Positions 1-64,000 of a stretch of DNA of 64,000 nucleotides are shown here, in pieces. Position numbers and translations under genes: made by a program. Under the pieces are notes generated by a model, which worked only from the letters and a program-made list of their open reading frames with translations, made no database searches and was not told the origin of the DNA. Each line of letters starts with the position of its first letter. Positions within the stretch are counted from its first letter, which is position 1. This DNA is from a virus (Duplodnaviria; Caudoviricetes). Where the stretch lies: positions 11,276 to 75,275 of the IMG/VR virus record IMGVR_UViG_3300046518_000260; one strand, 5' to 3'.

Positions 1-405
1 GCCGGGCGCTGCATCGTTGCCCGTGGTCGTGTCGACATAGATCAGGGTGTTATCGCCCCAAGCGACCAGACTGTCAGGATCGATAGCAGCGGTCAACGGG
101 TCGCCAGCCGAGCCGTCGCCAGTGATGACGACCGAAGGGCTATCCTGAGTGACAACGGTCACGGAGCCGGAAGGCGATATTTCGGTCCAGTCAGCCGGAT
201 TGAACGGTCCAGGGGCGACCGGCCCCAAAGCGACAAAGAGCTGACCATTGTGGCGGGTCTGCTGATCTGTGACGTAGCTGGAGGTTTCGCTGAACTCCGG
301 CAGCAAGTTGACGACGCCCGGCGGTGGGATCAACGGCGGCATCTGATTGCTTGGGAGTTGTGAGTTGGCCGGGACTACGCACGGCGGCTTGCAAACAAAG
401 TCCAC
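1..405 (-). CDS. Virion fibre / receptor-binding protein, 5' part only (runs off window edge)
   Basis: Not in ORF track; translated by hand from GTG at 405, with AGGAG upstream: VDFVCKPPCVVPANSQLPSNQMPPLIPPPG...GPFNPADWTEI...IYVDTTTGNDAAPG, open to position 1. Cys/Pro-rich N-terminus, a CBM-like repeat similar to those in the tail fibre, and a YVDxxxGNDxxxG motif typical of the start of beta-helix spikes. Confidence 0.6.
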   Translation of the reverse strand, partial: MDFVCKPPCVVPANSQLPSNQMPPLIPPPGVVNLLPEFSETSSYVTDQQTRHNGQLFVALGPVAPGPFNPADWTEISPSGSVTVVTQDSPSVVITGDGSAGDPLTAAIDPDSLVAWGDNTLIYVDTTTGNDAAPG

Positions 406-417
406 GGTCTCATTCTC

Positions 418-457
418 CTAAGAAAAGAGCCGCAACCGGGATTAACCAGCTGCGGCC
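418..457 (-). terminator. Intrinsic terminator after the terS-HU genes
   Basis: Minus-strand stem GCCGCAGCTGG/CCGGTTGCGGC (two G-U pairs) followed by TCTTTTCTT. Confidence 0.6.
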
Positions 458-533
458 AAGGTGCCTGTGTGTATCAGGCGGGGAACAACGGTCGAGGCAG
501 GAACGCAACGTGGACTTATATCCTGCCCCTAGC

Positions 534-1016
534 TCAGTCAAGCAGCAGATTTCTGCGCTGGATAAAGAAGTCTTTGTTCGGGAACGGCGTGTGTGAATGC
601 TCATCTCCGAACCAGTTTTCATTCAGCATGTCGCGCAGCAAGTCAGCTTGGAAAAACTTTACTGTGCGCCGGGCTGGTATCCACTTGTAGCGCCGAGGAG
701 CCGCCAGAATATCGCCTTCGACATAGGGCTTCTGTCCGGCCTTCTGGACATAGTAGCCTTTGTGTTCGACGACAACGAACGTCCCAAGACCGGTGACTTC
801 CAAACGACCGCCGTACATTGCCAGCGTCAGAACGATGTCGTCAATGCTTGCCTGACTGACCCGTTCTTTCTTCTGTTGTTCCAGCTGCGCCTTCTTGGAG
901 AAATTGGCCCGCTGGATCATTTTCTGACCAGCTTCGATAATCTCCTGCGAAGCCTTGTTCTTCTGAACCGCCGTAGAGAATGGCGTGTTCGTATTCATGA
1001 CTACTTCTGCTACCAT
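534..1016 (-). CDS. HU/IHF-family DNA-binding protein, divergent, with N-terminal extension
   Basis: GGRLEVTGLGTFVVVE...WIPARRTVKFFQADLLRDMLN matches the HU pattern GxxVxIxGFGTF...IPAxxxVKFxxxxxLKxxVN. Confidence 0.75.
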   Translation of the reverse strand: MVAEVVMNTNTPFSTAVQKNKASQEIIEAGQKMIQRANFSKKAQLEQQKKERVSQASIDDIVLTLAMYGGRLEVTGLGTFVVVEHKGYYVQKAGQKPYVEGDILAAPRRYKWIPARRTVKFFQADLLRDMLNENWFGDEHSHTPFPNKDFFIQRRNLLLD

Positions 1017-1027
1017 AGGAGTGCCGC

Positions 1028-1585
1028 CTACGTGTTTTCGATATCGACCTGATCTTCTGACTGAAGGTCGGGGTTAAGTGACTTGGCCTGATCTGCGCTG
1101 AGGAAGTTCCCCTGCGGGATCAGGCTGATTGCGATTGTGGTCGGGCCGAGCTCGCGGCCGTCCGCGCCCGTCAGTTCCATATGCGACTTGTCGCCGAACA
1201 CCTTTGGCATCATCTTGCTCATCACCCATTTGCGAGTGTTGATCATGACTTCTGCGCGCCTGATAGCCTTACCGTTGATGGTCGGCCCGCCAGTGCCCAT
1301 GACGGCGTCGTCGGTCGCGTCGTCAGCGATCTCGATGATTTGCTCCATATGTGAATAAGAGCGCTCCTGGATCGAAAACTTGACCTTGTCGTCGAAAATG
1401 GAATTGTGGAAGCGCCAACGCCTGATCGCACCGAGCGACGTGCCTGCCTCGTCGGCGGCTTCAGACAGCGTCTTGCCGTCGACAACGTACATGCAGAACA
1501 TGTTACCGATGTCTTCGTCATAGTCGCCGGTCATTTTTTCAGCGGCACTGAGAATATCACCAATGCCAATTGGCTTGTCAGACAC
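1028..1585 (-). CDS. terS: Terminase small subunit (Sf6 gp1-like)
   Basis: N-terminal HTH (KTLSEAADEAGTSLGAIRRW) and RAEVMINTRKWVMSKMMPKVFGDK...ELTGADG signature. Confidence 0.85.
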   Translation of the reverse strand: MSDKPIGIGDILSAAEKMTGDYDEDIGNMFCMYVVDGKTLSEAADEAGTSLGAIRRWRFHNSIFDDKVKFSIQERSYSHMEQIIEIADDATDDAVMGTGGPTINGKAIRRAEVMINTRKWVMSKMMPKVFGDKSHMELTGADGRELGPTTIAISLIPQGNFLSADQAKSLNPDLQSEDQVDIENT

Positions 1586-1643
1586 TGTGCGATGCTCCGT
1601 TATTCCTGAACGTTATAAAGGAGCACCGGTCCGCGCGCAAGGG

Positions 1644-2081
1644 CTAGACACCCAGAAAATATTCAACCATGGCCGCTAACAACGTCGGCATGTCGTCATT
1701 CCACAGCGCGAAAGCGTCGGTGATTTTATAGCCTTCGCGCCAATGCTCGGCCCAATGACCGGGATAGGCGAAGCCGTCCCAATTGCCCCTCTTATCACGG
1801 ACCCCAACGAGTAAAACGGCCCTGCCGCCAGCTCGGTGAAAATTGTGATGCCAGACAACCTGCGCCGGACGCACCTCTTTCGTGATAACTAGGTGATCTT
1901 TCAGCCCGCCGACCTTCAATTCGACCGGTAAAAGCCGATTTGTCTTGGGTTCCATCAGCTGTAAGTCGGGATATCCGCCGTTGGACCCTATGCCCGGTTC
2001 ATAGGCGCACGACCAATGCGGCCATTTTCCGCGTACGAAACGCTTAAAATCAAGCTCTTCTTTGTTCATTTTTACCCTCAA
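1644..2081 (-). CDS. VRR-NUC / Holliday-junction-resolvase-like PD-(D/E)xK nuclease
   Basis: GYPDL...VELK...RPAQVVWH...GGRA motifs. Confidence 0.75.
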   Translation of the reverse strand: MRVKMNKEELDFKRFVRGKWPHWSCAYEPGIGSNGGYPDLQLMEPKTNRLLPVELKVGGLKDHLVITKEVRPAQVVWHHNFHRAGGRAVLLVGVRDKRGNWDGFAYPGHWAEHWREGYKITDAFALWNDDMPTLLAAMVEYFLGV

Positions 2082-2134
2082 ATACCTGATATTTTGGCAT
2101 TTAATAGGGCAAAATATGCCTGATTTACAGCCAT

Positions 2135-2509
2135 TTAGCGCAGATTAAAGCTATGTTTGCCGGTTTTCTGGCCTTCGATGACCTTTTCAACGTCGCTGAT
2201 AAGCTTGGAGCCTACGTCATGCGGCACTACGGCTGGCAGGTGCCCGGCCCCAAGGAATGCGGAGGCGTCCGGGATGGATTTGTTGCCATTCAGACCGCGA
2301 CGCAGCTCCTCGACCTTGTGCGCGTGTTCATCCAGCAACTTGAACCGGCAATGGTCAAAGATGGGCAGCGGCAGCGCCATCTCAGCGCCTGTATCGAACA
2401 GGATAAGCACAAAACCCTTGCGCGCCTTGGTGTCGAACTTGATCGCGTGCCCAAAGTGGTGCATTTCGGTGAAATTCGTGGGGATAACATCAATCTTGAA
2501 ATTTGACAA
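2135..2509 (-). CDS. Hypothetical protein
   Basis: Co-oriented ORF in the operon; TTG start inferred, so the start is uncertain. Confidence 0.5.
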   Translation of the reverse strand: MSNFKIDVIPTNFTEMHHFGHAIKFDTKARKGFVLILFDTGAEMALPLPIFDHCRFKLLDEHAHKVEELRRGLNGNKSIPDASAFLGAGHLPAVVPHDVGSKLISDVEKVIEGQKTGKHSFNLR

Positions 2510-2720
2510 CGCCGTAATCCCATTCGTGGTTAAGAAAGATGATGCAATCCAGCTCGTCGTCAGGAATTTCACCGTAATTTGTGATCCCTTTCTTGTGCCA
2601 GTTCCAATCGCGGCTCAGCTGCCAGCCTTTCGATATCAGAAACCGCCCGATCGGAGCCGTATCGATCGAGTTAAACCGGGCGCGCATCCCGGCCCGTTCT
2701 TCTTCAGTTGCTTGCGGCAT
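2490..2720 (-). CDS. Hypothetical protein
   Basis: 76-aa ORF with protein-like composition, tightly packed with neighbours. Confidence 0.6.
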   Translation of the reverse strand: MPQATEEERAGMRARFNSIDTAPIGRFLISKGWQLSRDWNWHKKGITNYGEIPDDELDCIIFLNHEWDYGVVKFQD

Positions 2721-2729
2721 TGACGGTCC

Positions 2730-2957
2730 TCATGTTAGCCATAGGTCACTGCAATTCACGTCGCTTGCACATCCACTGGTAAACCAGATGATCGTGCATC
2801 TCCAAACGACGGCATTGACGCTGTTATCGCTGACGACATCACCTTCGGCATTCTCGCACCAGCTTTCATCGACAGTGCCGCCATGGCCGTGTTCGTCCTC
2901 GACCCTTGTGCCTTTCGGCAATAATTCGTCATCATTTGCTTTAATTCTAGACGACAT
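2730..2957 (-). CDS. Hypothetical protein (SH3-like beta pattern)
   Basis: LLPKGTRVEDEHGHGGTV...AVVW pattern; co-oriented. Confidence 0.55.
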   Translation of the reverse strand: MSSRIKANDDELLPKGTRVEDEHGHGGTVDESWCENAEGDVVSDNSVNAVVWRCTIIWFTSGCASDVNCSDLWLT

Positions 2958-3129
2958 AGTTCACCCTTATCCAAATGACCCACACCACAACTGCGAACAG
3001 CGTGCAGAGTAGATAAAGAATTGACAGAAAATAACGATCAAACCACGTCTCGGGTTGACTGATTTCCAGCGTGGAGACCCAATAATACGGATAAATGCTG
3101 AGAATGATTGGCAGTAAAACTGACCATGA

Positions 3130-3790
3130 CATCGGGCGGGCGCTCCCGGGTTAGAGTTTATCCATTCTGACGCACCAACTCATATCGCTTTTCAGGGCTT
3201 GCGGGTCAGCGTCGCCATAATCTAGTTCCTAGAGCCGGGCTGCAAGTCCTCGTTGGTCCGCCAGCCTGCGCCAGAATGAATTCATGTTACTGTGACCCAG
3301 AGGTAGGGGGACCTTGGGAGGATAACCTCTGGGTCACAGTGTTACCAAGAGCAGGGAATGTCCTTGGCAATGGGTCCGGAGGGCGAACCCGTCAGTGAAC
3401 TCCCTCCGGTATGGTCCTAGCCGAGTTTAACGGCGTCGCTCCTACGATCACGCCCGTAAAAGATAGGAGCGTTTATGCGCAATCGGACCATAAGCAATAT
3501 TGGAAGTCCGAGCATGGAGACGACTTCACACCCGGACTTACCGATCATGACCATTGCTGGTCAGAGGATTTTCACCCTGCCGCCAGCAGCTTCGATCCTT
3601 ACAGCCGAATGGCATCCCTACCATACACAGCTGAAATTCACAGGCGCGGGTCACGCCCAAGGCAATTCTTAGATCATCGGCTGCTCGGGGCGCATCCATC
3701 CCGACTTGCGGCAGCATGACGCCTTTCAACGTCTACCAACCATGATCCAGCGGCGAAACTAGATTGACTGGACCAACCACGTTTCTGCAA
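3130..3790 (+). ncRNA. Candidate large structured non-coding RNA, family unknown
   Basis: At least ten stems, several nested, including a perfect 16-bp inverted repeat (3289-3304/3325-3340); a G-U pair favours the + strand; no convincing ORF; terminator follows at 3846-3880. Confidence 0.5.
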
Positions 3791-3845
3791 CCATAAATAA
3801 CTGTTATTTTAGCTAGGGCAATACTGAAAATGCGTTTCTGCAAAA

Positions 3846-3880
3846 GAAAAACCCCGGCACAGGAGAGCACCGGGGTTTTC
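3846..3880. terminator. Bidirectional intrinsic terminator
   Basis: AAAACCCCGG (3848-3857) / CCGGGGTTTT (3870-3879), with A and T tracts on both sides. Confidence 0.75.
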
Positions 3881-4013
3881 ATTGGGAGGATCGAAGCCGA
3901 GCAAGCGTTGTCCATCCAGAACACCCTGACCATATGCCAGCGCAGCTTCACTGACAAGTAGATAATATAACCCACAGCTACCCGATACAGGCAGCGGTTA
4001 AGCGGGTCTGGGA

Positions 4014-4304
4014 CTATTGGTCATAGGAACCTCGGCGGGCCATTATTCTACCGCCGACGCCGGAGAGCGATCCGCTGTACATGGTAAACGGACCATGGGT
4101 CATCTGTCCGTGGTAGCCGCCTGACACGATGGTCTCGCGGGAACCTGCATAGAGTTTTAGCGCCTTGTTGAACTCGCGACTGCAAATCTGCATCACCTTG
4201 CTGGTCTTCATCTGATCAACTTTAATGTCGCGTTCATACAGGACCTTCGGGGTGCCGTGGGCTGTACGACTTTCGATAAGGATGGTGAAGGGGATTTGGT
4301 TCAT
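4014..4304 (-). CDS. Hypothetical protein
   Basis: 96-aa ORF, ATGA overlap with upstream gene. Confidence 0.6.
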   Translation of the reverse strand: MNQIPFTILIESRTAHGTPKVLYERDIKVDQMKTSKVMQICSREFNKALKLYAGSRETIVSGGYHGQMTHGPFTMYSGSLSGVGGRIMARRGSYDQ

Positions 4305-4582
4305 GGACCGTGGGCCTTGGTGAGAGGTAGTATTGCGGAGTTCATTGGTCTTACCCGTACGAGCTGTTCTCCCAGGATGGGCGCTCCGTCCGCATTCGTC
4401 TCAATACCGTCGAGGCCATTACCATGGCCCGGGAACCTTGCATGTCTATAGACCGAGGTTTTGCCGGTATTGGTTAGAACGTGTACAGGGTTATGCGTTC
4501 CATGAAAAGTTAATTTGCCAGAAATCCAGTTGGCTCTTTCGGCGGATCGGGGACATCTATTCTCTATGCATCGAATTTTCAA
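4301..4582 (-). CDS. Hypothetical protein
   Basis: 93-aa ORF, coupled to the next gene. Confidence 0.55.
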   Translation of the reverse strand: MKIRCIENRCPRSAERANWISGKLTFHGTHNPVHVLTNTGKTSVYRHARFPGHGNGLDGIETNADGAPILGEQLVRVRPMNSAILPLTKAHGP

Positions 4583-4749
4583 CTATTTACGTGGCCCCTG
4601 GGACCTTCTTGCAGGCTGCTAGTTAACTGATTTTCTAAAAGCTGAGAATTACAAACGCTCGGAGACGCGACGCCGCCCGCCCTCAGAAACCCGTTTGGAG
4701 TAGATTGGATTTAACTTAAATTTTAATGATTAAAGTTTTAACGGTGCGA

Positions 4750-4813
4750 TTAACTAATTATTAAGGTTAATAAGGGGTTAACGGTGCCTGATTGTTGGTT
4801 AATGAATGGTTAA
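4750..4813. promoter_or_regulatory. Three CtrA-type boxes (TTAA-N7-TTAA)
   Basis: 4750 TTAACTAATTATTAA, 4767 TTAATAAGGGGTTAAC, 4799 TTAATGAATGGTTAA. Confidence 0.7.
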
Positions 4814-5177
4814 TAAGCGCTGGATTTAAAATGTTTAAAGAAACGTTTAAAGTTTTAAGTTGCATAACAGGCATTATGGAACCATAGCGTTTTAGTGGGC
4901 TATTAAGCCATGCCATAGAGCCGCCATACAAGGCCGTGGGCGCGTGGTTAGGGGTTAGGCTAGGGTAGTAGCTGGTAGGCACGGCATGCGCATGGGACAG
5001 GCTGCTAAGTGCCTCTGTTTACGTTATCTTTGTGCTTGGTAGGCGGGTTGTTAGAACGGCGGTAAAAGGCCCGTTGACCGAGGATCGATAGTATATATTG
5101 GGTGCGCAGGTAATTTGCCGAGAGTGAGATGCAGAAGTCAGGGTTAAATGCGTCTCCCCAAGTATACTTGCCGGGCT

Positions 5178-5186
5178 CGCGCGCCG
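5178..5186 (+). promoter_or_regulatory. Perfect DnaA-box consensus TTATCCACA
   Basis: Exact 9-mer in an intergenic region next to an AT-rich tract; a single copy can arise by chance. Confidence 0.35.
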
Positions 5187-5614
5187 ATTATCCACAACGC
5201 CACAACAAACTGGAGTTTAAGCGGGGTCCGATCTACCATGCGAAATATAGCCTGTATATTAGCAATGGTTAATACGTTCACATTTACAAATTTGAGGGCA
5301 GTTCCACAAGGTGGTATAAATATATTTCTTCTTAATTATAATACTACTATACCTAACTAAATAAAAAGTTGCTCTCTCTATATATGAGAAAGTATTTATA
5401 TACGAACCTATACCTTGCAGGTTGTAATTCATTCCTTTCTAAGCCTTTGCTTTTGTTGGGTTCCTTGGTCCACGGGCCACGCACAAAGTTGTGTTCACTT
5501 TTTTTACCCGCATAGGTTCGCGCGGCCAAACCGCCCAAAAAGGCCAACTTTGCAAACCAATGCATTAACCTATATACTACCATAGCAAAACACAACCGAA
5601 GGGACACTATACAC

Positions 5615-6100
5615 ATGCGCAGCAACTTTAACCCGTATCCGCAAAAAGATGAAGATGATTTTAATAAACTGGTAGCTGAATTACAGCTTAAGCAAAATCT
5701 AATATTGCTAGCCATACAGCAATTCAACGAAACCGCTGCCGCAACCGTGCCGCTGCTGGTAAAGCACCATACCAAGCGGAGGTTGCGCGTACAGCATGCG
5801 TTAAAGGATCTGAGACAAACGCTGCATAGCGCCAATATCATGCGCGCCCAAGCCATGGATGCTGCCTATACCACGGCAATGACCGATGTTGAAATTTTGC
5901 GCGGAGACTATCACGATAAAATAGCCGCAGAAAAGGCACAGGAGGCCGTAGAACGCGAAGAAAAGCGCACGCTTGCCTATGACGAGGACACGGGCCGATA
6001 CAGCGTTCTACGGCGCTCTGAGCGGGTCGGGCCGGACGGTACTATGGTGGTTAAACGGGAAAAGGTTGTAATTTCCCCGGACCACAAGTATTTGAAGTAA
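5615..6100 (+). CDS. Hypothetical helical/coiled-coil protein
   Basis: 161-aa ORF with AAGGGA RBS. Confidence 0.7.
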   Translation: MRSNFNPYPQKDEDDFNKLVAELQLKQNLILLAIQQFNETAAATVPLLVKHHTKRRLRVQHALKDLRQTLHSANIMRAQAMDAAYTTAMTDVEILRGDYHDKIAAEKAQEAVEREEKRTLAYDEDTGRYSVLRRSERVGPDGTMVVKREKVVISPDHKYLK

Positions 6101-6231
6101 TTGCCATAGCAAGCCATACAGGCCCATGGGCCGCGTTTACACCTCCGCTGGTCCTACCATACCAACCACTAGCAGAGATCGCGCTCACGGGCTTGTGTGG
6201 CGATGTAATTTTTTATGAAAGGTTTAATCAA

Positions 6232-6456
6232 ATGCATCCGACCCCTAGCGCTACGGGCTATGCCTACCAAGCAATTATAGACAAATTTGCTGAAGATTGT
6301 ATTCAAATGCAACGCAACTTAACGGCTATTGCCGTGCAGTCCTTACAACCCACGGCCAAGGCCCAAGGTTTTGAAAGCGTTGGCGAATTGCAGGCAATTT
6401 TAAACAACTGCCAGATGCGTCTTGTAGATATCTCTAATAAACACTTTTCTACTTAA
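6232..6456 (+). CDS. Hypothetical protein
   Basis: GAAAGG RBS before ATG 6232; hairpin downstream. Confidence 0.6.
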   Translation: MHPTPSATGYAYQAIIDKFAEDCIQMQRNLTAIAVQSLQPTAKAQGFESVGELQAILNNCQMRLVDISNKHFST

Positions 6457-6568
6457 CCCCGCCCTTGGCCGCTAGGCCAAGGGTCCTCTACCCTTTTAAT
6501 AAAATGCCATCTATCGCACACAAATAAGCCCGGCAACGTGCCGGGCCTCTACCTACATTAGAAAATGC

Positions 6569-6931
6569 TTACCAAGCTTCAATATTGGCAACCGCCCACT
6601 GGTTACACACCCATGCGTAAAGCACGTTGCTCTGGTTTTCGTTGTTAACAACGTGTGCATGCCATGCGCAGGTTGTAGGGTTGAAAACGTACATAACTTC
6701 GCCGTTTTCGCCAAAGTTAAATTCGCGGTAATACTCGCCCACGGCAATGCAGCGTTCGTCAAAGTAGCTGGCATCCATTTGCGCAAGCCCGCGTGCAGGG
6801 TTTGGCTTGCGCTGGTCAAACTTGGTTTCGGTCTTAGCGAATTTGTGCATCAGGCTAACCGGCAGCAGCAGGTCTTCCTTGGCGTTGTACGCGGCGGCAA
6901 TTACTGCGGGGTCCAAAATTTCGTTTTCCAT
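6569..6931 (-). CDS. Hypothetical early protein
   Basis: GGAG RBS; hairpin GCCCGGCA/TGCCGGGC follows the stop. Confidence 0.7.
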   Translation of the reverse strand: MENEILDPAVIAAAYNAKEDLLLPVSLMHKFAKTETKFDQRKPNPARGLAQMDASYFDERCIAVGEYYREFNFGENGEVMYVFNPTTCAWHAHVVNNENQSNVLYAWVCNQWAVANIEAW

Positions 6932-6954
6932 GGCTTGTACTCCGGTTTGCGGGC

Positions 6955-7221
6955 TTACTTAAGCAGCGCCCAAAATTGTTCGTCTTGTTCAGAACTCCAG
7001 CCCAAGCGGGCCATTTCGTATATCGTTGTTACCGCATCCACCTGTTCGGGCGTTACCGCCGCGCGGGCTATGGTGGCAACCTGCTCAGGCGTAGGCTTGT
7101 TGTCCGTGTTCGCCTTACGGGCGAGTTCGGCCTTGCGGGCCTTTGCAGCGGCGGCATCTACTACCCGCCCAAGGCCCGCGACATTGGCGTCATGCACTGT
7201 ATCTGGTGTCTTGTTACCCAC
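6955..7221 (-). CDS. Hypothetical early protein
   Basis: First gene after the leftward promoter at 7255-7282. Confidence 0.65.
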   Translation of the reverse strand: MGNKTPDTVHDANVAGLGRVVDAAAAKARKAELARKANTDNKPTPEQVATIARAAVTPEQVDAVTTIYEMARLGWSSEQDEQFWALLK

Positions 7222-7249
7222 GGGCCTAGCCCCTTCGCTTGTTTGCTGC

Positions 7250-7540
7250 CCTTGATTATAAGGATTTCAACGGCAATGGCAACCCGCTTAATTCCTGCCA
7301 GTTGGGCCTTGGTTAAAATTCAGTTAACCCGCACAGCGCCACAGAGAGGCCCGTACAGGCGATTTCGCCCTTGGCCGGTATATCCATACCAACCGACCCC
7401 TGTTCTGCTAACTCCTTGTAATCGTTACATAATTTGCTTTTACCGCCTTGGACCCACGGGCCACGGGCCTTTAACGACTTATTAACCACACCCGCAACAC
7501 CCGCTTGCCGTCCGCGCCGAAATCCTTATAATTAGGGCAG
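7250..7540. promoter_or_regulatory. Divergent sigma70-type promoter cassette, copy 1
   Basis: Leftward TTGCCA-N16-TATAAT (7282-7255); rightward TTGCCG-N16-TATAAT (7505-7532); CtrA boxes at 7313 and 7471; conserved core 7334-7436. Confidence 0.75.
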
Positions 7541-7562
7541 CAAACAAGCAAAGGGGTTTTCC

Positions 7563-7640
7563 ATGGTTACGGGTATTGTGATTTACATGCTGATTTGCAC
7601 CTGCGTTCTCGCGGGTGGCTTTGTGTACAGCCGGGCATAA
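7563..7640 (+). CDS. 25-aa single-transmembrane peptide
   Basis: MVTGIVIYMLICTCVLAGGFVYSRA directly after the rightward promoter, with AAAGGGG RBS; below the ORF-track cutoff. Confidence 0.5.
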   Translation: MVTGIVIYMLICTCVLAGGFVYSRA

Positions 7641-7649
7641 GGGGCGCAC

Positions 7650-7829
7650 ATGTTTTCCTACCAAAAAGTTGGCGGCTTGCGTTTTGTGAAAATTGGCCCG
7701 TTCACCTTTATGTTTTGCAAAAGCAGCAAGGCAGCCCGCGCACGGGCGCGGCACAGAAAGGCGGCACGGCTGCTAGCTTGCAGCTACCGGGATTTAGCTA
7801 ACGGGCTTGTGGCAAGGGAAAGGGCTTAG
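7650..7829 (+). CDS. 59-aa basic protein
   Basis: MFSYQKVGGLRFVKIGPFTFMFCKSSK...; follows the TM peptide. Confidence 0.5.
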   Translation: MFSYQKVGGLRFVKIGPFTFMFCKSSKAARARARHRKAARLLACSYRDLANGLVARERA

Positions 7830-7920
7830 GCCCTTTTTCCAACACCGATCGTTAAACTTTTAATAAAATTTTAGATATCGGTGCTAGGGCTTGGGGCCGT
7901 AGCCCCTTGCCTTTTCTGCG

Positions 7921-8349
7921 TTATAGGCCGGGCTGCATGCCGGGCCACCATGCGCTACCAAAGCCGCCCTCCGGCTTTAGAAATTCCCGGGCTGCCAGCA
8001 TAAAATCCAACGGGCAAGCGCCGGTAAATTCCAAGTTGTTAAATTCGGGCGCAACCTGCATGCTTTTCGCAGTTAACCCGCTGCCGCGCCAACGCATTGC
8101 GCCGTTCTGCATATAGCCGTGCATTTGCACCTTGCCAAATTCGCCAAACGTGTTGCGGCTACGGCTGCCATCGTTGCGGGTTTGGCCGAACCAAACGTCC
8201 AACGTTACAAAGCTACCATAGTCGCATGCGCGTATGGTTACGTTGCCATCTTCACGCACGGCCACCAACGTTGCGCGCGCGTTGGTTTCGTGGGCAACCG
8301 TTACCGGGCGCAGGTCCGGTATTGCCGCCACCAAGTTCTGAAATTCCAT
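7921..8349 (-). CDS. Hypothetical early protein
   Basis: 142 aa, GGAG RBS, downstream of the promoter at 8378-8405. Confidence 0.7.
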   Translation of the reverse strand: MEFQNLVAAIPDLRPVTVAHETNARATLVAVREDGNVTIRACDYGSFVTLDVWFGQTRNDGSRSRNTFGEFGKVQMHGYMQNGAMRWRGSGLTAKSMQVAPEFNNLEFTGACPLDFMLAAREFLKPEGGFGSAWWPGMQPGL

Positions 8350-8374
8350 GCCGTAAACTCCCTTGTTGTGTACC

Positions 8375-8710
8375 CCGATTATAAGGATTTCCGTTTTGGT
8401 GGCAAGCCCCTATTTCGCGCTTAGCAAGCGCCTTGGGGCCATGGTTAATTTTCAGTTAACAGCATTTTCAGCCTACCAAACCCCTGCAAAACCGCCATAG
8501 CCCCTCAGCGCCACAGAGAAGCCCGTACAGGCGATTTCAGTGCTGCCCGGTCCTACCATACCGACCGACCTGCGTTCTGCTAACTCCTTGTTTTCATTAC
8601 ATAATTTGGCTTTTGGCCGAATTTTACCCCAAAAGGGCGAAATTTACCATTTGTTAACCGCTTTTCCATGTGCCCGCTTGCCAGTTGGGCGGAAATCCTT
8701 ATAATCAGGG
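8375..8710. promoter_or_regulatory. Divergent promoter cassette, copy 2
   Basis: Leftward TTGCCA-N16-TATAAT (8405-8378); rightward TTGCCA-N16-TATAAT (8678-8705); CtrA box at 8445; core 8506-8608 nearly identical to copy 1. Confidence 0.75.
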
Positions 8711-8738
8711 CAACACCAACGCCAAGGAGCACCGCGCC

Positions 8739-8957
8739 ATGAAAACCCTACCCGCCCACACTACCCGCTATTTCGCCGAGCAGGCTTACTTTTTGTTTTT
8801 CACGCGCGGCACGATTAAGCCGCTGAAAAACAAAACCGTATACGGCATTGAGCTGACCTGCCTGTACGGCAACGGCCAAGTTACCTGCACCTACGAAATT
8901 GCAGGCAAGCAAGTAACCAAAGTTGAGCGGGTGCGCAAAAGCTGGTCTAGCCTGTAA
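8739..8957 (+). CDS. Hypothetical early protein (72 aa)
   Basis: AAGGAG RBS before ATG 8739. Confidence 0.7.
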   Translation: MKTLPAHTTRYFAEQAYFLFFTRGTIKPLKNKTVYGIELTCLYGNGQVTCTYEIAGKQVTKVERVRKSWSSL

Positions 8958-9066
8958 GCACTGAGGGCAGCAGCCGTAAGGCTGCATTGCCTTTGCCCGA
9001 TATCTAAAATTTTAATAAAATGCCATCTATCGGGGCTAGGCTTGGGGCGTTTAGCCCCTTGCCGTT

Positions 9067-9279
9067 TCAGCAGAACCGTACCGCAAATACCCCGCTCAGC
9101 CCTGCCAGCGCCGCATCTAGCAGCCGGTCCGCGTAGTCGGCGTCGCCGCCCTGTTCGGTTTCGTCCGCCACAAGCGCAGCCCGCAGCCGGGCAATCGCCT
9201 CTTCGCGCGTGTCGCCTTGGCCGGTAATGCCCGTGGGCTCGCCATTTTCGGTCAGTTCGGCATAAATTGCATTTTCCAT
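9067..9279 (-). CDS. Hypothetical protein
   Basis: GAGG RBS; acidic 70-aa ORF. Confidence 0.6.
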   Translation of the reverse strand: MENAIYAELTENGEPTGITGQGDTREEAIARLRAALVADETEQGGDADYADRLLDAALAGLSGVFAVRFC

Positions 9280-9285
9280 AGCCTC

Positions 9286-9483
9286 TTAGCCCTTTGCTGC
9301 GTTGTCAGCCGCAATGGCGGCTTCGTTGCGGTCCATTACCATACCCTTAATCCACTCGCGGTTGCAATTCATGTAACCGGTTGCATCTACGCGGCGGTAA
9401 AAGTCGTTGGTGTTAAGCAGGTCGTGTTCGCGGGTGGCGGGGTTCCATACCAGCCCGGTAACAGTCCAAATTGCCTTGTCCAT
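9286..9483 (-). CDS. Hypothetical protein
   Basis: GAGGG RBS; promoter TTTACC-N16-TATAAT at 9544-9517. Confidence 0.65.
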   Translation of the reverse strand: MDKAIWTVTGLVWNPATREHDLLNTNDFYRRVDATGYMNCNREWIKGMVMDRNEAAIAADNAAKG

Positions 9484-9564
9484 AGCGTTGCCCTCTCGGC
9501 GTGTTTGCCTGCTCCGATTATACTGATATCCCAAGCCCGGTAAAGCCGCCTCTTGGGGCCATGG

Positions 9565-9770
9565 TTAACGGGCCGATAACGATCGTCCTTAATAAACATG
9601 GTTAACGCCGCCTTAGCGATCGCCCCGCGTTAACCTTAATTCTTTACCTTAACAGATCGTTAACATTAACCTTTCATTAACCTTATCAATTAAGGTTAAC
9701 GGGCCGTTAATATTAATCATCTGTTAACCATATTCGTTAACGTTAACAAGCGGTTAACGCAATCGTTAAA
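9565..9770. repeat. Phased array of CtrA-type boxes
   Basis: Perfect TTAA-N7-TTAA at 9649, 9666, 9696, 9713, 9743; one-mismatch copies at 9565 and 9602. Confidence 0.8.
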
Positions 9771-9879
9771 ATGCAACTCACCGCTCTGCGCCGCCCTCCG
9801 CCGGTCGCCAGCTTAGGCTGGCGCACAACCGGCTGGCAGCGCCGCCGTACAGGCATGCGCGCCCGGCTGATATATAGCG

Positions 9880-10068
9880 CTAGGGTAATCTAGATACAGG
9901 TAACGTCAGAATATACTCACACATAACTTTGACCATGGCGCGCTCAGCCTCAGAGGCACGCTCCAGCGCTTCCGCCACCTTGGGAGGTGCTACGGTAGCC
10001 GCGCGCCACTCTGCCGTTCTAAGGGCTCCTACGGCGCTTTCAAGCCTAAACAATATATCCTGTTTCAT
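9880..10068 (-). CDS. Hypothetical protein
   Basis: 62-aa ORF between the 28-bp array and the conserved 35-bp motif. Confidence 0.55.
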   Translation of the reverse strand: MKQDILFRLESAVGALRTAEWRAATVAPPKVAEALERASEAERAMVKVMCEYILTLPVSRLP

Positions 10069-10080
10069 GCTGCACCTACA

Positions 10081-10179
10081 AAATCAGACCGGCCATCATC
10101 CCCGCAGGAAATCAGACCGGCCACTTGGTTTCAGGAATATCGGACCGGCCACCCATGCGGGGGAATATCGGACCGGTCA
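10081..10179. repeat. Four 15-bp direct repeats at exact 28-bp period
   Basis: AAATCAGACCGGCCA-like units start at 10081, 10109, 10137, 10165, separated by different 13-nt spacers. Confidence 0.9.
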
Positions 10180-10425
10180 GTCATCCCGCATAGCGCGGTA
10201 TTGTCCGTCAGGCATGCATGCCGCGTCGGTCTCGTCAATCTCGTTGCCCTTCTCGTCAAGCACGGGCTTGCCGGAAGCATCGACAATCGTATACCACGGT
10301 TGCGCCCAAACGGCTCGTTGCATGGCGTCACAACGGGCAAAGGTCATCGGTCCGATAGCCGTGACTTCGCGCTGCCCTCCGCCCGGCAAGTTGTGCAGGA
10401 GCAGGAATACAACAAGTTCTTTCAT
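10177..10425 (-). CDS. Hypothetical protein
   Basis: 82-aa ORF coupled to upstream gene (GTGA/ATGA overlap). Confidence 0.6.
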   Translation of the reverse strand: MKELVVFLLLHNLPGGGQREVTAIGPMTFARCDAMQRAVWAQPWYTIVDASGKPVLDEKGNEIDETDAACMPDGQYRAMRDD

Positions 10426-10580
10426 GGCTTCACCGTTTCAATTTTGGTTACAGACAGGTGACCTTCCCCAAGCCGGAAGGCAATGAAAACCTTAGCGGCG
10501 GCGAGCACGCGCTCCTTTTCCGCCGCATGGGTGACGTGGTTCGGCACGTCGTATTCAATGACTACGCGCAAGCGTTTCAT
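10422..10580 (-). CDS. Hypothetical protein
   Basis: MKRLRVVIEY..., ATGA coupling. Confidence 0.55.
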   Translation of the reverse strand: MKRLRVVIEYDVPNHVTHAAEKERVLAAAKVFIAFRLGEGHLSVTKIETVKP

Positions 10581-10834
10581 GTCAACCTCGTTATCGGCGG
10601 CTGCAAGATCGCGTTGATCTGCACACCGATTTCCATATAGTCCCACACATACGCACGGTCTCTGTCGTTGCCAGCATAGAAATCGCAGTAGTTGCGGGCC
10701 GCTGCCAACGTGCTCGGGTAGTCGTCCTGAACGACCACATACAACACCTTGTCTTCAACCGTTGTGTGGCTAAAGTCGCTATCCATACCGCCGCTCGTGG
10801 CAACGCGATGGTGCACGGTCCCACGGTATTTCAT
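10577..10834 (-). CDS. Hypothetical protein
   Basis: MKYRGTVHH..., co-oriented. Confidence 0.55.
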   Translation of the reverse strand: MKYRGTVHHRVATSGGMDSDFSHTTVEDKVLYVVVQDDYPSTLAAARNYCDFYAGNDRDRAYVWDYMEIGVQINAILQPPITRLT

Positions 10835-10845
10835 GGTTAACAGCT

Positions 10846-11025
10846 TCACAGGCCCTGCTCCTTCACCCATTGCTGCAAGGCTTCCGTGACCTTAACAGCG
10901 GTTTCATGCATCTGCTCGCGGGCTGCCATGCGCTTGCCGCCCGGCTCCTGCTCAACAAGCCCGTGCGTCGTCTTGGCGGCTGCATAGTTGTTCAGCAAGC
11001 CGCGTATGTCCAACATCGTTACCAT
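10846..11025 (-). CDS. Hypothetical protein
   Basis: TGATG coupling to the upstream gene. Confidence 0.5.
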   Translation of the reverse strand: MVTMLDIRGLLNNYAAAKTTHGLVEQEPGGKRMAAREQMHETAVKVTEALQQWVKEQGL

Positions 11026-11300
11026 CAGTCTCGCTCCCATTTGCCACAGCGCTTGCAATAGCGCGTCGGTCCAGCCGCATCAAAACCTTGCTGCCAAAGG
11101 TGTTCACACTCCATCTTTGGGGCCGGATTAGCCGCAAGGAATTCGTCCACGGCGCGCATCAGCTCAACCGTCGCTTCCCTGTACAGCGTGACCGCCGCCG
11201 TTGCATCTGCCATGGAAATGACTTGGTCAATGGCGGTTGCGCACTTTGCCGCCTCAGTGCGCAAGTCTTCAATCGTCTTGGTCTTCGTCGCTTTCGTCAT
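11025..11300 (-). CDS. Hypothetical protein with C-terminal Zn-ribbon-like motif
   Basis: CEHLW...YCKRCGK. Confidence 0.6.
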   Translation of the reverse strand: MTKATKTKTIEDLRTEAAKCATAIDQVISMADATAAVTLYREATVELMRAVDEFLAANPAPKMECEHLWQQGFDAAGPTRYCKRCGKWERD

Positions 11301-11469
11301 CGTCTTCGTCCCCTTCTGCCTCTTCGGCTTCGTCCAGCAGTTTTCCCCACTTGGCCTCATATTCAGCTTCGGTCATAGGCTTGCGCTTTGCGTCCGCTAT
11401 TTCAGCTTCCGCCCGGCGCTTTTCAGCCTCGGCCTCAATCCATTCTTCAAGACCCTTGATGGTTCCCAT
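11269..11469 (-). CDS. Small acidic hypothetical protein
   Basis: AAGGA RBS; acidic tail. Confidence 0.55.
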   Translation of the reverse strand: MGTIKGLEEWIEAEAEKRRAEAEIADAKRKPMTEAEYEAKWGKLLDEAEEAEGDEDDDESDEDQDD

Positions 11470-11479
11470 TTCGGTTCCT

Positions 11480-11860
11480 TCAGCGTACCAGCATCTTCAA
11501 AATCTTCATCATGTCGCGGTCAAACTTCTCGCCGTCGGTCAACACCCGACGCGGCTTGCGTTCGCGGTCATGAATGTATTCGCGAATAAGTTCGCGGTCT
11601 TTCAGGTCACGGGCAATCTGCCGGGCGGCTTCTTCCTTGCGGCGCTGTTCGGTTTCAGCGTTGCCTTCCGCCAGCTTTTCAGCAATCTCGTGCTGCCGGG
11701 CTGCGTAGGTTTCCAGCTCGCCCAATGCCAGCTTAGCCCGGTTGGTCAGCATTACCAGCGGCACGCCATTATCTTCAGCCACGCTGGCAAGTGCCACTTT
11801 GGGGTCGGTCCCGTTCAGCAGTTCAGCCTTAACGTCTTCAATCGCTGTAAGAATGTCCAT
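11480..11860 (-). CDS. Hypothetical protein
   Basis: AAGGAG RBS before ATG 11860. Confidence 0.65.
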   Translation of the reverse strand: MDILTAIEDVKAELLNGTDPKVALASVAEDNGVPLVMLTNRAKLALGELETYAARQHEIAEKLAEGNAETEQRRKEEAARQIARDLKDRELIREYIHDRERKPRRVLTDGEKFDRDMMKILKMLVR

Positions 11861-11936
11861 GTGCCTTGCTCCTTGTGTTGAAATCACCATACTGATTTCC
11901 ACGGGCCACGCAACCGCAACCCTGAACAATGGTTAA

Positions 11937-12128
11937 TTATTCCTTATGCTCCAGCCGCCAAAGGTAGGGCAGCAACGCCTTAAGCCTTGGCAGATCATAG
12001 CCGCTATCCAGCAGCAACGCGACCGAATAGAACATGCGTTCCTTTTGCGGCAAGCCCTCGACCAGCATCTCCGCCGTGCGGGCTAGCTCTTGGTCCAGCG
12101 TGCCGCCTATTCGTGGTTCATCAAACAT
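11937..12128 (-). CDS. Hypothetical protein
   Basis: GGAGG RBS. Confidence 0.6.
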   Translation of the reverse strand: MFDEPRIGGTLDQELARTAEMLVEGLPQKERMFYSVALLLDSGYDLPRLKALLPYLWRLEHKE

Positions 12129-12568
12129 GCGACTGCCTCCTTGCGCAAGTCGGCGGCAAGCCGCCAGTCGGTTTCCTCGGGCCTCAGCACGCGAATATCA
12201 AGCCACGAATTGCGGTTGCAGCCGAACACGGTCCGCGACCACTTGGAAGCGGTATCGAATAGCACAGCATTGCCGCTTATCTGCGCTTCAATCCTGCCAT
12301 CCTTGACAACCGCAAGGAAGCGTTCGGTCCGGTATGTCATGTACATCTTTGTTCCATGCGGCAGCGTCACCGCGCCCCATACCAGCGGCTTGCCGACGCG
12401 CTCCTGCCGGGCAAGCAACTTTACCCGCCAATCTTCGCTAAGCCGTTCAACGGCTTGCTGCATGGCGTTTTCGAACAGGTCTAGCGGGTTAACCCTGCCG
12501 CTGGTCAGGCGCACGACCTTTTCGTACAGCTTGCGCGGCACAGGGATGTATATGTGGTCTTTGTCCAT
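12107..12568 (-). CDS. RHH-like N-terminus plus RAMA-like domain
   Basis: HIYIPVPRKLYEKV (RHH-like strand-helix) and LPHGTKMYMTY...FDTASKWSRTVFGCNRNSWLDI (RAMA-like S-x-W...G...N-x-W pattern). Confidence 0.55.
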   Translation of the reverse strand: MDKDHIYIPVPRKLYEKVVRLTSGRVNPLDLFENAMQQAVERLSEDWRVKLLARQERVGKPLVWGAVTLPHGTKMYMTYRTERFLAVVKDGRIEAQISGNAVLFDTASKWSRTVFGCNRNSWLDIRVLRPEETDWRLAADLRKEAVACLMNHE

Positions 12569-13017
12569 CAGTATACCTGCCCGCGACCGCGCCCGGTCCG
12601 CTCATACGCAAGGTCAGGCTTTTGGGTCGTGCTCGTGTATTCCACGGCCAAGGTCCGCCTGCGACCGCGCCCGTTGCAAAACCATGTCGTCGTCAGCTGG
12701 TGCCCGATACGGTCCATCCACAGCCCTTCACCGCGCCACCATGGCATCCCAACAAAGCCAAGTCCGACCAGCGTCTTGCGCAACTCTACCAAGTCCTCGG
12801 CGTGCGCCATCGGCAATTCCCACCGCGTCGTCAGTATGGTCGCAATGCTTTGGTGCGCATTGGGGAAGTCGCCATCCGGAATTCCCCTATGGCTGGTGTA
12901 GCGGCTGGTCGCCGTGGCGGTTTTCTCCGAGACAAACTCGTACTCCATGGCAACCATGAACGCGGTAATTGTCTTGCGCACGGGCAAGGTGCGCGGCTTC
13001 TTTACGGGCTTGCTCAT
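12568..13017 (-). CDS. Hypothetical protein
   Basis: 149 aa; stop/start overlap with neighbours. Confidence 0.6.
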   Translation of the reverse strand: MSKPVKKPRTLPVRKTITAFMVAMEYEFVSEKTATATSRYTSHRGIPDGDFPNAHQSIATILTTRWELPMAHAEDLVELRKTLVGLGFVGMPWWRGEGLWMDRIGHQLTTTWFCNGRGRRRTLAVEYTSTTQKPDLAYERTGRGRGQVY

Positions 13018-13202
13018 TAGCGTCTATCCTCCACCGCATCAAACGTCTTGCCGTCATGGCGCACGGTCCATTTCAGGGCCTCAACGCTCTTGGCCTGATA
13101 CACCTCAATCACGCGACGCGGCTGCCCGTCAGGTCCGCCTACCAACGCTCCCATGACGGGAAATTTGTTGCTAACGCCATTCATAATTTCCAGCGTGTTC
13201 AT
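13017..13202 (-). CDS. Hypothetical protein
   Basis: Coupled small ORF. Confidence 0.55.
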   Translation of the reverse strand: MNTLEIMNGVSNKFPVMGALVGGPDGQPRRVIEVYQAKSVEALKWTVRHDGKTFDAVEDRR

Positions 13203-13639
13203 GCGCCTATTAACTCCGTCAGCCCCAAGGTTTCCAGTACCGTGTCGGCGTATGCAGCTTCGCGCGGGAAGTCCACAATGTCGCCAATGGAAAGCACGCC
13301 ATTTTCGTCGCGCACAAATACCACGGTCCGCGCCGTGTTCGGCTCTTCAATGCAAATCTCGGTAAAGGCCGTGGTCCCTAAATCGTCCCACATCGTGGGC
13401 ACTGGAAATTCGGTCGCCTCGTTAAGCGCATCGCTCAGGGCCTCTAATTCTTCACGCAAGGCATTAGCCCGCGCGGTCATGGCCGCAAGCTCCGAACGCT
13501 TTACCATCGTCGGGCCGCGCTGGCACAAACTGGCGCTCAGCAGCGGCCAAGTCTTGGCGCGCTCGCCTTGGAACCTTTGGGCCGCAAGCCCGATATTCTC
13601 AAGCTTCACGGCAATGTCGGTCAACTGTGCTCGGTTCAT
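13199..13639 (-). CDS. Hypothetical protein
   Basis: AAGGAG RBS before ATG 13639. Confidence 0.65.
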   Translation of the reverse strand: MNRAQLTDIAVKLENIGLAAQRFQGERAKTWPLLSASLCQRGPTMVKRSELAAMTARANALREELEALSDALNEATEFPVPTMWDDLGTTAFTEICIEEPNTARTVVFVRDENGVLSIGDIVDFPREAAYADTVLETLGLTELIGA

Positions 13640-13835
13640 GGTCAGTGCTCCTTGTTCGTTGATCCCATAAAGCATTTCCCGGAACCGGGCGCAATGCCTA
13701 TCGTTACAACATGGTTAACAAATCGCCCTATGGCCTCAGAGCCACAGAGAAGCCCGTACAAGCGATCTCTGTGTGATCGAGTATATCCATACCGACCCAA
13801 AGCTCCGAGGCTATCTACTTGTAATCGTTATACTT

Positions 13836-14045
13836 TTAGCCGCGCTCCCGTGGTATTCCATTCATTGCCATGAAGTGCGCCGCTTGTGCGATCAGCTCCA
13901 TAGCGGTTGCCAGCCGGTCTATTGCCTCGACGGTTTCCCACCGCAACGCAAAATCCTTTTGCTCACTGTTCAGCCGTTCGTCGGTCAATACCGCATGCCG
14001 GTTCTTGCTCCGCGTTGCGAAGTCAGCCCTTGGGGTCTCTTCCAT
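13836..14045 (-). CDS. Hypothetical protein
   Basis: GGAGG RBS before ATG 14045. Confidence 0.55.
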   Translation of the reverse strand: MEETPRADFATRSKNRHAVLTDERLNSEQKDFALRWETVEAIDRLATAMELIAQAAHFMAMNGIPRERG

Positions 14046-14241
14046 CCATTTCCTCCAATACCGCGCGAGCAAGGTGCTCCGCTTCCATGTGCAGTTTAGC
14101 GATTTCCTGCCTGATACGCTGACGCCAAAAGCCGTATTGACGGCGCTGCAATGCCAGCGGCGGTCCGCGTCTCAGTGCCCGTTCCAACTCGTTGGCGCGA
14201 GCGACCGCGCCAATCATCCGCATTAATGCCGTGCGCCGCAT
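14023..14241 (-). CDS. Hypothetical basic protein
   Basis: Fills the gap between co-oriented genes. Confidence 0.4.
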   Translation of the reverse strand: MRRTALMRMIGAVARANELERALRRGPPLALQRRQYGFWRQRIRQEIAKLHMEAEHLARAVLEEMDGRDPKG

Positions 14242-14243
14242 GG

Positions 14244-14882
14244 CTAAATCCAAGCCTTGACGGCAAGCTCGACATCGCGCCGGTAAAAGCCGCCAGCAAC
14301 CGACTGTACTGCGTGGACGTAGTTGCTACCTTGCCAAATCCGCATGGTCAGTGACGTGCCGCTCGTGTTAAACGTGCAGTCCAGTCCCACGGCTTTGATA
14401 AAAGCCTCAGCCCACTTGTAATGCACTTCGTATTCAGCATCGCTAGGGGCGTTTAGAACGGTCTCCAGCGCGTCCTTGGCTTTGTAGGTGCGTAGCCACT
14501 CCAACCGCGCCGTTGCGTTCTTGAGCCAATCTAGGGCCTCTGAGGGCACATCTGGCACATCTGGCGCAGCTGGTGCCACCACTTCCGCACAGTACAACGG
14601 GCCAACGCCGAACGCGGCATCACATTTCCTGCATCGCGATGAATAATAGTCAGGTTCGGCTGTCCCCCAAGTATGCGGAATTCGCTTGGGGTCGATCTTG
14701 TCAGCCCGCATAGACGCCGACCGCGACCAAAGCACAATGCCGTCACCGTCCAAGCACGCAACGTTGAAATCGCCCTTGTCGGCGTATACCACAATCAGGT
14801 TTCCCGGGCCATCAATCGGCGTCATCGAAACAATGTATTCCAGCCCGTAAGGCGCAAGCGCGTCCCGAATTTTCTCAAGCAT
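14244..14882 (-). CDS. Hypothetical protein with internal Zn-ribbon-like motif
   Basis: PHTW...RCRKCD...PLYC. Confidence 0.65.
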   Translation of the reverse strand: MLEKIRDALAPYGLEYIVSMTPIDGPGNLIVVYADKGDFNVACLDGDGIVLWSRSASMRADKIDPKRIPHTWGTAEPDYYSSRCRKCDAAFGVGPLYCAEVVAPAAPDVPDVPSEALDWLKNATARLEWLRTYKAKDALETVLNAPSDAEYEVHYKWAEAFIKAVGLDCTFNTSGTSLTMRIWQGSNYVHAVQSVAGGFYRRDVELAVKAWI

Positions 14883-15001
14883 TTTTCCCTGCTCCGTTAA
14901 TTGATTATAGTGTCCCCGCCATCCCTAGCGGGGACACCATGCCATGGTCGCGTTGGCGGACAAACGACCATGCCGGTATTGCTAGGACAGGTTGAATTAC
15001 C

Positions 15002-15322
15002 CTAGCAATTCTTCAAGCTCGCTTCCATGCTGTCAGCCAACCGCGTCACCGCTTCGGCGTTCCAAACTTCGTCAGTTGTCAGCTCAATATCGACCGTGCC
15101 GACCAACTGGAACATCACCGGATTAAATGCCCGGTTCGGCTTGCTCACATAGGAAAAGGCAAACTTGCGGTCTGCAATGGTCACGTTGATAATTCCGACC
15201 ATAAAGTCCAGCAACAACTCTTCCGGTATGTCGTCGGTGAACAAGAGTTGCCCTTGCGCATTAAGAAAATGCACGGTTATCTTGCCGTCTTGGCTATGCA
15301 TTAGAATATCCTTTTCCACCAA
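15002..15322 (-). CDS. Hypothetical protein
   Basis: 106-aa co-oriented ORF. Confidence 0.55.
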   Translation of the reverse strand: MVEKDILMHSQDGKITVHFLNAQGQLLFTDDIPEELLLDFMVGIINVTIADRKFAFSYVSKPNRAFNPVMFQLVGTVDIELTTDEVWNAEAVTRLADSMEASLKNC

Positions 15323-15555
15323 GGCAAGCCGCGCGCTTCCCGCACGTCCTTTTGCCGTTTCATAAATCCCATCAGGTCAAGCGCTTGCTTGCCTTCATCC
15401 ATCTGCCAAAGCAGGTCTATGGAAGCTTCCATATCCAACTCAACTTCGGCCTGCTCACCGGCCTCGGTCGTAAAGGCAAAGCATACGCGGCTGAACGCGC
15501 GGTTCACGGTCCCGACAATTCGGGTGTCCAGCATTTGGGCGATCTTAATGGTCAC
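15301..15555 (-). CDS. Hypothetical protein
   Basis: 84-aa co-oriented ORF. Confidence 0.55.
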   Translation of the reverse strand: MTIKIAQMLDTRIVGTVNRAFSRVCFAFTTEAGEQAEVELDMEASIDLLWQMDEGKQALDLMGFMKRQKDVREARGLPWWKRIF

Positions 15556-15748
15556 GGCCTATCCCCGGAAATGTAATAATGACCTTTGTCTGATGCGGCG
15601 CATAGCCCAATTCTTCGGCTATCTCGCAAGCCACGACAACGGCTGCAACGAGTTGGTGTGGCTGGTAAATATCTACCCTAGCCACATGACGGTCCAGCGG
15701 TCCAACCTGAAGCCGGACCGCCGCTGTTTTCGTTTTGGCCTTAGCCAT
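15545..15748 (-). CDS. Hypothetical protein
   Basis: 67-aa co-oriented ORF. Confidence 0.5.
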   Translation of the reverse strand: MAKAKTKTAAVRLQVGPLDRHVARVDIYQPHQLVAAVVVACEIAEELGYAPHQTKVIITFPGIGRDH

Positions 15749-16427
15749 GGGTCAACGCCAGCTTGTCGTCCTTTTCGCCTTCGAGATGTCGGGCCAAATT
15801 TATTTTGTCCGCGAACTCTTTGGCAAGCTCGGTCTCGCCGACCTTAATGTTCTTGCTCGTCAAGCCTGTCTTGTTCTCGTTCATCCATGCCTGCGCCTCG
15901 TCCACATGCACCAGCGCCCGGCTATGGCCGCCCGTTGCCGTGGCAAGTTGCTCCTGTGCATCAATCAAGCGCCGAATACGGAAGTAAAAGGCGTCGCACA
16001 CATCTTCCATGCTTTTCTTCATGGAAAAGTAAGTGCGTTTGCGGTATTCCGCCGCTTGGTGGCGCAGCTGGTCAACCACAAAGGGCAGCATCAGCGCTAG
16101 CGTTATCCGCGAGCTTTCTCGGCCAACCGCAAGGTAAGCGGTCATGCCGGGCTGCTTCTGGCGGAACACCTTGCAGCCGTAATATTCAGCCATGATCGGC
16201 GGAATAAGGTCGTGCCATTTGCGGTTAGTAAACGGCGCTACAAAGACCACTGACTGGTCAATCGCGTCGGTCTTCACCACGTCGCCAATTTCCAGCTGGT
16301 GCTCTTCCAGCATTTGCTGAGCCTTGGCCGCGAAGCTAGCGGCTTCATGCTCGTTGTCCGTGCCACCCGCCTTTGCGAGCAGGGCGGCAATTTTCTTCTT
16401 CAGCTTCTCCACGTTTTGCTTGCTCAT
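15741..16427 (-). CDS. DUF2786-domain protein
   Basis: KIAALLAKAGGTDNEHEAASFAAKAQQMLEEHQL is the DUF2786 pattern. Confidence 0.8.
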   Translation of the reverse strand: MSKQNVEKLKKKIAALLAKAGGTDNEHEAASFAAKAQQMLEEHQLEIGDVVKTDAIDQSVVFVAPFTNRKWHDLIPPIMAEYYGCKVFRQKQPGMTAYLAVGRESSRITLALMLPFVVDQLRHQAAEYRKRTYFSMKKSMEDVCDAFYFRIRRLIDAQEQLATATGGHSRALVHVDEAQAWMNENKTGLTSKNIKVGETELAKEFADKINLARHLEGEKDDKLALTHG

Positions 16428-16521
16428 TTCGATACTCCTTGGGGCTGCGTCATGCCGCCCTTGAATTCACACTATACTTTCCCTCCGTCTCTACAACTCT
16501 ATTCAGTGAACATGGTTAATA

Positions 16522-16677
16522 TTAATCTGTGTTAACGGCCTTGTTCACAAACAGAATTGTATAGTGGTCGGGGTTCTCGGTCATGGAAACTACTTCCCAA
16601 CCGACCGCTGCCAACTCACCAATCACTTCTTCGATTTCGTTGGCGTCTCGGGCTAGCCGGACCGTATATTGGCTCAC
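16522..16677 (-). CDS. Small DUF4177-like protein
   Basis: EEVIGELAAVGWEVVS...YTILF pattern; GTG start, GTGA overlap. Confidence 0.55.
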   Translation of the reverse strand: MSQYTVRLARDANEIEEVIGELAAVGWEVVSMTENPDHYTILFVNKAVNTD

Positions 16678-16913
16678 AGTAACTCCCCTTTGCTTGGTTC
16701 CGCCTTGGCCGTGAAGCACGGGCAAACAGCGCAATGTTCTATTAAGATGGACGCCTTTAGCGGAGGCCACTTGAAATCGTACTGTCGCGTAACGCTGACC
16801 GGCATGGCATATGCAGGGACCGTGAAGCCGCAACTATAGGCCCAATTCTTCCGCACGCGCACAACGCCATCAGTGTCCGGCTTCGCCTGCAGATGGATGC
16901 AATGTTTACTCAC
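16674..16913 (-). CDS. Cys-containing hypothetical protein
   Basis: GTG start; HCIH...YSC...HCAVCPCF. Confidence 0.5.
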   Translation of the reverse strand: MSKHCIHLQAKPDTDGVVRVRKNWAYSCGFTVPAYAMPVSVTRQYDFKWPPLKASILIEHCAVCPCFTAKAEPSKGELL

Positions 16914-17271
16914 CGCCGTCGTCCTCTTCCGGTATCTGTGCCACCAAAGGCGCGGCGGTATCGCTGAACGCCCGGCTAGGGCGGATGCGGCTTTCGGCAT
17001 TGCGGCGCACTGGTCCGTCGGCGTCGAAGTCGTCTGCAAATACCACGTCGATTTCGTTGCTGGTAACTTGCCAGCCCGTGGCGCTCCGCCGGTCCGCAAC
17101 CACGGTCACGGGCTTGTCGCCTTGCAGGGCTTTTATCGCCTTGCTGTTATCCGTCGGGTGCTGCATCGCCGACATTACCATGACCGGCGCTCCATTTCCG
17201 AGATTGTTATACTTGTGCTTGAAGCCAAGGCAATCAGCGTAACTGCGGACCCAATACAGCGTCTTGGTCAT
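16906..17271 (-). CDS. Hypothetical protein
   Basis: GGAG RBS, ATGA overlap. Confidence 0.6.
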   Translation of the reverse strand: MTKTLYWVRSYADCLGFKHKYNNLGNGAPVMVMSAMQHPTDNSKAIKALQGDKPVTVVADRRSATGWQVTSNEIDVVFADDFDADGPVRRNAESRIRPSRAFSDTAAPLVAQIPEEDDGGE

Positions 17272-17471
17272 GTCGGCTCCCTGTACGAAACCCGCACGCG
17301 TTCTGGGAAAACATACCAGTAACGCTCTGGCGTTCTGGCAAGCTCACGCATGGCCTGAGCGCGCAAGTGGTCCACAAGTGGGCCGCTGGTCCTGCCGTAC
17401 CAAACGCCATTCTGGAGCCACTCCAGTAGCAGCGGTTCGGCCTTCACTGTTCGGGATGATTGTCCAGCCAT
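17268..17471 (-). CDS. Hypothetical protein
   Basis: Coupled ORF. Confidence 0.55.
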   Translation of the reverse strand: MAGQSSRTVKAEPLLLEWLQNGVWYGRTSGPLVDHLRAQAMRELARTPERYWYVFPERVRVSYREPT

Positions 17472-17641
17472 TCCTTAGCCGCTCCTATCAGTTTGAATTG
17501 CACCTTGGGGTCAGCCTGCCCGATAATGATCTCGGCAAACTTGCGCTTCATGCCGTCGGACACATCCGTGCCGCGCATCAGGTGTCGCCCCATGGTCTCA
17601 AGCGAACTATCGCTCCAGCGGGTCATAGGTCCTCGCTCCAT
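17444..17641 (-). CDS. Hypothetical protein
   Basis: Coupled ORF; start uncertain. Confidence 0.45.
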   Translation of the reverse strand: MERGPMTRWSDSSLETMGRHLMRGTDVSDGMKRKFAEIIIGQADPKVQFKLIGAAKEWLDNHPEQ

Positions 17642-18057
17642 GTGTCTAGCTGGTAGTAGAACGTTTCCGCCTGCTCCTGCTCGCTATAGGTACGGTGCCA
17701 GTCGTGTGACCAAACCTCCGGGCCTTCCAGTATATCGTACCGTAGAGCGAAGACCAGCCATCCCCAAGGGTAAACACCCATACCGGGCTCAAATCGCCTG
17801 TACTCGCCCCTGAGCAGCCCTTGTGCTGGTCGTGCCACGGTATGGCCGAACAAATTCTGCTCCGCCTCACGCAATATGCCAATGTGCACGTCCATGTCGT
17901 CAATGTATGCTGGCTCGCGACCGTCCCAATGGATGACCTTGTGCCAGACTTTGCCGACCATAACCGCTTCGATTGGGTCCATTTCAATCTTAAGCAGGTT
18001 GCCGATCTGGCTCGCTTCCTGCTCGAAAATCACCCGTAAATGTGTCAACCTGCCCAC
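17623..18057 (-). CDS. Hypothetical protein
   Basis: 144 aa, GGAG RBS. Confidence 0.6.
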   Translation of the reverse strand: MGRLTHLRVIFEQEASQIGNLLKIEMDPIEAVMVGKVWHKVIHWDGREPAYIDDMDVHIGILREAEQNLFGHTVARPAQGLLRGEYRRFEPGMGVYPWGWLVFALRYDILEGPEVWSHDWHRTYSEQEQAETFYYQLDTWSEDL

Positions 18058-18116
18058 GCTTGCTCACTCCAATTTCAAACGGAAGATAGGGCGGGTTTCC
18101 CCGCCCTTGTATCGTG

Positions 18117-19091
18117 TTAGACCAGCTCGCCCGTGTAACCTGCCATCTGCAGCAAGTAGTCCTTAACGTCAAGCTTCACCTTGGCAAGTTGCCCGAAAGT
18201 GGAGTTTGTCAGCCGGGCTGCCGGGCTACGGCCTGCAACGTGGTCGGCGTAGTGGGTTACGCCATTCAGCAAGCCCCAAGCGTTTTCCGGGATTGCGCCC
18301 GGCGCTGAAACAACCGAGTGCAGCACCTCAGCCAATACCGGGCTCTGTGCGTCTGGGTTGACCAGCAACATTTTCACGTCGCTGGCATGCTCGGCCATAT
18401 CCGGCTGGAAGAACGTTGCCAGCGTCCGCACAGTGTCGTAAGCCGACATCTGCAGGCTGCTAAGCGCTTCGGCTTCCATCTTGTGGACAGCCACGCTTTC
18501 ACGGGCAAAGGCAAACGTTTCCTTAGCCTTGGACATGTCAAAGTCCTTCATGTGGTTCTGCCGGTATTCGGTCGCGCCGCCACGGGCGTTTGCCATTGTC
18601 AGCGTATTCTGGCAAACCACGCGGACCATTGTGGTCATGGCGCGGATTGATGAACCGGGCGCATGGCTGTTCGAAAGCAGCACATAGCCGTTCACAGTGT
18701 CACGGCCTTTCAGGGTAAAGCCCTTGTTGATGTTCGCCAGCGCCCAAATGGTCTTCCCGTCGTACAGGCTGCCAGCGGTTTCCAGCGTGGCGCTACCAGC
18801 GTCCACAAAGTCCCGGAAAAATTCCATCAGCTCGGCGTTCTGGAAAGGCTTCCAGCCCGTCGAAGAAACCGAAAGAATGCGCTTGTCGGTGTCGCGGGTA
18901 ACGGCAACCTTGTTCGGCACGGCAACCTCTTCGTCGCCAATCTTCACGAACATCGGGTGCTGCGATACAGCCCAATCAAGGCCCGCTGCCTTGGTCATTT
19001 CTTCGATGGAAGCGCCCTGCTCCAGCTTGTTGCCAAGACCGTGCCACGGGGTTGCGCCAACGTATGCCATGGTTTCAACTTCTGCACTCAT
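18117..19091 (-). CDS. DUF932 / TIGR03299-type phage-plasmid protein
   Basis: ETMAYVGATPWHGLG, AGLDW, ETAGSLYDGK, LLSNSH, VRVVCQNTL signatures; own promoter TTGCAT-N17-TAGGTT (19172-19144). Confidence 0.85.
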   Translation of the reverse strand: MSAEVETMAYVGATPWHGLGNKLEQGASIEEMTKAAGLDWAVSQHPMFVKIGDEEVAVPNKVAVTRDTDKRILSVSSTGWKPFQNAELMEFFRDFVDAGSATLETAGSLYDGKTIWALANINKGFTLKGRDTVNGYVLLSNSHAPGSSIRAMTTMVRVVCQNTLTMANARGGATEYRQNHMKDFDMSKAKETFAFARESVAVHKMEAEALSSLQMSAYDTVRTLATFFQPDMAEHASDVKMLLVNPDAQSPVLAEVLHSVVSAPGAIPENAWGLLNGVTHYADHVAGRSPAARLTNSTFGQLAKVKLDVKDYLLQMAGYTGELV

Positions 19092-19337
19092 TTTCGTCAC
19101 TCCTGTTTTGCGACCTTCTCGGTTCGCCGTTGCCAATGAGAGCAACCTAAACGAACATGTCAGGAAATGCAAGGCAGTTTGCCAAGGTTCGGCGGTAATA
19201 GTTAATGAAAAGTTAACGGGCGTTTTAGGTAGGCGACGCGCCACGGGCTGGCACTAGCTAGAAAGGGCGGCAAACCGGCTAGATTGGCCCGTGACGCGCG
19301 TTAGCGGGCTAAGCGGTACAATGTACCCGCCAATACC

Positions 19338-19646
19338 TCAAACGCTACTGGAGGCCTGCTCGTTGGCTTCGGGCAGGTCCGGTAACAGTCCGAGGAATTC
19401 ACGTTCGTGATCGTTGCCAACATCGTCAGCGCTAAGGAACCAATTGTCGTAGGCTTCTACGATCGTGGCGTCGCTGTACGGCGCAATCTCTTCCTTGAAT
19501 TTGTAGCGCAGGTTTCGCACCAAACTTTCGTTCCGAAATTCCACCTGCTCAGCCGTCAGCCTTCCCCAATTTGGGTCGTGTGGGACAGGCGACATTTCCG
19601 CCAATGCCTTTTCCATGTGGGCCTTCATCTCTTCCGAGTTGGTCAT
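19338..19646 (-). CDS. Hypothetical protein
   Basis: AAGGAGG RBS. Confidence 0.7.
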   Translation of the reverse strand: MTNSEEMKAHMEKALAEMSPVPHDPNWGRLTAEQVEFRNESLVRNLRYKFKEEIAPYSDATIVEAYDNWFLSADDVGNDHEREFLGLLPDLPEANEQASSSV

Positions 19647-19762
19647 GCTGTCCTCCTTCTATGCAACGTTACTAAAATGCAAGGCAGTTTGCAACGCAAT
19701 AAACAACAAGGTATTTTACGCCTAAAGAGGTAGCCCGACATTTCAGCCGGGCTTGCCAAGTG

Positions 19763-20020
19763 CTAAGCGGTAATATCGTCAAACAGCGTGCCGCCGTTCG
19801 GCCAATCTGGACCAAAGCGCATCGCCATAAACGTCACCCCGTCGTCCCACGTGAAGTAAAGGACTTCGCCTGCTTCCAGCTTGTGCACGGTCGCGCCTTC
19901 GGCCTTGGCTGCATAGGCCACCCGCCAGTTAAGCAGGTAGTCTGTCAACGTGTTACCGCTGCCAAAGTCGCCATTAGCAAGCCGCGCGGACAGGTCCGCA
20001 TGCGTGAGCAGTTCTTCCAT
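19763..20020 (-). CDS. Hypothetical protein
   Basis: AGGAG RBS; promoter TTGTAT-N17-TAGACT (20076-20048). Confidence 0.7.
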   Translation of the reverse strand: MEELLTHADLSARLANGDFGSGNTLTDYLLNWRVAYAAKAEGATVHKLEAGEVLYFTWDDGVTFMAMRFGPDWPNGGTLFDDITA

Positions 20021-20088
20021 AATATCTCCTATGTTGTTAACCTTGACAGTCTAGCAACCGCCGCTGTAAAATACAAGGTATTTTATTA

Positions 20089-20122
20089 AAAAAGAAAAGC
20101 CCGGCATTTGCGCCGGGCTTGT
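20089..20122 (-). terminator. Intrinsic terminator
   Basis: AAGCCCGGC/GCCGGGCTT stem followed by a T-rich tract on the minus strand. Confidence 0.75.
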
Positions 20123-20139
20123 TGGTGCAGGCTTGAAGG

Positions 20140-21054
20140 TTACTTGGCCTTCTTGTCAGCGGCAGCCTTGTCGGCAGCGACGGCGGCTTCGGAAGCAGCC
20201 TTGTCAGCGGCAGCCTTTTCGTCGGCAGCGGCCTTGTCGGCAATCTTCTTGTCTTCCTTGGCCTTCTTGTCGGCGTCAGCCTTGGTCTTCTTTTCGAGAT
20301 CGGCAGCGTCCTTTTCGGCCTTCTTCTTGGCCTTGGCTTCTTCTTCAGCCTTGGCCTTTTCGCCGGCGACGGCTTCGGCACTGACGCGGGCTGCATCGAG
20401 GGCAGCAATCTCGGCAGCGCGCTCTTCAGGCGTTGCGCCAGTCAGGAACACGATGTTGCCCTTGTCCAAGTCGTACTGCAAGTCCACGTAACGACCGCCA
20501 CCCGACTTCGTCAGGTATTCCTCGGTCGTGCAACCCGGATTTGCAATGATGTATTGCAAGGCATTGATGCCGACGCCCGTGCCGCCAATTCGGCGGCCGT
20601 TCAGGGCAGCGCCGGACCGTGCATAAAACTTGTTGGAAAGCGGCGAAGAACGGCCTTCGGCGGCTGCCTTGTTGGCCTTTTCCTTCGCAGGCTTCTTGGT
20701 CTTCAGCGCCGAAGCAAGCTTTTCGGTTTCGCTGGAACCGGCAGCCGGTGCAGCCTTCATGGAAGCCGCAACTTCCGTCAGCTTTTCAGCAAGCGCAGCC
20801 GAACCGATCTTGCGGTCCTTGAAACCGGCAACCTTCTTCGGCGCAATCTTGTTGTACGCCTCGACGATCGATGCCAGCGTAATTTCGTTGTCTTCGGCAA
20901 TGCCTTCAGCCGTGGTGATCGGTGCCTTGTCCGGGAAAGCCGTGGTAAAGCCGTCCTTGCCGTCAAGTTCGAGGAAGGCGCGAATTTTGACGCCATCCCA
21001 AGCTACGAAAAATGCTGCCGTTGCTGCCGCTGCCGTCGTTACGATATCATTCAT
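20140..21054 (-). CDS. Putative abundant DNA-binding protein with Lys/Ala-rich (histone H1/TolA-like) C-terminal tail
   Basis: GGAG RBS; strongly biased codons; central wHTH-like segment (GINALQYIIANPGCTTEEYL) and AADKA-type repeats; own promoter and terminator. Confidence 0.7.
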   Translation of the reverse strand: MNDIVTTAAAATAAFFVAWDGVKIRAFLELDGKDGFTTAFPDKAPITTAEGIAEDNEITLASIVEAYNKIAPKKVAGFKDRKIGSAALAEKLTEVAASMKAAPAAGSSETEKLASALKTKKPAKEKANKAAAEGRSSPLSNKFYARSGAALNGRRIGGTGVGINALQYIIANPGCTTEEYLTKSGGGRYVDLQYDLDKGNIVFLTGATPEERAAEIAALDAARVSAEAVAGEKAKAEEEAKAKKKAEKDAADLEKKTKADADKKAKEDKKIADKAAADEKAAADKAASEAAVAADKAAADKKAK

Positions 21055-21289
21055 TGCCGTTACTCCGTTGGGTTTGGTTTGATTTGTCGGCCTCGTTTGC
21101 CGCCGATGACCATACTTATAATCCATTCTCCGAACATTGCAAACGAAAAAATGGCCTCGGGCAAATTTTTCAGCAACTTTGGCCTAAGCCTTTGTTTTTG
21201 TTCGCATAAAACTTCACTCCCCTGCATTTGCCACACGGCCCACGGCCCCAAAGTGACGGGCTACACTCTATATATACATGAGAGCTGAT

Positions 21290-21520
21290 ATTTAAAATTG
21301 TTCATAATTTTATGTAAAATACAACCATTGGGGAATTAAGTAAAATTGTAGAAATAGTTTAATGAAAGTTTTATCATTTACAGATTGTCTAAAACTTTAT
21401 CAATTATGATTTAAGTAAAAGTTTATCAATTAAAGTTTATCTAAAATTGTATCAAACTGCCTTTTATTAAAATTGTATCTATCAACTATGTGGCATTTTA
21501 TTAAAATGCAATCTATCAGC
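21290..21520. repeat. AT-rich tract with 26-bp-period iterated motif (origin-like)
   Basis: TAAAA(C/G/T)TT(T/G)ATC-like units at 21364, 21390, 21416, 21442, 21468; abuts a very GC-rich block at 21520-21630. Confidence 0.65.
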
Positions 21521-21848
21521 TTTTGCTGCGCCGCAGCACGGCCTTGCCGCCGCCCGGTTGCCGGGCCTGCCTCCCGCGAGCGGGCGAGCGCGGCGCACGG
21601 AGCGGGGAAACCGGGGCAGCGGCGCGCGGCTGATATAAAGCGCTGGGAAATTAGATACAGTGAGCGATCAATGACCATGGATATTACTAGACGCAGCTCG
21701 GCCCGACGCACGGCTTCCGGGGTCCAAGGGGAATGTGAGCGTCGGGCCTAAATATATCTGGGCGTAATCCGCAACAGATGGTTCGCATGATGCTTCGGGT
21801 TCTATGGGCCTCACCTGACCTTTCTATTGTCAGAGCAAACTTGGGGCA

Positions 21849-21919
21849 AAATCAGACCGGCCATTCTCTCCGGAGAAAATCAGACCGGCCATCGATCGCC
21901 AGGAAAATCAGACCGGCCA
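21849..21919. repeat. Three AAATCAGACCGGCCA repeats at exact 28-bp period
   Basis: Units start at 21849, 21877, 21905; same unit and period as 10081-10179. Confidence 0.9.
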
Positions 21920-21920
21920 T

Positions 21921-22664
21921 TCAAGTTGAAACTTTATCGGCCACCAGCCCGGCAATCAGTTTCGCCTTGGCGGCTTTGAAGTCTTTTTCCCGTTCGCCGG
22001 AAACGACACCGTCAACCACACTCTGCGCTTCTGCGACAATGGCCCGGCATTCAAGCATGACGGAAACTTCAACTTCGCTGAGCACGAACTTGAAAACATT
22101 CTCCGGGATCGGCTCGTGGTAGTTGAACCTACCGCTGACTTCCCATGTCATTTCATAGTCGCCAGGATGCGCATAGGTAGTCGAAGATTTGGCAGGCTTC
22201 AACCGAGCAGGATCGTACTTTTTGACCGGCTCAGCGATAGCATCCCAATCTACCACTAGAGGTTCAGGTTCAGGGGCGAACGGAGCTCTGTTCCATTCTT
22301 CCAATGCATAGTCCAGCGCTTCGGCGAAGTCGCGGGCCTTCTTGATCGCTCTGGTGTAATTGTTGATCTTGAAATCAGAGTTCAAGTTGACCGTAGCGAT
22401 GATCGCTTTCCCGGTTAACGCCGCTCCAAGCTCGACGAGGGTGCCGCTATGTGCTTCACCCTGCTCGCGGAACAGAATGAAAATGTCACACTCGGCAGCT
22501 TCACTGATGCATGCTGCCCAAAGGTCGTCCCAATCGTGGGTGCTTCCGGGCTCAGCTTGATCGATCCAACTTGAAACGATCCTGAAACCGTCTGCACGCA
22601 GATCGCGCCAGCGCTGTGCCCATGTGGCCTTGCTCGCGATATAAATCTTTGGCCGCTTGTCCAT
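21921..22664 (-). CDS. Nucleoside 2-deoxyribosyltransferase-like N-terminal domain plus unknown C-terminal region
   Basis: KIYIAS...SSWID...ISEAAECDIFIL...SGTLVELGAA pattern. Confidence 0.65.
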   Translation of the reverse strand: MDKRPKIYIASKATWAQRWRDLRADGFRIVSSWIDQAEPGSTHDWDDLWAACISEAAECDIFILFREQGEAHSGTLVELGAALTGKAIIATVNLNSDFKINNYTRAIKKARDFAEALDYALEEWNRAPFAPEPEPLVVDWDAIAEPVKKYDPARLKPAKSSTTYAHPGDYEMTWEVSGRFNYHEPIPENVFKFVLSEVEVSVMLECRAIVAEAQSVVDGVVSGEREKDFKAAKAKLIAGLVADKVST

Positions 22665-22665
22665 T

Positions 22666-23406
22666 CTATTCTCCGATCGCAACGTTATGATATTTGTCGT
22701 CAATGTCGTTCAGCAGCACGGCGACGAACTCTTCCAGCCCAGAGCCAGGCACCAATTCCACAGCACGAACTTTCTTGTGCCATTTGGCTGTGATCATTGC
22801 CCGTGCTTCAAGAAGAGCCTCCAACTTGCCGTTGCGCTTGGCGTCTGTCTGTGTAGACTTGATGGCTGCCAACGCCACGCGGGCCTCAGGAGGCTCAAGC
22901 CCCAACTGGATGACATTAACAACGGAGATCGGCATGGTATCGCCGAATATTGCCGCTACATCTGCTAACGTCAGCGGTTGCTCAGCTGCCTTTGGTTCAA
23001 GCTCGTCACTTGATTGGGGCTTCGTCGACCATTTGTGATGCCACATGAACGCAAGGTAGATCGCAACGTCGCGCGGGTCGCCTTTGTCAATATGATGGAA
23101 CATGCCGCGCCTGCACGAATGCTCCCAATTATCTTCCTTCCACCCTTCTGGATGGTATCCGTACTTCTCTTGCGCCGCGAACGCCTTCTGCTTCAATGCT
23201 TCTGCGAATTCATCGATAAGTGTATCGATCGGCCAGTCTGGAACACCCTTGGGGAACTTGTCCAAGAACACCTTCCATTCAGGCCATTCTCGGTCGAGCA
23301 CATCCCATTCGCCATGGGTCCATGCGCTGAGGAAACTTTGCACTTCAGAACCGGTTACAAGGGCGAACTGAAGAGCGGCATGTATATTTTCGTAAGGGTG
23401 GCTCAC
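22666..23406 (-). CDS. Mosaic phage protein with all-alpha conserved domain
   Basis: FAEALKQKAFAAQEKYGY...HHIDKGDPRDVAIYLAFMWHH, a motif I recall from Ead/Ea22-like prophage proteins. Confidence 0.6.
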   Translation of the reverse strand: MSHPYENIHAALQFALVTGSEVQSFLSAWTHGEWDVLDREWPEWKVFLDKFPKGVPDWPIDTLIDEFAEALKQKAFAAQEKYGYHPEGWKEDNWEHSCRRGMFHHIDKGDPRDVAIYLAFMWHHKWSTKPQSSDELEPKAAEQPLTLADVAAIFGDTMPISVVNVIQLGLEPPEARVALAAIKSTQTDAKRNGKLEALLEARAMITAKWHKKVRAVELVPGSGLEEFVAVLLNDIDDKYHNVAIGE

Positions 23407-23408
23407 TG

Positions 23409-23894
23409 CTATCTCCCAAGGATGTAGTCAGGTCGACGGGCATTGTTCGGCGGACAAACAGCCAGGATGCGCCAACCGTCGTCGAGTTTCTTTTGCACGT
23501 CTTCTGTGCAGGCGTCGTCCAGCCACGTGACATTCTTGATCGCCATTAGCGCGAAATCTGGAATGGTTATCTGCACCGCATGACCGTTCATCAGCATTCT
23601 GGCTTTATCACCATACTTTTCATCAGCCGTGATGCGATCATGCATGCGGGTCAGCATGGTGCCTTTGTACGGCTCTGCCGTCATGGCTATGCCGCCTTCA
23701 AACAACTCCATGTATTCCGGCCACATCAGGCGCTCTGCGCTCCAATGATGGTACGCCGCCTTGTCTTCGGCTTCGACCCACTCAGCGAGCGATTTATTGT
23801 CACGCTTTATAGTGGGCCAGATATTATAGAACAATTCTTTCTGTTCTGGCGTGGACTTTTCATACCAGCCATAGCTCGGCGATACTATCAACAT
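23409..23894 (-). CDS. Conserved phage hypothetical protein
   Basis: C-terminal DACTEDVQKKLDDGWRILAVCPP...RRPDYILGR. Confidence 0.65.
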   Translation of the reverse strand: MLIVSPSYGWYEKSTPEQKELFYNIWPTIKRDNKSLAEWVEAEDKAAYHHWSAERLMWPEYMELFEGGIAMTAEPYKGTMLTRMHDRITADEKYGDKARMLMNGHAVQITIPDFALMAIKNVTWLDDACTEDVQKKLDDGWRILAVCPPNNARRPDYILGR

Positions 23895-24187
23895 TAGAAT
23901 GTCTCCACGATGCCATATTGGTCGAGGCCAAGCGTTGCATCGACCAGCGGTTGCGGCAGGTTCTTGTTTTCCAACAAGTGTTTGCCTACGACAAGCGCCA
24001 TCTCTTCAATAGCCTCGACAGTCGCCGGGTAGCTGTCGAGCGCGTCAGCCCAAGTGATGACGTCTGCCGGGCCAACCGGTTCGCCTGTGACCGTGTCAGT
24101 CTCTTGCTCAACGACCGGATCGAATTCGTACAGGGCTTGCGCAAGGCGTTTATACCTTTCATTCATACCAGTTAAGTCTTGTGTCAT
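23894..24187 (-). CDS. Hypothetical protein
   Basis: Coupled ORF. Confidence 0.55.
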   Translation of the reverse strand: MTQDLTGMNERYKRLAQALYEFDPVVEQETDTVTGEPVGPADVITWADALDSYPATVEAIEEMALVVGKHLLENKNLPQPLVDATLGLDQYGIVETF

Positions 24188-24842
24188 AAGGCTTAATCTC
24201 CTCTACTTTGACCATGGTCTGCCAACGGTCTGTGCTGTCACCAAACAATGACATTTGACCGTCGTACTTTACATTCAGGACGCGCTTGCGGGTGAACCAT
24301 ATCACCGCCTGCAATTGGTTTGGGATCAATCCCAATTGGTTCGCCAGCCGCTTGGTCGTCGATGCGACTTCCTTGTATACGCGCGGGCTGACGATGTTTT
24401 CCTTCATGGTTCCATCGTTGCCGCGATAAGCGCCGACCATGTGCCCGTCAATAGTGACGAACTCCTTGTGGTCCGGAAACAAGATATTGTGATAGAATGC
24501 CCGTATCTTAGGCCCACGGGCCGTCAGAAGAAAGTCTTGCTGCTTTGTCACGTATGCATAGGCCCTGTCACGGCAGCCCTTGTAGGTGGCAACCGTAATG
24601 TCGTCAACTTGCGCGCCTCTGCGCACCCCTTCCAGCACACTGATAAGTGACCGGAGGTTCCCCAAGTAGTCACTATTGGGGCTGAGCGCGACGAACGCTG
24701 CCGTCACTTCCCGCACGTCATGACCGTAGACTTTGGCGATTGAATGCATCATCTGATGATACCGCCAATACGCCAACTTACCTTCGGTCAGGTCAGTGGT
24801 GTCCGCCTGCTCGAACATCCGTTTCAGGTTAGCGTGGCTCAC
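24159..24842 (-). CDS. DUF7178-like protein (putative HhH/glycosylase-like fold)
   Basis: AAFVALSP...N, GPKIRAFYHNI...VTIDGH, QLQAVIW motifs. Confidence 0.6.
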   Translation of the reverse strand: MSHANLKRMFEQADTTDLTEGKLAYWRYHQMMHSIAKVYGHDVREVTAAFVALSPNSDYLGNLRSLISVLEGVRRGAQVDDITVATYKGCRDRAYAYVTKQQDFLLTARGPKIRAFYHNILFPDHKEFVTIDGHMVGAYRGNDGTMKENIVSPRVYKEVASTTKRLANQLGLIPNQLQAVIWFTRKRVLNVKYDGQMSLFGDSTDRWQTMVKVEEIKPYDTRLNWYE

Positions 24843-25123
24843 CCGAGTAACAACTGTGCTTTTCGTTCATCAAGGTCAATGGCCCCAACAACGTCACCCG
24901 TGCACAGTCGGCCGAGTGCGTCCTGGAACAACTGCCCGGTCCAGCTGATATGCGCCAGCCGGGTTGCCGACTTCGTGGTTGCGCCGTCCATCATCAGCCG
25001 GACGAAGCCGCTGCCTGACTTTGCATACAAATATCCATTCCAAGTATACAGCTCGGTCTGGGAGTAAACTCCGTTCGTGACCAAGATAGCCGCTTCGCCT
25101 TCAACCTGCTTAAAGAAACTCAT
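24839..25123 (-). CDS. Hypothetical protein
   Basis: ATGA/GTGA coupling. Confidence 0.6.
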   Translation of the reverse strand: MSFFKQVEGEAAILVTNGVYSQTELYTWNGYLYAKSGSGFVRLMMDGATTKSATRLAHISWTGQLFQDALGRLCTGDVVGAIDLDERKAQLLLG

Positions 25124-25287
25124 TGTTTCGCCCTATGGTCCGTCTGGACATCAGTGTTAATAGTCTTGCCTCTTGGGTCTGTAAGGCATGTCGTCACCGT
25201 TGCCAAAATGAACAATAGGACAATGGCCGCTAGCCATTTCCAAATATTTACTTCGTGAGGATTGCGACGACGCCAAACGCCCATCAT
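25120..25287 (-). CDS. Small single-TM protein (55 aa)
   Basis: AGGAG RBS; MMGVWRRRNPHEVNIWKWLAAIVLLFILATVTTCL...; below the ORF-track cutoff. Confidence 0.5.
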   Translation of the reverse strand: MMGVWRRRNPHEVNIWKWLAAIVLLFILATVTTCLTDPRGKTINTDVQTDHRAKQ

Positions 25288-25370
25288 TAATCTCCTGTTA
25301 AAAGCCCTGTCGGCGAGTGCCGTACACCGACAGGGCTAGTCCTAGGCCGGGTTGAGTTGGAGAGACCGAC

Positions 25371-25703
25371 CTAAGCTTCTTCCTTCGTGCCGATGCGGAC
25401 GAAGGTGTTTATGGTTTCTGTTATCGTGCGCTTGTGCTTCTTGCAGTAATTACGCAATAGCACGGCGGCGTCAGGTTCCAACCGCAAATTGATCCGACCC
25501 GTGGTCATTTTGCCGCGCTTGATCCCCAACTCCCAAAGCTTGGAATAAATCGAGGCTGGCGTGCGACCGAGCGCCCGGCCAATTTCCTTGGCCGTATGGC
25601 CGCGCGCATCCATTGCACGGGCTTTGTCGATATCTTCCTGTATCCACAACCGGGCGCTCATCGGCGTCGGTCTTTTAACAATCTTCCTTGGCATAACATC
25701 CAT
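25371..25703 (-). CDS. GcrA-like HTH fused to RHH-like domain
   Basis: WIQEDIDKARAMDARGHTAKEIGRALGRTPASIYSKLWELGI follows the GcrA N-terminal pattern; RINLRLEPDAAVLLRNYC...ITETIN is RHH-like. Confidence 0.6.
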   Translation of the reverse strand: MDVMPRKIVKRPTPMSARLWIQEDIDKARAMDARGHTAKEIGRALGRTPASIYSKLWELGIKRGKMTTGRINLRLEPDAAVLLRNYCKKHKRTITETINTFVRIGTKEEA

Positions 25704-26005
25704 TATAGTAACCGCCTTGAAGCCGGGACATGGTTCACAGGTCCGTGGGCCTTCTCAATCATATGATGGAACACGCGCAAGACGCGATCTTTCGGCCATT
25801 CTTCATTGAGCAGATACCAAAGCTCGGCACCTTGCTGCATGTCAAAACCGATATATTCATAGATTGGACGCCACGTAGGCCATTTTTCAATGCCCATGTG
25901 CTGCATGATATGCCCGGCAATATCTGTTTCTAGTCTAAGGTTGTCGTACTCCGGGTCGTCTTCACAAAGACGGAGTACGGCGATCGCGTTTTCTTTGGGC
26001 GTCAT
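25703..26005 (-). CDS. Hypothetical protein
   Basis: AAGGAG RBS before ATG 26005. Confidence 0.6.
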   Translation of the reverse strand: MTPKENAIAVLRLCEDDPEYDNLRLETDIAGHIMQHMGIEKWPTWRPIYEYIGFDMQQGAELWYLLNEEWPKDRVLRVFHHMIEKAHGPVNHVPASRRLL

Positions 26006-26081
26006 TTGTGGCTCCTTGACCTTGACACTGTGGCACGTTTCGGCCATTAATGGCAAGGTATTTTATTAACTGACGAGCCTG

Positions 26082-26360
26082 CTAACCCAATGTTCCTGCG
26101 GGAAACATGAGCGGGTATCCAAAGTCGCTGTTGTCACTGAACAGGACCATACTCAGGTCAGTGTGCGGCCCGCTAAGGCCCGGCAACCTGCCGCCGTTGC
26201 TTGCCAGCAGCGCGTCAATAAACTGAACTTTGGAACCGACCGTGTAGATGCGGAACAATTCAGCGCTAATGAAGCATTTGCCTTCGGTATAGTATTTTCC
26301 GCTTTCACGGAAGTAGTATGCGGTCCACGGTTCGCCGACTTTTTGTAATGCGTCTGTCAT
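26082..26360 (-). CDS. Hypothetical protein
   Basis: YYFRESGKYYTEG motif; coupled. Confidence 0.6.
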   Translation of the reverse strand: MTDALQKVGEPWTAYYFRESGKYYTEGKCFISAELFRIYTVGSKVQFIDALLASNGGRLPGLSGPHTDLSMVLFSDNSDFGYPLMFPAGTLG

Positions 26361-26641
26361 TTTATGCCCAATACCCTTTGGAATTCGTCTTGTTTTTCGG
26401 AGGCTCCAAGATCATAAGCCGCCTCCAGGATGTGGAGAATGGACTGCAGATCGTAGTAGCCCTTCTCCGTGTTGGGGAACGTCGCCACGGTATACTCGCG
26501 GCGGCGCAATTCAAGCCTATCTGCTTTTGACTTCGGGGCGCGGTTCCATTCCTTCATGCACTGGACGGTTATCCCGGCGCATACTCTGAACACATCCCAA
26601 TCCGGAGAGTATCTATCTGGCAGAACGAATTCGTTCTTCAC
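26357..26641 (-). CDS. Hypothetical protein
   Basis: Coupled ORF. Confidence 0.6.
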   Translation of the reverse strand: MKNEFVLPDRYSPDWDVFRVCAGITVQCMKEWNRAPKSKADRLELRRREYTVATFPNTEKGYYDLQSILHILEAAYDLGASEKQDEFQRVLGIK

Positions 26642-27201
26642 TAGACTATGAACCTCGACTTCAACTCATACTTGATGCTGGTCTTATCGAACTTGATTGG
26701 GATCGCCTGTTGCAAGTTGATCTTCTTCATCATGGCGATAAGGTCGCAGCAAATGATGACGTCGGAAAGCTCGTCGGCCAAGTCCCCAACGGTTGCTCTA
26801 GAACCGGCAAGGCCCAGGATTTCCCGCTGCATCTTCTTGACGACGTTGCCGACTTCGCCAGCTTCGCCGATCATTTCAGCAAAGCGGAACATCATGTCGA
26901 TCTTGTGCGACGGGTCCCATTCCGCGTCGCGCAGAACATTGCTAGCGCGCAGGCGCTGCATAAAGTCAACCATATATGTATTCTCCTGTTTCGGTGGTAT
27001 GATTTCAAGTGCTCGCGGATGGCACGGTACGGCATGCTTTTCGCCATTGAACCGGACCTTGACGTAGTGGGTGTCGCTGCCGCGATGATGCTCCACCACA
27101 CCAATGTCACCAAAGCGCACGCCCGGTTCGCTCCATGTCACGAACATGCCAACATTGAACGTAATTTCATAATAGTCTTCAATGTACTGGTAGTCGCTCA
27201 C
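26641..27201 (-). CDS. MazG-like NTP pyrophosphohydrolase with SH3-like N-terminal domain
   Basis: GEAGEVGNVVKK...LADELSDVII (ExxE...ExxD). Confidence 0.8.
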   Translation of the reverse strand: MSDYQYIEDYYEITFNVGMFVTWSEPGVRFGDIGVVEHHRGSDTHYVKVRFNGEKHAVPCHPRALEIIPPKQENTYMVDFMQRLRASNVLRDAEWDPSHKIDMMFRFAEMIGEAGEVGNVVKKMQREILGLAGSRATVGDLADELSDVIICCDLIAMMKKINLQQAIPIKFDKTSIKYELKSRFIV

Positions 27202-27938
27202 AGCTTTATTCTCCGGCTTGGGGCGGCGGGCATTTCGTCACCCGGCTGGAAGTTCACGAGGCACGGTTCGATATAGACGATCTTGGTCTGCTCGTTCCCA
27301 GGACCGTAGTGCTGCCGTCGCGTATAACCGGCACGCAGATGCACGCGCATCTTGCCGCCGCTGACGTGCTTCGTCGCCTTGCCGTTACGGTCATAGACTG
27401 TTGCGATCCGTATGACCGTAACGGCAGGAATAAGGGAGCGGCCCTTGCGCTCGCGCTGCTTGTTCAGGGCGTCGCAGGTAATGTGCGTCTTTTCAATGCC
27501 CTTGGTGTTCAGGAACAAAAGCGCCATGGTCGCCGCTGCTATGATCGCGTGCCCGTGCTGCATCTGCTCCGGGCCATTGCAGACCATGCCGTCCTTTTCG
27601 ATATACAGGTCGGCTTGCGGACAAGCATAGACCGTGCGGTCGGTTGGTAGGTGCAGGAATATCGCGGTGCACTTTATGCACTCGCCCTTGTCGATCATCA
27701 GGATGAACCAGCGGAACTGTTCGGTCGCCGAGAATTCCATGACCATTGGGGAATATGGCAACTTCATGATGCCTGCCTCGACCAAGGCTTGCACAGACTT
27801 GAACGCATCCTCGCGCTGGATGATCTGAACAACGTCATTCTCGACCAGATATTTCGCGGAGTTTTGGTAGAGTTCTCTCACTTCATGATTGATGCCAGCC
27901 CAAGTGATCCGGTGTTGTGCCGTGTAAACCCGATCCAT
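27198..27938 (-). CDS. Conserved phage protein of unknown function
   Basis: C-terminal HLRAGYTRRQHYGPG...KIVYIEP motif. Confidence 0.7.
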   Translation of the reverse strand: MDRVYTAQHRITWAGINHEVRELYQNSAKYLVENDVVQIIQREDAFKSVQALVEAGIMKLPYSPMVMEFSATEQFRWFILMIDKGECIKCTAIFLHLPTDRTVYACPQADLYIEKDGMVCNGPEQMQHGHAIIAAATMALLFLNTKGIEKTHITCDALNKQRERKGRSLIPAVTVIRIATVYDRNGKATKHVSGGKMRVHLRAGYTRRQHYGPGNEQTKIVYIEPCLVNFQPGDEMPAAPSRRIKL

Positions 27939-28085
27939 TTACTTGCCTCGCACGAGTGAGACGACCATGGCAACGGCGAAGCATGCACCGTAGGCGGCAG
28001 CATAGGCAAATGATGTTCCCATAATCAGCACACCAAACCAGACGGCAAAACTTTGGAACGCGAAGTCCAGAAATTGCATCAGCAT
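27939..28085 (-). CDS. 48-aa hydrophobic membrane protein
   Basis: TAATG coupling; almost entirely hydrophobic; below the ORF-track cutoff. Confidence 0.5.
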   Translation of the reverse strand: MLMQFLDFAFQSFAVWFGVLIMGTSFAYAAAYGACFAVAMVVSLVRGK

Positions 28086-28375
28086 TAAAGCAGGCTCCCG
28101 ACGGGCGACTGACCGTTTAGGAAACGATCCCAGCCGCTGAATGTATTGACAATGCCGAGCTGTGCGGCAGTGATGACGAAATGCGGAGCCTCAATATCGC
28201 ACCGCTCGACCCCGTAAAGTTCAATGTGTGCGAAGAAACGGCGCATATAATTTTCTTCTAATGCACCAGCCTGTGTCAGTTCCCATTGGGGTTTTACTGA
28301 CAGAATGTTTTCCCACGCTGAAATATATGCGACCTGCATTTTTTGTACTTGCTGTTTGTTCTTGATTGTAGACAC
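28085..28375 (-). CDS. Hypothetical protein
   Basis: First gene of the leftward unit. Confidence 0.55.
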   Translation of the reverse strand: MSTIKNKQQVQKMQVAYISAWENILSVKPQWELTQAGALEENYMRRFFAHIELYGVERCDIEAPHFVITAAQLGIVNTFSGWDRFLNGQSPVGSLL

Positions 28376-28584
28376 GACTTGCTCTCCGCTCTATGTTGGC
28401 TAACTTGGCATGTGGCAAAATAAAAGGCAAGCTATTTTATACACAAGAAAACATAGCAATTACAACGGTCTACAAAAATAAAAGTTTTTGAGGTTGCATG
28501 GCAATTAAAACCTATTAAAAGTGGTAAACGAGCCAAAATGTGAACGGATAGCTCGTTTACAAGCGCTCTTGGAGCAATAATCAA

Positions 28585-29418
28585 ATGACAAAAGCGATTG
28601 CAAAAGCTGAGACCCCAAAGGTTCCGGCGACGGGGTTTGCTGCCGGGCGTTTCGACACTGGCAAAACGGGCCTCGAGAATGTTACGTCGAAGGATCTGTT
28701 GATCCCTCGCCTAACGATCCTCCAAGCACTGAGCCCACAGTGCGTTGAAGGTAAGCCTGAGTATCGTGAAGAGCTGCGGCCCGGCATGATCTACGACACG
28801 GGCCTGAGCGAGCACTTCAACAAGGAACTTGGCTTTGTTCCTGTCCACTTCGACAAGCAGTGGATTGAATGGGCTCCGCGCGAAACTGGCAAGGGCCTTA
28901 TCAACATTTACGACAATGATGATATTATGGCGCAGACCGAAGAAGACATCAACGGTCGTGATGCGCTGCCCAACGGCAACTACATCGTCGAGACAGCCCA
29001 AATCTACGGCCTCAATCTCAACGCCAAGTTGCGCCCGAGTTTCATCGCCCTCACAGGCATGCAGCTCAAGAAGGCCCGCCGCTGGCTGACGCTGGCAACC
29101 TCTGAAGAGATCGAACGGCCGGACGGAACTGTGTTCCAGGCACCGTTCTACTATCGGAGCTACAAGCTGACCACGACGCCCGAAAGCAATGCCAAGGGCA
29201 ATTGGGTCGGTTGGGTCATCGACCGCGCCCGGTCCATTCCCGAGTTTGCCGAGAAGGACGAAGCCGCTGCTGAACGTTTGTTCACCAAGGCTATTTCGTT
29301 CAAGGAAAGCATCGATGCCGGTCTTGCCAAGGCCGACACTTCGACGCTCGACGATGGTGCGGGTGCTTCTGCAGGCGGCAAGCGCGGCGGCAGCAAAGAC
29401 ACAGGGCAGGAAATGTAA
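28585..29418 (+). CDS. Putative single-stranded DNA-binding / recombination protein
   Basis: GLENVTSKDLLIPRLTILQALSP signature; acidic flexible tail; heads the replication operon. Confidence 0.55.
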   Translation: MTKAIAKAETPKVPATGFAAGRFDTGKTGLENVTSKDLLIPRLTILQALSPQCVEGKPEYREELRPGMIYDTGLSEHFNKELGFVPVHFDKQWIEWAPRETGKGLINIYDNDDIMAQTEEDINGRDALPNGNYIVETAQIYGLNLNAKLRPSFIALTGMQLKKARRWLTLATSEEIERPDGTVFQAPFYYRSYKLTTTPESNAKGNWVGWVIDRARSIPEFAEKDEAAAERLFTKAISFKESIDAGLAKADTSTLDDGAGASAGGKRGGSKDTGQEM

Positions 29419-30056
29419 TGGAGCTACTCGACAGAATAGCGCAACAAGTGGAGGCAGCTACGGCTGCCTCCGGCAACACCGAAAAGATCGTTAAGCTTGT
29501 CGAAGAAGCCAGCGATCTGCAGGACGAGATCGAAGGCATGATGGAGATGCTGAAGACCCGCATTGGGCGCTTCAATCGCATCAAGCAATACGAGCTTGTT
29601 GAAGCAATGAAACTCGCCAACACTGGCGAGTACAAGACCCTCGACAGAAAGATCAAGGTAAAACTTGATAATTATGTCAGCGGTTCGCTCCCCAAGGAGG
29701 AACACGACCGTGAATTTGCACTTGGGGAACTGATCAGGGTCGGCGGACAACGGTTGATCAAGACCGGTATTTCGGTCGACTTCCCGAAGTCGATGCACAA
29801 TGCCGCCAGTGTGGTGTTCGGCAAGCTTGCCGATCTGTGCAAGGAAATCGCGGTTGACGGCGAAGACGTCGAGCCTACCATGACCGAAGGCGTCCATGCC
29901 GCCAGCCTTCAGGCGTTTGCCAAGGAACTGATCAAGACTGGCAGCGACGTCAAGCTTGACGTGCTTGGGCTTTCTTCTGGACAGGTTGCCAAGTTCGAGT
30001 TTTACGACGAGAACGGCAAGAAGAAAAAGAAGTTGAGCCTTGAAGATGTTAAATAG
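29418..30056 (+). CDS. Conserved phage replication-region protein
   Basis: Coiled coil plus VHAASLQAF motif; follows the SSB-like gene. Confidence 0.6.
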   Translation: MELLDRIAQQVEAATAASGNTEKIVKLVEEASDLQDEIEGMMEMLKTRIGRFNRIKQYELVEAMKLANTGEYKTLDRKIKVKLDNYVSGSLPKEEHDREFALGELIRVGGQRLIKTGISVDFPKSMHNAASVVFGKLADLCKEIAVDGEDVEPTMTEGVHAASLQAFAKELIKTGSDVKLDVLGLSSGQVAKFEFYDENGKKKKKLSLEDVK

Positions 30057-30684
30057 CGAACACGTAGTAAAGCGGGACATGCAGAACTTGCTCGAAGTTA
30101 TCGCGCAAGCCAGCAATGTTCAGCGGTACTCGCGTGACTTTATGGTCCATCGGGAACACCTGCTTGACCATATCGGCTTCATGTGCGTGTTCTGCTACTT
30201 CGTGGCCGGGCGTCTCAGCGAACAGGGTTATACCGTTCGTTTGGGGCGCCTGCTCAGCCGGGCGGTTGCCCATGACCTTGAAGAAGTAATCACGGGCGAC
30301 GTACCGCGCCCAACGAAACATTCGTCGCCGGAAGTTACGGCGGCGCTGAAAGTCCATGAAGTTGTTGCCGTCAACAGATTGATTGCTATCCTTCGTGTGG
30401 ACTTTGCTCAGGATTGGGCAGAAGCCAAGGCGGACGACCTCGAAGGCGATATCATCAAGCTTGGTGACATGGCGGCGGTCGTCTATAAGACCATGAGTGA
30501 AGTTGCCATGTTGGGCAACAAGTCTTTCATCCGCGTCTCGGACGAGATCACGGTGGAGATGGACAAGCTTGTGTTGAAAATGAAAGACCATCCCCTTGAA
30601 TGGATCGTGTTAGAGCTTAGCGATCTATTGGCCCGCTCGCGGTCCGGGGACATCAGATTTGGAGCTTTCTTCAAAGGACTATAA
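30046..30684 (+). CDS. HD-domain nucleotide phosphohydrolase (YfbR/DatZ-like)
   Basis: VQRY...EH...AHDLEEVITGDVPRPTK...KLGD. Confidence 0.85.
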   Translation: MLNSEHVVKRDMQNLLEVIAQASNVQRYSRDFMVHREHLLDHIGFMCVFCYFVAGRLSEQGYTVRLGRLLSRAVAHDLEEVITGDVPRPTKHSSPEVTAALKVHEVVAVNRLIAILRVDFAQDWAEAKADDLEGDIIKLGDMAAVVYKTMSEVAMLGNKSFIRVSDEITVEMDKLVLKMKDHPLEWIVLELSDLLARSRSGDIRFGAFFKGL

Positions 30685-30688
30685 GGCA

Positions 30689-31828
30689 ATGATAACAGGA
30701 GCAGGCATCGACATTCATGTCGATCGTATGCCTAACGGCGTGAATGTCGCTAAAGCATGGGGCACGTCACGCCCCAACGACAAGACGAGCAAGCTTGTTG
30801 ATGTGTTGAAAGTCGACACACCCGTCAACGAAATTGAGGATTTCATCCTCACCGTCAAATGCCCGATCATCTTCCGCGAAATGTTGTTCAGCCTGAGAGA
30901 CCATGTCGCTTGGGCGCGCACCAGTCGCGTTGACGACCTTAACCGTTGGGAAGTGTACTATCAGTATGCTGACCATCCCGGCGTCAAGGAATGCTACAAA
31001 TCCATGATGTCGGCGCAAGTGCGCAACGAAGCCCAGGACAACTTCCGCGAATGGTTGCCGATGGTTTACCTGACTTCGTTCACCCTCAAGCTTTCGGCCC
31101 GGACCCTGATCAGGTTTACCCAAGGCATCAACGAACTGCGCAAGAGTATCAGCCTTGAGCGCAGCCCCAAGCTTTGGGATATGGTCAACGACTTCTACAA
31201 AGAACTGCGTTGGGCCATCAACCAAAGCATCTATCAGGACTTGCCGATCGAAACATACGGGGCGGAAAACATCTTCCCTATGTGCGACAATATTGATGTT
31301 GCCAACGTCTCAGTGATGCAGGAATTCGTCTACTGCTACGTTACCGACGTTCCTGTCAGTCTGCGGGCGCAGTTGGTGCGTCATCGGCCGGTCATGATCC
31401 GTGATACTATGCGGAACTTCCTGACTGAAGATGGCGTGACCATGCCTATCCGTTCGCCTGTTGATGTTGCCATGGTCATGTCACTTGAGACGGCGCAGAA
31501 CATGGTCAAGAAGCGCAACTGCTGGATCGCTCAGGAGGACTTGTGGTCCCCAATCGTCAAGCAGCTGAACAAGGCCCTCGGGCCGAGCGACGGTTTTATC
31601 CTGCCTTGCACCAACAAGACGGAATGCCCGGTCGCGCAGGACAATCAGTTGCGCTATGACGGCAAGGACCCGGCACCGCCTTGCCCTATATGGTGCGGCA
31701 TGGGTGCCAAGCCCGTGACGTTTAATCAACGTACCGATGTGTTGCGGTATATTGAAAAGCGCACCAATAGCACCAAGTTCTGGCAGGGTCAGGTCCAGTC
31801 ACAACTCGCAGAAGAAGAAGGAGCGTAG
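30689..31828 (+). CDS. Tandem ThyX-like (flavin-dependent thymidylate synthase fold) protein with degenerate motifs
   Basis: First half FREMLFSLRDHVAWARTSR, second half SLRAQLVRHRP; neither has a complete RHRx7SxR. Confidence 0.6.
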   Translation: MITGAGIDIHVDRMPNGVNVAKAWGTSRPNDKTSKLVDVLKVDTPVNEIEDFILTVKCPIIFREMLFSLRDHVAWARTSRVDDLNRWEVYYQYADHPGVKECYKSMMSAQVRNEAQDNFREWLPMVYLTSFTLKLSARTLIRFTQGINELRKSISLERSPKLWDMVNDFYKELRWAINQSIYQDLPIETYGAENIFPMCDNIDVANVSVMQEFVYCYVTDVPVSLRAQLVRHRPVMIRDTMRNFLTEDGVTMPIRSPVDVAMVMSLETAQNMVKKRNCWIAQEDLWSPIVKQLNKALGPSDGFILPCTNKTECPVAQDNQLRYDGKDPAPPCPIWCGMGAKPVTFNQRTDVLRYIEKRTNSTKFWQGQVQSQLAEEEGA

Positions 31829-31832
31829 GCCC

Positions 31833-32354
31833 ATGAGCCGATTTAAGTATGACGTGTATCTGGCAGGCCCGTTCTTCAACGACAAGCAGAAGGCCACCAT
31901 GCACGCAGCCAAGGAAATGCTGCAAAGCCATGGCCTGATCGTCTGCGACCCGCAGGACCTTAGCCCGGTGCTCGTCGACCTGCCGCCGGAAGAGCGGAAG
32001 AAGCATGTGAAGGATATCTTCACCAACAACATCGATGCAATGAACAGGAGCTTTGCCCTGCTCGCCTGCATCGATGACCGTGATACCGGCACTAGCTTTG
32101 AGCTTGGGTACTGCTTCGCCTCGTTCAAGGAGAAAGGTCCGATACTGACCTTCAGTTCGCAAGGTTTTGGGGCGAACGTCATGTTGTCTGAGGCGACAAA
32201 TGCGCATTTTGAAACGCTTGGCGATCTTGATGTCGGCCTACGCATTATCGGTAATTATCTGGTATGGTCTAGCGGTGCTCGTTCATCATATTTTTACAGC
32301 CAACTCTTCGCTGGTTATAAGACTATTGGCAGCAAGGCAGTTGCGGTAGAATGA
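31833..32354 (+). CDS. Nucleoside 2-deoxyribosyltransferase / dNMP N-glycosidase family
   Basis: VYLAGPFF...DIFTNNIDAM...DDRDTGTSFELGY. Confidence 0.85.
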   Translation: MSRFKYDVYLAGPFFNDKQKATMHAAKEMLQSHGLIVCDPQDLSPVLVDLPPEERKKHVKDIFTNNIDAMNRSFALLACIDDRDTGTSFELGYCFASFKEKGPILTFSSQGFGANVMLSEATNAHFETLGDLDVGLRIIGNYLVWSSGARSSYFYSQLFAGYKTIGSKAVAVE

Positions 32355-32803
32355 CAGTTGTCCTGCTAGTCGACCTTGAGGGTGTTCTGTTCAACAACGC
32401 CCAAAGGCTCCATCTGTTCAAAGCTGCACAGTGGGCCGAGTACGAAACTTCATTCCCGGACGACACAGTTTATCCGGTAATGAGCCAGTTCCTTTCTTCC
32501 GTGTATTGGTCAACCTTCGAGCTTGTCATTGTTACCGGTCGGTATCAGAAATACTATGACCAGACAGTGGAGCAAATGCGCAAGGTGAACATCCACCCGG
32601 AACATCTGTTGATGCGGGATAACTTCGACATCCCCAAGACGAAGGAGCCGGAACTCAAGCTGCAACTGCTTGACGAGATCAAACGCCTTTACCCGGAACC
32701 GGGCACGATGTTCATTGCACTTGAAGATCGTGACGATGTGGTCGAGGCATATCGCAACGCTGGCATTGAATGCTGGCAGGTCAGAAATGGAAGTATCGGA
32801 TGA
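32351..32803 (+). CDS. HAD-family phosphatase (T4 PNKP 3'-phosphatase-like), with DLEG instead of DxDG
   Basis: LVDLEGVL, IVTGR, LLMR, EDRDDVVEAYRNAGIECWQV. Confidence 0.8.
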   Translation: MTVVLLVDLEGVLFNNAQRLHLFKAAQWAEYETSFPDDTVYPVMSQFLSSVYWSTFELVIVTGRYQKYYDQTVEQMRKVNIHPEHLLMRDNFDIPKTKEPELKLQLLDEIKRLYPEPGTMFIALEDRDDVVEAYRNAGIECWQVRNGSIG

Positions 32804-33378
32804 AAGAATTACCAGAAGTGAAGCAAGTTCGGCCATACGTTGCGGCCGAACTTGAAAAGAAGGCCAAGATTTACGAGGAACGCAACAAGCTTTATGGCGA
32901 CAACTACAAGCGCCATGGACTTGTCATGCAGGCATTGTTCCCTTATGGCCTTGCCGTCACCAACGTCGAGAACCATAACCGGCTCGGAGTGTTCACGCAG
33001 ATGGTTGCCAAGCTGACCCGCTACGCTGAAAACTTCCAGCGCGGCGGTCATGACGACAGCCTTGACGACCTGACGGTATATACCATGATGCTCAAGGAAC
33101 TGGACATGGAGGCTGCCAGCATGGCGGAATACCATGGCTACGAGGAAGCTGCCCAAGCTGCGACCAATGAGCCGGAGGTCCAGGCGCGTGAAGCCGATAG
33201 CTTTCTCGGCCGATACCCGGACCCAACCGCCGCAGACGCATTCGTCTATGGACGGACAGTTGTACGACCCGGCGCTGGAGAAGATAGCGAACAGGTTGCG
33301 CCAGAACCTCCGGCTCTAGACCAGCTTGAGCATAACTCAGACGCGCCGCCTGCCGTCCTGGAAGTCCCGCAAAAATGA
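32800..33378 (+). CDS. DUF6378/DUF1599-like all-alpha NTP-pyrophosphatase-like protein
   Basis: ERNKLYGDNY...VAKLTRY...HDDSLDDLTVY; low-complexity acidic tail. Confidence 0.6.
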   Translation: MKELPEVKQVRPYVAAELEKKAKIYEERNKLYGDNYKRHGLVMQALFPYGLAVTNVENHNRLGVFTQMVAKLTRYAENFQRGGHDDSLDDLTVYTMMLKELDMEAASMAEYHGYEEAAQAATNEPEVQAREADSFLGRYPDPTAADAFVYGRTVVRPGAGEDSEQVAPEPPALDQLEHNSDAPPAVLEVPQK

Positions 33379-33911
33379 GGGACTTGGTATTCGATACCGA
33401 GACGACCGATCTTATTGATAACATCGGTCGTCCCCTTTCCAAGCAGCCATATGTGATTGAATTTTTCGGCATCACTGTGGAGCGGGAAGCTCGCGAAGTC
33501 ACCGAAGAAACTTTGTCTTTGTTGATCAAGCCGCCGTTCGTTATTACCGAAACCACGACCCAGATCACCGGCATCACTGCGCCGATGCTCGTCAATGCCC
33601 CAACCTTCTCGTTTGTGGCAAAGCAAATCAAAGATTACGTCGAAAGCCATGATCGTATCGTTGCCCATAATGCCGGGTACGATAAAGACATGCTTGAGAT
33701 TGAATTCAAACGGCTAGGTGTGGAGATAAACCTGCCGGAAGTGATTTGCACCATTGAAGGTACGGAACACCTGAAAGGCTACCGCCTCAACCTTGGGGCG
33801 TTGCACACTGAATTGTTCGGCGCAGACTTCGCTGACCACCATAGAGCCGAGCCGGATACGCGGGCAACTGCCCGCTGTTATGTTGAACTCTTGAACAGGG
33901 GAATTCTATGA
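33375..33911 (+). CDS. DEDDh 3'-5' exonuclease (Pol III epsilon-like)
   Basis: FDTETT, VAHNAGYD, HRAEPD. Confidence 0.9.
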   Translation: MRDLVFDTETTDLIDNIGRPLSKQPYVIEFFGITVEREAREVTEETLSLLIKPPFVITETTTQITGITAPMLVNAPTFSFVAKQIKDYVESHDRIVAHNAGYDKDMLEIEFKRLGVEINLPEVICTIEGTEHLKGYRLNLGALHTELFGADFADHHRAEPDTRATARCYVELLNRGIL

Positions 33912-34315
33912 AGAAGCCACGCACCGGACCCAATCAGCATATGCAGTCGCTGCAAGCGATTGTCAAGATGTTTGAGGAAGGCAAGGCTAAACAGTTCGCA
34001 ATCGTCTGTGATGCACATGTCATGGGCGAGCTAGTTGACCGTGGCGGCGCTGCCGTACAGGCGCTAGGCTACCCGGTTTTGTATAGCCGTCACATGGCCT
34101 CGATAAGCGGCGGCACCAACGATAATAAGAAAGGCTTGGGGCTTGAGATCAATTACCTCGCCCTGAACCACGATACTATCGACCGGTTGCGCGGTCGGCC
34201 TCTGTACGTTTTCAATATTGCCGAAATGGGTGTGCACACTTTGTCATTGGACAACCTGCGCCACCTCGACGACCTGATTGCCGAAATGAACTCCAGGATG
34301 GAACTACCCCAATGA
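33908..34315 (+). CDS. Hypothetical protein
   Basis: Coupled ORF between the exonuclease and polymerase. Confidence 0.6.
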   Translation: MKKPRTGPNQHMQSLQAIVKMFEEGKAKQFAIVCDAHVMGELVDRGGAAVQALGYPVLYSRHMASISGGTNDNKKGLGLEINYLALNHDTIDRLRGRPLYVFNIAEMGVHTLSLDNLRHLDDLIAEMNSRMELPQ

Positions 34316-37290
34316 AAGTCATGACCGGATATTCCTACGGCCACTCTGCAGGCCACATCGAAGAAGTCATGGACCGCATTGTTGCATGCGGATATCCGGC
34401 TGCGCCTATCTCTGACTTTTGTTCAACTTTTGGGTTCGTCCAGTGGCGGAAGCTCGCCAAGAAGAAGAACCTCAAACCTATATATGGGGTTACTATCAAT
34501 GTCACCAATGGCCCGCAAGACAAGCGCCCGGCGACGTGTGAATTTACGTTCTACGCCAAAGACAACATCCTCGCAATCCACGACCTTATTGAGCTTGCCA
34601 CAAATCAATTTCGCTATACGCCCCTTCTCACCTATGAGCAAGTTGCACGGGCGAAGGGTGTTATCAAAATCATTGGTCATCGAGCAAGACTTGAGCTCGT
34701 GGAGCCCGATGAAGATACATATGTCGGTGTCACACCTGCGGTCTATCCCGGCTATTTTAAGCAAGCCGAAGAGCTCGGGTTCCAGTTCATTGCGTCCAGC
34801 GAAAACCGCTATACTGGCAAAAATGACCGCATCCTATACGAAACTCTTATGGGTCGCAATAAACAGACGCAGAGCTATCCACAATATATACTCGATCCGG
34901 AAGAATGGCGGGTGGCCGTTGCAAAATGTCAAGCTTCGGACGCACGGCTTGATGAAGCACGAGAGAATTTTCTACGAGCGATGGAGAAGTGCAATGCTCT
35001 CCTGCCACAAGGTACACTCCTTACACCTGTCAAGGATAAGACACTCCGACAACTGTGTGTGGCGGGTGCCGAACGCCTACGGTGCAACCTCGACGATCCG
35101 GTTTATTCGGCGCGCCTTGACCGTGAGCTGACCCTTATTGACGACAAGGGTTTTGAGGACTACTTCTACATCGTGTCTGAAATGATTGCATGGTCCAAGG
35201 AGCGCATGCTGGTAGGGCCGGGCCGTGGTTCCAGCTCAGGCAGTCTGGTATGCTACCTCCTTGGGATCACGATGATTGACCCAATACCATACGGATTGCT
35301 GTTCGAGCGTTTCATCGACATCAACCGCATGGACTTGCCTGACATCGACATCGACTTTAGCGAACAACGCCGTTCCTTGGTGTTCGAACACATGGCAGAT
35401 CTGTACGGCAAGGACCGTACCGCGCGCCTTGGCACCGTGTCGTTGTACAAGCCGAAATCGGTTATTGAAGCGGCGGCGCAGAACCTTGGCGTGCCGTTCT
35501 GGCTGACCAATCCCGTGCGCGACAGTATGATTGAAACATCATCAGGTGACGCGCGTGCACTAAAGGCCATCGAAGACACGTTCGAGAAGACGCCTGCCGG
35601 GCAAAAGCTGATGCAGGCGCATCCTGAAATGGCAATCGCCATGCGGATGGAAGGCCACCCTAACAACAAATCACAGCATGCGGCAGGCGTCATCGTTACC
35701 GCGCGTCCGGTCAAGGAATATGTGGCCGTTGACAGCATCACGGGCGGCACCTACTGCAACAAGAAGGATGCCGAAGAGCTCAACCTTCTTAAGATCGATG
35801 CTTTGGGGCTGACCCAATTGTCCGTCTTTGAGGACGCGCTTGACCTGATAGGCAAAGGCAGCGCTTGGCTTGATGCTATACCGACGGAGGACCAGGATGC
35901 ATTTCGCGTACTTAACGAGCAGAAGTTCTCAGGAGTATTTCAGTTTGAAGGTGCAGCGCTGCAACGAGTTTCGAAAGAGGTCAATATTACGTGCCTCGAC
36001 GATATCATCTCACTTACAGCGCTCGCCCGCCCGGGACCTTTGTCGTCGGGAAGCACGGCGCACTGGATCAAACGCAAGGCAGGCAAGGAAGAAGTCCGCA
36101 TCCCTCATCCCGTATTCGAGCCGTACCTCCTTGATACGTTTGGGGTCGTTGTTTATCAAGAACAAATCATGTCTATCGTGCGCGAAGTCGGGGGACTTTC
36201 TTGGGAGGACACCTCAAATCTACGTAAAGCAATGTCAAAATCTCTTGGACGTGAATTTTTTGACGGCTTTGGAAATCCATTTAAGGAGGAGTGCGTCAAG
36301 AAGGGAGTTCCGTTTGATATCGCCTTCGACGTCTGGGATAGTCTCTGCGCATTTGGGGCTTGGTGTTTCAACAAATCTCATGCGGTGGCGTATGGCCTTA
36401 TCAGCTATCAATGCGCTTATCTCAAAGCACACTATCCGCTTGAATTTGCAGCTGCCACACTGACACATAAGGGCTCTGACGCCGATGGAATTGCCAAGCA
36501 GCTAAAGCAACTCCGAGAAATGCGCGATGAAGGTGTCAGCTATATTGCCGCACACGAAGAGCTCTCCACCGACAAGTGGCGCGTCGGCGTGGTTGACGGT
36601 GAGAAGTTGCTAATTGGACCCGTTCAAAACGTTAAGGGAATTGGCCCAAAGCTAGTTCAGGAGATCATGACGGCGCGCGCAATGAGCTTGCCTTTACCGG
36701 CGCGTGCAGCTAAGCTGTTAAGCTCACCTAAGACGAAAGTTGACACCCTTGCCCCAATCGCTGACGCCTTTAGACGGGTTATGCCTGACCCGCGTGAGCG
36801 GAACATTCTCAACCCACCGACACCTCTCAATGAGATACAGGTCACGGGGCAAGAATACGACGTCTTGGTATTTGTCATTATGGCAAAGATCAACCCTAAA
36901 GACGAAAACGAAGACATCAACGTTGCAAAACGTGGTGGCAAGCGGCTCAGCGGGCCGCACCTTTCCTTGGGGCTGCATCTGGCTGATGATACTGACAATA
37001 TCTATGCCAAGGTGGGACGTTACGACTACGAGGATATAGCTAAACCTATCATTGATCGCGGGCGAGCAAGCAAGGCATTATACGCGATCAAGGGGACGGT
37101 GCCTAAAGACTTCAGAATGATTAATATCAAACTGGTTCGGTATATTGGCGATATCGATCCAAAGTTTGAAACGGCACAACAGGAGCAGACCGTTGAGAGC
37201 GGGACCGATACTGGAACGACTACTGGTAGTTACGGGAGCTATGTGCGGGGCGACATCCTTAGCTCTGGAAGTCAAGCGCCCAATCCCTAA
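34312..37290 (+). CDS. dnaE: DNA polymerase III alpha subunit (C-family, with PHP domain)
   Basis: GPGRGSSSGSLVCYLLGIT, PDIDIDF, HAAGVIV, LLKIDALGL, FNKSHAVAYG. Confidence 0.95.
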   Translation: MKVMTGYSYGHSAGHIEEVMDRIVACGYPAAPISDFCSTFGFVQWRKLAKKKNLKPIYGVTINVTNGPQDKRPATCEFTFYAKDNILAIHDLIELATNQFRYTPLLTYEQVARAKGVIKIIGHRARLELVEPDEDTYVGVTPAVYPGYFKQAEELGFQFIASSENRYTGKNDRILYETLMGRNKQTQSYPQYILDPEEWRVAVAKCQASDARLDEARENFLRAMEKCNALLPQGTLLTPVKDKTLRQLCVAGAERLRCNLDDPVYSARLDRELTLIDDKGFEDYFYIVSEMIAWSKERMLVGPGRGSSSGSLVCYLLGITMIDPIPYGLLFERFIDINRMDLPDIDIDFSEQRRSLVFEHMADLYGKDRTARLGTVSLYKPKSVIEAAAQNLGVPFWLTNPVRDSMIETSSGDARALKAIEDTFEKTPAGQKLMQAHPEMAIAMRMEGHPNNKSQHAAGVIVTARPVKEYVAVDSITGGTYCNKKDAEELNLLKIDALGLTQLSVFEDALDLIGKGSAWLDAIPTEDQDAFRVLNEQKFSGVFQFEGAALQRVSKEVNITCLDDIISLTALARPGPLSSGSTAHWIKRKAGKEEVRIPHPVFEPYLLDTFGVVVYQEQIMSIVREVGGLSWEDTSNLRKAMSKSLGREFFDGFGNPFKEECVKKGVPFDIAFDVWDSLCAFGAWCFNKSHAVAYGLISYQCAYLKAHYPLEFAAATLTHKGSDADGIAKQLKQLREMRDEGVSYIAAHEELSTDKWRVGVVDGEKLLIGPVQNVKGIGPKLVQEIMTARAMSLPLPARAAKLLSSPKTKVDTLAPIADAFRRVMPDPRERNILNPPTPLNEIQVTGQEYDVLVFVIMAKINPKDENEDINVAKRGGKRLSGPHLSLGLHLADDTDNIYAKVGRYDYEDIAKPIIDRGRASKALYAIKGTVPKDFRMINIKLVRYIGDIDPKFETAQQEQTVESGTDTGTTTGSYGSYVRGDILSSGSQAPNP

Positions 37291-37372
37291 AGACGTGCTG
37301 ATTAAATGGAGCCGGGAGCTACGGGAAGCTGCCGCGCTGGTTGACCAATTGTTGGGCGGTAACAAATCATGA
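37166..37372 (+). CDS. Small hypothetical protein overlapping the dnaE 3' end
   Basis: TTG start; ATGA-coupled to the primase-helicase. Confidence 0.45.
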   Translation: MKRHNRSRPLRAGPILERLLVVTGAMCGATSLALEVKRPIPKDVLIKWSRELREAAALVDQLLGGNKS

Positions 37373-39582
37373 TATCCGATCTTTACGACATTCCATCCGT
37401 AGCACAATATCTACGGCGGATTAAGGCCGAAACGCGCGGTCTATATACCGCCGTTATCCGTGAAAAGCGCGGCAAATATTTCAAAGACCTGAACCGTATC
37501 GAGTTTGACCCGGCCGATGGCAAGGTGTCGACTGATGACAGCATCGCCCCAAGCGAGCTGGAGCAGCAGAATATCACGGCTGAATGGACTACGGTCACGT
37601 TCCCAGAATATGTGACGCCTGCCCGCGCGATCAACCTGCCACAAGCGCTGATGGAAGCCGACGCCAACGCCGTCTTTGAATTCAAGGACCGTTGGGGCAA
37701 AATCCTGATGCTGCAACAGCGTCTCGACCCAAAAGATGACATGGAAGAGAAGCGTTATATACCGTGGACTTATTGGTCAGATGACCAGTGGCGCAAGATT
37801 GAACCACCGACGCTCCTGCCGCTGTATGGCTTGGACAAGATCGGTGACTATACGACAGTGTTCATCCATGAAGGTGCCAAGGCAGCACGGGCCATGCACC
37901 GTCTGTTAGAGGACAACAAGGCATATCACCCGTGGCTGGAAGAGCTCCGGGCCGGGGCGCATGTAGGCTGGTCAGGTGGCGCACTCAACCCGCGCCGTAC
38001 AGACTGGTTCCCGCTGGAAGACATGGGCATAAAGCGTGCCTTCATTGTTTCAGACAATGACAAGCCCGGTCGCGAAGCCGTAGCGCCTATTTCGCAGAAG
38101 CTGCGCATGCAGACCTTCCATGTGCAGTTCACGGACGAATGGCCGTCGGCCTTTGACCTTGCTGACGAGTTCCCCAAGAAGATGTTTGCCAAGCTGGAAG
38201 GTAAGGAAATCTATCGCGGGCCAATGTTCGAAAGCTGCGTCCATCCTGCCACATGGATGACAGACGAAGTCAAGCAGCCCAAGGGGCGACCGGCATATTT
38301 TCTGCGCCCGCATGTTACGGAAGAATGGTTCTATGTCGACCGTGCGGACATGTTTGTCAATTTGGAGCGCCCGCACATCGCTGGTAACGAAAAGATCATC
38401 AATACCATGCTGGCAAGTTTCAGTGATACCTCCGATACCTGCCGGTTGATCTCCAAGAAATATTCAGGCCGAATGTCCCGGCTCTGCTACCGCCCTGACG
38501 TTGTCGGCCGCAAAGTTACCGAAGGCAATACGTCTGCGATCAACATGCACATCCCTCCGGCTATCCGTTCCATGCCCGGCAACCCGGAACCTTTTCTGGA
38601 GTTCATGCGTTATCTGGTAGTGAAGCCGGAAGAATGCAAGGAGGCCCTGCGCTGGTGTGCTACCCTGATAGCCAAGCCGGAAGTGCGGATGTTGTACGGT
38701 CTGCTCCTGATCTCTGAAATGCAGGGCGTCGGCAAATCTACTTTGTCAAGCCGCATCCTTGCGCCGTTGGTCGGCATGAGCAATGTCGGCTTCCCTACTG
38801 AAAACGACATTGTGGAGAGCCAGTTCAATTCGTGGATGGCAAACAAGCGTCTCGTCGTTGTCAGTGAAATCTATTCAGGTCACTCCTGGAAAGCCTACAA
38901 CAAACTGAAGACCTACATCACCGACACGGAGATCATGGTCAACGAGAAACAACAGAAGCGCTACCAGACAGAAAATTGGGCGCACTTCATTGCCAGCTCG
39001 AATTCGGTTAAGGCCATGAAGATTGAAGACGAGGACCGCCGTTGGTTGTGTCCAGAATGTACTGAAATAAAATGGCCTGCCAAGAAGTTCAAAGAGTTTA
39101 ACGAATGGATTAATGCCGGTGGCCTTGCCATCATCAAGCATTGGGCCGAAAACTTTGGGGACTATGTGGCGGTCGGCGAAGCAGCCCCAATGACGACCAA
39201 GAAAAAAGAAATGATTGCTGCTTCCAGAACTCCGGAAGAAGTGCGGGCTGCCGAGCTTGCCGAGCGTATCATATTCGAAGAAGTGCACGTCGCCCTCTCG
39301 ACCCGTGACATTGAAGTCTGGTCAAGGTACGATAGCAAGGGCAAATCTTTCAGCACTGCACATGATCTGCGCAAGGCCATGCTGAACGAAGGTATGGTCG
39401 CCCACAGCAAGCGCATCCGCATCGGCGGCGTGCTGCAATACGTTCTGCTCAGCCCGGCACTGTTTGCCGCGCATCAGGCCGTGTTTGAAGAGCCTGAGTT
39501 GGAAGAGAAGACCATTGCTGAGCTTATCCGCAAGCACATCAAGTATCCGCAAGATATCGCACCCATGTCTTCCGCTGCATAA
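37369..39582 (+). CDS. Primase-helicase (TOPRIM-like domain plus DUF5906/SF3-type NTPase)
   Basis: FIHEGAKAA, VSDNDKPG; Walker A QGVGKS; VVVSE. Confidence 0.85.
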   Translation: MISDLYDIPSVAQYLRRIKAETRGLYTAVIREKRGKYFKDLNRIEFDPADGKVSTDDSIAPSELEQQNITAEWTTVTFPEYVTPARAINLPQALMEADANAVFEFKDRWGKILMLQQRLDPKDDMEEKRYIPWTYWSDDQWRKIEPPTLLPLYGLDKIGDYTTVFIHEGAKAARAMHRLLEDNKAYHPWLEELRAGAHVGWSGGALNPRRTDWFPLEDMGIKRAFIVSDNDKPGREAVAPISQKLRMQTFHVQFTDEWPSAFDLADEFPKKMFAKLEGKEIYRGPMFESCVHPATWMTDEVKQPKGRPAYFLRPHVTEEWFYVDRADMFVNLERPHIAGNEKIINTMLASFSDTSDTCRLISKKYSGRMSRLCYRPDVVGRKVTEGNTSAINMHIPPAIRSMPGNPEPFLEFMRYLVVKPEECKEALRWCATLIAKPEVRMLYGLLLISEMQGVGKSTLSSRILAPLVGMSNVGFPTENDIVESQFNSWMANKRLVVVSEIYSGHSWKAYNKLKTYITDTEIMVNEKQQKRYQTENWAHFIASSNSVKAMKIEDEDRRWLCPECTEIKWPAKKFKEFNEWINAGGLAIIKHWAENFGDYVAVGEAAPMTTKKKEMIAASRTPEEVRAAELAERIIFEEVHVALSTRDIEVWSRYDSKGKSFSTAHDLRKAMLNEGMVAHSKRIRIGGVLQYVLLSPALFAAHQAVFEEPELEEKTIAELIRKHIKYPQDIAPMSSAA

Positions 39583-39640
39583 CTGCCTTGCCTTTTAAAA
39601 GGCGGCATGGCACAACGGGTCAGTTAAGTAGGATTGAGTA

Positions 39641-41338
39641 ATGATTTTAACGGCAAACAATGAAACCTGCGTTGCTCGTGTTGATAAAGGGCAGGCATTC
39701 GGGAAGCGGCTCATGGGCTTTCTCGAAAAGGTTGCCGGGCGCAAGAATTTCACCAAGGACGGAAGCGGCTATTGGTTCGAAACTTCGCAGCGTAATATCG
39801 AATATTGGCTGGAAGCATTCCCTGAGTGCACGCTCGTCGACGCTCGGCAGAAGTCCAAGGTCAACATTATTGACCAATCGCTGTTCGGCAATGTGCGCAA
39901 GCCGCGCCCGCCGTTCCAGATTGTCAAGCAGCCGTATGCTCACCAAACGCGCGGTTTCGAAAAGACCAAGGACTTGACGCTGAGCGCCCTGTTCATGGGC
40001 ACAGGGACCGGCAAGACCAAAGTCTCGATCGATAAAGCGGTTTATCTTTGGTCCCAACATTTGATCGACGCCCTGCTCATTCTGACCAAGAAGGGCGTGC
40101 ATGAACAGTGGGTCGACGAACAGCTACCGGAGCACATCCATGAAAGCATACCGTATGTCGCGCACGCTTGGGAAGGCTTCACGACTGTTCGCGAAAAACA
40201 GGCGTTTGATAAGGTGCTTAATGCGTCTGAGAAACTCCGGGTTTTCTCTATTAATCTCGATGCGATTTCATCCAAGAACGGCTTCAACGCTGTTATGCGG
40301 TTTATTAAACGAGCGGGTGGGCGTGTCTACGCTATCGTTGACGAAAGCCAGGACGCTAAGGACCCTGAGAGCAATCGAGGCCAGACACTCCAGGAGATAA
40401 GGGATGAATGTCTCTATCGGTCGGTTCTGTCGGGCACCCCGATCGGGAAGAACCTCGAAGACGTTTGGGGTCAGTTCCATTTTCTTGACACCGACATTAT
40501 CGGCCACGAATACAAGACGCCGTTCCGTGCTGAATATTGCAAGATGGGCGGCTTCCAAGGCAAGGCGGTTGTCGGCCATAAGGACTTGGAAAAGTTCTAT
40601 GGCCGCATCGATAGCGTGACGTTCCGGGCTACCAAAGAAGACGAGCTTGACCTGCCGGAAAAGCTGTACGAACGCAAGGCGTTCAAGCTGACGACCAAGC
40701 AGCAAGCCGTATATGACAAGCTAAAGAAAGAGTTTATCGTCCGGCTTGAGAACGATGCTACCGTGACCGTTGACCATGCGGCCACCATGGTCATGCGCCT
40801 GCAACAGATCGCATGCGGCTTCGTGGTGGATGAGGACGGCACGACCCAGAAGTTGGACAACCCAAGGATTGACTTGCTGGAAAGCCTTGATGACGACATC
40901 GGCCGGAAGGAAAAGAAGATCGTTTGGTGCCGGTTCAAGGAAGACTACGTCAATCTGAAGACGCTGTTTGGTTCCCGGGCCGTGGACTACGTAGGCCATA
41001 CCTCTGACGAAGATCGCAAGCTCAACAAAGGATTGTTCCTTGACAAAAACTCTGGAAAAGACATCCTTATTTCTAACCCATCTTCGGGCGGAACGGGGCT
41101 CAATCTTCAGGGCGAGTGTGCCTATGCGATTTATTATTCCAATTCCTACAACGCTATTCACCGCTGGCAGTCGGAAGACCGTATCCACAGGATCGGCACC
41201 TACAAGACCTGCCACTTCATCGACCTGATTGCCAGCCGTACAGTTGACAATCGGATACAACAGAACCTAAGACAGAAAAAGGACTTCTCGCAGCTCGTAC
41301 TGGACGATATTCGCAAGATGATTTTTGAGGCAGCATGA
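39641..41338 (+). CDS. SNF2-like SF2 helicase
   Basis: LFMGTGTGKT, IVDES, LSGTP, GGTGLNLQ, QSEDRIHRIG. Confidence 0.9.
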   Translation: MILTANNETCVARVDKGQAFGKRLMGFLEKVAGRKNFTKDGSGYWFETSQRNIEYWLEAFPECTLVDARQKSKVNIIDQSLFGNVRKPRPPFQIVKQPYAHQTRGFEKTKDLTLSALFMGTGTGKTKVSIDKAVYLWSQHLIDALLILTKKGVHEQWVDEQLPEHIHESIPYVAHAWEGFTTVREKQAFDKVLNASEKLRVFSINLDAISSKNGFNAVMRFIKRAGGRVYAIVDESQDAKDPESNRGQTLQEIRDECLYRSVLSGTPIGKNLEDVWGQFHFLDTDIIGHEYKTPFRAEYCKMGGFQGKAVVGHKDLEKFYGRIDSVTFRATKEDELDLPEKLYERKAFKLTTKQQAVYDKLKKEFIVRLENDATVTVDHAATMVMRLQQIACGFVVDEDGTTQKLDNPRIDLLESLDDDIGRKEKKIVWCRFKEDYVNLKTLFGSRAVDYVGHTSDEDRKLNKGLFLDKNSGKDILISNPSSGGTGLNLQGECAYAIYYSNSYNAIHRWQSEDRIHRIGTYKTCHFIDLIASRTVDNRIQQNLRQKKDFSQLVLDDIRKMIFEAA

Positions 41339-41661
41339 TGCGCTATTCCGACAAACAACTTATCCTCCTACGAGCCTTCTCTGAGTTCCTCAAGAAAGGA
41401 ATTAACCATGTTCCGCTTGATGATCTTATCTGTGTTGTCAAAGACGAGATTGACCCGCATAATGCCCACGTCAACTTCCGCTCGGGTATCAACGCCTGTA
41501 TCCGAGATCTTCAACGCAAAGTCCCAAAGGAGGGTTTGCTCCTTAACGGCAACGACAAAGTCGGCCGTGGCAATAAGTCTGAGTTTCTCGTGAGTGGTCC
41601 TTACGAGGAAGTGTACAAGAGGGAAAACGCGCGGCGCTTGCAGAGCGAAGTTGCCGCATAA
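41335..41661 (+). CDS. Hypothetical protein (wHTH-like)
   Basis: Coupled ORF; helical N-terminus and GRGNKSEF wing-like segment. Confidence 0.6.
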   Translation: MMRYSDKQLILLRAFSEFLKKGINHVPLDDLICVVKDEIDPHNAHVNFRSGINACIRDLQRKVPKEGLLLNGNDKVGRGNKSEFLVSGPYEEVYKRENARRLQSEVAA

Positions 41662-41676
41662 CCGAGCAGGGAGCAC

Positions 41677-41838
41677 ATGCAGTTCAGAGTTAAAGTTGAG
41701 AGCCGGACGACCGGTTCTCTTTACACCCTTGATGTTGTCGCTAAAAATCCAGAGGCGGCAGCACAGATCGTTCGTAGCGAACACAAGGACGCTACGATCA
41801 TCACTATCAAGAAAACCAAGACGCCGCAAACGGCATAA
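41677..41838 (+). CDS. 53-aa hypothetical protein
   Basis: GGGAG RBS; MQFRVKVESRTTGSLYTLDV... Confidence 0.55.
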   Translation: MQFRVKVESRTTGSLYTLDVVAKNPEAAAQIVRSEHKDATIITIKKTKTPQTA

Positions 41839-41852
41839 CAGGAGAGACTATA

Positions 41853-42254
41853 ATGACTACACTATCAGCACCGACATTCGGCGACGTAGAAAAGACCAGC
41901 TCATTGCGCGAAGTGCTCGACGCTGCTTCCGCCCGCCCGACCAGCATTATTGCTGCGCAACCGGTCAAGTCGGTCGCCGACTACCGCCCGCCTGCGAAGG
42001 TGATCACGCCTGCAGAAATCGTCGACGCCAGCTACAAGAAAATTGCCGATGAAATCTCGGCTACCAATAGCGCCATCAAGTCCAAGCAGGCCCGCATCGA
42101 CGAACTGATGGAGGGTATCAGCCGCATGGGTCGCGATATCCTTGAGCTTGGGGTCGAGCTCGGCGAACTGCAACGGCACAAGAATACGCTCGGCATTTCG
42201 CTTTCGGTGGCGGAATGGAACATTGCACCACGCGGCTTGCCAACGGCCAATTAG
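41853..42254 (+). CDS. Coiled-coil hypothetical protein
   Basis: AGGAG RBS. Confidence 0.7.
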   Translation: MTTLSAPTFGDVEKTSSLREVLDAASARPTSIIAAQPVKSVADYRPPAKVITPAEIVDASYKKIADEISATNSAIKSKQARIDELMEGISRMGRDILELGVELGELQRHKNTLGISLSVAEWNIAPRGLPTAN

Positions 42255-42299
42255 GGCTGGCGGCTAGGGTAGTACCCGGCAGCACCAGAAAACGCACAG

Positions 42300-42335
42300 A
42301 GGCCGCTAGATTTGGCAACCTAGCGGCCTTTATTT
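42300..42335. terminator. Bidirectional terminator between the replication and late transcripts
   Basis: AGGCCGCTAG/CTAGCGGCCT stem followed by TTATTTATT. Confidence 0.75.
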
Positions 42336-42582
42336 ATTGGGTAGCACCTGCGAGCTTGTAACCGTGGGCGGAAAGCTCTCCTGGGGTGTAAACCTTGGCA
42401 CGGCCAAGGCGGACGATAGTTCGGTTAATGTTATCCTGATCAGCAGCGGTTTTGCCTTGTGTGCCAATGAGATCAGTTCCCACCACTCGGCGCATTGCCA
42501 CCACATCGATTGTGCTGCCAGTCCCACATCCGCTTGCGAGCGAGACAAGCATCATAATCGATAGCACCTTCCTCGGCAGCAT
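42334..42582 (-). CDS. o-spanin-like lipoprotein
   Basis: Signal peptide with lipobox LASGC; overlaps the i-spanin-like gene. Confidence 0.7.
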   Translation of the reverse strand: MLPRKVLSIMMLVSLASGCGTGSTIDVVAMRRVVGTDLIGTQGKTAADQDNINRTIVRLGRAKVYTPGELSAHGYKLAGATQ

Positions 42583-42727
42583 TGCCGAGTTTGTTGTTAT
42601 TCTTCCGCACGTCTTCAAGTGCCGTCTCCTTGCCGTAATTGTAGATCTTGTATCCAGTGACGCCGAAGGCGGTGATCGCTAAGACCGCCGCCCCAAGGAT
42701 TAAAGCCATTCTGATATTTAGGTTCAT
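42473..42727 (-). CDS. i-spanin-like protein
   Basis: N-terminal TM helix, periplasmic helix, two Cys near the C-terminus; directly after the endolysin. Confidence 0.7.
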   Translation of the reverse strand: MNLNIRMALILGAAVLAITAFGVTGYKIYNYGKETALEDVRKNNNKLGNAAEEGAIDYDACLARKRMWDWQHNRCGGNAPSGGN

Positions 42728-43830
42728 GCGGCCCTCGTTTCCACGCCAAGATTTGTATGGCGTTTCTTATACAGACCGTAGCCCGCATATGCCAGACCAG
42801 CAACGATCACAACAGCGGAGGCAACTCCGAGGTACGTGGTCAAGTGATCAACAATCGCGGTGCCCGTATAAGGGGCTAGCTGGTCCTTGGCCGCACTAAG
42901 CTGTTGCTTGGCAGTCTCCAAGCCAGCAGTACCGCCGATCCCGGCGAACAAACCTTGCTTGACTTCCTGAGTGTCCAGCGGCTTTTGCTGACCGACCTTT
43001 TCCTGCGGTGAAGTCTTGTAGCGCTGCAATGCCTCAACCGTCTGCGGTCCGGCGACGCCATCGATGTCAAGGCCATTGTTCTTTTGGAACACCTTGACCG
43101 CGCGCTCGGTCGAAGCGCCGTAGTCACCATCGACCGTGACCGAAAAGCCAGCCCGCACCAGCAAGCCTTGCAGTTCGCGGACCTTGGCTCCGGACGAACC
43201 AGAACGCAGCATACCGGCAGAAGTCGGAGCAGGTGCCGGAGCGCCTTCCAAGTCCTCGTATGCCTGCTTCATCTTGGTATCGTATTTGTTCTTGGCATAA
43301 CCAGCGCCGTTCCAAATACGGGCAACCGCTGACCAATCAAGGCGGCGCAGATGGGGAATGACGCCTGACTTATCCATGAAGGCGAACATGATTGCCAGCT
43401 GACCACTAAGGCCAGACTGCATGGTCTTTTCGAAATCTTCAGCAGATGCGAAGCCCAACCATTTCCAGTGGGCACCCATGATTTGACCGACGCCCCAAGA
43501 GCATGAACTGATGGCGGCTGTAACGTCGATCAGCTTGCCGCGTTCAAGGATGTTGTAGCGGGCCGTCTGGCTTGCCGGGTTCGGGATGCCGCCAACCTTT
43601 GGGCTGGCAAGTCCGGCCTTGCGCGCAGATGCTTGGAACTTGGACGGAACCAACTTATCGAAATAGTGACCTTCCCAACGGATGATCGCCTTCAGTATAT
43701 TGCCGACCAGAGTGCCGGTATCCGCGTTGGTTTCGACCCGCATGAAAGCAAGGCAGGCGTTCAAGGCGACGCCCTTCTGCGATGCATACTGACCTACGAG
43801 TTTAATGTCTTGTGCCGTTAACGCTGTCAT
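42724..43830 (-). CDS. Endolysin: N-acetylmuramidase (DUF3380-like) + PG-binding domain + C-terminal TM helix
   Basis: IRWEGHYF, SCSWGVGQIMGAHW, WNGAGY; LRSGSSGAKVRELQ...DGVAGPQT; LGVASAVVIVAGLAYAGYGLYKKR. Confidence 0.9.
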   Translation of the reverse strand: MTALTAQDIKLVGQYASQKGVALNACLAFMRVETNADTGTLVGNILKAIIRWEGHYFDKLVPSKFQASARKAGLASPKVGGIPNPASQTARYNILERGKLIDVTAAISSCSWGVGQIMGAHWKWLGFASAEDFEKTMQSGLSGQLAIMFAFMDKSGVIPHLRRLDWSAVARIWNGAGYAKNKYDTKMKQAYEDLEGAPAPAPTSAGMLRSGSSGAKVRELQGLLVRAGFSVTVDGDYGASTERAVKVFQKNNGLDIDGVAGPQTVEALQRYKTSPQEKVGQQKPLDTQEVKQGLFAGIGGTAGLETAKQQLSAAKDQLAPYTGTAIVDHLTTYLGVASAVVIVAGLAYAGYGLYKKRHTNLGVETRAA

Positions 43831-43837
43831 AATATCC

Positions 43838-45964
43838 TCAGACTGTTTGTAGGTCTCCCGAGAGAACGAAGGTTTCGCTCCCGATGCATTTGAGCATGAA
43901 TGAAACTCCGACCTTATTCCGCAAGGAAAGCGTGTCAGGAGTGATGATGGTAACGCCTGCACCCTCAACGAATGAGAGCTGCCCTGCGCCAATATTGACA
44001 CCAGCAATCACGTCGCCGTCATTGAACTGGTCTGGGTCGACCTGATAGGTCTTTGCTGCCGCGTTGTCGAAGATCAGATAGCCGTCGGCATGATCAGAAG
44101 TCGAAAGGTTCGGTATCAGTGAAAGCAAGAACGAAGGGCGGCTGCGACCCATCGACTTGAACGTCAAGCCGCTGTTGCCGACCGTGAAGGCGGTAAATGC
44201 CGGAATGTCATCGTTTGCCTGATAGACACCCCAAGGTGTCAAAACATTGTCGCCGCTGTTGACTGGCTTGGTGACATCGTATGTCGCATAGATCGCACCC
44301 TTGGGATTGACCATGGTCCATGCGTTGGCCGAGCCGTCAGTCACGACGACAAAGCCTGCACCAGCTGCTATGTCGCTGTTTGCCCGATAAAGCGTGCCGT
44401 ATCCATAGGCAGTATAGTTCAGGTTAATGACGAGATCGCCATTCTTGTATGCCTGCGCAATCGCCCAATCGCTGCGATACTTATCGCGCTCACCGACGAT
44501 GTATGCCTTGGTCGCATCAAACGGCCCGACCGGCTTGCCGCCTAGTGTGCGGTAAATCGAGCCTTGGTATTCGAACAGCTCTCGATCTACATAGGTCTGG
44601 TCTTCAGCAAACTGCCGCAAGATCAGATTGGTCGCAAGGTTGACCAAACGCCATGTTGATCCGCTGGACCCAATGTTGCCTCCCGTTGGGGGAGTGTTGA
44701 TCGGGATATCACCATTGGCGGCGTAGAACGTGCCGATGTAAGACACGATTTCGTCGATGGTGTAGGTCTTGGTTGTGTCGTAAGTCACACCAAGCGACGG
44801 GCTGAGTTCGCGCCATGTAGCGCCAGCAACGCCGATCACAAAAGCCGTATTGGTTGGGATCACATCGTTGGCGGCATAGATGTTCCCGGCATGCTCAACA
44901 GCGTCGTCTTTGCTGTAAGCCGAAGCCAGGAGCCACGGGCCGCGATAGATGTTTTTCTCGCCACCGACCACATCCCAATTGGCAGCGTTGAATGCGCCCG
45001 GCGCGATCGTCTGCTTTGCCCTATACAGCAAGCCGCCAATCACAACCACGGAATTCTTGCCGTAGGTCAGGTCTGCCGAGAAGTCGTTGATGTAGCACTG
45101 ATTGAGGATGACAAGCCGCCACGTCTGACCGGTTTCACCGACGACGAAAGGCGTATTGGCCGGTATAGTATCATTGGCGGCATAGTATTGTCCGTTGTTC
45201 AGAACGATCGTGTCTTTGAGGTACTGCTGCGTTTGGTCGTAAGGCAACGTACCGCCGCTCGGGCTTACCTCGTACCACGTAGCGCCTATCGTGCCGATGA
45301 CAAATTCCGTACCTGCCGGGATGGCAGCATTCGGCGAGTACAGCCGACCATTGCGCCGCACAAGGTAATTCGTTGAAGGGTATTCGCGGGCCTGCAACCA
45401 TTCGCCGGTATACAGCTGGAAAGTGATAGCCTGCGTCGTTCTGATCTCGCCATTACGGCAATAGATCATATAGTCGTCGGCCGTGTTCGGATATGACGTC
45501 GGTCCGGCGCACAGCTCTTCCTGGATTTTGACCATGAGGCTGTCATCACCACGGATCAACCATTTGCGGATGGTCGTGCCGTCGCAATACAGAATTGAAG
45601 CTTCTGCTTCGCCGCCGTCACTTTCCGCAACGCTACAGCTCAGTGAGCCGCCAATCTGTCCTGCAAGTTCGGCGACGAATTCTTCGAACGCCTCGGACAT
45701 GTTGTCCAGCGCGGAGCAATCCCAAACGCGGCCCGGTGCCATGGCTACGAAGAAGTTCACCAGTTCAGCGACAACCGCGTTCATCTGGGAATTTGGAATG
45801 CGCACGCCGCAATCGTCAGGCAAGGCCGTGACGTCACAGGTCGAGCCGAACGGTAGCGGTGGCGCTACCGGGTTTTCTACATTCGGCTGAGCGACAGGCA
45901 GGCCCGTGTCCGGATCACGGACAATAAGTCCACCAGCGCTTTGATCGGGGAAAATGCTTGGCAT
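43838..45964 (-). CDS. Tail fibre with eight CBM5/12-like repeats
   Basis: Repeated (W/Y/F)xxxxxY...V...G..Y.A...W units; Cys-rich N-terminus similar to the 45976 gene. Confidence 0.8.
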   Translation of the reverse strand: MPSIFPDQSAGGLIVRDPDTGLPVAQPNVENPVAPPLPFGSTCDVTALPDDCGVRIPNSQMNAVVAELVNFFVAMAPGRVWDCSALDNMSEAFEEFVAELAGQIGGSLSCSVAESDGGEAEASILYCDGTTIRKWLIRGDDSLMVKIQEELCAGPTSYPNTADDYMIYCRNGEIRTTQAITFQLYTGEWLQAREYPSTNYLVRRNGRLYSPNAAIPAGTEFVIGTIGATWYEVSPSGGTLPYDQTQQYLKDTIVLNNGQYYAANDTIPANTPFVVGETGQTWRLVILNQCYINDFSADLTYGKNSVVVIGGLLYRAKQTIAPGAFNAANWDVVGGEKNIYRGPWLLASAYSKDDAVEHAGNIYAANDVIPTNTAFVIGVAGATWRELSPSLGVTYDTTKTYTIDEIVSYIGTFYAANGDIPINTPPTGGNIGSSGSTWRLVNLATNLILRQFAEDQTYVDRELFEYQGSIYRTLGGKPVGPFDATKAYIVGERDKYRSDWAIAQAYKNGDLVINLNYTAYGYGTLYRANSDIAAGAGFVVVTDGSANAWTMVNPKGAIYATYDVTKPVNSGDNVLTPWGVYQANDDIPAFTAFTVGNSGLTFKSMGRSRPSFLLSLIPNLSTSDHADGYLIFDNAAAKTYQVDPDQFNDGDVIAGVNIGAGQLSFVEGAGVTIITPDTLSLRNKVGVSFMLKCIGSETFVLSGDLQTV

Positions 45965-45975
45965 GTATTTATCCC

Positions 45976-46878
45976 TTAGCCGTTGTAATCGACGCGGGTT
46001 GCGCCCCAAACGGACAATGCTTGGAAGTTGCCGCCAGTGCTTGAACCGTCGTAGCTGATGATGTCGCCGCCGTTATTCAGCGCGATCGCAAGGCCATTGT
46101 GGTTCAGCCACCAAACGCCGTCGGGTGCCTTGAAGAAAGCGTGGGTGCTTTCGCCGTGGATGTTGTTGGAATTGCCGGTATCGCCAGCAACTGCGATGCG
46201 GTTGAAGTCGCCGGAAGAAGTGGAGGACGGAACCCAACTTGCCGCACCGAAGCGGACATTGCCGTTGTTCGGGACCATGGCTTGGCAGACGCCAGCCGTG
46301 TATCCAGCCATGCTGAGGTTGCCAGACGCGCCGCCCGTACCGACGAACGTCCCAAGGAATGAGACCGGCCGGAAAGCGCCGAGTGACTGCGGCGTTGTAG
46401 GTGTCGGAACGCTCCCGAGGATGTTTGCTTTCAGGTCGCCGAACGTGATCTTGCGAGCTGAACCAACCGCGTTCTCGTTGAAGCCGATGGTGTCGTCGTC
46501 GCTGATACCGGCAAGATCGAAGATACCCGGCGCCAGCGAGAGAATGCTTTTCATGCTGGCGATGCCGCTAGCGCCGTCAAAGCAACCTGCGATGAAATCG
46601 TCCGTGTCAGGAACCTTGCCCGGCAGGGAACACAGCGCCGTCAGCTTGATGATTGCTCGCTGAAGGTTGTCCAGCTTTGAGCAATCATAGGCAATGTCAG
46701 CACCATTGACCGCGTTGATAAGTTCAGAGATTATGGCGTTCGTTGCAACCGGATCGAAGCGCGGATTGCAGTCAGCCCGATAGAACAACGGGTCGCAGCC
46801 CGCAAGCACATTCGGGCTAAGGACTGCGTTGCGCGTGTTCGCGGGAGTAGTGCCGCCGCTTGGAAACAAACCAGCCAT
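45976..46878 (-). CDS. Tail fibre / baseplate-attached spike protein
   Basis: N-terminus paralogous to the 43838 gene (CxxxFYxxDC...NAIISELIN...DCSKLDN). Confidence 0.7.
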   Translation of the reverse strand: MAGLFPSGGTTPANTRNAVLSPNVLAGCDPLFYRADCNPRFDPVATNAIISELINAVNGADIAYDCSKLDNLQRAIIKLTALCSLPGKVPDTDDFIAGCFDGASGIASMKSILSLAPGIFDLAGISDDDTIGFNENAVGSARKITFGDLKANILGSVPTPTTPQSLGAFRPVSFLGTFVGTGGASGNLSMAGYTAGVCQAMVPNNGNVRFGAASWVPSSTSSGDFNRIAVAGDTGNSNNIHGESTHAFFKAPDGVWWLNHNGLAIALNNGGDIISYDGSSTGGNFQALSVWGATRVDYNG

Positions 46879-46890
46879 TTCAAGTCCTCG

Positions 46891-47775
46891 TTATGGTTGT
46901 CTGACTAGACAAATCTTGCAGCACGTCGGCAGCATCGATCTTACAATGCAATGTGCCGCCAAGGTCAATGGATAAGCTTTGGCTGGTCCGCCGACACATA
47001 TTCCGTGGCCGGGCGTCAGGTAAAGTTTAACCTGCTTCTGACCCTGGAGTATAGTGGTTTCAGTTCGCTGACCAGTGTCTTTAAGCACGACGTTAGCGAA
47101 GTCGGCAGTCGGTCGAAGGATAAGGCATGGCGGTTCGCCAGTGGCCGGATCATAGTTGGGGTCGAGCACCAATTCCGAATACAACGAACTCAGAATGAAA
47201 TTGATCGAGCACAAGTTTTCGATGATGCCGTGACGCAGCCGCCACAACGCAATGATCACTCCGCGCTTGTAGATGCGCGTGAGTTCCTCACCAAAGGTCG
47301 GTGGGCAAAACTCGACGCCGCAAGGCCCGATAATCTCGTAAGGAGTGATGGGGCCGAGTTCAGGGGCGCGGCAGAAGGTGTTATAACAATCAATCCACCC
47401 GAGACGATCCAACCATTCATCCATGGTCGAATACGCGGTAAACGGATTGGCCTCTCTGACGGCAGGCCATAGCGCTCCCATGATATAGTAATGGAGCTTT
47501 TTGGCTGTATAGATAGAATGCAGCACAAGGCTAGCGCACATATCTTTCTCGTCCCCAAAGGGTTCGGCACAATTGTCGTCGCATAGACCCCTGCACCCGA
47601 TCGCGAGTTCCTTGGAAGCGTCCCATAGGGGTCCAGATGGCAGAAGGGCGACAGCATTGCAGGCTAAACTCTCTGGTGAGATCGACAAGATGTCGGGAGG
47701 GCAGCAGCCGTCGGAAGGCATTTCGCCAACCGGCACGCAGCCGTCAATCCCGTTCTGGTAAACATAACCGTCCAT
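46891..47775 (-). CDS. Baseplate wedge protein (YmfQ/DUF2313-like), Cys-rich
   Basis: ALLPSGPLWD...EANPFTA...DEWLDRLG; follows baseplate J. Confidence 0.7.
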   Translation of the reverse strand: MDGYVYQNGIDGCVPVGEMPSDGCCPPDILSISPESLACNAVALLPSGPLWDASKELAIGCRGLCDDNCAEPFGDEKDMCASLVLHSIYTAKKLHYYIMGALWPAVREANPFTAYSTMDEWLDRLGWIDCYNTFCRAPELGPITPYEIIGPCGVEFCPPTFGEELTRIYKRGVIIALWRLRHGIIENLCSINFILSSLYSELVLDPNYDPATGEPPCLILRPTADFANVVLKDTGQRTETTILQGQKQVKLYLTPGHGICVGGPAKAYPLTLAAHCIVRSMLPTCCKICLVRQP

Positions 47776-47782
47776 TTGTCAA

Positions 47783-48958
47783 TCAATTCGGGTTGGTGAA
47801 TTCAATGTCTGTTACCGTGATGCGGAAATCACAGAGCGGCTCCGCATCACCGCAAGTCGTAATCTGACTGTTCGCATCATTGGCCGTTATGAGGATGTCA
47901 TAATTGCCGGTGCCTGCCATCAGCTGCGCGACGATGGAGTTCAGGTCTCGAAGATATAGGGTGTCAGATGGACACAGTCTTCCGACAAACTCCAGCAAGC
48001 GCTCTCTAATTTCATTGGCCGTTCCAGGAGAAGTGCAGGCCATGCCATCAATGGTGATGGTGACGGACGCTTCTCCGAACGTGTAGAGTTTGCCGGTGAT
48101 ACCCCAAGGGACTTGTCCTTGGCCGATACCCTGAACGACCCCAAAGAGCCATTCCTGTATTTCGTCGATGACGTTCTGTGATGCTGCGCCAAAGTCGAAA
48201 ACTCCGTCGAATATCGGGTAAAGTCGGATCGGCCGAGCGCAGTCAATGCCGCCTTGCCAGATGAGCGCATCTTCCGGTTCGCAGCATGTGCCGCCGCGTT
48301 CGCAGACACTCGTGATGCACGGCCATTCAAGCAATTTCTGCTTGACCGCGTCAAGGCTGGCATTGGGCTTGTAGCGCATCCGTTCAAGGTAGCGCGTGCG
48401 GAACTGTTCGCATTCCTCTGCTACTGCGCCGCCGCAGAATTGCCCGCCGTAAATTGTCAGTGTTGAATTGATGCCTTCGATCGCTGCGTTCAGCTGCCCG
48501 CTGGTCGTGCCTGATTTCAGGTTGCCGTCGGTTCCCGGTTCCAGCGCCCGCATCCGCACGACCAGACTGCCGGATGTCGGCAATTGGCTCGGGAGCGTAT
48601 TAGCGCTGATATATTGCTGCCCTGAAATGGTGGCTTCAAACGAAGCTGGAAGCGCCGAACCGGCAACTCCTGTCATCTGAATATAGCCAGAAGCAAACGT
48701 CGCTGGCTTGGGATAGAAGCCATCATTCGCCGCCATAGTGACCAGATTGTCGCAGCATGCATAACGCGGATCGCGCTCGCGCCAAGACTGTTCGGAGATG
48801 GAGAAGAACTGCTCAGACATGGCATAGTCGTTCGACACGACATACCACTCATTGCTTTCTGGTATGATATTCGCGCCGCCGAGCACGTTCGATGAGAACA
48901 TCGACTTGATGCTCTCAAACAAGACGCGCGGGTCTGGACGCTCGATTTCACATGCCAT
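47783..48958 (-). CDS. Baseplate J-like protein
   Basis: GTDGN, GGAVAEECEQFRTRYLER; synteny. Confidence 0.85.
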   Translation of the reverse strand: MACEIERPDPRVLFESIKSMFSSNVLGGANIIPESNEWYVVSNDYAMSEQFFSISEQSWRERDPRYACCDNLVTMAANDGFYPKPATFASGYIQMTGVAGSALPASFEATISGQQYISANTLPSQLPTSGSLVVRMRALEPGTDGNLKSGTTSGQLNAAIEGINSTLTIYGGQFCGGAVAEECEQFRTRYLERMRYKPNASLDAVKQKLLEWPCITSVCERGGTCCEPEDALIWQGGIDCARPIRLYPIFDGVFDFGAASQNVIDEIQEWLFGVVQGIGQGQVPWGITGKLYTFGEASVTITIDGMACTSPGTANEIRERLLEFVGRLCPSDTLYLRDLNSIVAQLMAGTGNYDILITANDANSQITTCGDAEPLCDFRITVTDIEFTNPN

Positions 48959-49503
48959 TAATTCGATCCCCAGACCCAGGAGTTTTCAAGCCGATTGCCG
49001 GTAATGCCGACCCTTGAAGTCAGGCCGTCTTGGCTAATAATATCTATCGCTGCATCGAAAACGTTGCTGCCTAAATACTTTACTTTAACATCGACACTAA
49101 GAGCAACACCATACAACACAAGCTTGTGCAGCGATGTGGTCAAATTTGCCTGTATAAGCTTGATAGCTTCCGCAATGGTGTAGGTCGTAGGAATGTCGCG
49201 CAGGTTGGTGCCGACATTCAGGTTATCACCATAGCTCTCGGACCAGTGCCCGCCACGCGCGCCCGGCCTGTAACCGCAAGCGCGGTCGGCCTTCTTGCCA
49301 TTCGTGAGAATGATATTTAGCGCAAGACTGCGCACATAATTGTCATTCTTGAATGTGCGGCCTGCCTGTCCTCCCGGTACGTAGGATTTCAATCCAGAGG
49401 AGCCGCAGTTGGAATGACAGTAGCTCTGTTCGCCGCAAGCATCAGGCTGCGTCGTCCAGAAGATGCGGCGGCGTCCTTGAATTGGAACATTGCACTCAGC
49501 CAT
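48958..49503 (-). CDS. Mu gp46-like baseplate protein
   Basis: RGGHWSESY...GTNL; ALSVDV; synteny. Confidence 0.7.
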   Translation of the reverse strand: MAECNVPIQGRRRIFWTTQPDACGEQSYCHSNCGSSGLKSYVPGGQAGRTFKNDNYVRSLALNIILTNGKKADRACGYRPGARGGHWSESYGDNLNVGTNLRDIPTTYTIAEAIKLIQANLTTSLHKLVLYGVALSVDVKVKYLGSNVFDAAIDIISQDGLTSRVGITGNRLENSWVWGSN

Positions 49504-49504
49504 T

Positions 49505-50020
49505 TCATTCCTCGAATGGTGGGATGTCGACCGTACCGTTTGAACTGTCTGGCGTCACGACGCGCACGTTGACCGTGGCTGTGCCTGATACTTCCAAGTC
49601 ACCACGAATGATGACCTTGCCGTCTTTCACTTCCAGGATGCCCATCAGCGCGGCGAAGTTGTCCGTGATCCAAGCCCGTTTGGCATTGAACTCCAGCGCC
49701 TTGGCCGGGTCTTCAGGGTGCTGAACGCCGCCCGTGCCTTCCTTCCATGCCCGCTGCTTATCCCTTGGGATAGTGACTAGGGCCAATTTCAGGCTTGGGT
49801 CAGAACCGCTGGCAAGCAGGAACACTTCGGTATTCTTGTTTTCTGCGAAGTTGGCTCCGACCCCAAGGTTAATGAGGACGGCCTCTTCGTCAACTGTGCC
49901 GTTGCCGCGAACCTTGATGATCGCGCCGGTATCCAAATGCTGAATTTTGCCAAAGACGTGCCGCTCAATGCCATCTTGCATGTCGCGGTTTCTGCTCTGG
50001 AAATTTTCCATCGAAGTCAT
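49505..50020 (-). CDS. Baseplate spike (Mu gp45-like)
   Basis: Synteny; beta-rich C-terminus KVIIRGDLEVSGT. Confidence 0.65.
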   Translation of the reverse strand: MTSMENFQSRNRDMQDGIERHVFGKIQHLDTGAIIKVRGNGTVDEEAVLINLGVGANFAENKNTEVFLLASGSDPSLKLALVTIPRDKQRAWKEGTGGVQHPEDPAKALEFNAKRAWITDNFAALMGILEVKDGKVIIRGDLEVSGTATVNVRVVTPDSSNGTVDIPPFEE

Positions 50021-50032
50021 GCCGTTACTCCG

Positions 50033-51268
50033 TTATGGTAATTTCAATGGTGGCGTATTAATCTGAATACCGCCGAGAAAGTCAGGCTGTTGTATCACTG
50101 GCGCTTGCGAGAAGCTAGGTGAAAACTGCAGATCGGCAGGCTCCCAGATGTCCATCGTTTCGACACCGAGTTGTGCCCGGCGCTGCTTGCCAATGCCCGC
50201 TTTGGTCGTCGTGGGAACGCCTGAACTTGGCGCGGGTGGCGGCGCAAGCGTCAGCGTTGTCTTCAACGTACCTTGGGCGTCGACCGTATAATCGAGCTCA
50301 ATAACTTCCATAACATTGAAGATACCTTCAGGCGGAACTTCGACATAGTGCAGCGTCCCCAAATCCCAAGGCTGCCCTGATGGGGTCTGCACATGGAACA
50401 CATCTATTGTGACTTTCAACGACTGAGCAGTGCGCTTGTCGCTTTCGAACTTGAGCCGACGGTCCAGCGCTTCCGGAGACGCGTCACCGTAATGCTGAAT
50501 TATGAATGGAGTGTCTTTGTCAGTGCTTGCCTTCTTGGCTGACTTCAGAACATTCAGGACGGCTTCTTCGCCCCAAACAGTCTTGCTAATGCGCTGACCT
50601 TTAACCACAATGCGCGACTTGTCGTGGTCTTCGGACTGGTCCGCCGAGAACGAGAGAATGTTTGTGCCAAGAATAAGATCGTCGCCCATCTCTTGCGGCT
50701 CGTCGGTGAAGCGCAGCTTGCCGTCGCGGGTCTCGTAGAAGTAATGGCCGTTCTCGTTTCCGAGCCGTTGTAACTCGTAAAGAACATTGCATCCGTCCCG
50801 CAAGCAAACTCGTTCAAGTTTCACATCCGCCGCCTGCCAGTCAAGCTCGACCTGAAAATCCTTTGTCAGTGCTTCCGCGACCTGCCGTGTTGTCGGCTTG
50901 AGCATCGTTCCGGTTTTGTGCTGGTGCGAACTGTCAATAAGATATTTTGTGCGACCGCGAGCGGAAAGGCTAACCGAATAGGCATTCGGAGATATTGATG
51001 AAGTAACTTCAGAAACAGCATCTTTGTTCGAATGCCCCTTGCCGTTGCGTTTGTCGATTGCCCCAAAGAAGGCTAGTTGTCCGCCGACATAGACGGAGAT
51101 ATCCCGACCGCGCAATGCCTGAACCATGATTGGTGATTTAGGCATATAATTGAAGAACACGTCGCAGTCAAACGAACCTGTCAGGTCAGCCTTCTTGCGG
51201 GACAACTTCGCGCCGGTATATTGTTCCAGTTCTTTACCGTCAGCGAATATCTGGAAAGGCTTAGCCAT
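50033..51268 (-). CDS. Baseplate hub (Mu gp44/P-like)
   Basis: LSARGRTKYLIDSS, LGTNILS, IVVKGQ, QPW; synteny. Confidence 0.8.
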   Translation of the reverse strand: MAKPFQIFADGKELEQYTGAKLSRKKADLTGSFDCDVFFNYMPKSPIMVQALRGRDISVYVGGQLAFFGAIDKRNGKGHSNKDAVSEVTSSISPNAYSVSLSARGRTKYLIDSSHQHKTGTMLKPTTRQVAEALTKDFQVELDWQAADVKLERVCLRDGCNVLYELQRLGNENGHYFYETRDGKLRFTDEPQEMGDDLILGTNILSFSADQSEDHDKSRIVVKGQRISKTVWGEEAVLNVLKSAKKASTDKDTPFIIQHYGDASPEALDRRLKFESDKRTAQSLKVTIDVFHVQTPSGQPWDLGTLHYVEVPPEGIFNVMEVIELDYTVDAQGTLKTTLTLAPPPAPSSGVPTTTKAGIGKQRRAQLGVETMDIWEPADLQFSPSFSQAPVIQQPDFLGGIQINTPPLKLP

Positions 51269-52454
51269 TTGCAGCCCTCGCAGCGATCACCTTCGGGCCA
51301 ACCTGCCAAGGCCAACCATACGGATTGCGCTGTTCAATATCCTTGAACTGCGTAGCGTCGCTCATGATCTGATAAGCCGCCACCAAGGAATGGACTGAGC
51401 TGGCGAACTGATATTCGACAACGGCCGGAGAGTTGTAGGCTCGATCGAGCAACTGCTTCTTGACGTCTTCAACGAAACGCGCCAGCTTGACATAGAGTTT
51501 GCTGTTGCATCGCTGCTGTGCGATCACCAGTTCTTGGTTGAAGGCCCCAACGACAGTGTCGTATTGGCTGAACGCTTCTGCCATGTCTTTCGGCTGCGTT
51601 TCGAGTATTGCTCTGGCAAGGTAGCCCGCGCCTAGTGCGCGCATAAAAGTTTGCACGGCGTTTACAGAGCTCTCTCCGGTACGACCAACGAGAATTGAAT
51701 TGGTGTTCTGGTTGATAAGGTTCCGGAACAGCGTCTGTTTGTCTGTGCTATCGCCATACTTGTCGACGAGCGCCATGCCATCGCGCATTGCAGGCAGCAA
51801 CGTCTTTTTCTGGGAGAGCAGACCGCTATCAGTTGACAGTGTGTCATAGGCCGAAAGCGACCTGTACACATTCAGATTGTCTTCGTCCTTGGCAGCCTGC
51901 CCGTAGGCCAATGAAATTGATTGCACCGCCGTTTGAGAAGTTCCGACGACGGCCGCGCGGTCGTAGAACGTGACCGTCTCAGGATGGTAGTCGTCATTGA
52001 AGCTTTCGGTCAGCGCATCAATAAGCGGATCAAGGACAAGACCAAGAAGCTGCCCAACAAGACTAAGACCATTGGGGAAGATTTCAGCTTCGACCATATC
52101 CATGTCGAACTCTGTAACGCCCTGCATGTCCATCGGGTTATCGCGGACACGAAGCTGCTTACATGCGACAATGATAATACCTCGCGTAGGATGGACCAGA
52201 GGCCCAGGACCCGGCGTCTCGCAGACTGCAATAAGAGCGGCTGCACGGAGCACATGGTCATTAGTAGCCAGACGACCGGCAATGCTATAAGTGCGAATAA
52301 GCCTGCCCATGTCCGCATATGCAGTTGTCTCTCCGAACGGAAACTCGCCCTCAGCGCCGCGTCGGCCGTGTTGACTATTCACTTCCATTGCATCAAAGGC
52401 AATGCCCTTGTAGCTGGCAGGAAGATATGGATCTTTGTAACAAGCTTCAGCCAT
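51261..52454 (-). CDS. DNA circularisation / tail-tube initiator protein (Mu gp43-like)
   Basis: LPASYKGIAF...GRR...EFPF...DMGR...GPGPLVHP. Confidence 0.85.
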   Translation of the reverse strand: MAEACYKDPYLPASYKGIAFDAMEVNSQHGRRGAEGEFPFGETTAYADMGRLIRTYSIAGRLATNDHVLRAAALIAVCETPGPGPLVHPTRGIIIVACKQLRVRDNPMDMQGVTEFDMDMVEAEIFPNGLSLVGQLLGLVLDPLIDALTESFNDDYHPETVTFYDRAAVVGTSQTAVQSISLAYGQAAKDEDNLNVYRSLSAYDTLSTDSGLLSQKKTLLPAMRDGMALVDKYGDSTDKQTLFRNLINQNTNSILVGRTGESSVNAVQTFMRALGAGYLARAILETQPKDMAEAFSQYDTVVGAFNQELVIAQQRCNSKLYVKLARFVEDVKKQLLDRAYNSPAVVEYQFASSVHSLVAAYQIMSDATQFKDIEQRNPYGWPWQVGPKVIAARAANG

Positions 52455-54979
52455 TATCCGCCACTCTGAATGTTCGTGTTAGTCCCGGTATTCGGGACAG
52501 CTGCCGCTGGTGTCTGGTTGACATTTACGCCGAGCTGACCGACAGCTGCCCGCATGGCTGCGCCTGCCTGCGTACCGAACGCCGAAGCGATCGCCATCAA
52601 CGCATTAGCCGCCGTGCCTCCGAACGCATCAGCGGCAGCACCGAGCTTCGTAGAGCCAGTATCGAACGCGCTAAGAATTTCCTGCGATCCTGCCGTTACA
52701 GTCGTGCCGAGCTGTTCCACGCTTTGGTTCGAATTATTGATGGCTGTTAGCGCATCGGTATAGTTGCCGGTCTTATAGCCCTGACTGACTTGCTGCGCCA
52801 TCGTCAGCGGTACTGCCGCCGAAGCAGCCGGTGAATTGTCGGTACTCATTCCGAGCCAGGAGCGCGGAGTGCCGATATTCTTCTGAAGCCAAGCGCTGAC
52901 GCCTTGCGACCAAGCTTTGGCGTTGTTTATCTGGGTTTCCACACCCTTCTTATCGCTAGCGATCCCGGACCCAAGCAGGTATGACTGAACGCCAATCGCG
53001 GCTATCTTCATGAGGTTGCCGACACCGCCGCCGCCCGGTCCATTGTTAGGGCCTGCGCCCGGCAAGGCATTGCCGCTAAGAGCTGCCGCAGCGGCGCTCA
53101 GTTGGGCTGCAGAGGCGCTTAGGGCAACGGCGGCAGTATTTAGGCCGGTAGCACCAGAAAGCCACTTGAGAAGCCCTACGGTGCCAAGGCCCGCTGCTAC
53201 ACCGCCTGCCGCCATGCCACCTACCAGCGCATAGTCCTGCATCTGGTTTTTGCTGCGACCCTGGACCAAATCACTGACCCATTGGAAGCCATTACCGATC
53301 TTATCGATAACAGGAATGAAGGTGTTTTCAAGACGGTCGCCAGCAATGCCGAGCATGGTCGTGAATTGCTGTTGCGTTTCCATCATCTGTACGAACGACG
53401 ACTGCTTGCTAATGTCTCCGATCTCTTTATCAGTAAGCGGATTGTCGAAATACTTGGTCGCCTTGATCATGGCTTCCTGGAACTGCAAGACAGCCTTTGC
53501 CAAGAAGTCGTCAGAGTTGCGGTTGCCGGAAAGTGGATCAAGCGCATTGATGACCGTGGCAGGATTGGCATTGGCAAGATCGATGCCCTGCTTTGCAAGG
53601 AAACCGTCAGGCCCCAAGATGTATTTCCTGATCCATTCCGTCGAGTTTTCACGGAACAGTTCTGCGTCCTTAAGGTCTCCACCTTCAAGGGTATAGGTTG
53701 TCGCACCAGACTTGCCGCTCTTGCCGGTCGGGACTAGCGTGCTAGGTCCGCGCAATCCGGCAGCTTCCTGAGCTGCAATCGCCTTCTTTGTGGTCTCTCC
53801 GGTAAAGGTCTTGGTTGCCATGTTCAACTGAACACCAGCCGTAGATGCGCCAACGTCAGCGGCGGCAAGCAGCTGGAAGAAGAATTCTCGAGGGCTAATA
53901 GACTGCCCCGAAGTCTTAGCGTTCTTCAGCAACTGGAACGCATCGTTGAAGTTGATCTGCGCACCTTCTGAAACCTTGGCAGCCGTCAAGCTATCAATAT
54001 ATGCATTGGCGCGCGGGTCAAAATTGCCCTTGTTGTCAACAAGATAACCAGCCTGTCCAAGTCCTCTGAACAACTGCGCAATGCCTTCGACGGCTTGCTG
54101 CGTCGTGTTGCCCTGTTGGACGCTGACCTGAATGATCCGGTCTAGCGACTTGTCGAACTTGAGTGCGTCAGTCGGATTTTTGAAATTGGTTGAAACTTCG
54201 GCGTACAGGTCTTCGCGCTGATCCGGCCGCAATAGGGGATTGGCGCGCGATGCTGCAAATGCCTGATTTTCAAATTGCTGCCGAACGTCGGGTGTCAGGC
54301 GTTGCTGCAACTCCTTGTTACTGGCAACGTCAAAGCCTTTCAGTCCTTCAACGAAACTGTCTTTGATCGAGCTGACGATCGTGTGCCCCAAGTCCACAAC
54401 GAACGAGCGCAGCAATGATTTCAGCGGCTGCAATTGCAGGCCGATGTTGCGAGGACCGTTCGGGCTAGGGTTCATCCCAGGAGGTGTGCGCGGCGGACGA
54501 CTGCCCGGTATGTTACCGCCGCCCGTCGGAATGTTGCCCTTCATCTTGGCAAGCTGATTGGAAGCCAGTCCGGCCGCGCGGGCGACCCTGATCAGTTTCG
54601 TGACCAGCAGGTCGAGGCCCTTGAAATTGGAACCTGTCGAGCCGCCTGCACCGATCAAACCTTTAAGGCCCTTGGATGCAGTCTTGTAATTCCCCAATGC
54701 CTTGGACATGGCATTGATATCTTTTGGGGACGCGCCCTTGAACTTGACCCCAAGCGATGAGGTTTTGGGGACGCGCCGGGCTGCATTGGCGAACTCGCGC
54801 ATCGCCTTAGCCTGCGCAGAAAGGTTCTTCGCAGCGCGGGCCGAGCCCATAGTGTTCAATGCTTTTTGGGTAGCGAGCGCTTCCTTGCGCAACGAACGCA
54901 ACGAATTATTGATCTTAGCGACATTGCCAGAGGTTTTGTCGATTAGAAGTAAGGTCGCTTTTTCGGTATAGTCGGCCAA
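52454..54979 (-). CDS. Tape measure protein
   Basis: 841 aa, Ala/Gly-rich, hydrophobic segment; follows the chaperones. Confidence 0.85.
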   Translation of the reverse strand: MADYTEKATLLLIDKTSGNVAKINNSLRSLRKEALATQKALNTMGSARAAKNLSAQAKAMREFANAARRVPKTSSLGVKFKGASPKDINAMSKALGNYKTASKGLKGLIGAGGSTGSNFKGLDLLVTKLIRVARAAGLASNQLAKMKGNIPTGGGNIPGSRPPRTPPGMNPSPNGPRNIGLQLQPLKSLLRSFVVDLGHTIVSSIKDSFVEGLKGFDVASNKELQQRLTPDVRQQFENQAFAASRANPLLRPDQREDLYAEVSTNFKNPTDALKFDKSLDRIIQVSVQQGNTTQQAVEGIAQLFRGLGQAGYLVDNKGNFDPRANAYIDSLTAAKVSEGAQINFNDAFQLLKNAKTSGQSISPREFFFQLLAAADVGASTAGVQLNMATKTFTGETTKKAIAAQEAAGLRGPSTLVPTGKSGKSGATTYTLEGGDLKDAELFRENSTEWIRKYILGPDGFLAKQGIDLANANPATVINALDPLSGNRNSDDFLAKAVLQFQEAMIKATKYFDNPLTDKEIGDISKQSSFVQMMETQQQFTTMLGIAGDRLENTFIPVIDKIGNGFQWVSDLVQGRSKNQMQDYALVGGMAAGGVAAGLGTVGLLKWLSGATGLNTAAVALSASAAQLSAAAAALSGNALPGAGPNNGPGGGGVGNLMKIAAIGVQSYLLGSGIASDKKGVETQINNAKAWSQGVSAWLQKNIGTPRSWLGMSTDNSPAASAAVPLTMAQQVSQGYKTGNYTDALTAINNSNQSVEQLGTTVTAGSQEILSAFDTGSTKLGAAADAFGGTAANALMAIASAFGTQAGAAMRAAVGQLGVNVNQTPAAAVPNTGTNTNIQSGG

Positions 54980-54986
54980 GTCGACC

Positions 54987-55169
54987 TCACTTCAATTTCG
55001 CACCCGCGATTGCGGCTCTGAACTTTACGTCCTGATCGTTAATCTTGCGGAAGTTTTTCATCCGCAATGATAGTTTTGGAATGGTAAGCTGTTCAAGACC
55101 GTTGGTGTTCGCAGAGTAATAACGGTATTCCTCTACTGCCTCACCGATCTTCTTGCCTACTCTAAAAAA
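54987..55169 (-). CDS. Tail assembly chaperone -1 frameshift extension (G-T type)
   Basis: Slippery T TTT TTA at 55169-55163 just before the chaperone stop; the -1 frame stays open to 54987. Confidence 0.7.
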   Translation of the reverse strand, partial: FFRVGKKIGEAVEEYRYYSANTNGLEQLTIPKLSLRMKNFRKINDQDVKFRAAIAGAKLK

Positions 55170-55777
55170 CGCGGCAGCACCTTTTCTGCGATAGTGAAGC
55201 CGTCTGCGAGACTGATCTGATCTACGACCCAAGAAGGGGCGGCAGTAGTCTGTTCGCCCATGCCGATCGGTTTGCCGACAGTCTGCAGCAGGACGAGAAC
55301 CTGTTGAAGATTGCCAGTTTCTGCCATCACTTCTTCAACGTCGCCGTAGGTTTTCGCCATGAATTCAATTTCATCGAACGAAAGCTCTTCGGTGCCGCTC
55401 TTGAACCTGACAGGAGTGCCAAGCTTGTAGATCATCGGCTTGGTAGCGCCGTCGCCGTCATTGATGACCTTGCCGGGCTCGCCTTGATCTTCGCCCATTG
55501 CATCGATGATTTTCGAAGCATATACACGCGGCAACTGCGGAATGTCCATGTCGCCAAGCTTGACCACACTGCCGTCATCGGCAATGCATTCAACCTGTGA
55601 CTTCATGCGCATGCGCTTGTTCATCACGTTCCACTTTTTGTTGTCGGTGATGCCAAGCTCGTTGGTTTCGGTCGCCAGCTTGACGAAGCCTGCCAGCTTG
55701 ATCGGCTTTACCCGAAATTCGGCAATTGACTTACCGCCAATCACTACCGGGATGTCCTTCACTGCTACTGTCTGCAT
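55157..55777 (-). CDS. Tail assembly chaperone
   Basis: Between the tube and tape measure genes; carries the slippery site. Confidence 0.75.
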   Translation of the reverse strand: MQTVAVKDIPVVIGGKSIAEFRVKPIKLAGFVKLATETNELGITDNKKWNVMNKRMRMKSQVECIADDGSVVKLGDMDIPQLPRVYASKIIDAMGEDQGEPGKVINDGDGATKPMIYKLGTPVRFKSGTEELSFDEIEFMAKTYGDVEEVMAETGNLQQVLVLLQTVGKPIGMGEQTTAAPSWVVDQISLADGFTIAEKVLPRFLE

Positions 55778-55898
55778 AATGGTATTCCTGTGCCGTTGTG
55801 CCGTAGTGAAAACAACTAGACGCGCCGCCCACGGCACGGAGCGACGCGTCTAGGAAGACGCCAATTCTGGACCCGTAGACCCAGACAGCGCCTTAGCT

Positions 55899-56306
55899 CT
55901 AAGCCGCGACCTGCTCAGCCGGGAGAAGCTCGTCGAGCGTCCGGTAGCTGAGGTTCATCGTGACCTGATGTGTGTCCGACTGATCGTCGCCCGTGGCCGT
56001 GCCGCCCTTGCCGGTATAGACCAGACCGTTGAGGTATTCAACCTGAACGTCGATCTGTGCGCAGCCCTGATAATAGGAGAGCGGAATACGGAGGTCACGA
56101 ATGACTTCCATCTGAACGGTCGCGTTTGCCGACTGACGCCGAACGTAGCCCTGCGTGAGGACTTCGTTCGTGTATGGGCAAAGCTTCCAGTTCGGAAGCG
56201 TGTCGGTTGCCAGTTCATGCGAATACGGACCGTAGGTCTGTTCCGTATCGCAGTCGGTGAACGTCAGCAAGATATTTTTTACGCCAACGACATTATCACA
56301 AGACAT
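55899..56306 (-). CDS. Tail tube protein
   Basis: 135 aa, directly after the sheath; beta-rich. Confidence 0.8.
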   Translation of the reverse strand: MSCDNVVGVKNILLTFTDCDTEQTYGPYSHELATDTLPNWKLCPYTNEVLTQGYVRRQSANATVQMEVIRDLRIPLSYYQGCAQIDVQVEYLNGLVYTGKGGTATGDDQSDTHQVTMNLSYRTLDELLPAEQVAA

Positions 56307-56333
56307 TGTCAATTCCTCTCATGGTGCCGTCGA

Positions 56334-57845
56334 TTACCGCGCGCAGTTATCGAGAACCTTCGGTTGAAGATTGGTGTTGATCTGACCGATACGAACCGGC
56401 GGGCGGTAGGCGAAGTCGACCCAAAGAAGGTCGGGTTTGCCTTGGCACTTGGCAGCGCGATCAAAGTCGGTCTGGACCTTGATGTCCCGATCGATATTGT
56501 CGAACTCCGAGAAGAGGATACCGATGTTGTTCTTGGCCCACGCACGCAGATCAGCAAGGATGAGGCGTGGATTGGTGCCCTTGGTTCCCTGATTGATCTT
56601 TGTGTTGCGGGTGAACAGCGCCAGACCATTGTAGGTATTGAGCTGAGCTGCAATCGACAGCGCAGTCGAGGCGGCAAGCCGTCGGCTATTTGCATCACGG
56701 AAAGTCGCATTGGCGCGACCCAAATCATCGTAAAGATAATTCGTGATGTCGTTGTAGATTTGCGGATTGGTAAGTTCGCCGGTGCCGAAGCCCGACGGAC
56801 CATACGTCACGAAACCTGCATCGCGGAGCTGAGTACGTTCATCGAACGTCCACGGTGCGGCGCAGGACTGAGGGACGAGAATGCAGCTCAGGACACCATT
56901 CTCCGGGCCCTGGACCGAAAGTTCCGGACTGGTGCAGGCCGTGCATGCCGTCAGTGCAGCATATGCGGCCAACGTCAGATACGGCAGGTCGTAGCCATCG
57001 ACAGCGACCGCAAGCCGGGAAAGTTCCGGGCTGTTGTCCGATGTTGCGAGGACTTCGCCGAGCGTGCCGACGTCATAGACGTAACCTGCCCCAAAGCATT
57101 GGGGCTTGTCGCACGACCATGCATCACGCAGATAGTCGCGGAGGGCTTCCTGACCGGCAACATCAGGACCGAGATAGGCCGCTACCGAATAGCAGCATTC
57201 GCCGGTCAAGTTGATCAGGTCTGGCAGGATTGGATCGCCGGTGCCGTCGGTCGTGCGGGTCGTGGCAACAGTGACGCCGCCCGGTGCATAATTCCGACGA
57301 CCAGCCCAATTGTAAACCGGGTTGAGAACGTTGCCAACGACGCCCTTGTTCTTGGCGGTCCAAGTGATGACACCGAGCGCAGCCGTTGCGGCATATGGGA
57401 AGTTGTCGCTAACAGCGGCAACCACGGCGGCGGCGATCTGTGTTGCAGTCTGGCCGCTCTTGACATTGATGTCAATGTTGTAGTCTGCTTCACCGAGGAA
57501 CAGAGTGAAGCGACCATCGGCAGTTGCCGGGCCGGTGATCGTGGTTTCGTATTCAGCGGCGACGCCAGCGGCCGGATCAGCAACGCCGAGGCCGAACAGC
57601 TGGATGCCCTGAGCACAAGTGCAGAACACCTTGCGCAGCGCTTCAGTCAGGACCGAACCTTCACCGAACATCTCGATAAGGTCGCGTTCGCTGTTGACCT
57701 GCTGGATCACGTTCGGAATGAAGCTGCCGACTGACCCGTCGAAGCCCTGTCCGATAACGAGCATCCGGCAAGCGCCGTCGTAGAAATTTAGCGACGGGTC
57801 GATGCAGAGCCGCACGAAACCGTTGGAAAGGACATCCTGAGCCAT
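56334..57845 (-). CDS. Tail sheath protein (Mu gpL-like)
   Basis: FGEGSVL, WTAKNKGVVGN, DGTGDP, ERTQLRDAGF; 14 Cys. Confidence 0.9.
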   Translation of the reverse strand: MAQDVLSNGFVRLCIDPSLNFYDGACRMLVIGQGFDGSVGSFIPNVIQQVNSERDLIEMFGEGSVLTEALRKVFCTCAQGIQLFGLGVADPAAGVAAEYETTITGPATADGRFTLFLGEADYNIDINVKSGQTATQIAAAVVAAVSDNFPYAATAALGVITWTAKNKGVVGNVLNPVYNWAGRRNYAPGGVTVATTRTTDGTGDPILPDLINLTGECCYSVAAYLGPDVAGQEALRDYLRDAWSCDKPQCFGAGYVYDVGTLGEVLATSDNSPELSRLAVAVDGYDLPYLTLAAYAALTACTACTSPELSVQGPENGVLSCILVPQSCAAPWTFDERTQLRDAGFVTYGPSGFGTGELTNPQIYNDITNYLYDDLGRANATFRDANSRRLAASTALSIAAQLNTYNGLALFTRNTKINQGTKGTNPRLILADLRAWAKNNIGILFSEFDNIDRDIKVQTDFDRAAKCQGKPDLLWVDFAYRPPVRIGQINTNLQPKVLDNCAR

Positions 57846-57861
57846 GAAAGCGCTTCCTTAA

Positions 57862-58086
57862 TTAAAGAACAGAAGCGCTTTCGCCAGCGCCCGATTTGGA
57901 TTTCTTCGAGGCTACTACCGGCTCGACCGTAACGTCCTGATGCACATTGATCAGTCGTTCGATCCAAGTCGTGCGTTCGACCTCGATGTACTTGTCATGC
58001 GGTATCCTAACGCCACCTTTGGCCGCTGTAAAGGCTTTGCGGCCTTCGACAGCCTTAATTGACACCGTCTCGAGAACTTTTGCCAT
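57862..58086 (-). CDS. DUF2635-like small tail protein
   Basis: Upstream of the sheath; IKAVEGR...TWIERLINVHQDV. Confidence 0.6.
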   Translation of the reverse strand: MAKVLETVSIKAVEGRKAFTAAKGGVRIPHDKYIEVERTTWIERLINVHQDVTVEPVVASKKSKSGAGESASVL

Positions 58087-58087
58087 G

Positions 58088-58645
58088 TCATAATGCTCCT
58101 TCGTTGCAATCGACGCACTCGGTCTTGATGCGTATGTTTTCTACAGTCTTCACAATGCCTTCTGGCTGTTGTTCCAGCTTGCAAAAGGTATACGTGTGAC
58201 GCAGCGTGAATGAAAGCATAACCGCAAGATCGGAGCTTTCAAGGTCCATTTTGACAAGCTGAACCGGATAGCCGCGCGGGCTTTCCCATTGCAGAATGAA
58301 ATCTACAAACTTTTGCAGCAATGGGTCATAATCATAATAAGCCCAGAACGGCGTTTCTTTCGATTTGCTATTCAGTATCTTGTTTGACCTGAACCAAAAT
58401 TCCCCAACGAAGGTTTCCACAAGGTCTGGGGATTTATTGGACTTCGCATCGTGCGCGAAGTTGATATCCTGCAATGCAAACATTGCGATCGGGAATGTCG
58501 GGATGTTGTCGCGCTGCACTTCCATTTCAGACACTGCAATAATCCGGCGTTCCATTTCTGGAAACACCGGCTCAATATCCTTGATCAATGCCAACAGAGT
58601 TGGTTCAAACGTTTTTCCAGACAACCCATCCTCGCAGTCGAGCAA
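58088..58645 (-). CDS. Tail terminator-like protein
   Basis: Synteny; start uncertain. Confidence 0.55.
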   Translation of the reverse strand: MLDCEDGLSGKTFEPTLLALIKDIEPVFPEMERRIIAVSEMEVQRDNIPTFPIAMFALQDINFAHDAKSNKSPDLVETFVGEFWFRSNKILNSKSKETPFWAYYDYDPLLQKFVDFILQWESPRGYPVQLVKMDLESSDLAVMLSFTLRHTYTFCKLEQQPEGIVKTVENIRIKTECVDCNEGAL

Positions 58646-59012
58646 GCGCTCGCGGTACGCACATTCTCAAAGCATTGTCGCTCATTTTACGTCGAGCCAT
58701 CTTGCGTGTTCCTTCCCGCAAGAACTTGCCATAGTACATGGTAGTACCCACCGTGAGGCTGTGAGCGTCACTATCAGACTTGACAGAAGCAGCAAGCCGA
58801 CCAGTCTCATTTGCAGGGTACTCCGAATATGGTTTAGAAGCCTGATGACGCTTGCCGCGCCGGTTATACATCCTGCCAGTTTTCGGCGGGTTAATAATCG
58901 CGTCACGGTATTCCTTTTCAACTTCCTTGGCCGTGCGCCGCATAAAGTCTGTTGTGACTTTACGGTCGCGCCATGCCATGAAGTTGCGCCAAGGCGTGAA
59001 TACGAATTGCAT
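58605..59012 (-). CDS. HK97 gp10-like neck/tail-completion protein
   Basis: HQASKP...PANETGRLAAS...YGKFLREGTRKMARR; TAATG coupling. Confidence 0.75.
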   Translation of the reverse strand: MQFVFTPWRNFMAWRDRKVTTDFMRRTAKEVEKEYRDAIINPPKTGRMYNRRGKRHQASKPYSEYPANETGRLAASVKSDSDAHSLTVGTTMYYGKFLREGTRKMARRKMSDNALRMCVPRALARLRGWVVWKNV

Positions 59013-59452
59013 TAGAGAGTAATTCCTGCGGGGACACCAACGATTGATCCGTCTGCTCCGACTGGTGCGGCAAGATCGTCGCCGCGCTCCATCAGACGGC
59101 AGTCGAATAGAAAATACTGACTGTTTTCGTCTTCGTCTCCAGAGGACAAAATCTTGAACCAGCGTGGGGCTGAAAGCACCCGATGTTCGTACAGCCACGC
59201 AGCCGCCGTCAATTCGACGAAGGGATTGTAGCGCATACGGATGAAGTGGCTGCGGCGGTCATTCTCTTCCAGGACCGAGTGGCCTTGCTGACTGAATGTC
59301 GACACGCGCCGACGTTCGATCATGGCCCAACCTTCCCAGATTTTATTCTTGGTAAAGGTGAGCTGATTGTCGACAATGACATCCTCATTCCGGCATACGT
59401 AAACACGATGCTTGAATTTCTTGGCGATGCGTGTGTCGACTGTTAAGCCCAT
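59012..59452 (-). CDS. Head closure protein
   Basis: SHFIRMRY...WFKILSSGDEDENSQYFLFDC; TAATG coupling. Confidence 0.7.
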   Translation of the reverse strand: MGLTVDTRIAKKFKHRVYVCRNEDVIVDNQLTFTKNKIWEGWAMIERRRVSTFSQQGHSVLEENDRRSHFIRMRYNPFVELTAAAWLYEHRVLSAPRWFKILSSGDEDENSQYFLFDCRLMERGDDLAAPVGADGSIVGVPAGITL

Positions 59453-60111
59453 TACTTCACCTTGTAGCTCATCCAATGCTCGATCGCACCAGAGGCCCAT
59501 GCACCGTTGTTCGTACCGATAAGACCTGTTTCGGTCGTGCCCAATCGGTTGCGGACAGTAAGCAGTTCGTCGCCGGGGTTGGCGATGGCCCACATGATGA
59601 ATTTCAGGCAGCCATACAAGATGGTATTGGGGATATCGTCCGCCGTCTTGTAACCAGTGCTGTATGATACGAGCGCGTCGTAATCAAGGCCGGAGCCGCC
59701 ATTGCAGCATGACATAAAATCGAGTGACATGCAGTCAGTAGGCACCGTGATTTTACGGCTCTTGTCCTTGATGTAAACCTGCTTAGCCTGCCGACCTGAC
59801 TTGTTCGAAACATATACCACTTTTTCAAGTGGTTCGTATTTCAGTTTCATCAGATGATAGTTGCGGCGCAAGCCAATTCCACTAACGTCGATGCGGAACA
59901 TTTCACGGACGAGTGCTGCCCCAAGGATCATTCGGCCGGTATAGAGTTCGGCCTGCTCGAACGCCGTGTCACGGTAGAGCGCGATCTGATCGTCCAGGAC
60001 CGTTGGGGTGTCGTCGGTTTTGGTGTGCGCGCGAATAGTCTCCAGCGGCAGAACGTCTGCCGCCTTGAGTTTTTCGCGACTTACCACGTCAACTGAAAGT
60101 GCTGTTTGCAT
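59452..60111 (-). CDS. Head-tail connector (gp6-like adaptor)
   Basis: LETIRAHTK...DDQI...AEL YTGR...YSTGY...IP. Confidence 0.8.
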   Translation of the reverse strand: MQTALSVDVVSREKLKAADVLPLETIRAHTKTDDTPTVLDDQIALYRDTAFEQAELYTGRMILGAALVREMFRIDVSGIGLRRNYHLMKLKYEPLEKVVYVSNKSGRQAKQVYIKDKSRKITVPTDCMSLDFMSCCNGGSGLDYDALVSYSTGYKTADDIPNTILYGCLKFIMWAIANPGDELLTVRNRLGTTETGLIGTNNGAWASGAIEHWMSYKVK

Positions 60112-60120
60112 TGTCCTGCC

Positions 60121-60837
60121 TTAGCACGTGACGACGGTTATGTCGTAGCACGATACATGAATGTATTCTTGGCAGTCGCAGTCCAGCGCGGGCTGTTTGA
60201 TCGTCAGGCGGTAAACGTCGCCGACAACTGCCAGAGGCGCAGCCTTGAGCGCGAACGTCAGTGTCTGGTTCTGCCCAACGCGAACGGTTTTCTGAACAAT
60301 AGCGATTGCCGTATCAAAGGCTTTGGCAGGAAGCGGGTCAACAGCACCTGACGCAGCCACGCCGACAATAACCTGATTGACCACGGTCTTCGCCTCGTTC
60401 GTGGTCTCAACATAGAAACTATCATATCCCGAAAAGCCGAGTACCGGCGTATATAAAAACGTGCCGTCCGCATCAACAACAACCTCTCCGAATTGTGGTC
60501 CGTTCAGACCATCCAGTGCATAGGTCAGAGTTCCTTCCAGTGGGTCGCTCGCCCCAACGGAGACATCGCCATTCAGGGGCGTGTTGAAAATTGCTGGAAA
60601 ATATTTGTTCGTATTGACCGGTGCGCGGGTGTCGACCGAATTGGTCTTTTTCTGCAGGTCAAACGATACACGATCGATCAGGCCGCGACCGCCGAGCGGT
60701 TGGGACCACGATGCATAGTTGATATCCCATTTGTTAGTCTCGCCCGGTCTGGCAGATGCCTGACCGCAGCAGCATGCATTGCACGCGCTCGAACCGGCGG
60801 AGTAGGCGTCACGAGGGTCGGCTGAGAAATATTGCAT
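60121..60837 (-). CDS. Ig/cadherin-like virion protein with Cys-rich termini (collar-like)
   Basis: GDVSVGASDPLEGTLTY...PQFGEV...DGTFLYTP..GFSGYDSF; CNACCC and CDC clusters. Confidence 0.7.
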   Translation of the reverse strand: MQYFSADPRDAYSAGSSACNACCCGQASARPGETNKWDINYASWSQPLGGRGLIDRVSFDLQKKTNSVDTRAPVNTNKYFPAIFNTPLNGDVSVGASDPLEGTLTYALDGLNGPQFGEVVVDADGTFLYTPVLGFSGYDSFYVETTNEAKTVVNQVIVGVAASGAVDPLPAKAFDTAIAIVQKTVRVGQNQTLTFALKAAPLAVVGDVYRLTIKQPALDCDCQEYIHVSCYDITVVTC

Positions 60838-60855
60838 CGGATGCCCCAAGGGATA

Positions 60856-60883
60856 GAGAAAAGGCGGGAGGTTAATCCCGCCT
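60856..60883 (-). terminator. Intrinsic terminator after the head-gene block
   Basis: AGGCGGGA/TCCCGCCT stem followed by TTTTCTC on the minus strand. Confidence 0.65.
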
Positions 60884-60903
60884 CAGGTTGTAACCGATAT
60901 CCC

Positions 60904-61005
60904 TTACGGGGTAACGGGAGCCACGCACGTGAAGCACGGCATGGAGACGAGAGGCTTGACCACAGGGGTCGAGCACTCTGTCTTGCAGCGAGCAAGCTTT
61001 GCCAT
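60904..61005 (-). CDS. 33-aa Cys-rich micro-protein (candidate capsid cross-linker)
   Basis: MAKLARCKTECSTPVVKPLVSMPCFTCVAPVTP; TGATG coupling; below the ORF-track cutoff. Confidence 0.65.
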   Translation of the reverse strand: MAKLARCKTECSTPVVKPLVSMPCFTCVAPVTP

Positions 61006-61604
61006 CAGAGTAGTCCTTTCGTTGCCTTCTTCTCTTTGCCCTTCTTAGGCTCGGAGCCGTTTTCGCCTTCGGTTGATCCGGAGGCTTCATCTTCGCCGGT
61101 AGCTTCTTCCGAAGCTTCTTCGGCAGTTTTGTCGTCGTCCGCAGCCGTTTCCAGCGCCGGGTCCGGCTGCGTACCTTCGGCCGTTGCTACAACCGCATCG
61201 GCGGGCTTTTCCTGCCCTTCCTGCGCGGTTTCGCCAGCGGCGGGTATAATGGTGGCCTGCGCGCCCTGTTGCGCCTCTGTGGCCTCCGGAATTGGTTCCG
61301 GGGCTGGCGACGGCGCATCGAGGTTAAGGCTCTCAACCGTGGCGTTCCAGCTGGTAAGCTGTTCGTCACTGATCGTTGATGCATAGCGTCGATCCAGGAG
61401 GATGCGAGCGGTGACCTGCGGTATCACTGCAACGCCGTTGTCATCCTTGCGCCAGCGGATCATGACCGGAGGCTTCACAGGATTGGCGTGGAACTCGAAC
61501 CAATAAAGATCACTGTTTTGACCAGAAGCCTTTTTGGGAGATACCGCGAATAGACCGGAGAGCGTTTCGCAAATTCCGTCCGAACGCCGTTGCAACTTTT
61601 CCAT
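61005..61604 (-). CDS. Protein with long acidic low-complexity tail
   Basis: AAGGA RBS before ATG 61604. Confidence 0.65.
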   Translation of the reverse strand: MEKLQRRSDGICETLSGLFAVSPKKASGQNSDLYWFEFHANPVKPPVMIRWRKDDNGVAVIPQVTARILLDRRYASTISDEQLTSWNATVESLNLDAPSPAPEPIPEATEAQQGAQATIIPAAGETAQEGQEKPADAVVATAEGTQPDPALETAADDDKTAEEASEEATGEDEASGSTEGENGSEPKKGKEKKATKGLL

Positions 61605-61935
61605 ATTTTCTGATCCTTGCTCTGACTTTTGCATCGCTTGGGTCGTCAATTTCTTGGATAACCCGAAACTGTTGATCGATTTCTGAGAAGAATTCAACGG
61701 TGGCGTGCTGACGTCTTTCAGAAAGTGTGACTGCCATAGGAGCGAGGAACTGAGGTTTGTCACTATTGTTTGAAGCCTCTATTCTTCGTTCGTCTATGTA
61801 GGGGCTGAAGTCCCATTCGCCGCTGCGTGCCCAGACGGTTATGCGACCTTGTGTCTGCCCCTTCTTGAGCCGAAGAGATATGCGGACCAGATCACCGGCC
61901 CGCACATTGGTTGTCTCAGCGAGAACACGCCGCAT
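61510..61935 (-). CDS. Hypothetical protein
   Basis: ATG one base after the upstream stop; overlaps the next gene by 95 nt. Confidence 0.55.
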   Translation of the reverse strand: MRRVLAETTNVRAGDLVRISLRLKKGQTQGRITVWARSGEWDFSPYIDERRIEASNNSDKPQFLAPMAVTLSERRQHATVEFFSEIDQQFRVIQEIDDPSDAKVRARIRKYGKVATAFGRNLRNALRSIRGISQKGFWSKQ

Positions 61936-61936
61936 A

Positions 61937-62344
61937 TTAGAATACGCGCTTCGGTCCCTGCAAGAGCTGTACGGCGCGCACATTCGCCCCACCGCTCACA
62001 TGGCGCAGTCGCGCCCAGAAGCCCTCACGGCAAGCGACCGTTCCTGGGCAGAACGTTCCGGCCTTCGTGCCCGACGGGATGCGGAAGGTTGCCGGAGCAC
62101 CGTCCACAAAGTCAGGGCCTGCGCAGACCGCGTTTTCCGATGCATCGACGAATGTGCCGGGAGCGCAATCGTCGGTTTCATCGTTCGGCGCGAACTGGAC
62201 GACGAACACTGCATCGGCCACAAGGTCGACAACAGTTTCGAAGACCCAACCGAAGTCGTTGTAGTTCTTCAGATTGCGTGGCGTAGCAGCCGCACCGTCC
62301 CAAGCAATAGCAGCGTTGGTCCGGATACCGGGATTGTTGTTCAT
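61937..62344 (-). CDS. Minor capsid / decoration protein
   Basis: Directly after the MCP; GAGG RBS; four Cys; beta-rich. Confidence 0.6.
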   Translation of the reverse strand: MNNNPGIRTNAAIAWDGAAATPRNLKNYNDFGWVFETVVDLVADAVFVVQFAPNDETDDCAPGTFVDASENAVCAGPDFVDGAPATFRIPSGTKAGTFCPGTVACREGFWARLRHVSGGANVRAVQLLQGPKRVF

Positions 62345-62409
62345 TTCCTCTATCCTTTTTCAAAAACCAGATAAGAGAGCCGACCCCTTACGGAGCCGGC
62401 GATCCCGAA

Positions 62410-63792
62410 TTAGGCGCCAACGACCAGCTGACGACCAGCTGCGCAGCAAGCGACAAATGCGCCGTCTTCTGCACCGAACTGATACTTGGCGCACCACTTG
62501 GTCGAACCGCCAAGATACTGCTCCATCTGCATCGGCTTGCGGGTCACAGCCTTGTAAGCCGTATCCCAATTCGCGGCGGCGACGATGAAGGCACCGGCAG
62601 CGAACGGATTGTCGATCGAGCCGCGTGTATTGTCTTCGGTCGGATCAGGCAAGCAGTTCGAAATGCGGATGCGCTCCGAAGCTGTTTCCGGGGAGTAGGA
62701 CATGACGCCGTCCCCAAAGATGAACCGACCGTTGTTGTCGACGGCCGAAGCCAGATAGCCGAAGGTGTTCTGGTGCATGATCGGAAGAACCGTACCATAC
62801 TCCATCGGGGCCGACGCGAGGAAGCGGCGGAAATCCTGATGGTTGAACGTGCCGGGCGTTTCCAGCTTTTCGAAGCAGTTTGCAGTCAGCCAGCCTTCCG
62901 GCTCCTGCTGACCGTCGCCGACGATCAACGCACGGTTGCGGTTGATCCGGTACGAGCGGGCCGCAGCCTGCATCATGAAGGTCAGGAAGTCGAAGTTGGC
63001 TTCTTCCAGGACCTTCTTGAGGAAGCAGAACATTCCGCGGAAATCGTAGGTCTTGCCTTCCAGGAACTGGATGTTGCCATCCTTGCCGAGCGGTGCGTCG
63101 CAGTTCACGTCGCAGCCATATTCGCCGATGTCGCCGTATTCGACGATCTGCATGTACTGGAACTTCGAGCGGCTGACATTGATCTGACCATAGAGGTCGA
63201 GCAGGCTGGCGCATTCGATGTTGCAGTCGATCGTCAGGCCGAGAATTTCCGGCGAGAAGAATGCAGTGTCAAGCGAAGAGGCTTCGTATGCCTTGCGCTC
63301 ACCTTCGGTCATCATTGACGTCAGGATTTGCGACTTGGTCTGCAAGCCGCCGTACTGAACCATCTTCCGGGCGGCGCTACGGTAGTCCGCGAGGTTGACG
63401 AGATTGTTCATGTCAGGCGTGAACTTTTCGCCAGCATCGGCGCCGTTCTTGGCGATGAACGCACGGCGCTGAAGCTCAACAGCCTGCGCACGGTCGTTCT
63501 CGTTGAGGTCCTTTTCGGACTGATAGACCGGAGCATCGATCTGCTTCTTGACCATTTCGATCGAAGCCTGAAGTTCCTGCAGCGTGCCGACCATCTGGGC
63601 ATAATCAGCAGTGTGCTTCTTGACCTGTTCGTCGAGGTCGCCGGTATCCTTCTTGACGCCGTCGAAGTGCGACTTCAGCTGCGTGTACTGATCGTCGACA
63701 TTCTTCTTCATCTGCGTGGCAAGACCGGTCAGGTCCTTCAGCTCGGTTTCGAGCTTTTCGAAATTCATTTCTTCGGCGGTACGAGTGTTCAT
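62410..63792 (-). CDS. Major capsid protein (HK97 fold with delta domain)
   Basis: Coiled-coil N-terminus, RNRALIVGDGQQEPEGWL, IMHQNTF; strong codon bias; 10 Cys. Confidence 0.9.
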   Translation of the reverse strand: MNTRTAEEMNFEKLETELKDLTGLATQMKKNVDDQYTQLKSHFDGVKKDTGDLDEQVKKHTADYAQMVGTLQELQASIEMVKKQIDAPVYQSEKDLNENDRAQAVELQRRAFIAKNGADAGEKFTPDMNNLVNLADYRSAARKMVQYGGLQTKSQILTSMMTEGERKAYEASSLDTAFFSPEILGLTIDCNIECASLLDLYGQINVSRSKFQYMQIVEYGDIGEYGCDVNCDAPLGKDGNIQFLEGKTYDFRGMFCFLKKVLEEANFDFLTFMMQAAARSYRINRNRALIVGDGQQEPEGWLTANCFEKLETPGTFNHQDFRRFLASAPMEYGTVLPIMHQNTFGYLASAVDNNGRFIFGDGVMSYSPETASERIRISNCLPDPTEDNTRGSIDNPFAAGAFIVAAANWDTAYKAVTRKPMQMEQYLGGSTKWCAKYQFGAEDGAFVACCAAGRQLVVGA

Positions 63793-63806
63793 CTTACCCT
63801 CGGTTG

Positions 63807-63998
63807 TTAGGCAATGGTGAAAAGAGCTTTGAGCGTAGTCAGTGAGCTCTCGATCGATTTGGTTTGCGTCTCGTCCGCCTTCAAGGCTTTGCCGGTCTGC
63901 GTTTCCACCGGAGGCGTTACGACTACTACGTCATTGGTGCCTTCGATGCTCATTTCCATGCCCTCAAGGGACAGGTCTTTCATGAACAACTTGATCGC
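63807..63998 (-). CDS. Probable prohead protease/scaffold, 3' end only
   Basis: Frame open to the window edge, directly upstream of the MCP; assignment by synteny only. Confidence 0.5.
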   Translation of the reverse strand, partial: AIKLFMKDLSLEGMEMSIEGTNDVVVVTPPVETQTGKALKADETQTKSIESSLTTLKALFTIA

Positions 63999-64000
63999 AT

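Follow-up and report, generated by a model that had tools for sequence, protein, structure and literature searches.

A strongly folded RNA of about 655 nucleotides, a candidate leader of the packaging operon, in an uncultured phage with a DnaE-type polymerase

Structured leaders that precede late operons are established in the lambdoid phages, where late control combines the PR' promoter, a leader of about 200 nt (the '6S' RNA), the tR' terminator and the Q antiterminator. Another RNA device of phages, put, is a small two-hairpin element. The put RNAs of HK022 are cis-acting processive antiterminators that consist of RNA only (PMC9378689), and GOLLD and ROOL are large ornate RNAs of phages and prophages (PMC5737381; bioRxiv 10.1101/2024.12.08.627333). 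Here we describe a gene-free interval of 750 bases in the genome of an uncultured phage that most likely encodes a strongly folded RNA of about 655 nt outside the known families. On balance we favour reading this RNA as a long cis-acting 5' leader of the packaging-initiation operon that contains terS, transcribed on the minus strand from its own promoter.

The arrangement resembles lambdoid PR'-tR' in that an untranslated, structured leader with a promoter of its own would stand directly before the operon with which packaging and morphogenesis begin, and in two sister genomes (G001 and L156) the likeness extends to a terminator-like hairpin within the leader. The leader in the window, by which we mean the whole 64,000-nt stretch of DNA analyzed, differs in being about three times longer and in having no internal terminator (no terminator-like site was found by a terminator scan of 3790-3133 on the minus strand); moreover, a Q-like gene is not recognised, and there is no relation in sequence or in Rfam. 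As with put, the nascent RNA at the front of a phage operon could, once folded, influence the polymerase with no help from a protein, which would fit a genome such as this one, in which we recognised no antiterminator; the window RNA is about 655 nt long with many helices, however, and the likeness is one of layout only, with a putative function. With GOLLD and ROOL it shares a length of more than 500 nt, dense structure and carriage by a phage, but it has no Rfam match to either and is apparently a leader and not a separate gene; they also have a core that is conserved in many genomes, whereas the body of the window RNA is present in one genome only. The RNA thus lies outside the Rfam families and outside both of the sister RNAs that we modelled, and it differs from other leader modules before late operons in its length (about 655 nt, with gene-free leader regions of up to about 1.3 kb in relatives) and in occupying a conserved slot with unrelated contents.

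The window corresponds to positions 11276-75275 of a 75,275-bp IMG/VR virus record that is complete, with terminal repeats, and it codes for a DnaE-type polymerase, a DUF5906 primase/helicase-like protein, an SNF2 helicase and an HK97-type capsid protein. No cultured phage is near to it, the top polymerase identity being about 37%. The genes around the gap are all on the minus strand. Upstream are two genes at 4301-4582 and 4014-4304, for neither of which homologues were found, and the 96-aa upstream protein has none among 5.8 billion proteins. Further upstream, at 4645-5025, is a non-coding stretch whose DNA is conserved in almost every relative (G001, G002, L156, L158, L159, L161 and L164); no other intergenic DNA nearby is as well conserved, and the stretch is a candidate origin region. 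Downstream of the gap are two small ORFs (3132-2947 and 2957-2730), a conserved 145-aa gene (2572-2135), a conserved PD-(D/E)xK-like nuclease gene (2081-1644), terS (1585-1028, phrog_1482) and a 160-aa gene (1016-534). The first of the small ORFs, taken from the ORF list, would encode a hydrophobic protein of 61 aa and is a putative gene only, as no homologue was found; for the small proteins nearby, neither PHROG nor Pfam gave a match. The nuclease-like protein is also 145 aa long and is conserved, with an invariant GYPD...E.K motif; one distant homologue belongs to Pfam VRR-NUC (PF08774), and within this phage group the gene is always directly upstream of terS. After terS and the 160-aa gene comes a terminator-like hairpin on the minus strand at 428-457 (L031 11732-11703; 12 pairs, eight of them G-C), where the unit headed by the leader likely ends or has an internal stop.

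An earlier note on this DNA, made from its letters alone, had proposed that positions 3130-3880 lack a convincing ORF and instead carry a large structured RNA, and much of this is borne out. The longest ORF in the span is of 102 aa, on the plus strand, and those of at least 40 aa lying wholly inside it have codon-usage scores of -0.36 to +0.03, where long genes score +0.31 ± 0.16 and shadow frames -0.15. None of the ORFs of at least 40 aa has a tblastn match in 13 related loci, and neither the 102-aa plus-strand ORF nor a 63-aa minus-strand ORF has a match in two large protein libraries, so that codon usage, tblastn and the protein-library searches all point to non-coding DNA. All 13 of the 13 stems that had been listed are complementary as described, including the perfect 16-bp stem 3289-3304/3325-3340. 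The comparison with Rfam that the note had suggested gave no family match: at gathering thresholds Rfam 15 has no matches across the whole window, and in permissive mode the interval 2900-4100 yields chance-level matches only (E at least 0.9). The families not encountered include GOLLD, ROOL, HEARO, OLE, group I and II introns, tmRNA and RNase P, and ARAGORN detects neither a tRNA nor a tmRNA. With this result and the shuffle comparison on the minus strand (below), a large structured non-coding RNA without an Rfam family remains the best reading.

The same note had placed this RNA on the plus strand, antisense to the packaging operon and closed by a hairpin at 3846-3880. Folding can discriminate between the strands because Watson-Crick stems are strand-neutral and G-U pairs are not. 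The minus strand of 3133-3790 has a minimum free energy (MFE) of -272.1 kcal/mol (221 pairs, 33 of them G-U) and is more stable by 34 kcal/mol than the plus strand, with an MFE of -238.2 kcal/mol (203 pairs, 17 G-U). Relative to 100 dinucleotide shuffles of this interval the minus strand has a z-score of -5.04, none of the shuffles being equally stable (the best reaches -254.6 kcal/mol); for the plus strand, likewise with 100 dinucleotide shuffles, z is -1.92, and the best shuffle, at -245.6 kcal/mol, beats the real sequence. The expectation that the fold is more stable than chance therefore holds for the minus strand and fails for the strand for which it was put forward. Separate folding runs are concordant, with z-scores of -5.8 and -7.0 on the minus strand and -2.1 on the plus strand. 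In segments of 200 nt the structured part spans approximately 3160-3700, with the signal mainly at about 3200-3700, and in a genome background of 88 sampled 300-nt segments on two strands (mean z about -0.9, sd about 1.7) the minus strand of 3121-3420 ranks first among the 176 strand-segments, with z of -7.1, followed by one at -5.3.

The hairpin at 3846-3880 is present, and it is the sole terminator-like site found in 2500-4500. Its long T-run is on the minus strand and it lies 130 nt past the stop codon of gene 4014-4304, and therefore it is better read as ending that preceding gene, upstream of the RNA, than as closing a plus-strand unit. As an intrinsic terminator of the upstream unit (3838-3880, minus strand, from the terminator scan and the inverted repeat) it consists of CCCCGG at 3875-3870 paired with CCGGGG at 3857-3852 and extended by A-U pairs, followed by TTTTTCTTTT. 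One related locus, L164, aligns with window positions 4046-3797 at about 62% identity, and its terminator stem is maintained through compensatory changes, with a T-run on the minus-equivalent strand only. The reading of the note, in which the RNA runs antisense to the packaging operon on the plus strand and ends at this hairpin, could draw on the Watson-Crick stems, which exist on both strands, and on a TTTT that follows the hairpin on the plus strand; we nonetheless think it very improbable, given a z-score of only -1.9, with one or more of the shuffles surpassing the real sequence in stability, the missing T-run on the plus-equivalent strand of L164, and the syntenic RNA of G001, which folds on the sense strand only (z -3.8, as against -0.5 for antisense). 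Nor does a consensus scan of 2500-4500 find a promoter-like site on the plus strand such as a cis-antisense RNA would need, and the gene-free region overlaps no confirmed gene; since no packaging gene is overlapped either, an RNA on the plus strand would have no coding sequence opposite to it. The minus strand, in the same sense as the terS operon, is indicated alike by folding energy, G-U content, the terminator T-run and the promoter-like block described next.

Just downstream of the terminator is a promoter-like block (3794-3830, minus strand), recognised through a four-way alignment and motif conservation. It comprises ATTTTC at 3831-3826, a -35 hexamer TTGCCC at 3821-3816, a conserved TAAAATAAC at 3811-3803 and a -10 hexamer TATTTA at 3799-3794, which is weak; the spacer between the -35 and -10 hexamers is 16 nt. 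The window, L164, G001 and L156 have in common the ATTTTC, a TTGC(C/A), the spacer sequence TAAAATA(A/C)C and a TA-rich hexamer after a 16-nt spacer, and the pattern TTGC-N6-TAAAATA (zero mismatches) is present once in the window and once, at the syntenic site, in each of the other three. From this conservation we infer that the block is a promoter, with transcription starting near 3787. A scan of IMG/VR with the extended promoter pattern gave 64 matches, among which G001 is the only relative. The block is flanked by two exact copies of TTGCAGAAACG on the minus strand, at 3843-3833 and 3790-3780, 53 bp apart; these are the only exact copies in the 64 kb, and they are possible regulator sites.

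The body of the predicted RNA would extend over 3133-3787 on the minus strand, about 655 nt, a delimitation drawn from the MFE, the z-scores, the Rfam result and the lack of a coding signal. Its fold is a prediction from thermodynamics and context only. Nearest the 3' end, a domain at 3160-3281 is closed by a 15-bp helix (3281-3267 with 3174-3160; probability 0.85), and the perfect 16-bp stem with its 20-nt loop (3289-3340) has a probability of 0.99. Two further hairpins follow in the 5' direction, one of 9 bp at 3437-3471 (pair probability 0.95) and one of 13 bp at 3504-3539 with three G-U pairs on the minus strand (0.99). Perfect hairpins of at least 12 bp occur in three places only in the 64 kb, and the 16-bp stem is a candidate site for a double-strand RNase of the RNase III type, or a candidate protein-binding hairpin. 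Another of the three places is 27380-27426, where a second perfect 16-bp inverted repeat with a 15-nt loop lies inside a minus-strand ORF. A short hairpin, GGCGUGACCCGCGCC, at 3643-3657 is the only element in common with the syntenic RNA of G001 and L156. In the full-length MFE structure the 5' arm of this hairpin instead enters a helix of 3659-3647 with 3148-3137, at a probability of 0.75-0.80, and that predicted helix includes a GGGAG motif at 3147-3143 that resembles a Shine-Dalgarno sequence and precedes the first ORF. The local form of the hairpin is thus an alternative fold, and two folding runs differ on this point; long-range helices such as this one are single-sequence predictions.

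Relatives of the window were collected as 13 loci through homologues of the nuclease gene in IMG/VR, JGI, ENA, NCBI and Logan. With the nuclease protein as an alignment query the same three were recovered from IMG/VR, plus one new metagenome contig, and the protein alone as a query gave no relatives in IMG/VR; no closer relative of the window occurs in the collections searched, its nuclease protein being found on one contig only. Wherever the sequence of a relative reaches far enough upstream, the operon is preceded by a gap of about 0.8-2.2 kb without genes: L162 (971-1765, about 800 nt), L161 (1225-2164, about 940 nt), L156 (2736-3718, about 980 nt), L164 (1295-2621, about 1330 nt), L159 (359-1857, about 1500 nt) and L158 (953-3198, about 2245 nt, which includes the conserved origin-like stretch and about 1300 nt beyond it). 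Most segments of these gaps are more stable than their shuffles, chiefly on the sense strand, and the RNAs of the window and its sisters are alike in position and strand.

Two groups of sister RNAs can be recognised in these gaps. In G001 and L156 an RNA of about 360 nt (L027:6540-6900 and L156:2963-3361, both plus strand) with a terminator-like hairpin at its end is 83% identical between the two genomes; of 109 predicted pairs none is broken, 17 carry changes in both partners and about 20 in one, and one hairpin stem is fully replaced while its loop, CUUACGGCUUGA, is kept. Immediately following this RNA is a block of about 220 nt (L027:6895-7115 and L156:3355-3575) that is about 95% identical in the two genomes, with flanks at 62-83%, and that has a folding z-score of -1.3; strong constraint and recent exchange are candidate reasons for its identity. 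Also inside the leader region of L156 (GCA_964499935.1), at about 3575-3675, a run of N between duplicated sequence of about 55 nt looks like a scaffolding gap or an artefact. In the second group, G002, L161 and L159 share a conserved 184-nt element (L028:11318-11135, minus; L161:1665-1850, plus; L159:1318-1500, plus) with compensatory changes in 12 of 40 pairs and the motifs GCGYCAGAAU and UAAUGRCAG; downstream of it stand a terminator and then a conserved promoter-like block. The sister RNAs match no Rfam family (the best sub-threshold match of the 184-nt element has an E of 0.04), and 12 related loci together have no Rfam matches.

The body of the window RNA itself has no homologue in any collection searched. 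A blastn search of the region against 50,697 phage records gave no matches, and blastn and nhmmer searches of the RNA against the gaps of the 13 relatives returned only the terminator and promoter block of L164 and one 16-mer of G001. A model of the 184-nt element has no match in the window with default filters and nothing above 4.2 bits (E 0.067) with filters off; a model of the G001/L156 5' domain (191 positions) does not match the window over the full domain, and aligns solely with the 15-nt hairpin at 3657-3643, at 7.6 bits. This is the GGCGUGACCCGCGCC hairpin, for which the syntenic site of G001 contains an identical stretch of 16 nt. Since a match of this length has an estimated chance of about 0.03 anywhere in G001, and far less in the syntenic kilobase, we take the shared hairpin as a presumptive remnant of a common origin. 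Other resemblances were discarded: an 11-mer, GCGTCAGAATG, shared with the 184-nt element is within chance, and a stem GUGGUUGG/GGACCAAC shared by the window and G001 was judged to be at chance level. A k-mer search over all gaps found nothing exceeding the shuffled expectation. A scan of IMG/VR for the 16-mer produced more than 100 matches, of which the three extended ones are apparently an unrelated conserved coding sequence (GVTRAW motif).

A gap whose RNA body is unique to one genome, in a group where the gaps vary freely in length and sequence, could also be a non-functional spacer, whether a decayed gene or a fast-evolving insert, in which hairpins arise by chance or serve at the DNA level in protein binding, packaging or replication; a perfect 16-bp palindrome could indeed bind a protein. 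We regard this as unlikely, because the strand-specific stability depends on G-U pairs and so points to RNA, the interval includes the top-ranked segment sampled in the genome, and the sister gaps show compensatory changes and no broken pairs. A decayed gene is further opposed by the absence of residual protein similarity, and a replication signal by the candidate origin elsewhere, at 4645-5025, which is the stretch conserved in relatives.

We read the RNA as the 5' leader of the operon because no terminator-like site intervenes before the ATG at 3132. For the same reason a stand-alone unit like GOLLD or ROOL is not sustained. Such an RNA on the minus strand, freed by processing (at the 16-bp helix, for example) and acting in trans or as an ornate particle of the GOLLD/ROOL kind, would accord with the size, the dense structure and the dedicated promoter, and relatives lend it something: the first 360 nt or so in G001 and L156 end in a strong terminator-like hairpin, where a discrete RNA may form, and in G002, L161 and L159 the conserved element is succeeded by a terminator and a new promoter. 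It is a doubtful reading for the window, where the 3' end of the RNA lacks a terminator-like site and GOLLD, ROOL and other Rfam families go unmatched, and where, unlike ornate RNAs with their conserved core, the bodies differ between sub-clades.

In the reading that we favour, that of a cis-acting leader, a promoter just downstream of the terminator of the previous gene would drive a non-coding RNA of about 655 nt from about 3787 to 3133 on the minus strand, and the transcript would run on into the ORF at 3132, the 145-aa gene, the PD-(D/E)xK-like nuclease gene, terS and the 160-aa gene. The leader would act in cis on the timing and level of packaging-operon expression, and three routes may be envisaged. 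The first is control of RNA polymerase read-through, and the second is control of the stability of the mRNA, or of its processing, at the perfect 16-bp helix. The third is translational: the conserved hairpin is predicted to pair with the ribosome-binding site of the first ORF, 500 nt farther downstream, and because the GGGAG before this ORF lies inside the long-range helix, folding could gate its translation.

Read-through control is plausible for the group since several more distant relatives have a NusG paralog within the operon, and since the operon of the window has a terminator-like site after terS and the 160-aa gene. NusG-paralog genes (PF02357) lie between the nuclease gene and terS in L162 (2202-2870), L231 (2712-3473) and the P0021 contig, and their presence within the operon hints that read-through control matters in this phage group. 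PF02357 is missing from the whole 75-kb genome of the window, in which respect it differs from leaders of the RfaH/LoaP type, and a NusG-dependent leader was rejected for this genome; an RNA-only device of the put type is conceivable here because there is no NusG paralog. Counting against the read-through model is that the leader in the window contains no terminator for an antiterminator to act on. An ops-like GGCGGTAG at 4055-4048 on the minus strand was also set aside, as the window has five copies against 1.6 expected in a genome without a NusG paralog. This sequence is the core of the enterobacterial ops element, and here it comes before the terminator, close to the 3' end of gene 4014-4304; four of the five copies are on the minus strand, and they are probably due to chance.

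To our knowledge, long leaders of 0.4-1.3 kb that keep their position but not their sequence throughout a whole uncultured clade have not been described. A bolder interpretation, to which we assign a low probability, is that this uncultured clade of phages with genomes of about 75 kb and a DnaE polymerase carries structured RNAs of 0.4-1.3 kb, in a fixed slot between the early region and the packaging operon, as a new and actively acting class. The promoter and the location would then be conserved while the RNA body is replaced, or diverges beyond recognition, between sub-clades, and the role might be that of an RNA-only read-through device far larger than put, or of an ornate particle, and not that of a passive leader. 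For annotation, the strand of the RNA is corrected, and such long gaps are probably not missed genes. If the finding is real, it would mean that the boundary between early and packaging genes is a place that phages reserve for a large regulatory RNA, with a content that changes fast, and the clade would provide a natural set of test cases for the control of packaging-gene expression by RNA.

Follow-up and report, generated by a model that had tools for sequence, protein, structure and literature searches.

Two loci of an uncultured myophage of Alphaproteobacteria, referred to here as A and B, carry the same elements in the same order and orientation, namely an array of iterons with a period of 28 bp, a ~215-bp spacer, a two-box TATATC motif, a GC block and an A+T-rich array (Table 1). 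The assembly of this phage (G000) is circular and 75.3 kb in length with a GC content of 54%, and the 64,000-nt stretch that was analysed, hereafter the window, represents most of the genome. The phage is distant kin to Agrobacterium phages 7-7-1 and Milano; identity to its nearest cultured relatives is 44–46% at the level of TerL, and headful packaging has been reported for those relatives (PMC6588377, PMC10132094). A first-pass annotation had described a multi-part element built twice in the same order, and every one of its parts is present in the sequence.

Table 1. Features of the two cassettes and of associated genes, in window coordinates.
Feature	Position	Strand	Details
terS	1028-1585		
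Sigma-70-like promoter match	9517-9544	-	TTTACC-N16-TATAAT, 10/12; just downstream of CtrA array, facing small gene 9286-9483
Locus A CtrA-box array	9560-9770		Five perfect TTAA-N7-TTAA: 9649, 9666, 9696, 9713, 9743
Locus A GC block	9777-9863		76% GC
Locus A two-box motif	9864-9899		Promoter-like CTGATA-N18-TAGATA when read on + strand, facing iterons
Doubtful 62-aa ORF in locus A spacer	9880-10068	-	No homologue in spacers of other loci
Locus A spacer	9900-10078		GC inverted repeat 9936-9943 / 10001-10008
Locus A iteron array	10079-10179	-	4 copies, 28-bp period; directly after stop codon of upstream gene
Gene upstream of locus A iterons	10177-10425	-	
Gene 52	20140-21054	-	Conserved protein with Lys/Ala-rich repeat tail; locus B anchor across all relatives
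Proximal sigma-70-type promoter of gene 52	21115-21142	-	TTGCAA-N16-TATAAG; in relatives TTGCAT-N16-TATAAG/C
TATATA-centred box	21264-21284	-	Conserved in all relatives, ~200 nt before gene 52; operator or distal promoter-like element
Locus B AT-rich array	21290-21520	-	21% GC; about nine degenerate ~26-bp units
TTAATAAAATGCC box in locus B AT array	21492-21504		Same class as boxes 48-60 nt upstream of other minus-strand genes
Locus B GC block	21521-21626		80% GC
Locus B two-box motif	21627-21660		Promoter-like CTGATA-N16-TAGATA when read on + strand, facing iterons
Locus B spacer	21661-21846		10-bp GC hairpin, arms 21700-21709 and 21739-21748
Locus B iteron array	21847-21919	-	3 copies, 28-bp period; directly after stop codon of gene 21921-22664
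Small HTH+RHH protein	25371-25703		In block upstream of locus B
Primase/DUF5906 protein	37369-39582		

The iteron ATCAGACCGGCCA, with at most two mismatches, occurs four times at 10083–10179 and three times at 21851–21919 with a period of exactly 28 bp, and it has 10 matches in the window versus 1.6 expected, with none of 100 shuffles reaching 10. The motif CGGCTGATATAWAGCGCT (at most three mismatches) has its sole positions at 9864 and 21627, against an expectation of 0.07 and with none of 100 shuffles reaching two; it is composed of two TATC-type boxes 21–23 bp apart, and as a promoter of this genome it is a weak match (7/12) in which TAGATA is without the final T. Across the entire 75-kb genome, a GC content of 78% or more is reached only at 9786–9846 and 21526–21636 of the window, and the last iteron and the GC block are 216 bp apart at locus A and 217 bp apart at locus B. 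Short blocks TTATCAATTAA and TTAAAATGCAA are common to both AT arrays, and TRF detects a 26-bp-period array at 21356–21455 in that of locus B. The 60–70 bp of DNA that adjoin the iterons are roughly 33–45% GC, as judged by eye, versus 54% for the genome. The 21% GC array of locus B is ~320 bp distant from the iterons, beyond the GC block, and locus A (39% GC) is without a strongly AT-rich segment. The cassette is located 6.7 kb away from the replication module and is neither within nor next to an initiator gene.

Close DNA relatives of the phage were not found in the phage collection searched, and exact motif scans of IMG/VR returned only one further genome (G001), whereas L032–L034, L036 and L052 were recovered from metagenomes by a 16-protein alignment. 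Three complete genomes (G000, G001 and G002) were compared, together with the region upstream of the gene-52 homologue in five related contigs (G001, G002, L032/L033, L034 and L052). The cassette architecture is kept before this homologue in all five, the protein itself being only 46–61% identical, and in agreement with the conserved-geometry cis machine proposed at first pass, order, orientation and spacing are all maintained. Seven of the eight loci have a spacer of 209–217 bp (mean 214.3, sd 2.7), and spacer identity between loci is 0.558 versus 0.549 for shuffles. The second complete genome, G002, has two cassettes 9.07 kb apart, both with an iteron of their own, TCCGTTTnnnGATTT, that is found nowhere else in that genome. 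The iteron type thus tracks the genome and not the locus, ATCAGACCGGCCA occupying both copies in G000 and TCCGTTTnnnGATTT both in G002, which fits a single genome-specific binding protein. Tandem direct repeats (2–5 copies, period 20–29 bp) are confined to the cassettes in each complete genome, the replicon-specific pattern of an iteron-type origin. A second cassette was not found in the whole genome of G001, nor within 10 kb on either side of gene 52 in L052. Promoter-like hexamers that border the GC block and face the iterons are always N16 apart in seven of the eight loci; two loci have the same –10 TATAAG as the conserved promoter of gene 52, and the DNA between the hexamers varies. The cassette is absent from the two cultured phages examined, 7-7-1 and Synechococcus phage Yong-L2-223, and the GCGGGACA repeat was not found in coliphage FEC19. 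In place of the cassette, 7-7-1 has a large intergenic region with GANTC-containing repeats.

Hairpins in the spacers of three loci contain a G.U wobble on the gene-sense strand versus a C.A mismatch on the other, with one compensatory outer pair in addition. The spacer hairpins have loops of 20–50 nt, are mostly without a U-tract and differ from canonical terminators elsewhere in this phage. Of the gap contents contrasted at first pass, the hairpin of locus B is present and the small ORF of locus A is doubtful; the locus A spacer also has a GC inverted repeat. A small protein encoded in the spacer was rejected, spacer ORFs ranging from 4 to 62 codons and being unrelated, as was helical phasing of the spacer, the lengths of which vary continuously within ~10 bp. 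No common RNA fold or 6S-like rod was seen for the putative 175–194-nt backward transcript, R-loop-type G/C skew was not consistent in the spacer or GC block, and Rfam 15 over positions 1–30000 gave one chance-level match (E = 0.39, 19.8 bits versus a gathering score of 100).

Among the replication proteins encoded by the phage itself are DnaE, an SNF2 helicase and a fusion of a primase with an SF3-type NTPase (DUF5906), and a dedicated origin is thus needed. Judging from the sequence features above, we tentatively favour the view that the cassette pair is an iteron-type replication-origin-type module built into promoter regions, as for SPP1 oriL/oriR or P4 ori/crr, and we infer protein binding, promoter activity and any replication function of the cassette on these grounds. 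Each locus would be a composite cis cassette with an origin-type half and a promoter half. The former, comprising the iteron array, the ~215-bp spacer with its GC hairpin and the two-box motif, would constitute a nucleoprotein site in which the iterons are bound by a phage-specific protein and the adjoining 60–70 bp of lower G+C content could melt. The sigma-70-like promoter predicted in the motif may fire across the spacer toward the iterons, providing transcriptional activation or a primer RNA, and the hairpin would fold on the exposed gene-sense strand. In the promoter half, the AT array would equip the next operon with promoter boxes and with sites for regulators, which at locus A are CtrA boxes, and the GC block may keep the back-to-back promoters apart. 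One copy would fire, and the other could serve as a second origin, be needed as a partner in cis, or block forks and thereby switch the replication mode.

Two alternative origins had already been suggested at first pass, and the idea is plausible as our leading model, but neither locus displays a GC-skew inflection and the AT array is ~320 bp away from the iterons. The cumulative skew minimum falls instead at a divergent gene junction at ~28.4 kb across the three complete genomes, although a GC-skew switch is a weak origin criterion for phages. The further distinction of a host-gated from a phage-gated origin applies in this genome only, as the AT arrays of G002 are both of one kind, with AT-rich boxes other than CtrA. 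An initiator protein was not recognised among the scanned proteins, including those of the variable block upstream of locus B, and no domain of the primase-helicase is both conserved among the iteron-sharing genomes and divergent in G002. Two candidate iteron binders were rejected for lack of a clean correlation: the gene upstream of the iterons, which differs in L032, and the small protein before DnaE, which is divergent but present in all three genomes.

Several known systems share parts of this layout. In satellite phage P4, ori and crr are bound by the alpha primase-helicase; as here, one iteron forms two clusters at separate places in a replicon with a gene for a primase fused to an SF3-type helicase, whereas the P4 iterons are octamers in both orientations with no GC block or fixed spacer, and the primase-helicase of the present phages shows no domain that changes with iteron type. 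Transcription-activated origins are exemplified by lambda ori with pR, the T7 primary origin with its tandem promoters and AT-rich region, and T4 oriF/oriG with a promoter and a DUE. These likewise place a promoter at a set distance from origin elements with AT-rich DNA flanking the promoters, whereas the promoter predicted here points toward the iterons and away from the large AT array. The SPP1 origins oriL and oriR are ~13 kb apart, each combines direct repeats with an AT-rich DUE, and gp38 binds to both; oriR is intergenic, is bracketed by transcription signals, and has been proposed to stall forks and switch replication mode (PMC6316719). SPP1 resembles the present case in being a lytic phage with two separated direct-repeat and AT-rich elements, but its DUE is immediately beside the repeats, oriL is part of the initiator gene, and gp38 is the known initiator. 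Here, by contrast, a ~215-bp spacer of fixed length, the two-box motif and an 80% GC block part the iterons from the AT array, and copy number varies between genomes. Dense clusters of CtrA sites are known from intergenic gaps of Alphaproteobacteria phages and are described as regulatory (PMC9437464). Locus A conforms to this pattern, with five perfect boxes packed into 110 bp of intergenic promoter DNA in this relative of flagellotropic Agrobacterium phages; these make up 5 of the 13 perfect TTAA-N7-TTAA boxes of the window, lie at 9649–9743 upstream of the 10/12 promoter match, and form the only such cluster of the cassettes. The published description covers only the array on the AT side at locus A and does not extend to the iterons, the spacer or the GC block, and locus B and both G002 cassettes differ in carrying other AT-rich boxes. 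The statement at first pass that no equivalent had been described is therefore too strong in view of SPP1 oriL/oriR, P4 ori/crr and the CtrA clusters.

A close rival, to which we assign a somewhat lower probability, is that the cassette is a transcription-unit boundary acting as a temporal switch, ending one early operon and starting the next. The spacer hairpin would then stop or stabilise the upstream transcript, the backward-facing promoter would oppose read-through and be insulated by the GC block from the AT-array promoters, and a phage-specific regulator, for example the small HTH+RHH protein, would act on the iterons as operators or as RNA sites; a middle block would begin at locus B and a CtrA-gated late block at locus A. 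The position of both cassettes, each of which precisely fills the interval from a stop codon to the promoters of the following operon along the direction of transcription, agrees with this, and the TAAAAT-type box of the AT array recurs 48–60 nt upstream of four other minus-strand genes at ordinary operon junctions, such that transcription alone accounts for the promoter half. Two additional conserved promoter-like elements belong to gene 52, and packaging and structural genes lie downstream of locus A along transcription, with its five CtrA boxes just upstream of the promoter match. The strand bias of the hairpin pairing and its compensatory pair point in the same direction, as does the wholesale replacement, in the different-iteron genome G002, of the block upstream of locus B that includes the HTH+RHH gene. 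Operators, however, are rarely 3–5 direct repeats with a 28-bp period located 180–300 bp from the nearest promoter, the hairpin loops are unlike the canonical terminators of this phage, the model has no need of an 80% GC block or a fixed-length spacer, and G001 and L052 have a single cassette. It is also conceivable, though rather unlikely, that the cassette is a fixed-geometry ‘ruler’ complex of hitherto undescribed type, in which a protein specific to the iterons of each genome and a clade-wide TATATC-box factor hold ~214 bp of sequence-free DNA at constant length beside a GC clamp as a paired boundary device; the copies together might, for example, arrest forks or loop out the 9–12-kb early block, and so switch replication mode or temporal class.

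Another type of DNA transaction, such as a packaging-initiation (pac) site of the SPP1 pacL-pacC-pacR kind, with small terminase bound to repeat sets on both sides of a cut site, or a recombination, resolution or partition-type site, is unlikely. Two repeat sets (iterons and TATATC boxes) ~185 bp apart, with a GC inverted repeat in the middle, a constant length and one side overlapped by a promoter, do resemble SPP1 pac, with its overlapping promoters and gp1 on pacL and pacR around pacC (PMC6316719), and the cultured relatives are headful packagers. The SPP1-type site lies at or in the small-terminase gene, whereas terS is 8 kb away from one cassette and 20 kb away from the other, and the cassettes number two in two genomes; TerS is conserved in G002 (47% identity) despite the different iteron, and no recombinase or ParB-like gene is present among ~60 proteins scanned. 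The terminal repeats of T5 and SPO1 are ~10–13 kb, and two like elements in the same orientation, 9–12 kb apart and bracketing small early genes, could suggest long-terminal-repeat boundaries or the stepwise T5-like injection stops raised at first pass. We consider this highly improbable, as the closest cultured relatives by TerL are reported to be headful, so that virion ends would be permuted with no fixed leading end, and a single cassette is seen in G001 and L052; the assembly overlaps carry no evidence on virion ends.

Members of this phage clade are known from metagenomes only. A spacer of fixed length but without sequence conservation and an iteron shared by both copies in a genome point clearly to selection that acts on geometry and on a specific binding protein. 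For the study of replication start and gene timing, the cassette offers short DNA targets in its iterons, its TATATC boxes and its backward-facing promoter, and if the origin-type reading holds, the cassette would provide a test case for how origin-type sites are combined with operon boundaries in lytic phages, with the host regulator CtrA wired into one copy.

All parts of the cassette that the first-pass annotation had read as one ∼600-bp element built twice, at 9.56–10.18 kb (locus A) and 21.29–21.92 kb (locus B), were recovered in place, and their occurrence is above chance. A 13-mer iteron recurs with an exact 28-bp period, in four copies at locus A and three at locus B, a match count reached in none of 100 shuffles. 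The 18-mer core of the motif, a pair of TATATC-type boxes, is found only at 9864 and 21627, and nowhere in the entire genome except the two GC blocks does a stretch reach 78% GC. The AT array of locus B (231 bp, 21% GC) has a 26-bp period, whereas that of locus A carries five perfect CtrA boxes (TTAA-N7-TTAA) and terminates at a 10/12 sigma-70-type match; direct alignment reveals short blocks in common, and the locus A spacer has a GC inverted repeat of its own.

The window comprises bases 11276–75275 of a contig of 75,275 bp; a 127-bp overlap between the two ends makes the assembly circular. The phage is a myophage that encodes TerS, TerL, a major capsid protein and a tail sheath, together with its own DnaE polymerase, a primase–DUF5906 NTPase fusion and an SNF2 helicase; its capsid and terminase share 44–56% identity with their counterparts in Synechococcus phage Yong-L2-223 and Agrobacterium phages 7-7-1, Milano and OLIVR4. 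A plus-strand replication module lies at 28.6–42.3 kb, and minus-strand genes extend from ∼28.4 kb down to 0 and continue into the packaging and structural genes. Given this direction, each locus reads, along transcription, as stop codon, iterons, spacer, motif, GC block, AT array, promoter(s) and next gene. The coding strand is strongly purine-loaded (G>C, A>T) only in the early block (∼9.5–28.4 kb, locus A to the divergent junction) and hardly at all in the structural genes, which are also minus-strand; the related genomes G001 and G002 show the same pattern.

Window coordinates of features, and spacer lengths (last iteron's end to where the GC block begins)
Feature	Coordinates	Strand	Length (bp)
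Gene 52	20140-21054	minus	
Small protein, N-terminal HTH and ribbon-helix-helix-like C-terminal segment (by eye, no model)	25371-25703	minus	
DnaE polymerase	34312-37290		
Primase fused to DUF5906 NTPase	37369-39582		
Iterons, locus A	10083-10179		
Iterons, locus B	21851-21919		
AT-rich boxes	6485-6516, 7845-7881, 8997-9033		∼37
75-nt repeat	7845-7919, 8997-9071		75
113-nt direct repeat	7329-7441, 8501-8613, 13732-13844		113
12-mer TAAAATA(C/G)CTTG	19718, 20085, 26065, 28439	minus	12
Spacer, this phage, locus B			217
Spacer, this phage, locus A			216
Spacer, G001			209
Spacer, L052			213
Spacer, G002, locus B			214
Spacer, G002, second cassette (A′)			216
Spacer, L032			215
Spacer, L034			235

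Gene 52, directly downstream of locus B, encodes an early protein whose core is conserved and whose Lys/Ala-rich repeat tail resembles histone H1; its codon score is the highest among early-region genes (own gene-calling script), and it has ∼15 homologues in public data, all metagenomic, and no match to a Pfam or PHROG family. Used as an anchor, it led to five related contigs, namely the syntenic G001 (75.9 kb), G002 (74.7 kb, found via locus L036), L032/L033, L034 and L052 (76 kb). The ordered architecture is kept upstream of the gene 52 homologue in all five: the iterons directly follow a stop codon, the spacer contains a GC-rich hairpin, and after the TATATC boxes and GC block come an AT array built of degenerate boxes and then two promoter-like elements, themselves conserved, in front of the gene. 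In G002 the full cassette recurs 9.07 kb further downstream. The G002 iteron differs from the GGCCGGTC-type and has exactly four occurrences genome-wide, two per cassette; iteron sequence therefore tracks the genome and not the locus. No equivalent of locus A was found across the whole of G001, and no second cassette within 10 kb on either side of the L052 homologue. L052 (CAZCMS010000002.1, 76,146 bp) is assigned to a ‘Candidatus Saccharibacteria’ MAG, resembles G001 over the 20 kb examined with the same cassette, and is probably a wrongly binned phage genome. The gene preceding the iterons encodes a nucleoside-deoxyribosyltransferase-like protein in this phage and G001; in G002 a WYL-domain gene (L036 8226–8942, Pfam E = 1.9e-5) is second-to-last before the locus B iterons, with an 86-aa ORF in between.

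Spacer length averages 214.3 bp (sd 2.7) over seven loci, L034 being left out, while spacer identity is 0.558 against 0.549 for shuffles (close pair G001/L052 set aside). The spacers have no ORF in common, no common RNA fold on either strand and no quantisation of length by helical turns, and it is the length itself that seems, from these comparisons, to be under selection. A Shine-Dalgarno-like AGAAAGG or AGGAGG followed by GTG/ATG lies 34–36 nt past the last iteron in four loci (locus B of this phage, ∼21811–21825, G001, L052 and L032), and in G001 and L052 a 22-codon ORF terminates exactly at the 5′ arm of the hairpin; this element might serve as an attenuator-like leader or else be a DNA motif. 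Beyond the spacer, the two TATATC-type boxes (three in L032 and L034) are 21–24 bp apart and lead into a short stretch of conserved sequence at the GC-block edge. Read towards the iterons, the motif yields −35-like and −10-like hexamers with a 16-bp gap in 7 of 8 loci (e.g. TTGTCC-N16-TATAAG in G001, TCGATA-N16-TATAAG in L032), the intervening sequence being variable; N16 spacing and TATAAG/C are found again in the proximal promoter of gene 52, itself conserved. The match is weak in this phage (CTGATA, TAGATA), and promoter orientation is uncertain because TATATA is palindromic.

A TTAATAAAAT(A/G)CC-type box precedes four other minus-strand genes by 48–60 nt, frequently directly past a canonical terminator, and the same box begins the locus B array beside the GC block. 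The recurrent 12-mer, likewise 48–60 nt before start codons and often just beyond a terminator, shows no −35 in common among its sites and may represent a promoter class specific to the phage. For phages, a regulatory role of dense clusters of CtrA sites in intergenic gaps has already been described (PMC9437464). On the strength of the recurring box, the CtrA boxes with their sigma-70-type match and this precedent, the AT-array half of each cassette may be read as promoter and regulator DNA serving the downstream operon, and the GC block would separate back-to-back promoters. Elsewhere, palindromic boxes related to those of the array occur at 6485, 7849 and 9001; these positions belong to three AT-rich boxes, each adjoining a GC hairpin, of which the latter two are nearly palindromic (core GCATTTTA / TAAAATGC) and fall within a 75-nt repeat. 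Direct repeats of 113 nt form a further family, two copies being 81% and 66% identical to the reference one, in the sparsely coding 4–9 kb region and at 13.7 kb. In phage 7-7-1 (L038), a 770-bp intergenic region (41210–41979) with terminators on both strands has an AT-rich segment with ∼5 GANTC-containing ATTGAGTC / GACTCAAT repeats, an analogous but unrelated repeat-rich gap.

With respect to function, the two alternative origins proposed at first pass survive as the leading reading, an origin-type pair, held tentatively and at somewhat under even probability. SPP1 similarly has paired repeat-bearing sites within one genome, ∼13 kb apart, one of them intergenic between transcription signals and proposed to stall forks (PMC6316719). 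Direct repeats confined to the cassettes, of genome-specific type and with one or two copies per genome, are what classically marks a DNA-binding protein dedicated to its replicon, usually an initiator. P4 ori/crr offers another precedent for paired sites. Against an origin, however, GC skew does not turn at locus A or B, strongly AT-rich DNA and iterons are not adjacent, primase-helicase and iteron type do not co-vary, and only one copy is seen in two relatives. The main rival, a transcription switch at operon boundaries, is only slightly less probable: it is favoured by cassette position, by hairpin strand asymmetry (G.U on the gene-sense strand) and by the HTH and ribbon-helix-helix-like protein in the variable upstream block, but leaves the GC block and the fixed spacer unexplained. 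This protein is present in G001 and L052, with no homologue detected in G002, whose iteron differs, and is a candidate for binding the iterons. The cassettes could possibly be pac-type sites, although terS is far from them, and the T5-like injection stops also suggested at first pass are unlikely, since headful packaging is reported for the nearest cultured relatives. The cassette is real and conserved, and its geometry seems to be under selection; its broad kind, an iteron-bearing cis-control region, is known, and what is unusual is the fixed layout.

Follow-up and report, generated by a model that had tools for sequence, protein, structure and literature searches.

In phages SPO1, phiW-14, ViI and M6, a ThyA-type dUMP hydroxymethylase works alongside dTTP/dUTP hydrolases, and on this 5-hydroxymethyl-dUMP route 5-HMUDK and aGPT-Pplase then act on DNA (PMC5889632, PMC8989533). 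Hypermodification of thymidine has been demonstrated experimentally in SP-15, YerA41 and Carin-5 (PMC5977210, PMC9023294, PMC12686479), the majority of dT bases in YerA41 being glycosylated according to a later paper (PMC13697223), and SP-15 gp130 has been proposed as the hydroxymethyl-dUMP synthase by Kropinski et al. In Z-genome phages, DmtZ, an enzyme of the nucleoside 2-deoxyribosyltransferase (NDT) family, hydrolyses dAMP and transfers the deoxyribose-5-phosphate to 2-aminoadenine; it thus removes a canonical nucleotide and builds a non-canonical one (PMC12884076).

Here we describe a locus in an uncultured phage (IMG/VR record IMGVR_UViG_3300046518_000260) whose genome is complete (75,275 bp, direct terminal repeats, 100% complete); the window that we analysed is a stretch of 64,000 nucleotides, positions 11,276 to 75,275 of that record. 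We give an even chance to the reading that three of its genes, for a tandem ThyX-like protein, an NDT-family enzyme and an HD phosphohydrolase, form a module that acts before replication, produces a 5-substituted dUMP and is expressed together with the phage replisome. If so, a 75-kb DnaE phage may make an unusual DNA pyrimidine.

Gene neighbourhood and its three-gene core

The original prediction had grouped five tightly coupled genes into one nucleotide module. All five open reading frames are confirmed on the + strand, within one operon extending from 28585 to ~42254 (Table 1), and they are translationally coupled through tight junctions. The HD gene starts at ATG 30046, overlapping the stop of the upstream gene by 11 nt; 5 nt lie between its stop and the ThyX-like start (ATG 30689); the NDT gene starts at ATG 31833, 5 nt past the ThyX-like stop and with a ribosome-binding site GAAGGAG; and ATGA-type 4-nt overlaps join NDT to HAD, HAD to P7, P7 to the exonuclease, the exonuclease to P9 and P9 to DnaE. 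The upstream pair, for a Pam3_gp34-like P-loop protein and a DUF7307 protein, includes a Walker A motif (GRFDTGKT, residue 21) and keeps its synteny in relatives. P9 is kept in the closest relatives only. DnaE is at most 37% identical to that of any isolated phage, and the DnaE-phage clade holding this genome is without a cultured member.

Table 1. Operon genes around the trio, in window coordinates
Gene product	Position	Strand	Basis
Pam3_gp34-like P-loop protein (upstream operon gene)	28585-29418	+	Pfam (PF23977/PF23984 for this and the next gene)
DUF7307 protein (upstream operon gene)	29418-30056	+	Pfam (PF23977/PF23984 for this and the preceding gene)
HD phosphohydrolase, YfbR-like (5'-deoxynucleotidase or dNTPase type); core trio	30046-30684	+	Pfam PF12917, 73 bits
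Tandem ThyX-like protein, 379 aa, presumed C5-modifying enzyme; core trio	30689-31828	+	Fold; SP-15 gp130/YerA41 gp081 family
Nucleoside 2-deoxyribosyltransferase-family enzyme (NDT), 173 aa; core trio	31833-32354	+	Pfam PF05014, 62 bits
HAD-superfamily domain, T4 PNK 3'-phosphatase type; accessory	32351-32803	+	Pfam PF25109, 48.6 bits
P7, small all-alpha protein, acidic disordered tail	32800-33378	+	PHROG 4889 C-terminal part, 1.4e-13
DnaQ-like 3'-5' exonuclease (RNase_T family)	33375-33911	+	PF00929, 65 bits; PHROG 192 'DNA polymerase exonuclease subunit'
P9, 135-aa protein between exonuclease and DnaE	33908-34315	+	No Pfam/PHROG match
DnaE-type DNA polymerase III alpha subunit	34312-37290	+	Pfam PF07733, PF17657, PF02811

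The predicted identities of HD, tandem ThyX fold, NDT and a HAD of the PNKP type held up. The fifth protein, P7, matches nothing in Pfam and is weakly DUF6378-like, its Atlas structure lead being to small phage proteins, some with DUF6378 or DUF1599.

As a functional unit, the module comprises three genes, not five. Of 72 related metagenomic ThyX-like loci, 71 contain NDT, which in 63 lies directly next to the ThyX-like gene (<=100 nt), often with overlapping codons, and 65 contain HD; in the 50 loci with at least 1.5 kb on both sides, each of the two is found in 49. Co-occurrence thus upholds the trio and drops the two others from the predicted module, because HAD occurs in only 10 of the 72 loci and P7 is linked to the exonuclease/DnaE unit: it lies upstream of and near the exonuclease gene in every locus showing both, even when the trio follows DnaE. 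The trio itself is arranged in three gene orders and at two positions relative to DnaE, sits next to the polymerase within the replication operon at almost every locus, and is also found in unrelated myoviruses of 113-222 kb; when 50,697 phage records are searched, the few genomes matched are nearly the same for all three genes. This genome lacks the short-chain reductase that goes with the ThyX-like family in SP-15, in Carin-5 and at 20 related loci, a reductase also frequent among DnaE phages that have no ThyX-like gene.

With one Pfam model per function, the complete genome yielded no ThyA, second Thy1, dUTPase, dCMP deaminase, ribonucleotide reductase (RNR), adenylosuccinate-synthetase/PurZ family, TGT/DpdA or GT2 gene, in agreement with the predicted absence of RNR, ThyA, PurZ and 7-deazaguanine genes (TGT/DpdA for the last). 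No dNMP kinase, dCTP deaminase, GT2-type glycosyltransferase, post-replicative kinase or pyrophosphorylase was recognised in the 75-kb genome, nor were downstream modification enzymes among the ~30 larger early-region and operon ORFs scanned, many of which have no family match.

The tandem ThyX-like protein and its partners

Both halves of the ThyX-like protein are clearly predicted to adopt the ThyX fold. The protein scores below threshold against Pfam Thy1 (18 bits, E 0.0026, cut-off 24.8) and TIGR02170 (17.5 bits, cut-off 87.9), yet in its AF2 model (pLDDT 92) the N half aligns structurally to ThyX with Z 12.7, and for the C half, modelled separately, all five top matches are ThyX (best Z 7.0). 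At the positions that could be placed manually and with the help of partial HMM alignments, the N half keeps T. maritima ThyX R80, S88, R90, R147 and R165, and the C half keeps Q75, R78, H79, R80, E86 (as Asp) and R174. In 32 sequences of 28-49% identity these residues vary little or not at all, and the same sequences display many additional strictly conserved residues specific to the family. The protein had been taken for a degenerate ThyX; judged by this mapping it is not, each placeable canonical position being kept once and shared out over two halves, and it looks like an active but specialised enzyme.

Sequence comparison assigns it to the family of SP-15 gp130, YerA41 gp081 and Carin-5 gp49. 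A tblastn search of the 50,697 phage records returned 10 matching records, all from large myoviruses (YerA41, GN1, phiXF1, three Vibrio phages, SP-15 in two records, Carin-5 and GXN1), with 31% identity and 3e-39 for YerA41 and 8e-12 for SP-15; a profile search added LIS04. The match to the SP-15 gp130 model extends over the full length (TM 0.72), and in a quick tree the protein shares a major branch with YerA41 gp081. A canonical ThyX is encoded by SP-15 as well, and Carin-5 likewise has a canonical ThyA (231 bits), so that the family would be redundant in these phages if it made only dTMP; in YerA41 it is the only such enzyme, with no canonical ThyX or ThyA beside it. To this extent the comparative evidence favours a product other than dTMP and lends partial support to the predicted modified pyrimidine, with the three experimental cases not being independent because all fall in one polymerase-defined phage group.

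The best PDB match of the HD protein is YfbR (2paq, 5e-8; DatZ, 1e-3), and 67-68 of 68 relatives share its H..HD..D ligands and its motif E-x-x-T-G-D-x-P-x-P-x-K without change. About three-quarters of the 24 phage records that it matches are ThyX-like carriers or belong to the SP15-like polymerase group (named in PMC12686479). NDT is closest to the NDT structure 6evs (2e-9) and has the catalytic Glu; of 77 ThyX-like-linked homologues, 75-77 retain the motifs YxAGPFF, D-x-G-T-x-x-E-x-G and N-x-M, and seven of the just eight phage records matched (out of 50,697) carry a ThyX-like gene. Its residues carry the classical nucleoside-transferase signature, namely Asp at the 5'-OH-binding position, the Phe of YxAGPFF and N-x-M, and the Ser/Arg pattern with which DNPH1-type nucleotide hydrolases bind phosphate is missing from it. 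The HAD protein, which matches T4 PNK phosphatase domains in the PDB, is accessory, with a degenerate catalytic motif: motif I, canonically DxDxT, reads DLEGV here, SLEG in the closest relatives and DxDGT in distant ones. The idea that four hydrolases deplete competing nucleotides is therefore not borne out, since NDT has a transferase signature, HAD is sporadic with a decayed nucleophile motif, and P7 is consistently tied to the exonuclease/DnaE genes.

What the trio might make

The analysis shows which folds and conserved catalytic residues the proteins have, how their genes are linked and that they share a family with enzymes of thymidine-hypermodified phages; from this we infer a substrate, a product, a direction of flux and any modified base in virion DNA. 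We envision the ThyX-like enzyme as a pseudo-dimer formed by one chain, two of which presumably associate as a pseudo-tetramer resembling that of ThyX. By flavin chemistry it would attach a carbon substituent to C5 of dUMP without a simple reduction to methyl, giving 5-hydroxymethyl-dUMP or some larger adduct. Phosphorylation of the modified dUMP to the triphosphate would fall to host kinases, and the phage DnaE might then use it instead of dTTP, wholly or in part; this last step, part of the original prediction, is unsupported, DnaE showing no sign of adaptation to a modified nucleotide. HD would convert dNMP or dNTP to deoxynucleoside and NDT would swap bases between deoxynucleosides, so that together they might divert deoxyribose out of canonical nucleotides such as thymidine and into deoxyuridine, a flux that would feed the ThyX-like enzyme and at the same time thin the dTTP pool.

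The main rival, a serious one to which we assign somewhat less than an even chance, is ordinary deoxynucleotide salvage and dTMP synthesis with canonical DNA. HD would turn dNMPs from host DNA into deoxynucleosides, NDT would rebalance the pool or make deoxyuridine or thymidine, host kinases would re-phosphorylate the products, and the ThyX-like protein would be a divergent but ordinary flavin-dependent thymidylate synthase. Such a synthase would likewise keep each placeable canonical residue once, it would be the sole route to extra dTMP in a phage without RNR, ThyA, second ThyX, dUTPase and dCMP deaminase, and the nucleoside-type signature of NDT suits the scheme; in Roseobacter phages, NDT and thymidylate synthase have been read as a C-to-T pool conversion (PMC11981692). 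Neither downstream modification enzymes nor a nucleotide kinase of the phage's own turned up. Several palindromes of restriction type that contain T are strongly avoided (observed vs expected: TGGCCA 0 vs 20.8, AGGCCT 1 vs 19.8, CGTACG 4 vs 15.8), which counts against full protection of T, as this would make avoidance needless, and the ready assembly of this genome and dozens of relatives from ordinary metagenomes argues against a bulky modification of YerA41 grade. Salvage accounts less well for the redundancy beside canonical ThyX or ThyA, for the great sequence distance from ThyX with its many family-specific invariants, and for a distribution in which these ThyX-like and NDT types, across the 50,697 phage records, are missing from the thousands of ordinary salvage-gene phages and occur almost only in the thymidine-hypermodified group and a few untested large phages.

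It is very unlikely that the ThyX-like/NDT pair makes a free modified base or nucleoside (a MilA/MilB-like pairing of a pyrimidine C5-hydroxymethylase with an NDT-family glycosidase releasing the base) or remodels a nucleotide pool for reasons unrelated to DNA composition (such as depleting host nucleotides as counter-defence): the NDT family does have hydrolases (DNPH1, MilB) and the dual enzyme DmtZ among its members (PMC12884076), and the invariant adjacency of the two genes, whose codons often overlap, suggests that one enzyme acts on what the other produces, but this NDT has nucleoside-transferase residues, the module lies with the replication genes, and a signalling-nucleotide enzyme is absent.

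Relation to known systems

Canonical ThyX (T. maritima TM0449) and the UMP/dUMP methylase PolB have the same fold as each half (Z 12.7 / 7.0), and the RHR motif, R90, R147, R165 and R174 have equivalents here. Canonical ThyX is a one-domain homotetramer, whereas two unequal ThyX domains here share one chain, divide the signature between them, score under the Pfam and TIGRFAM cut-offs and are accompanied by a C-terminal extension of ~100 residues with four conserved cysteines. This Cys4 site is also found in phiXF1 and Carin-5, but not in YerA41 and SP-15.

With SPO1, phiW-14, ViI and M6, the proposed module would have in common the pre-replicative production of a C5-modified dUMP by a thymidylate-synthase relative, together with enzymes acting on canonical nucleotides. 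Their synthase has the ThyA fold, whereas here the fold is that of ThyX and a ThyA-family gene is absent, and their post-replicative kinase/pyrophosphorylase is not recognised. The parallel to DmtZ lies in an NDT-family enzyme of a phage base-replacement pathway, beside a synthase for the new nucleotide and nucleotide hydrolases; DmtZ itself resembles the nucleotide-acting DNPH1/MilB branch, whereas NDT here retains nucleoside-type residues and a PurZ-family gene is absent.

The SP-15/YerA41/Carin-5-type phages are 113-222-kb myoviruses, most of which have an SP15-type PolA-UDG polymerase and genes for sugar modification, frequently together with a second thymidylate synthase; the present phage is a 75-kb DnaE phage without any of the three. 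Their hypermodified thymidine is of the dihydroxypentyl or hydroxypentyl type, and the gene products have been termed 'thymidylate synthase variants'. Yet gp130, gp081 and gp49 are homologous to the ThyX-like protein over the full length, with the same tandem ThyX architecture and the common invariants W24, S27, R28, D43, R63, R70, W75, R80, Q116, D117, R138, Q228, R231, R276, W286, D318 and R322, and in those phages, too, NDT and HD genes lie adjacent to or near the ThyX-like gene.

A three-gene module in the replication operon

The window takes up the greater part of a phage genome of 75,275 bp that is complete and has direct terminal repeats; the source phage is uncultured and represented solely by its IMG/VR contig. 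A rightward operon spans 28585 to about 42254, and its genes follow one another with overlaps of 4-11 nt or 5-nt gaps. The five-gene coupling on which the original prediction rested is thus upheld, since its open reading frames are present and joined in this manner, except that the start of the nucleoside 2-deoxyribosyltransferase (NDT), placed at 31737, had to be moved to an ATG behind a GAAGGAG site. A megablast search of the region against phage records gave no match.

Genes of the rightward operon and neighbouring features, in window coordinates
Feature	Position	Strand	Place in operon
Pam3_gp34-like P-loop protein	28585-29418	+	1st
DUF7307 protein		+	2nd
HD phosphohydrolase	30046-30684	+	3rd
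ThyX-like protein, 379 aa	30689-31828	+	4th
Cysteines C278, C307, C313, C332 of the ThyX-like protein	31520-31687		
NDT	31833-32354	+	5th
HAD domain	32351-32803	+	6th
P7, 192-202 aa	32800-33378	+	7th
DnaQ-like exonuclease		+	8th, after P7
135-aa protein		+	9th, between exonuclease and DnaE
DnaE		+	10th
DUF5906 primase-helicase		+	11th, after DnaE
SNF2 helicase		+	12th, last listed
NDT-like ORF	21921-22703	-	leftward early operon
MazG-like ORF	26641-27201	-	leftward early operon

Which of these genes belong together was surveyed in 69 IMG/VR loci and 3 other contigs, with neighbours classified by phmmer. NDT occurs in 71 of the 72 loci, in 63 of them as the direct neighbour of the ThyX-like gene, and HD in 65; where at least 1.5 kb of flank is present on both sides, each is found in 49 of 50 loci. 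The order is ThyX-like-NDT-HD in 38 loci, HD-ThyX-like-NDT in 24 and ThyX-like-HD-NDT in three, and the trio may lie before or after DnaE. P7, the last of the five proteins, has its gene a short way upstream of the exonuclease gene wherever both are seen, including loci in which the trio is relocated, and therefore belongs to the replisome unit. Of the co-occurrence expected for five genes, that of HD, ThyX-like protein and NDT stands; the HAD domain (10 loci) and the exonuclease-linked P7 drop out.

Members of the trio recur in unrelated large phages, in the orders HD-ThyX-like-NDT (Vibrio phage 150E35-1), NDT-HD-ThyX-like (GXN1), ThyX-like-NDT (phiXF1) and NDT-reductase-ThyX-like (SP-15). 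In YerA41, the corresponding gene lies 2.3 kb downstream and is annotated as a mannosyltransferase; its product, YerA41_086 (L001:9389-9925 in the YerA41 record), aligns with ThyX-like-linked NDTs, keeps YLASPLF and D-A-G-T-x-x-E-x-G, and is probably a misannotated NDT. The source-phage NDT matches eight phage records, seven of which carry a ThyX-like gene, and the HD protein matches 24, about three quarters of which either carry a ThyX-like gene or fall in the SP15-like polymerase group (PMC12686479). A short-chain reductase adjoins the ThyX-like gene in SP-15, Carin-5 and 20 of the 72 loci. As a pathway marker it was rejected: its 71 best phage matches are mostly DnaE myoviruses without a ThyX-like gene. 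It is absent from the source phage genome.

Searches of the complete genome, with one Pfam model per gene, detected no ThyA, second Thy1, dUTPase, dCMP deaminase, ribonucleotide reductase, PurZ-family protein, TGT or GT2. The lack of ribonucleotide reductase, ThyA, PurZ and 7-deazaguanine genes noted earlier accordingly extends to the whole genome, in which PF00709, the adenylosuccinate-synthetase family to which the PurZ of 2-aminoadenine systems belongs, has no match. Scanning about 30 more ORFs of the early region with Pfam and PHROG revealed no modification enzyme. The leftward early operon contains one ORF with a very weak likeness to NDT (Pfam E 0.0075, below cut-off) and another that weakly resembles MazG (PHROG 229, E 7.6e-4; Pfam MazG, E 0.089), the latter unrelated to the pyrophosphatases beside the ThyX-like gene in Vibrio 150E35-1 or Carin-5. 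At the head of the rightward operon, the Pam3_gp34-like protein pairs with DUF7307 in all relatives, and the two resemble paired ATPases of recombination or loading rather than an SSB. The former carries a Walker A motif near its N terminus (GRFDTGKT, residue 21).

Family and architecture of the ThyX-like protein

By homology, tandem architecture and its linked NDT and HD genes, the ThyX-like protein belongs to the family of SP-15 gp130 and YerA41 gp081. Among 50,697 phage records, tblastn retrieves only ten, namely YerA41, GN1, phiXF1, three Vibrio phages, SP-15 (two records), Carin-5 and GXN1, with query coverage of 80-90% and E values such as 3e-39 (YerA41) and 8e-12 (SP-15). The profile match to YerA41 reaches 2e-82, and the model of SP-15 gp130 gives a full-length Foldseek match (TM 0.72/0.67). 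Profile searching adds LIS04, in which a 385-aa open frame matches the tandem profile, so that this phage also carries the family; an unannotated HD ORF lies between its helicase and primase genes (sites of interest at record positions 97563-98075 and about 116373-117074). A similar-looking cluster in Geobacillus phage GR1 (record 23909-29720) comprises NDT, thioredoxin, HD, glycosyltransferase, P-loop NTPase, RNase HI, nitroreductase/dihydropteridine reductase and an annotated FAD-dependent thymidylate synthase (ThyX), which the tandem-family profile does not detect.

Clustered at 50% identity, the family comprises 581 representatives. A tree made by a quick method, with long branches, is divided by one long, supported branch: the source-phage protein groups with YerA41 gp081 and phiXF1, and SP-15, Carin-5, GXN1 and a Vibrio protein lie across it. 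Among longer members checked for informative fusions, P0130 has just a DUF559 endonuclease, which is also encoded upstream of YerA41 gp081, and P0087 showed no recognisable fusion.

The protein scores below the cut-offs of Thy1 PF02511 (18 bits, cut-off 24.8) and TIGR02170 (17.5 bits, cut-off 87.9). In its AlphaFold model (32-sequence alignment, pLDDT 92), the N half (residues 3-192) matches 6j61 with Z 12.7 over 176 residues (rmsd 3.7), among more than 40 ThyX/PolB structures at Z 11.4-12.7. The C half, modelled alone (pLDDT 90.5) and compared with 48,161 chains by a structural search other than Foldseek, has ThyX or PolB as its top five matches (Z 7.0-5.6; next match 4.3). Foldseek agrees, and the RHR region of the Pfam Thy1 profile also matches this half. 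The models thus indicate a ThyX fold in both halves. Between the halves, hhalign detects no sequence similarity (probability 0.2), and the tandem architecture is assigned because of the structure and the Thy1 profile match in the C half.

A contiguous RHRxxSxxxxSxR signature within one domain is absent. When residues are mapped to T. maritima numbering, by hand and with partial HMM alignments, the N half (motif S-L-R-D-H-V-A-W-A-R-T-S-R) keeps equivalents of R80, S88, R90, R147 and R165, and the C half (motif R-H-R-P-V-M-I-R-D-T-M-R-N) those of Q75, R78, H79, R80, E86 (as Asp) and R174. These positions vary little or not at all among sequences of 28-49% identity. What had been read as a degenerate enzyme is a case of complementary retention between the halves and not of decay, the pattern to which fusion into a pseudo-dimer would lead if just one of its two kinds of active site were kept. 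Immediately after the R174-equivalent Arg, a C-terminal extension holds four cysteines. They do not vary within the DnaE-phage clade, and phiXF1 and Carin-5 share them, but the homologues in YerA41, SP-15, Vibrio phages and GXN1 lack them. This distribution disfavours an Fe-S or catalytic site; a structural metal site of part of the family is possible and more likely.

Partner proteins

The NDT is identified by PF05014 (62 bits, cut-off 28.8), and its best PDB matches are true transferases. It contains DTGTSFELGY, and among 77 ThyX-like-linked homologues the Glu nucleophile and the Asp six residues upstream are each kept in 76, and the motifs YxAGPFF, D-x-G-T-x-x-E-x-G and N-x-M in 75-77. In the light of NDT and DNPH1 structures, that Asp and the Phe ending the first motif mark nucleoside rather than nucleotide substrates. 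The HD protein (PF12917, 73 bits, cut-off 25.9) has invariant H..HD..D metal ligands and keeps the YfbR-type motif, and scores 47 bits against the NCBIfam equivalog NF003009 (cut-off 122); its sequence places it within the YfbR family but not as a YfbR orthologue. DatZ is a weaker relative, and the protein may be a DatZ-type dNTPase.

The HAD domain, of the T4 PNK 3'-phosphatase type (PF25109, 48.6 bits), lacks a motif I of the form DxDx(T/V), with its Asp nucleophile and general-acid Asp two residues on. The motif reads D-L-E-G-V in the source phage and S-L-E-G in the loci of its closest relatives (L004, L012), versus D-x-D-G-T in distant relatives, which renders phosphatase activity doubtful. 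Within the subclade closest to the source phage, Ser takes the place of the nucleophile and Glu that of the Asp two residues further on, with the remainder of the domain well conserved; it may have been turned to another use, as a binding module. P7 had been described as DUF6378/DUF1599-like; it has no Pfam match, and none to those families even at E 10. The Atlas gives a structural lead (TM 0.90 by row; cluster with DUF6378 in 24% of members) towards small proteins of phages, and some of those carry DUF6378 or DUF1599.

Thymidine replacement or salvage

What might the trio do? Thymidine hypermodification has been demonstrated experimentally in SP-15 (dihydroxypentyluracil), YerA41 (a substituent of ~1 kDa on T) and Carin-5 (a linker-phosphate-oligosaccharide on T) (PMC5977210, PMC9023294, PMC12686479). 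The carbon-linked hypermodification of SP-15-type phages has been a puzzle since the 1970s, and no paper that we found assigns its enzymes or the reaction of the ThyX-like family. Kropinski et al. proposed gp130 to be the hydroxymethyl-dUMP synthase and stated that it then lacked homologues; the phiXF1 paper does not mention DNA modification. Beside the ThyX-like protein, a canonical synthase is encoded in SP-15 (ThyX) and in Carin-5 (ThyA), while YerA41 has the ThyX-like protein only.

The comparative signal favours a thymidine-replacement cassette, and we give thymidine modification by the trio an even chance. A more specific scenario, for which we have slightly less than even confidence, has the ThyX-like protein act as a hitherto undescribed, flavin-dependent transferase for C5 of dUMP, with a product other than dTMP. 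Together with its obligatory NDT and HD partners it would form a portable cassette, and non-canonical thymine would occur in the DNA of a large clade of uncultured DnaE phages with genomes of 40-80 kb (hundreds of protein clusters at 50% identity). Conceivably, the product would be 5-hydroxymethyl-dUMP or a trapped exocyclic-methylene adduct; the latter would seed the pentyl-type side chains of SP-15, YerA41 and Carin-5.

Alternatively, the trio may serve ordinary salvage and dTMP synthesis, which we consider a serious though less probable reading. Several points weigh against modification: no kinase, deaminase, dUTPase or glycosyltransferase was recognised in the genome, the reductase is missing from the source phage and not family-specific, relatives assemble readily from metagenomes, and all three cases with experimental proof belong to a single phage group. 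Palindrome counts cut both ways. Mean observed/expected ratios of 6-mers are 0.39 for GC-only versus 0.81 for A/T-containing palindromes, as protected T would predict, although GC-rich hosts would yield the same pattern. Across the whole genome, GCCGGC (2 observed, 42 expected), CCGCGG (1, 26), GGCGCC (6, 35) and GGGCCC (1, 15) are depleted and GGCC is avoided (z -7.3), but so strongly are several T-containing sites, such as TGGCCA (0, 21) and AGGCCT (1, 20), which speaks against modification. Other uses of the trio appear improbable.

The source locus and its relatives show the candidate enzyme to be part of a compact three-gene cassette, whose range extends far beyond the handful of giant phages in culture and takes in small uncultured phages that form a common group. 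The cassette offers a minimal clonable system for testing the chemistry, in which no sugar-adding layer was recognised, and points to a set of viruses in metagenomes with DNA that may be refractory to restriction enzymes, to some polymerases and to standard sequencing chemistry. Were the protein to prove an ordinary thymidylate synthase, the working assumption for SP-15, YerA41 and Carin-5 would still be corrected. For an NDT in a thymidine-replacement cassette there is a precedent in DmtZ, an NDT-family enzyme that serves base replacement in phages (PMC12884076).
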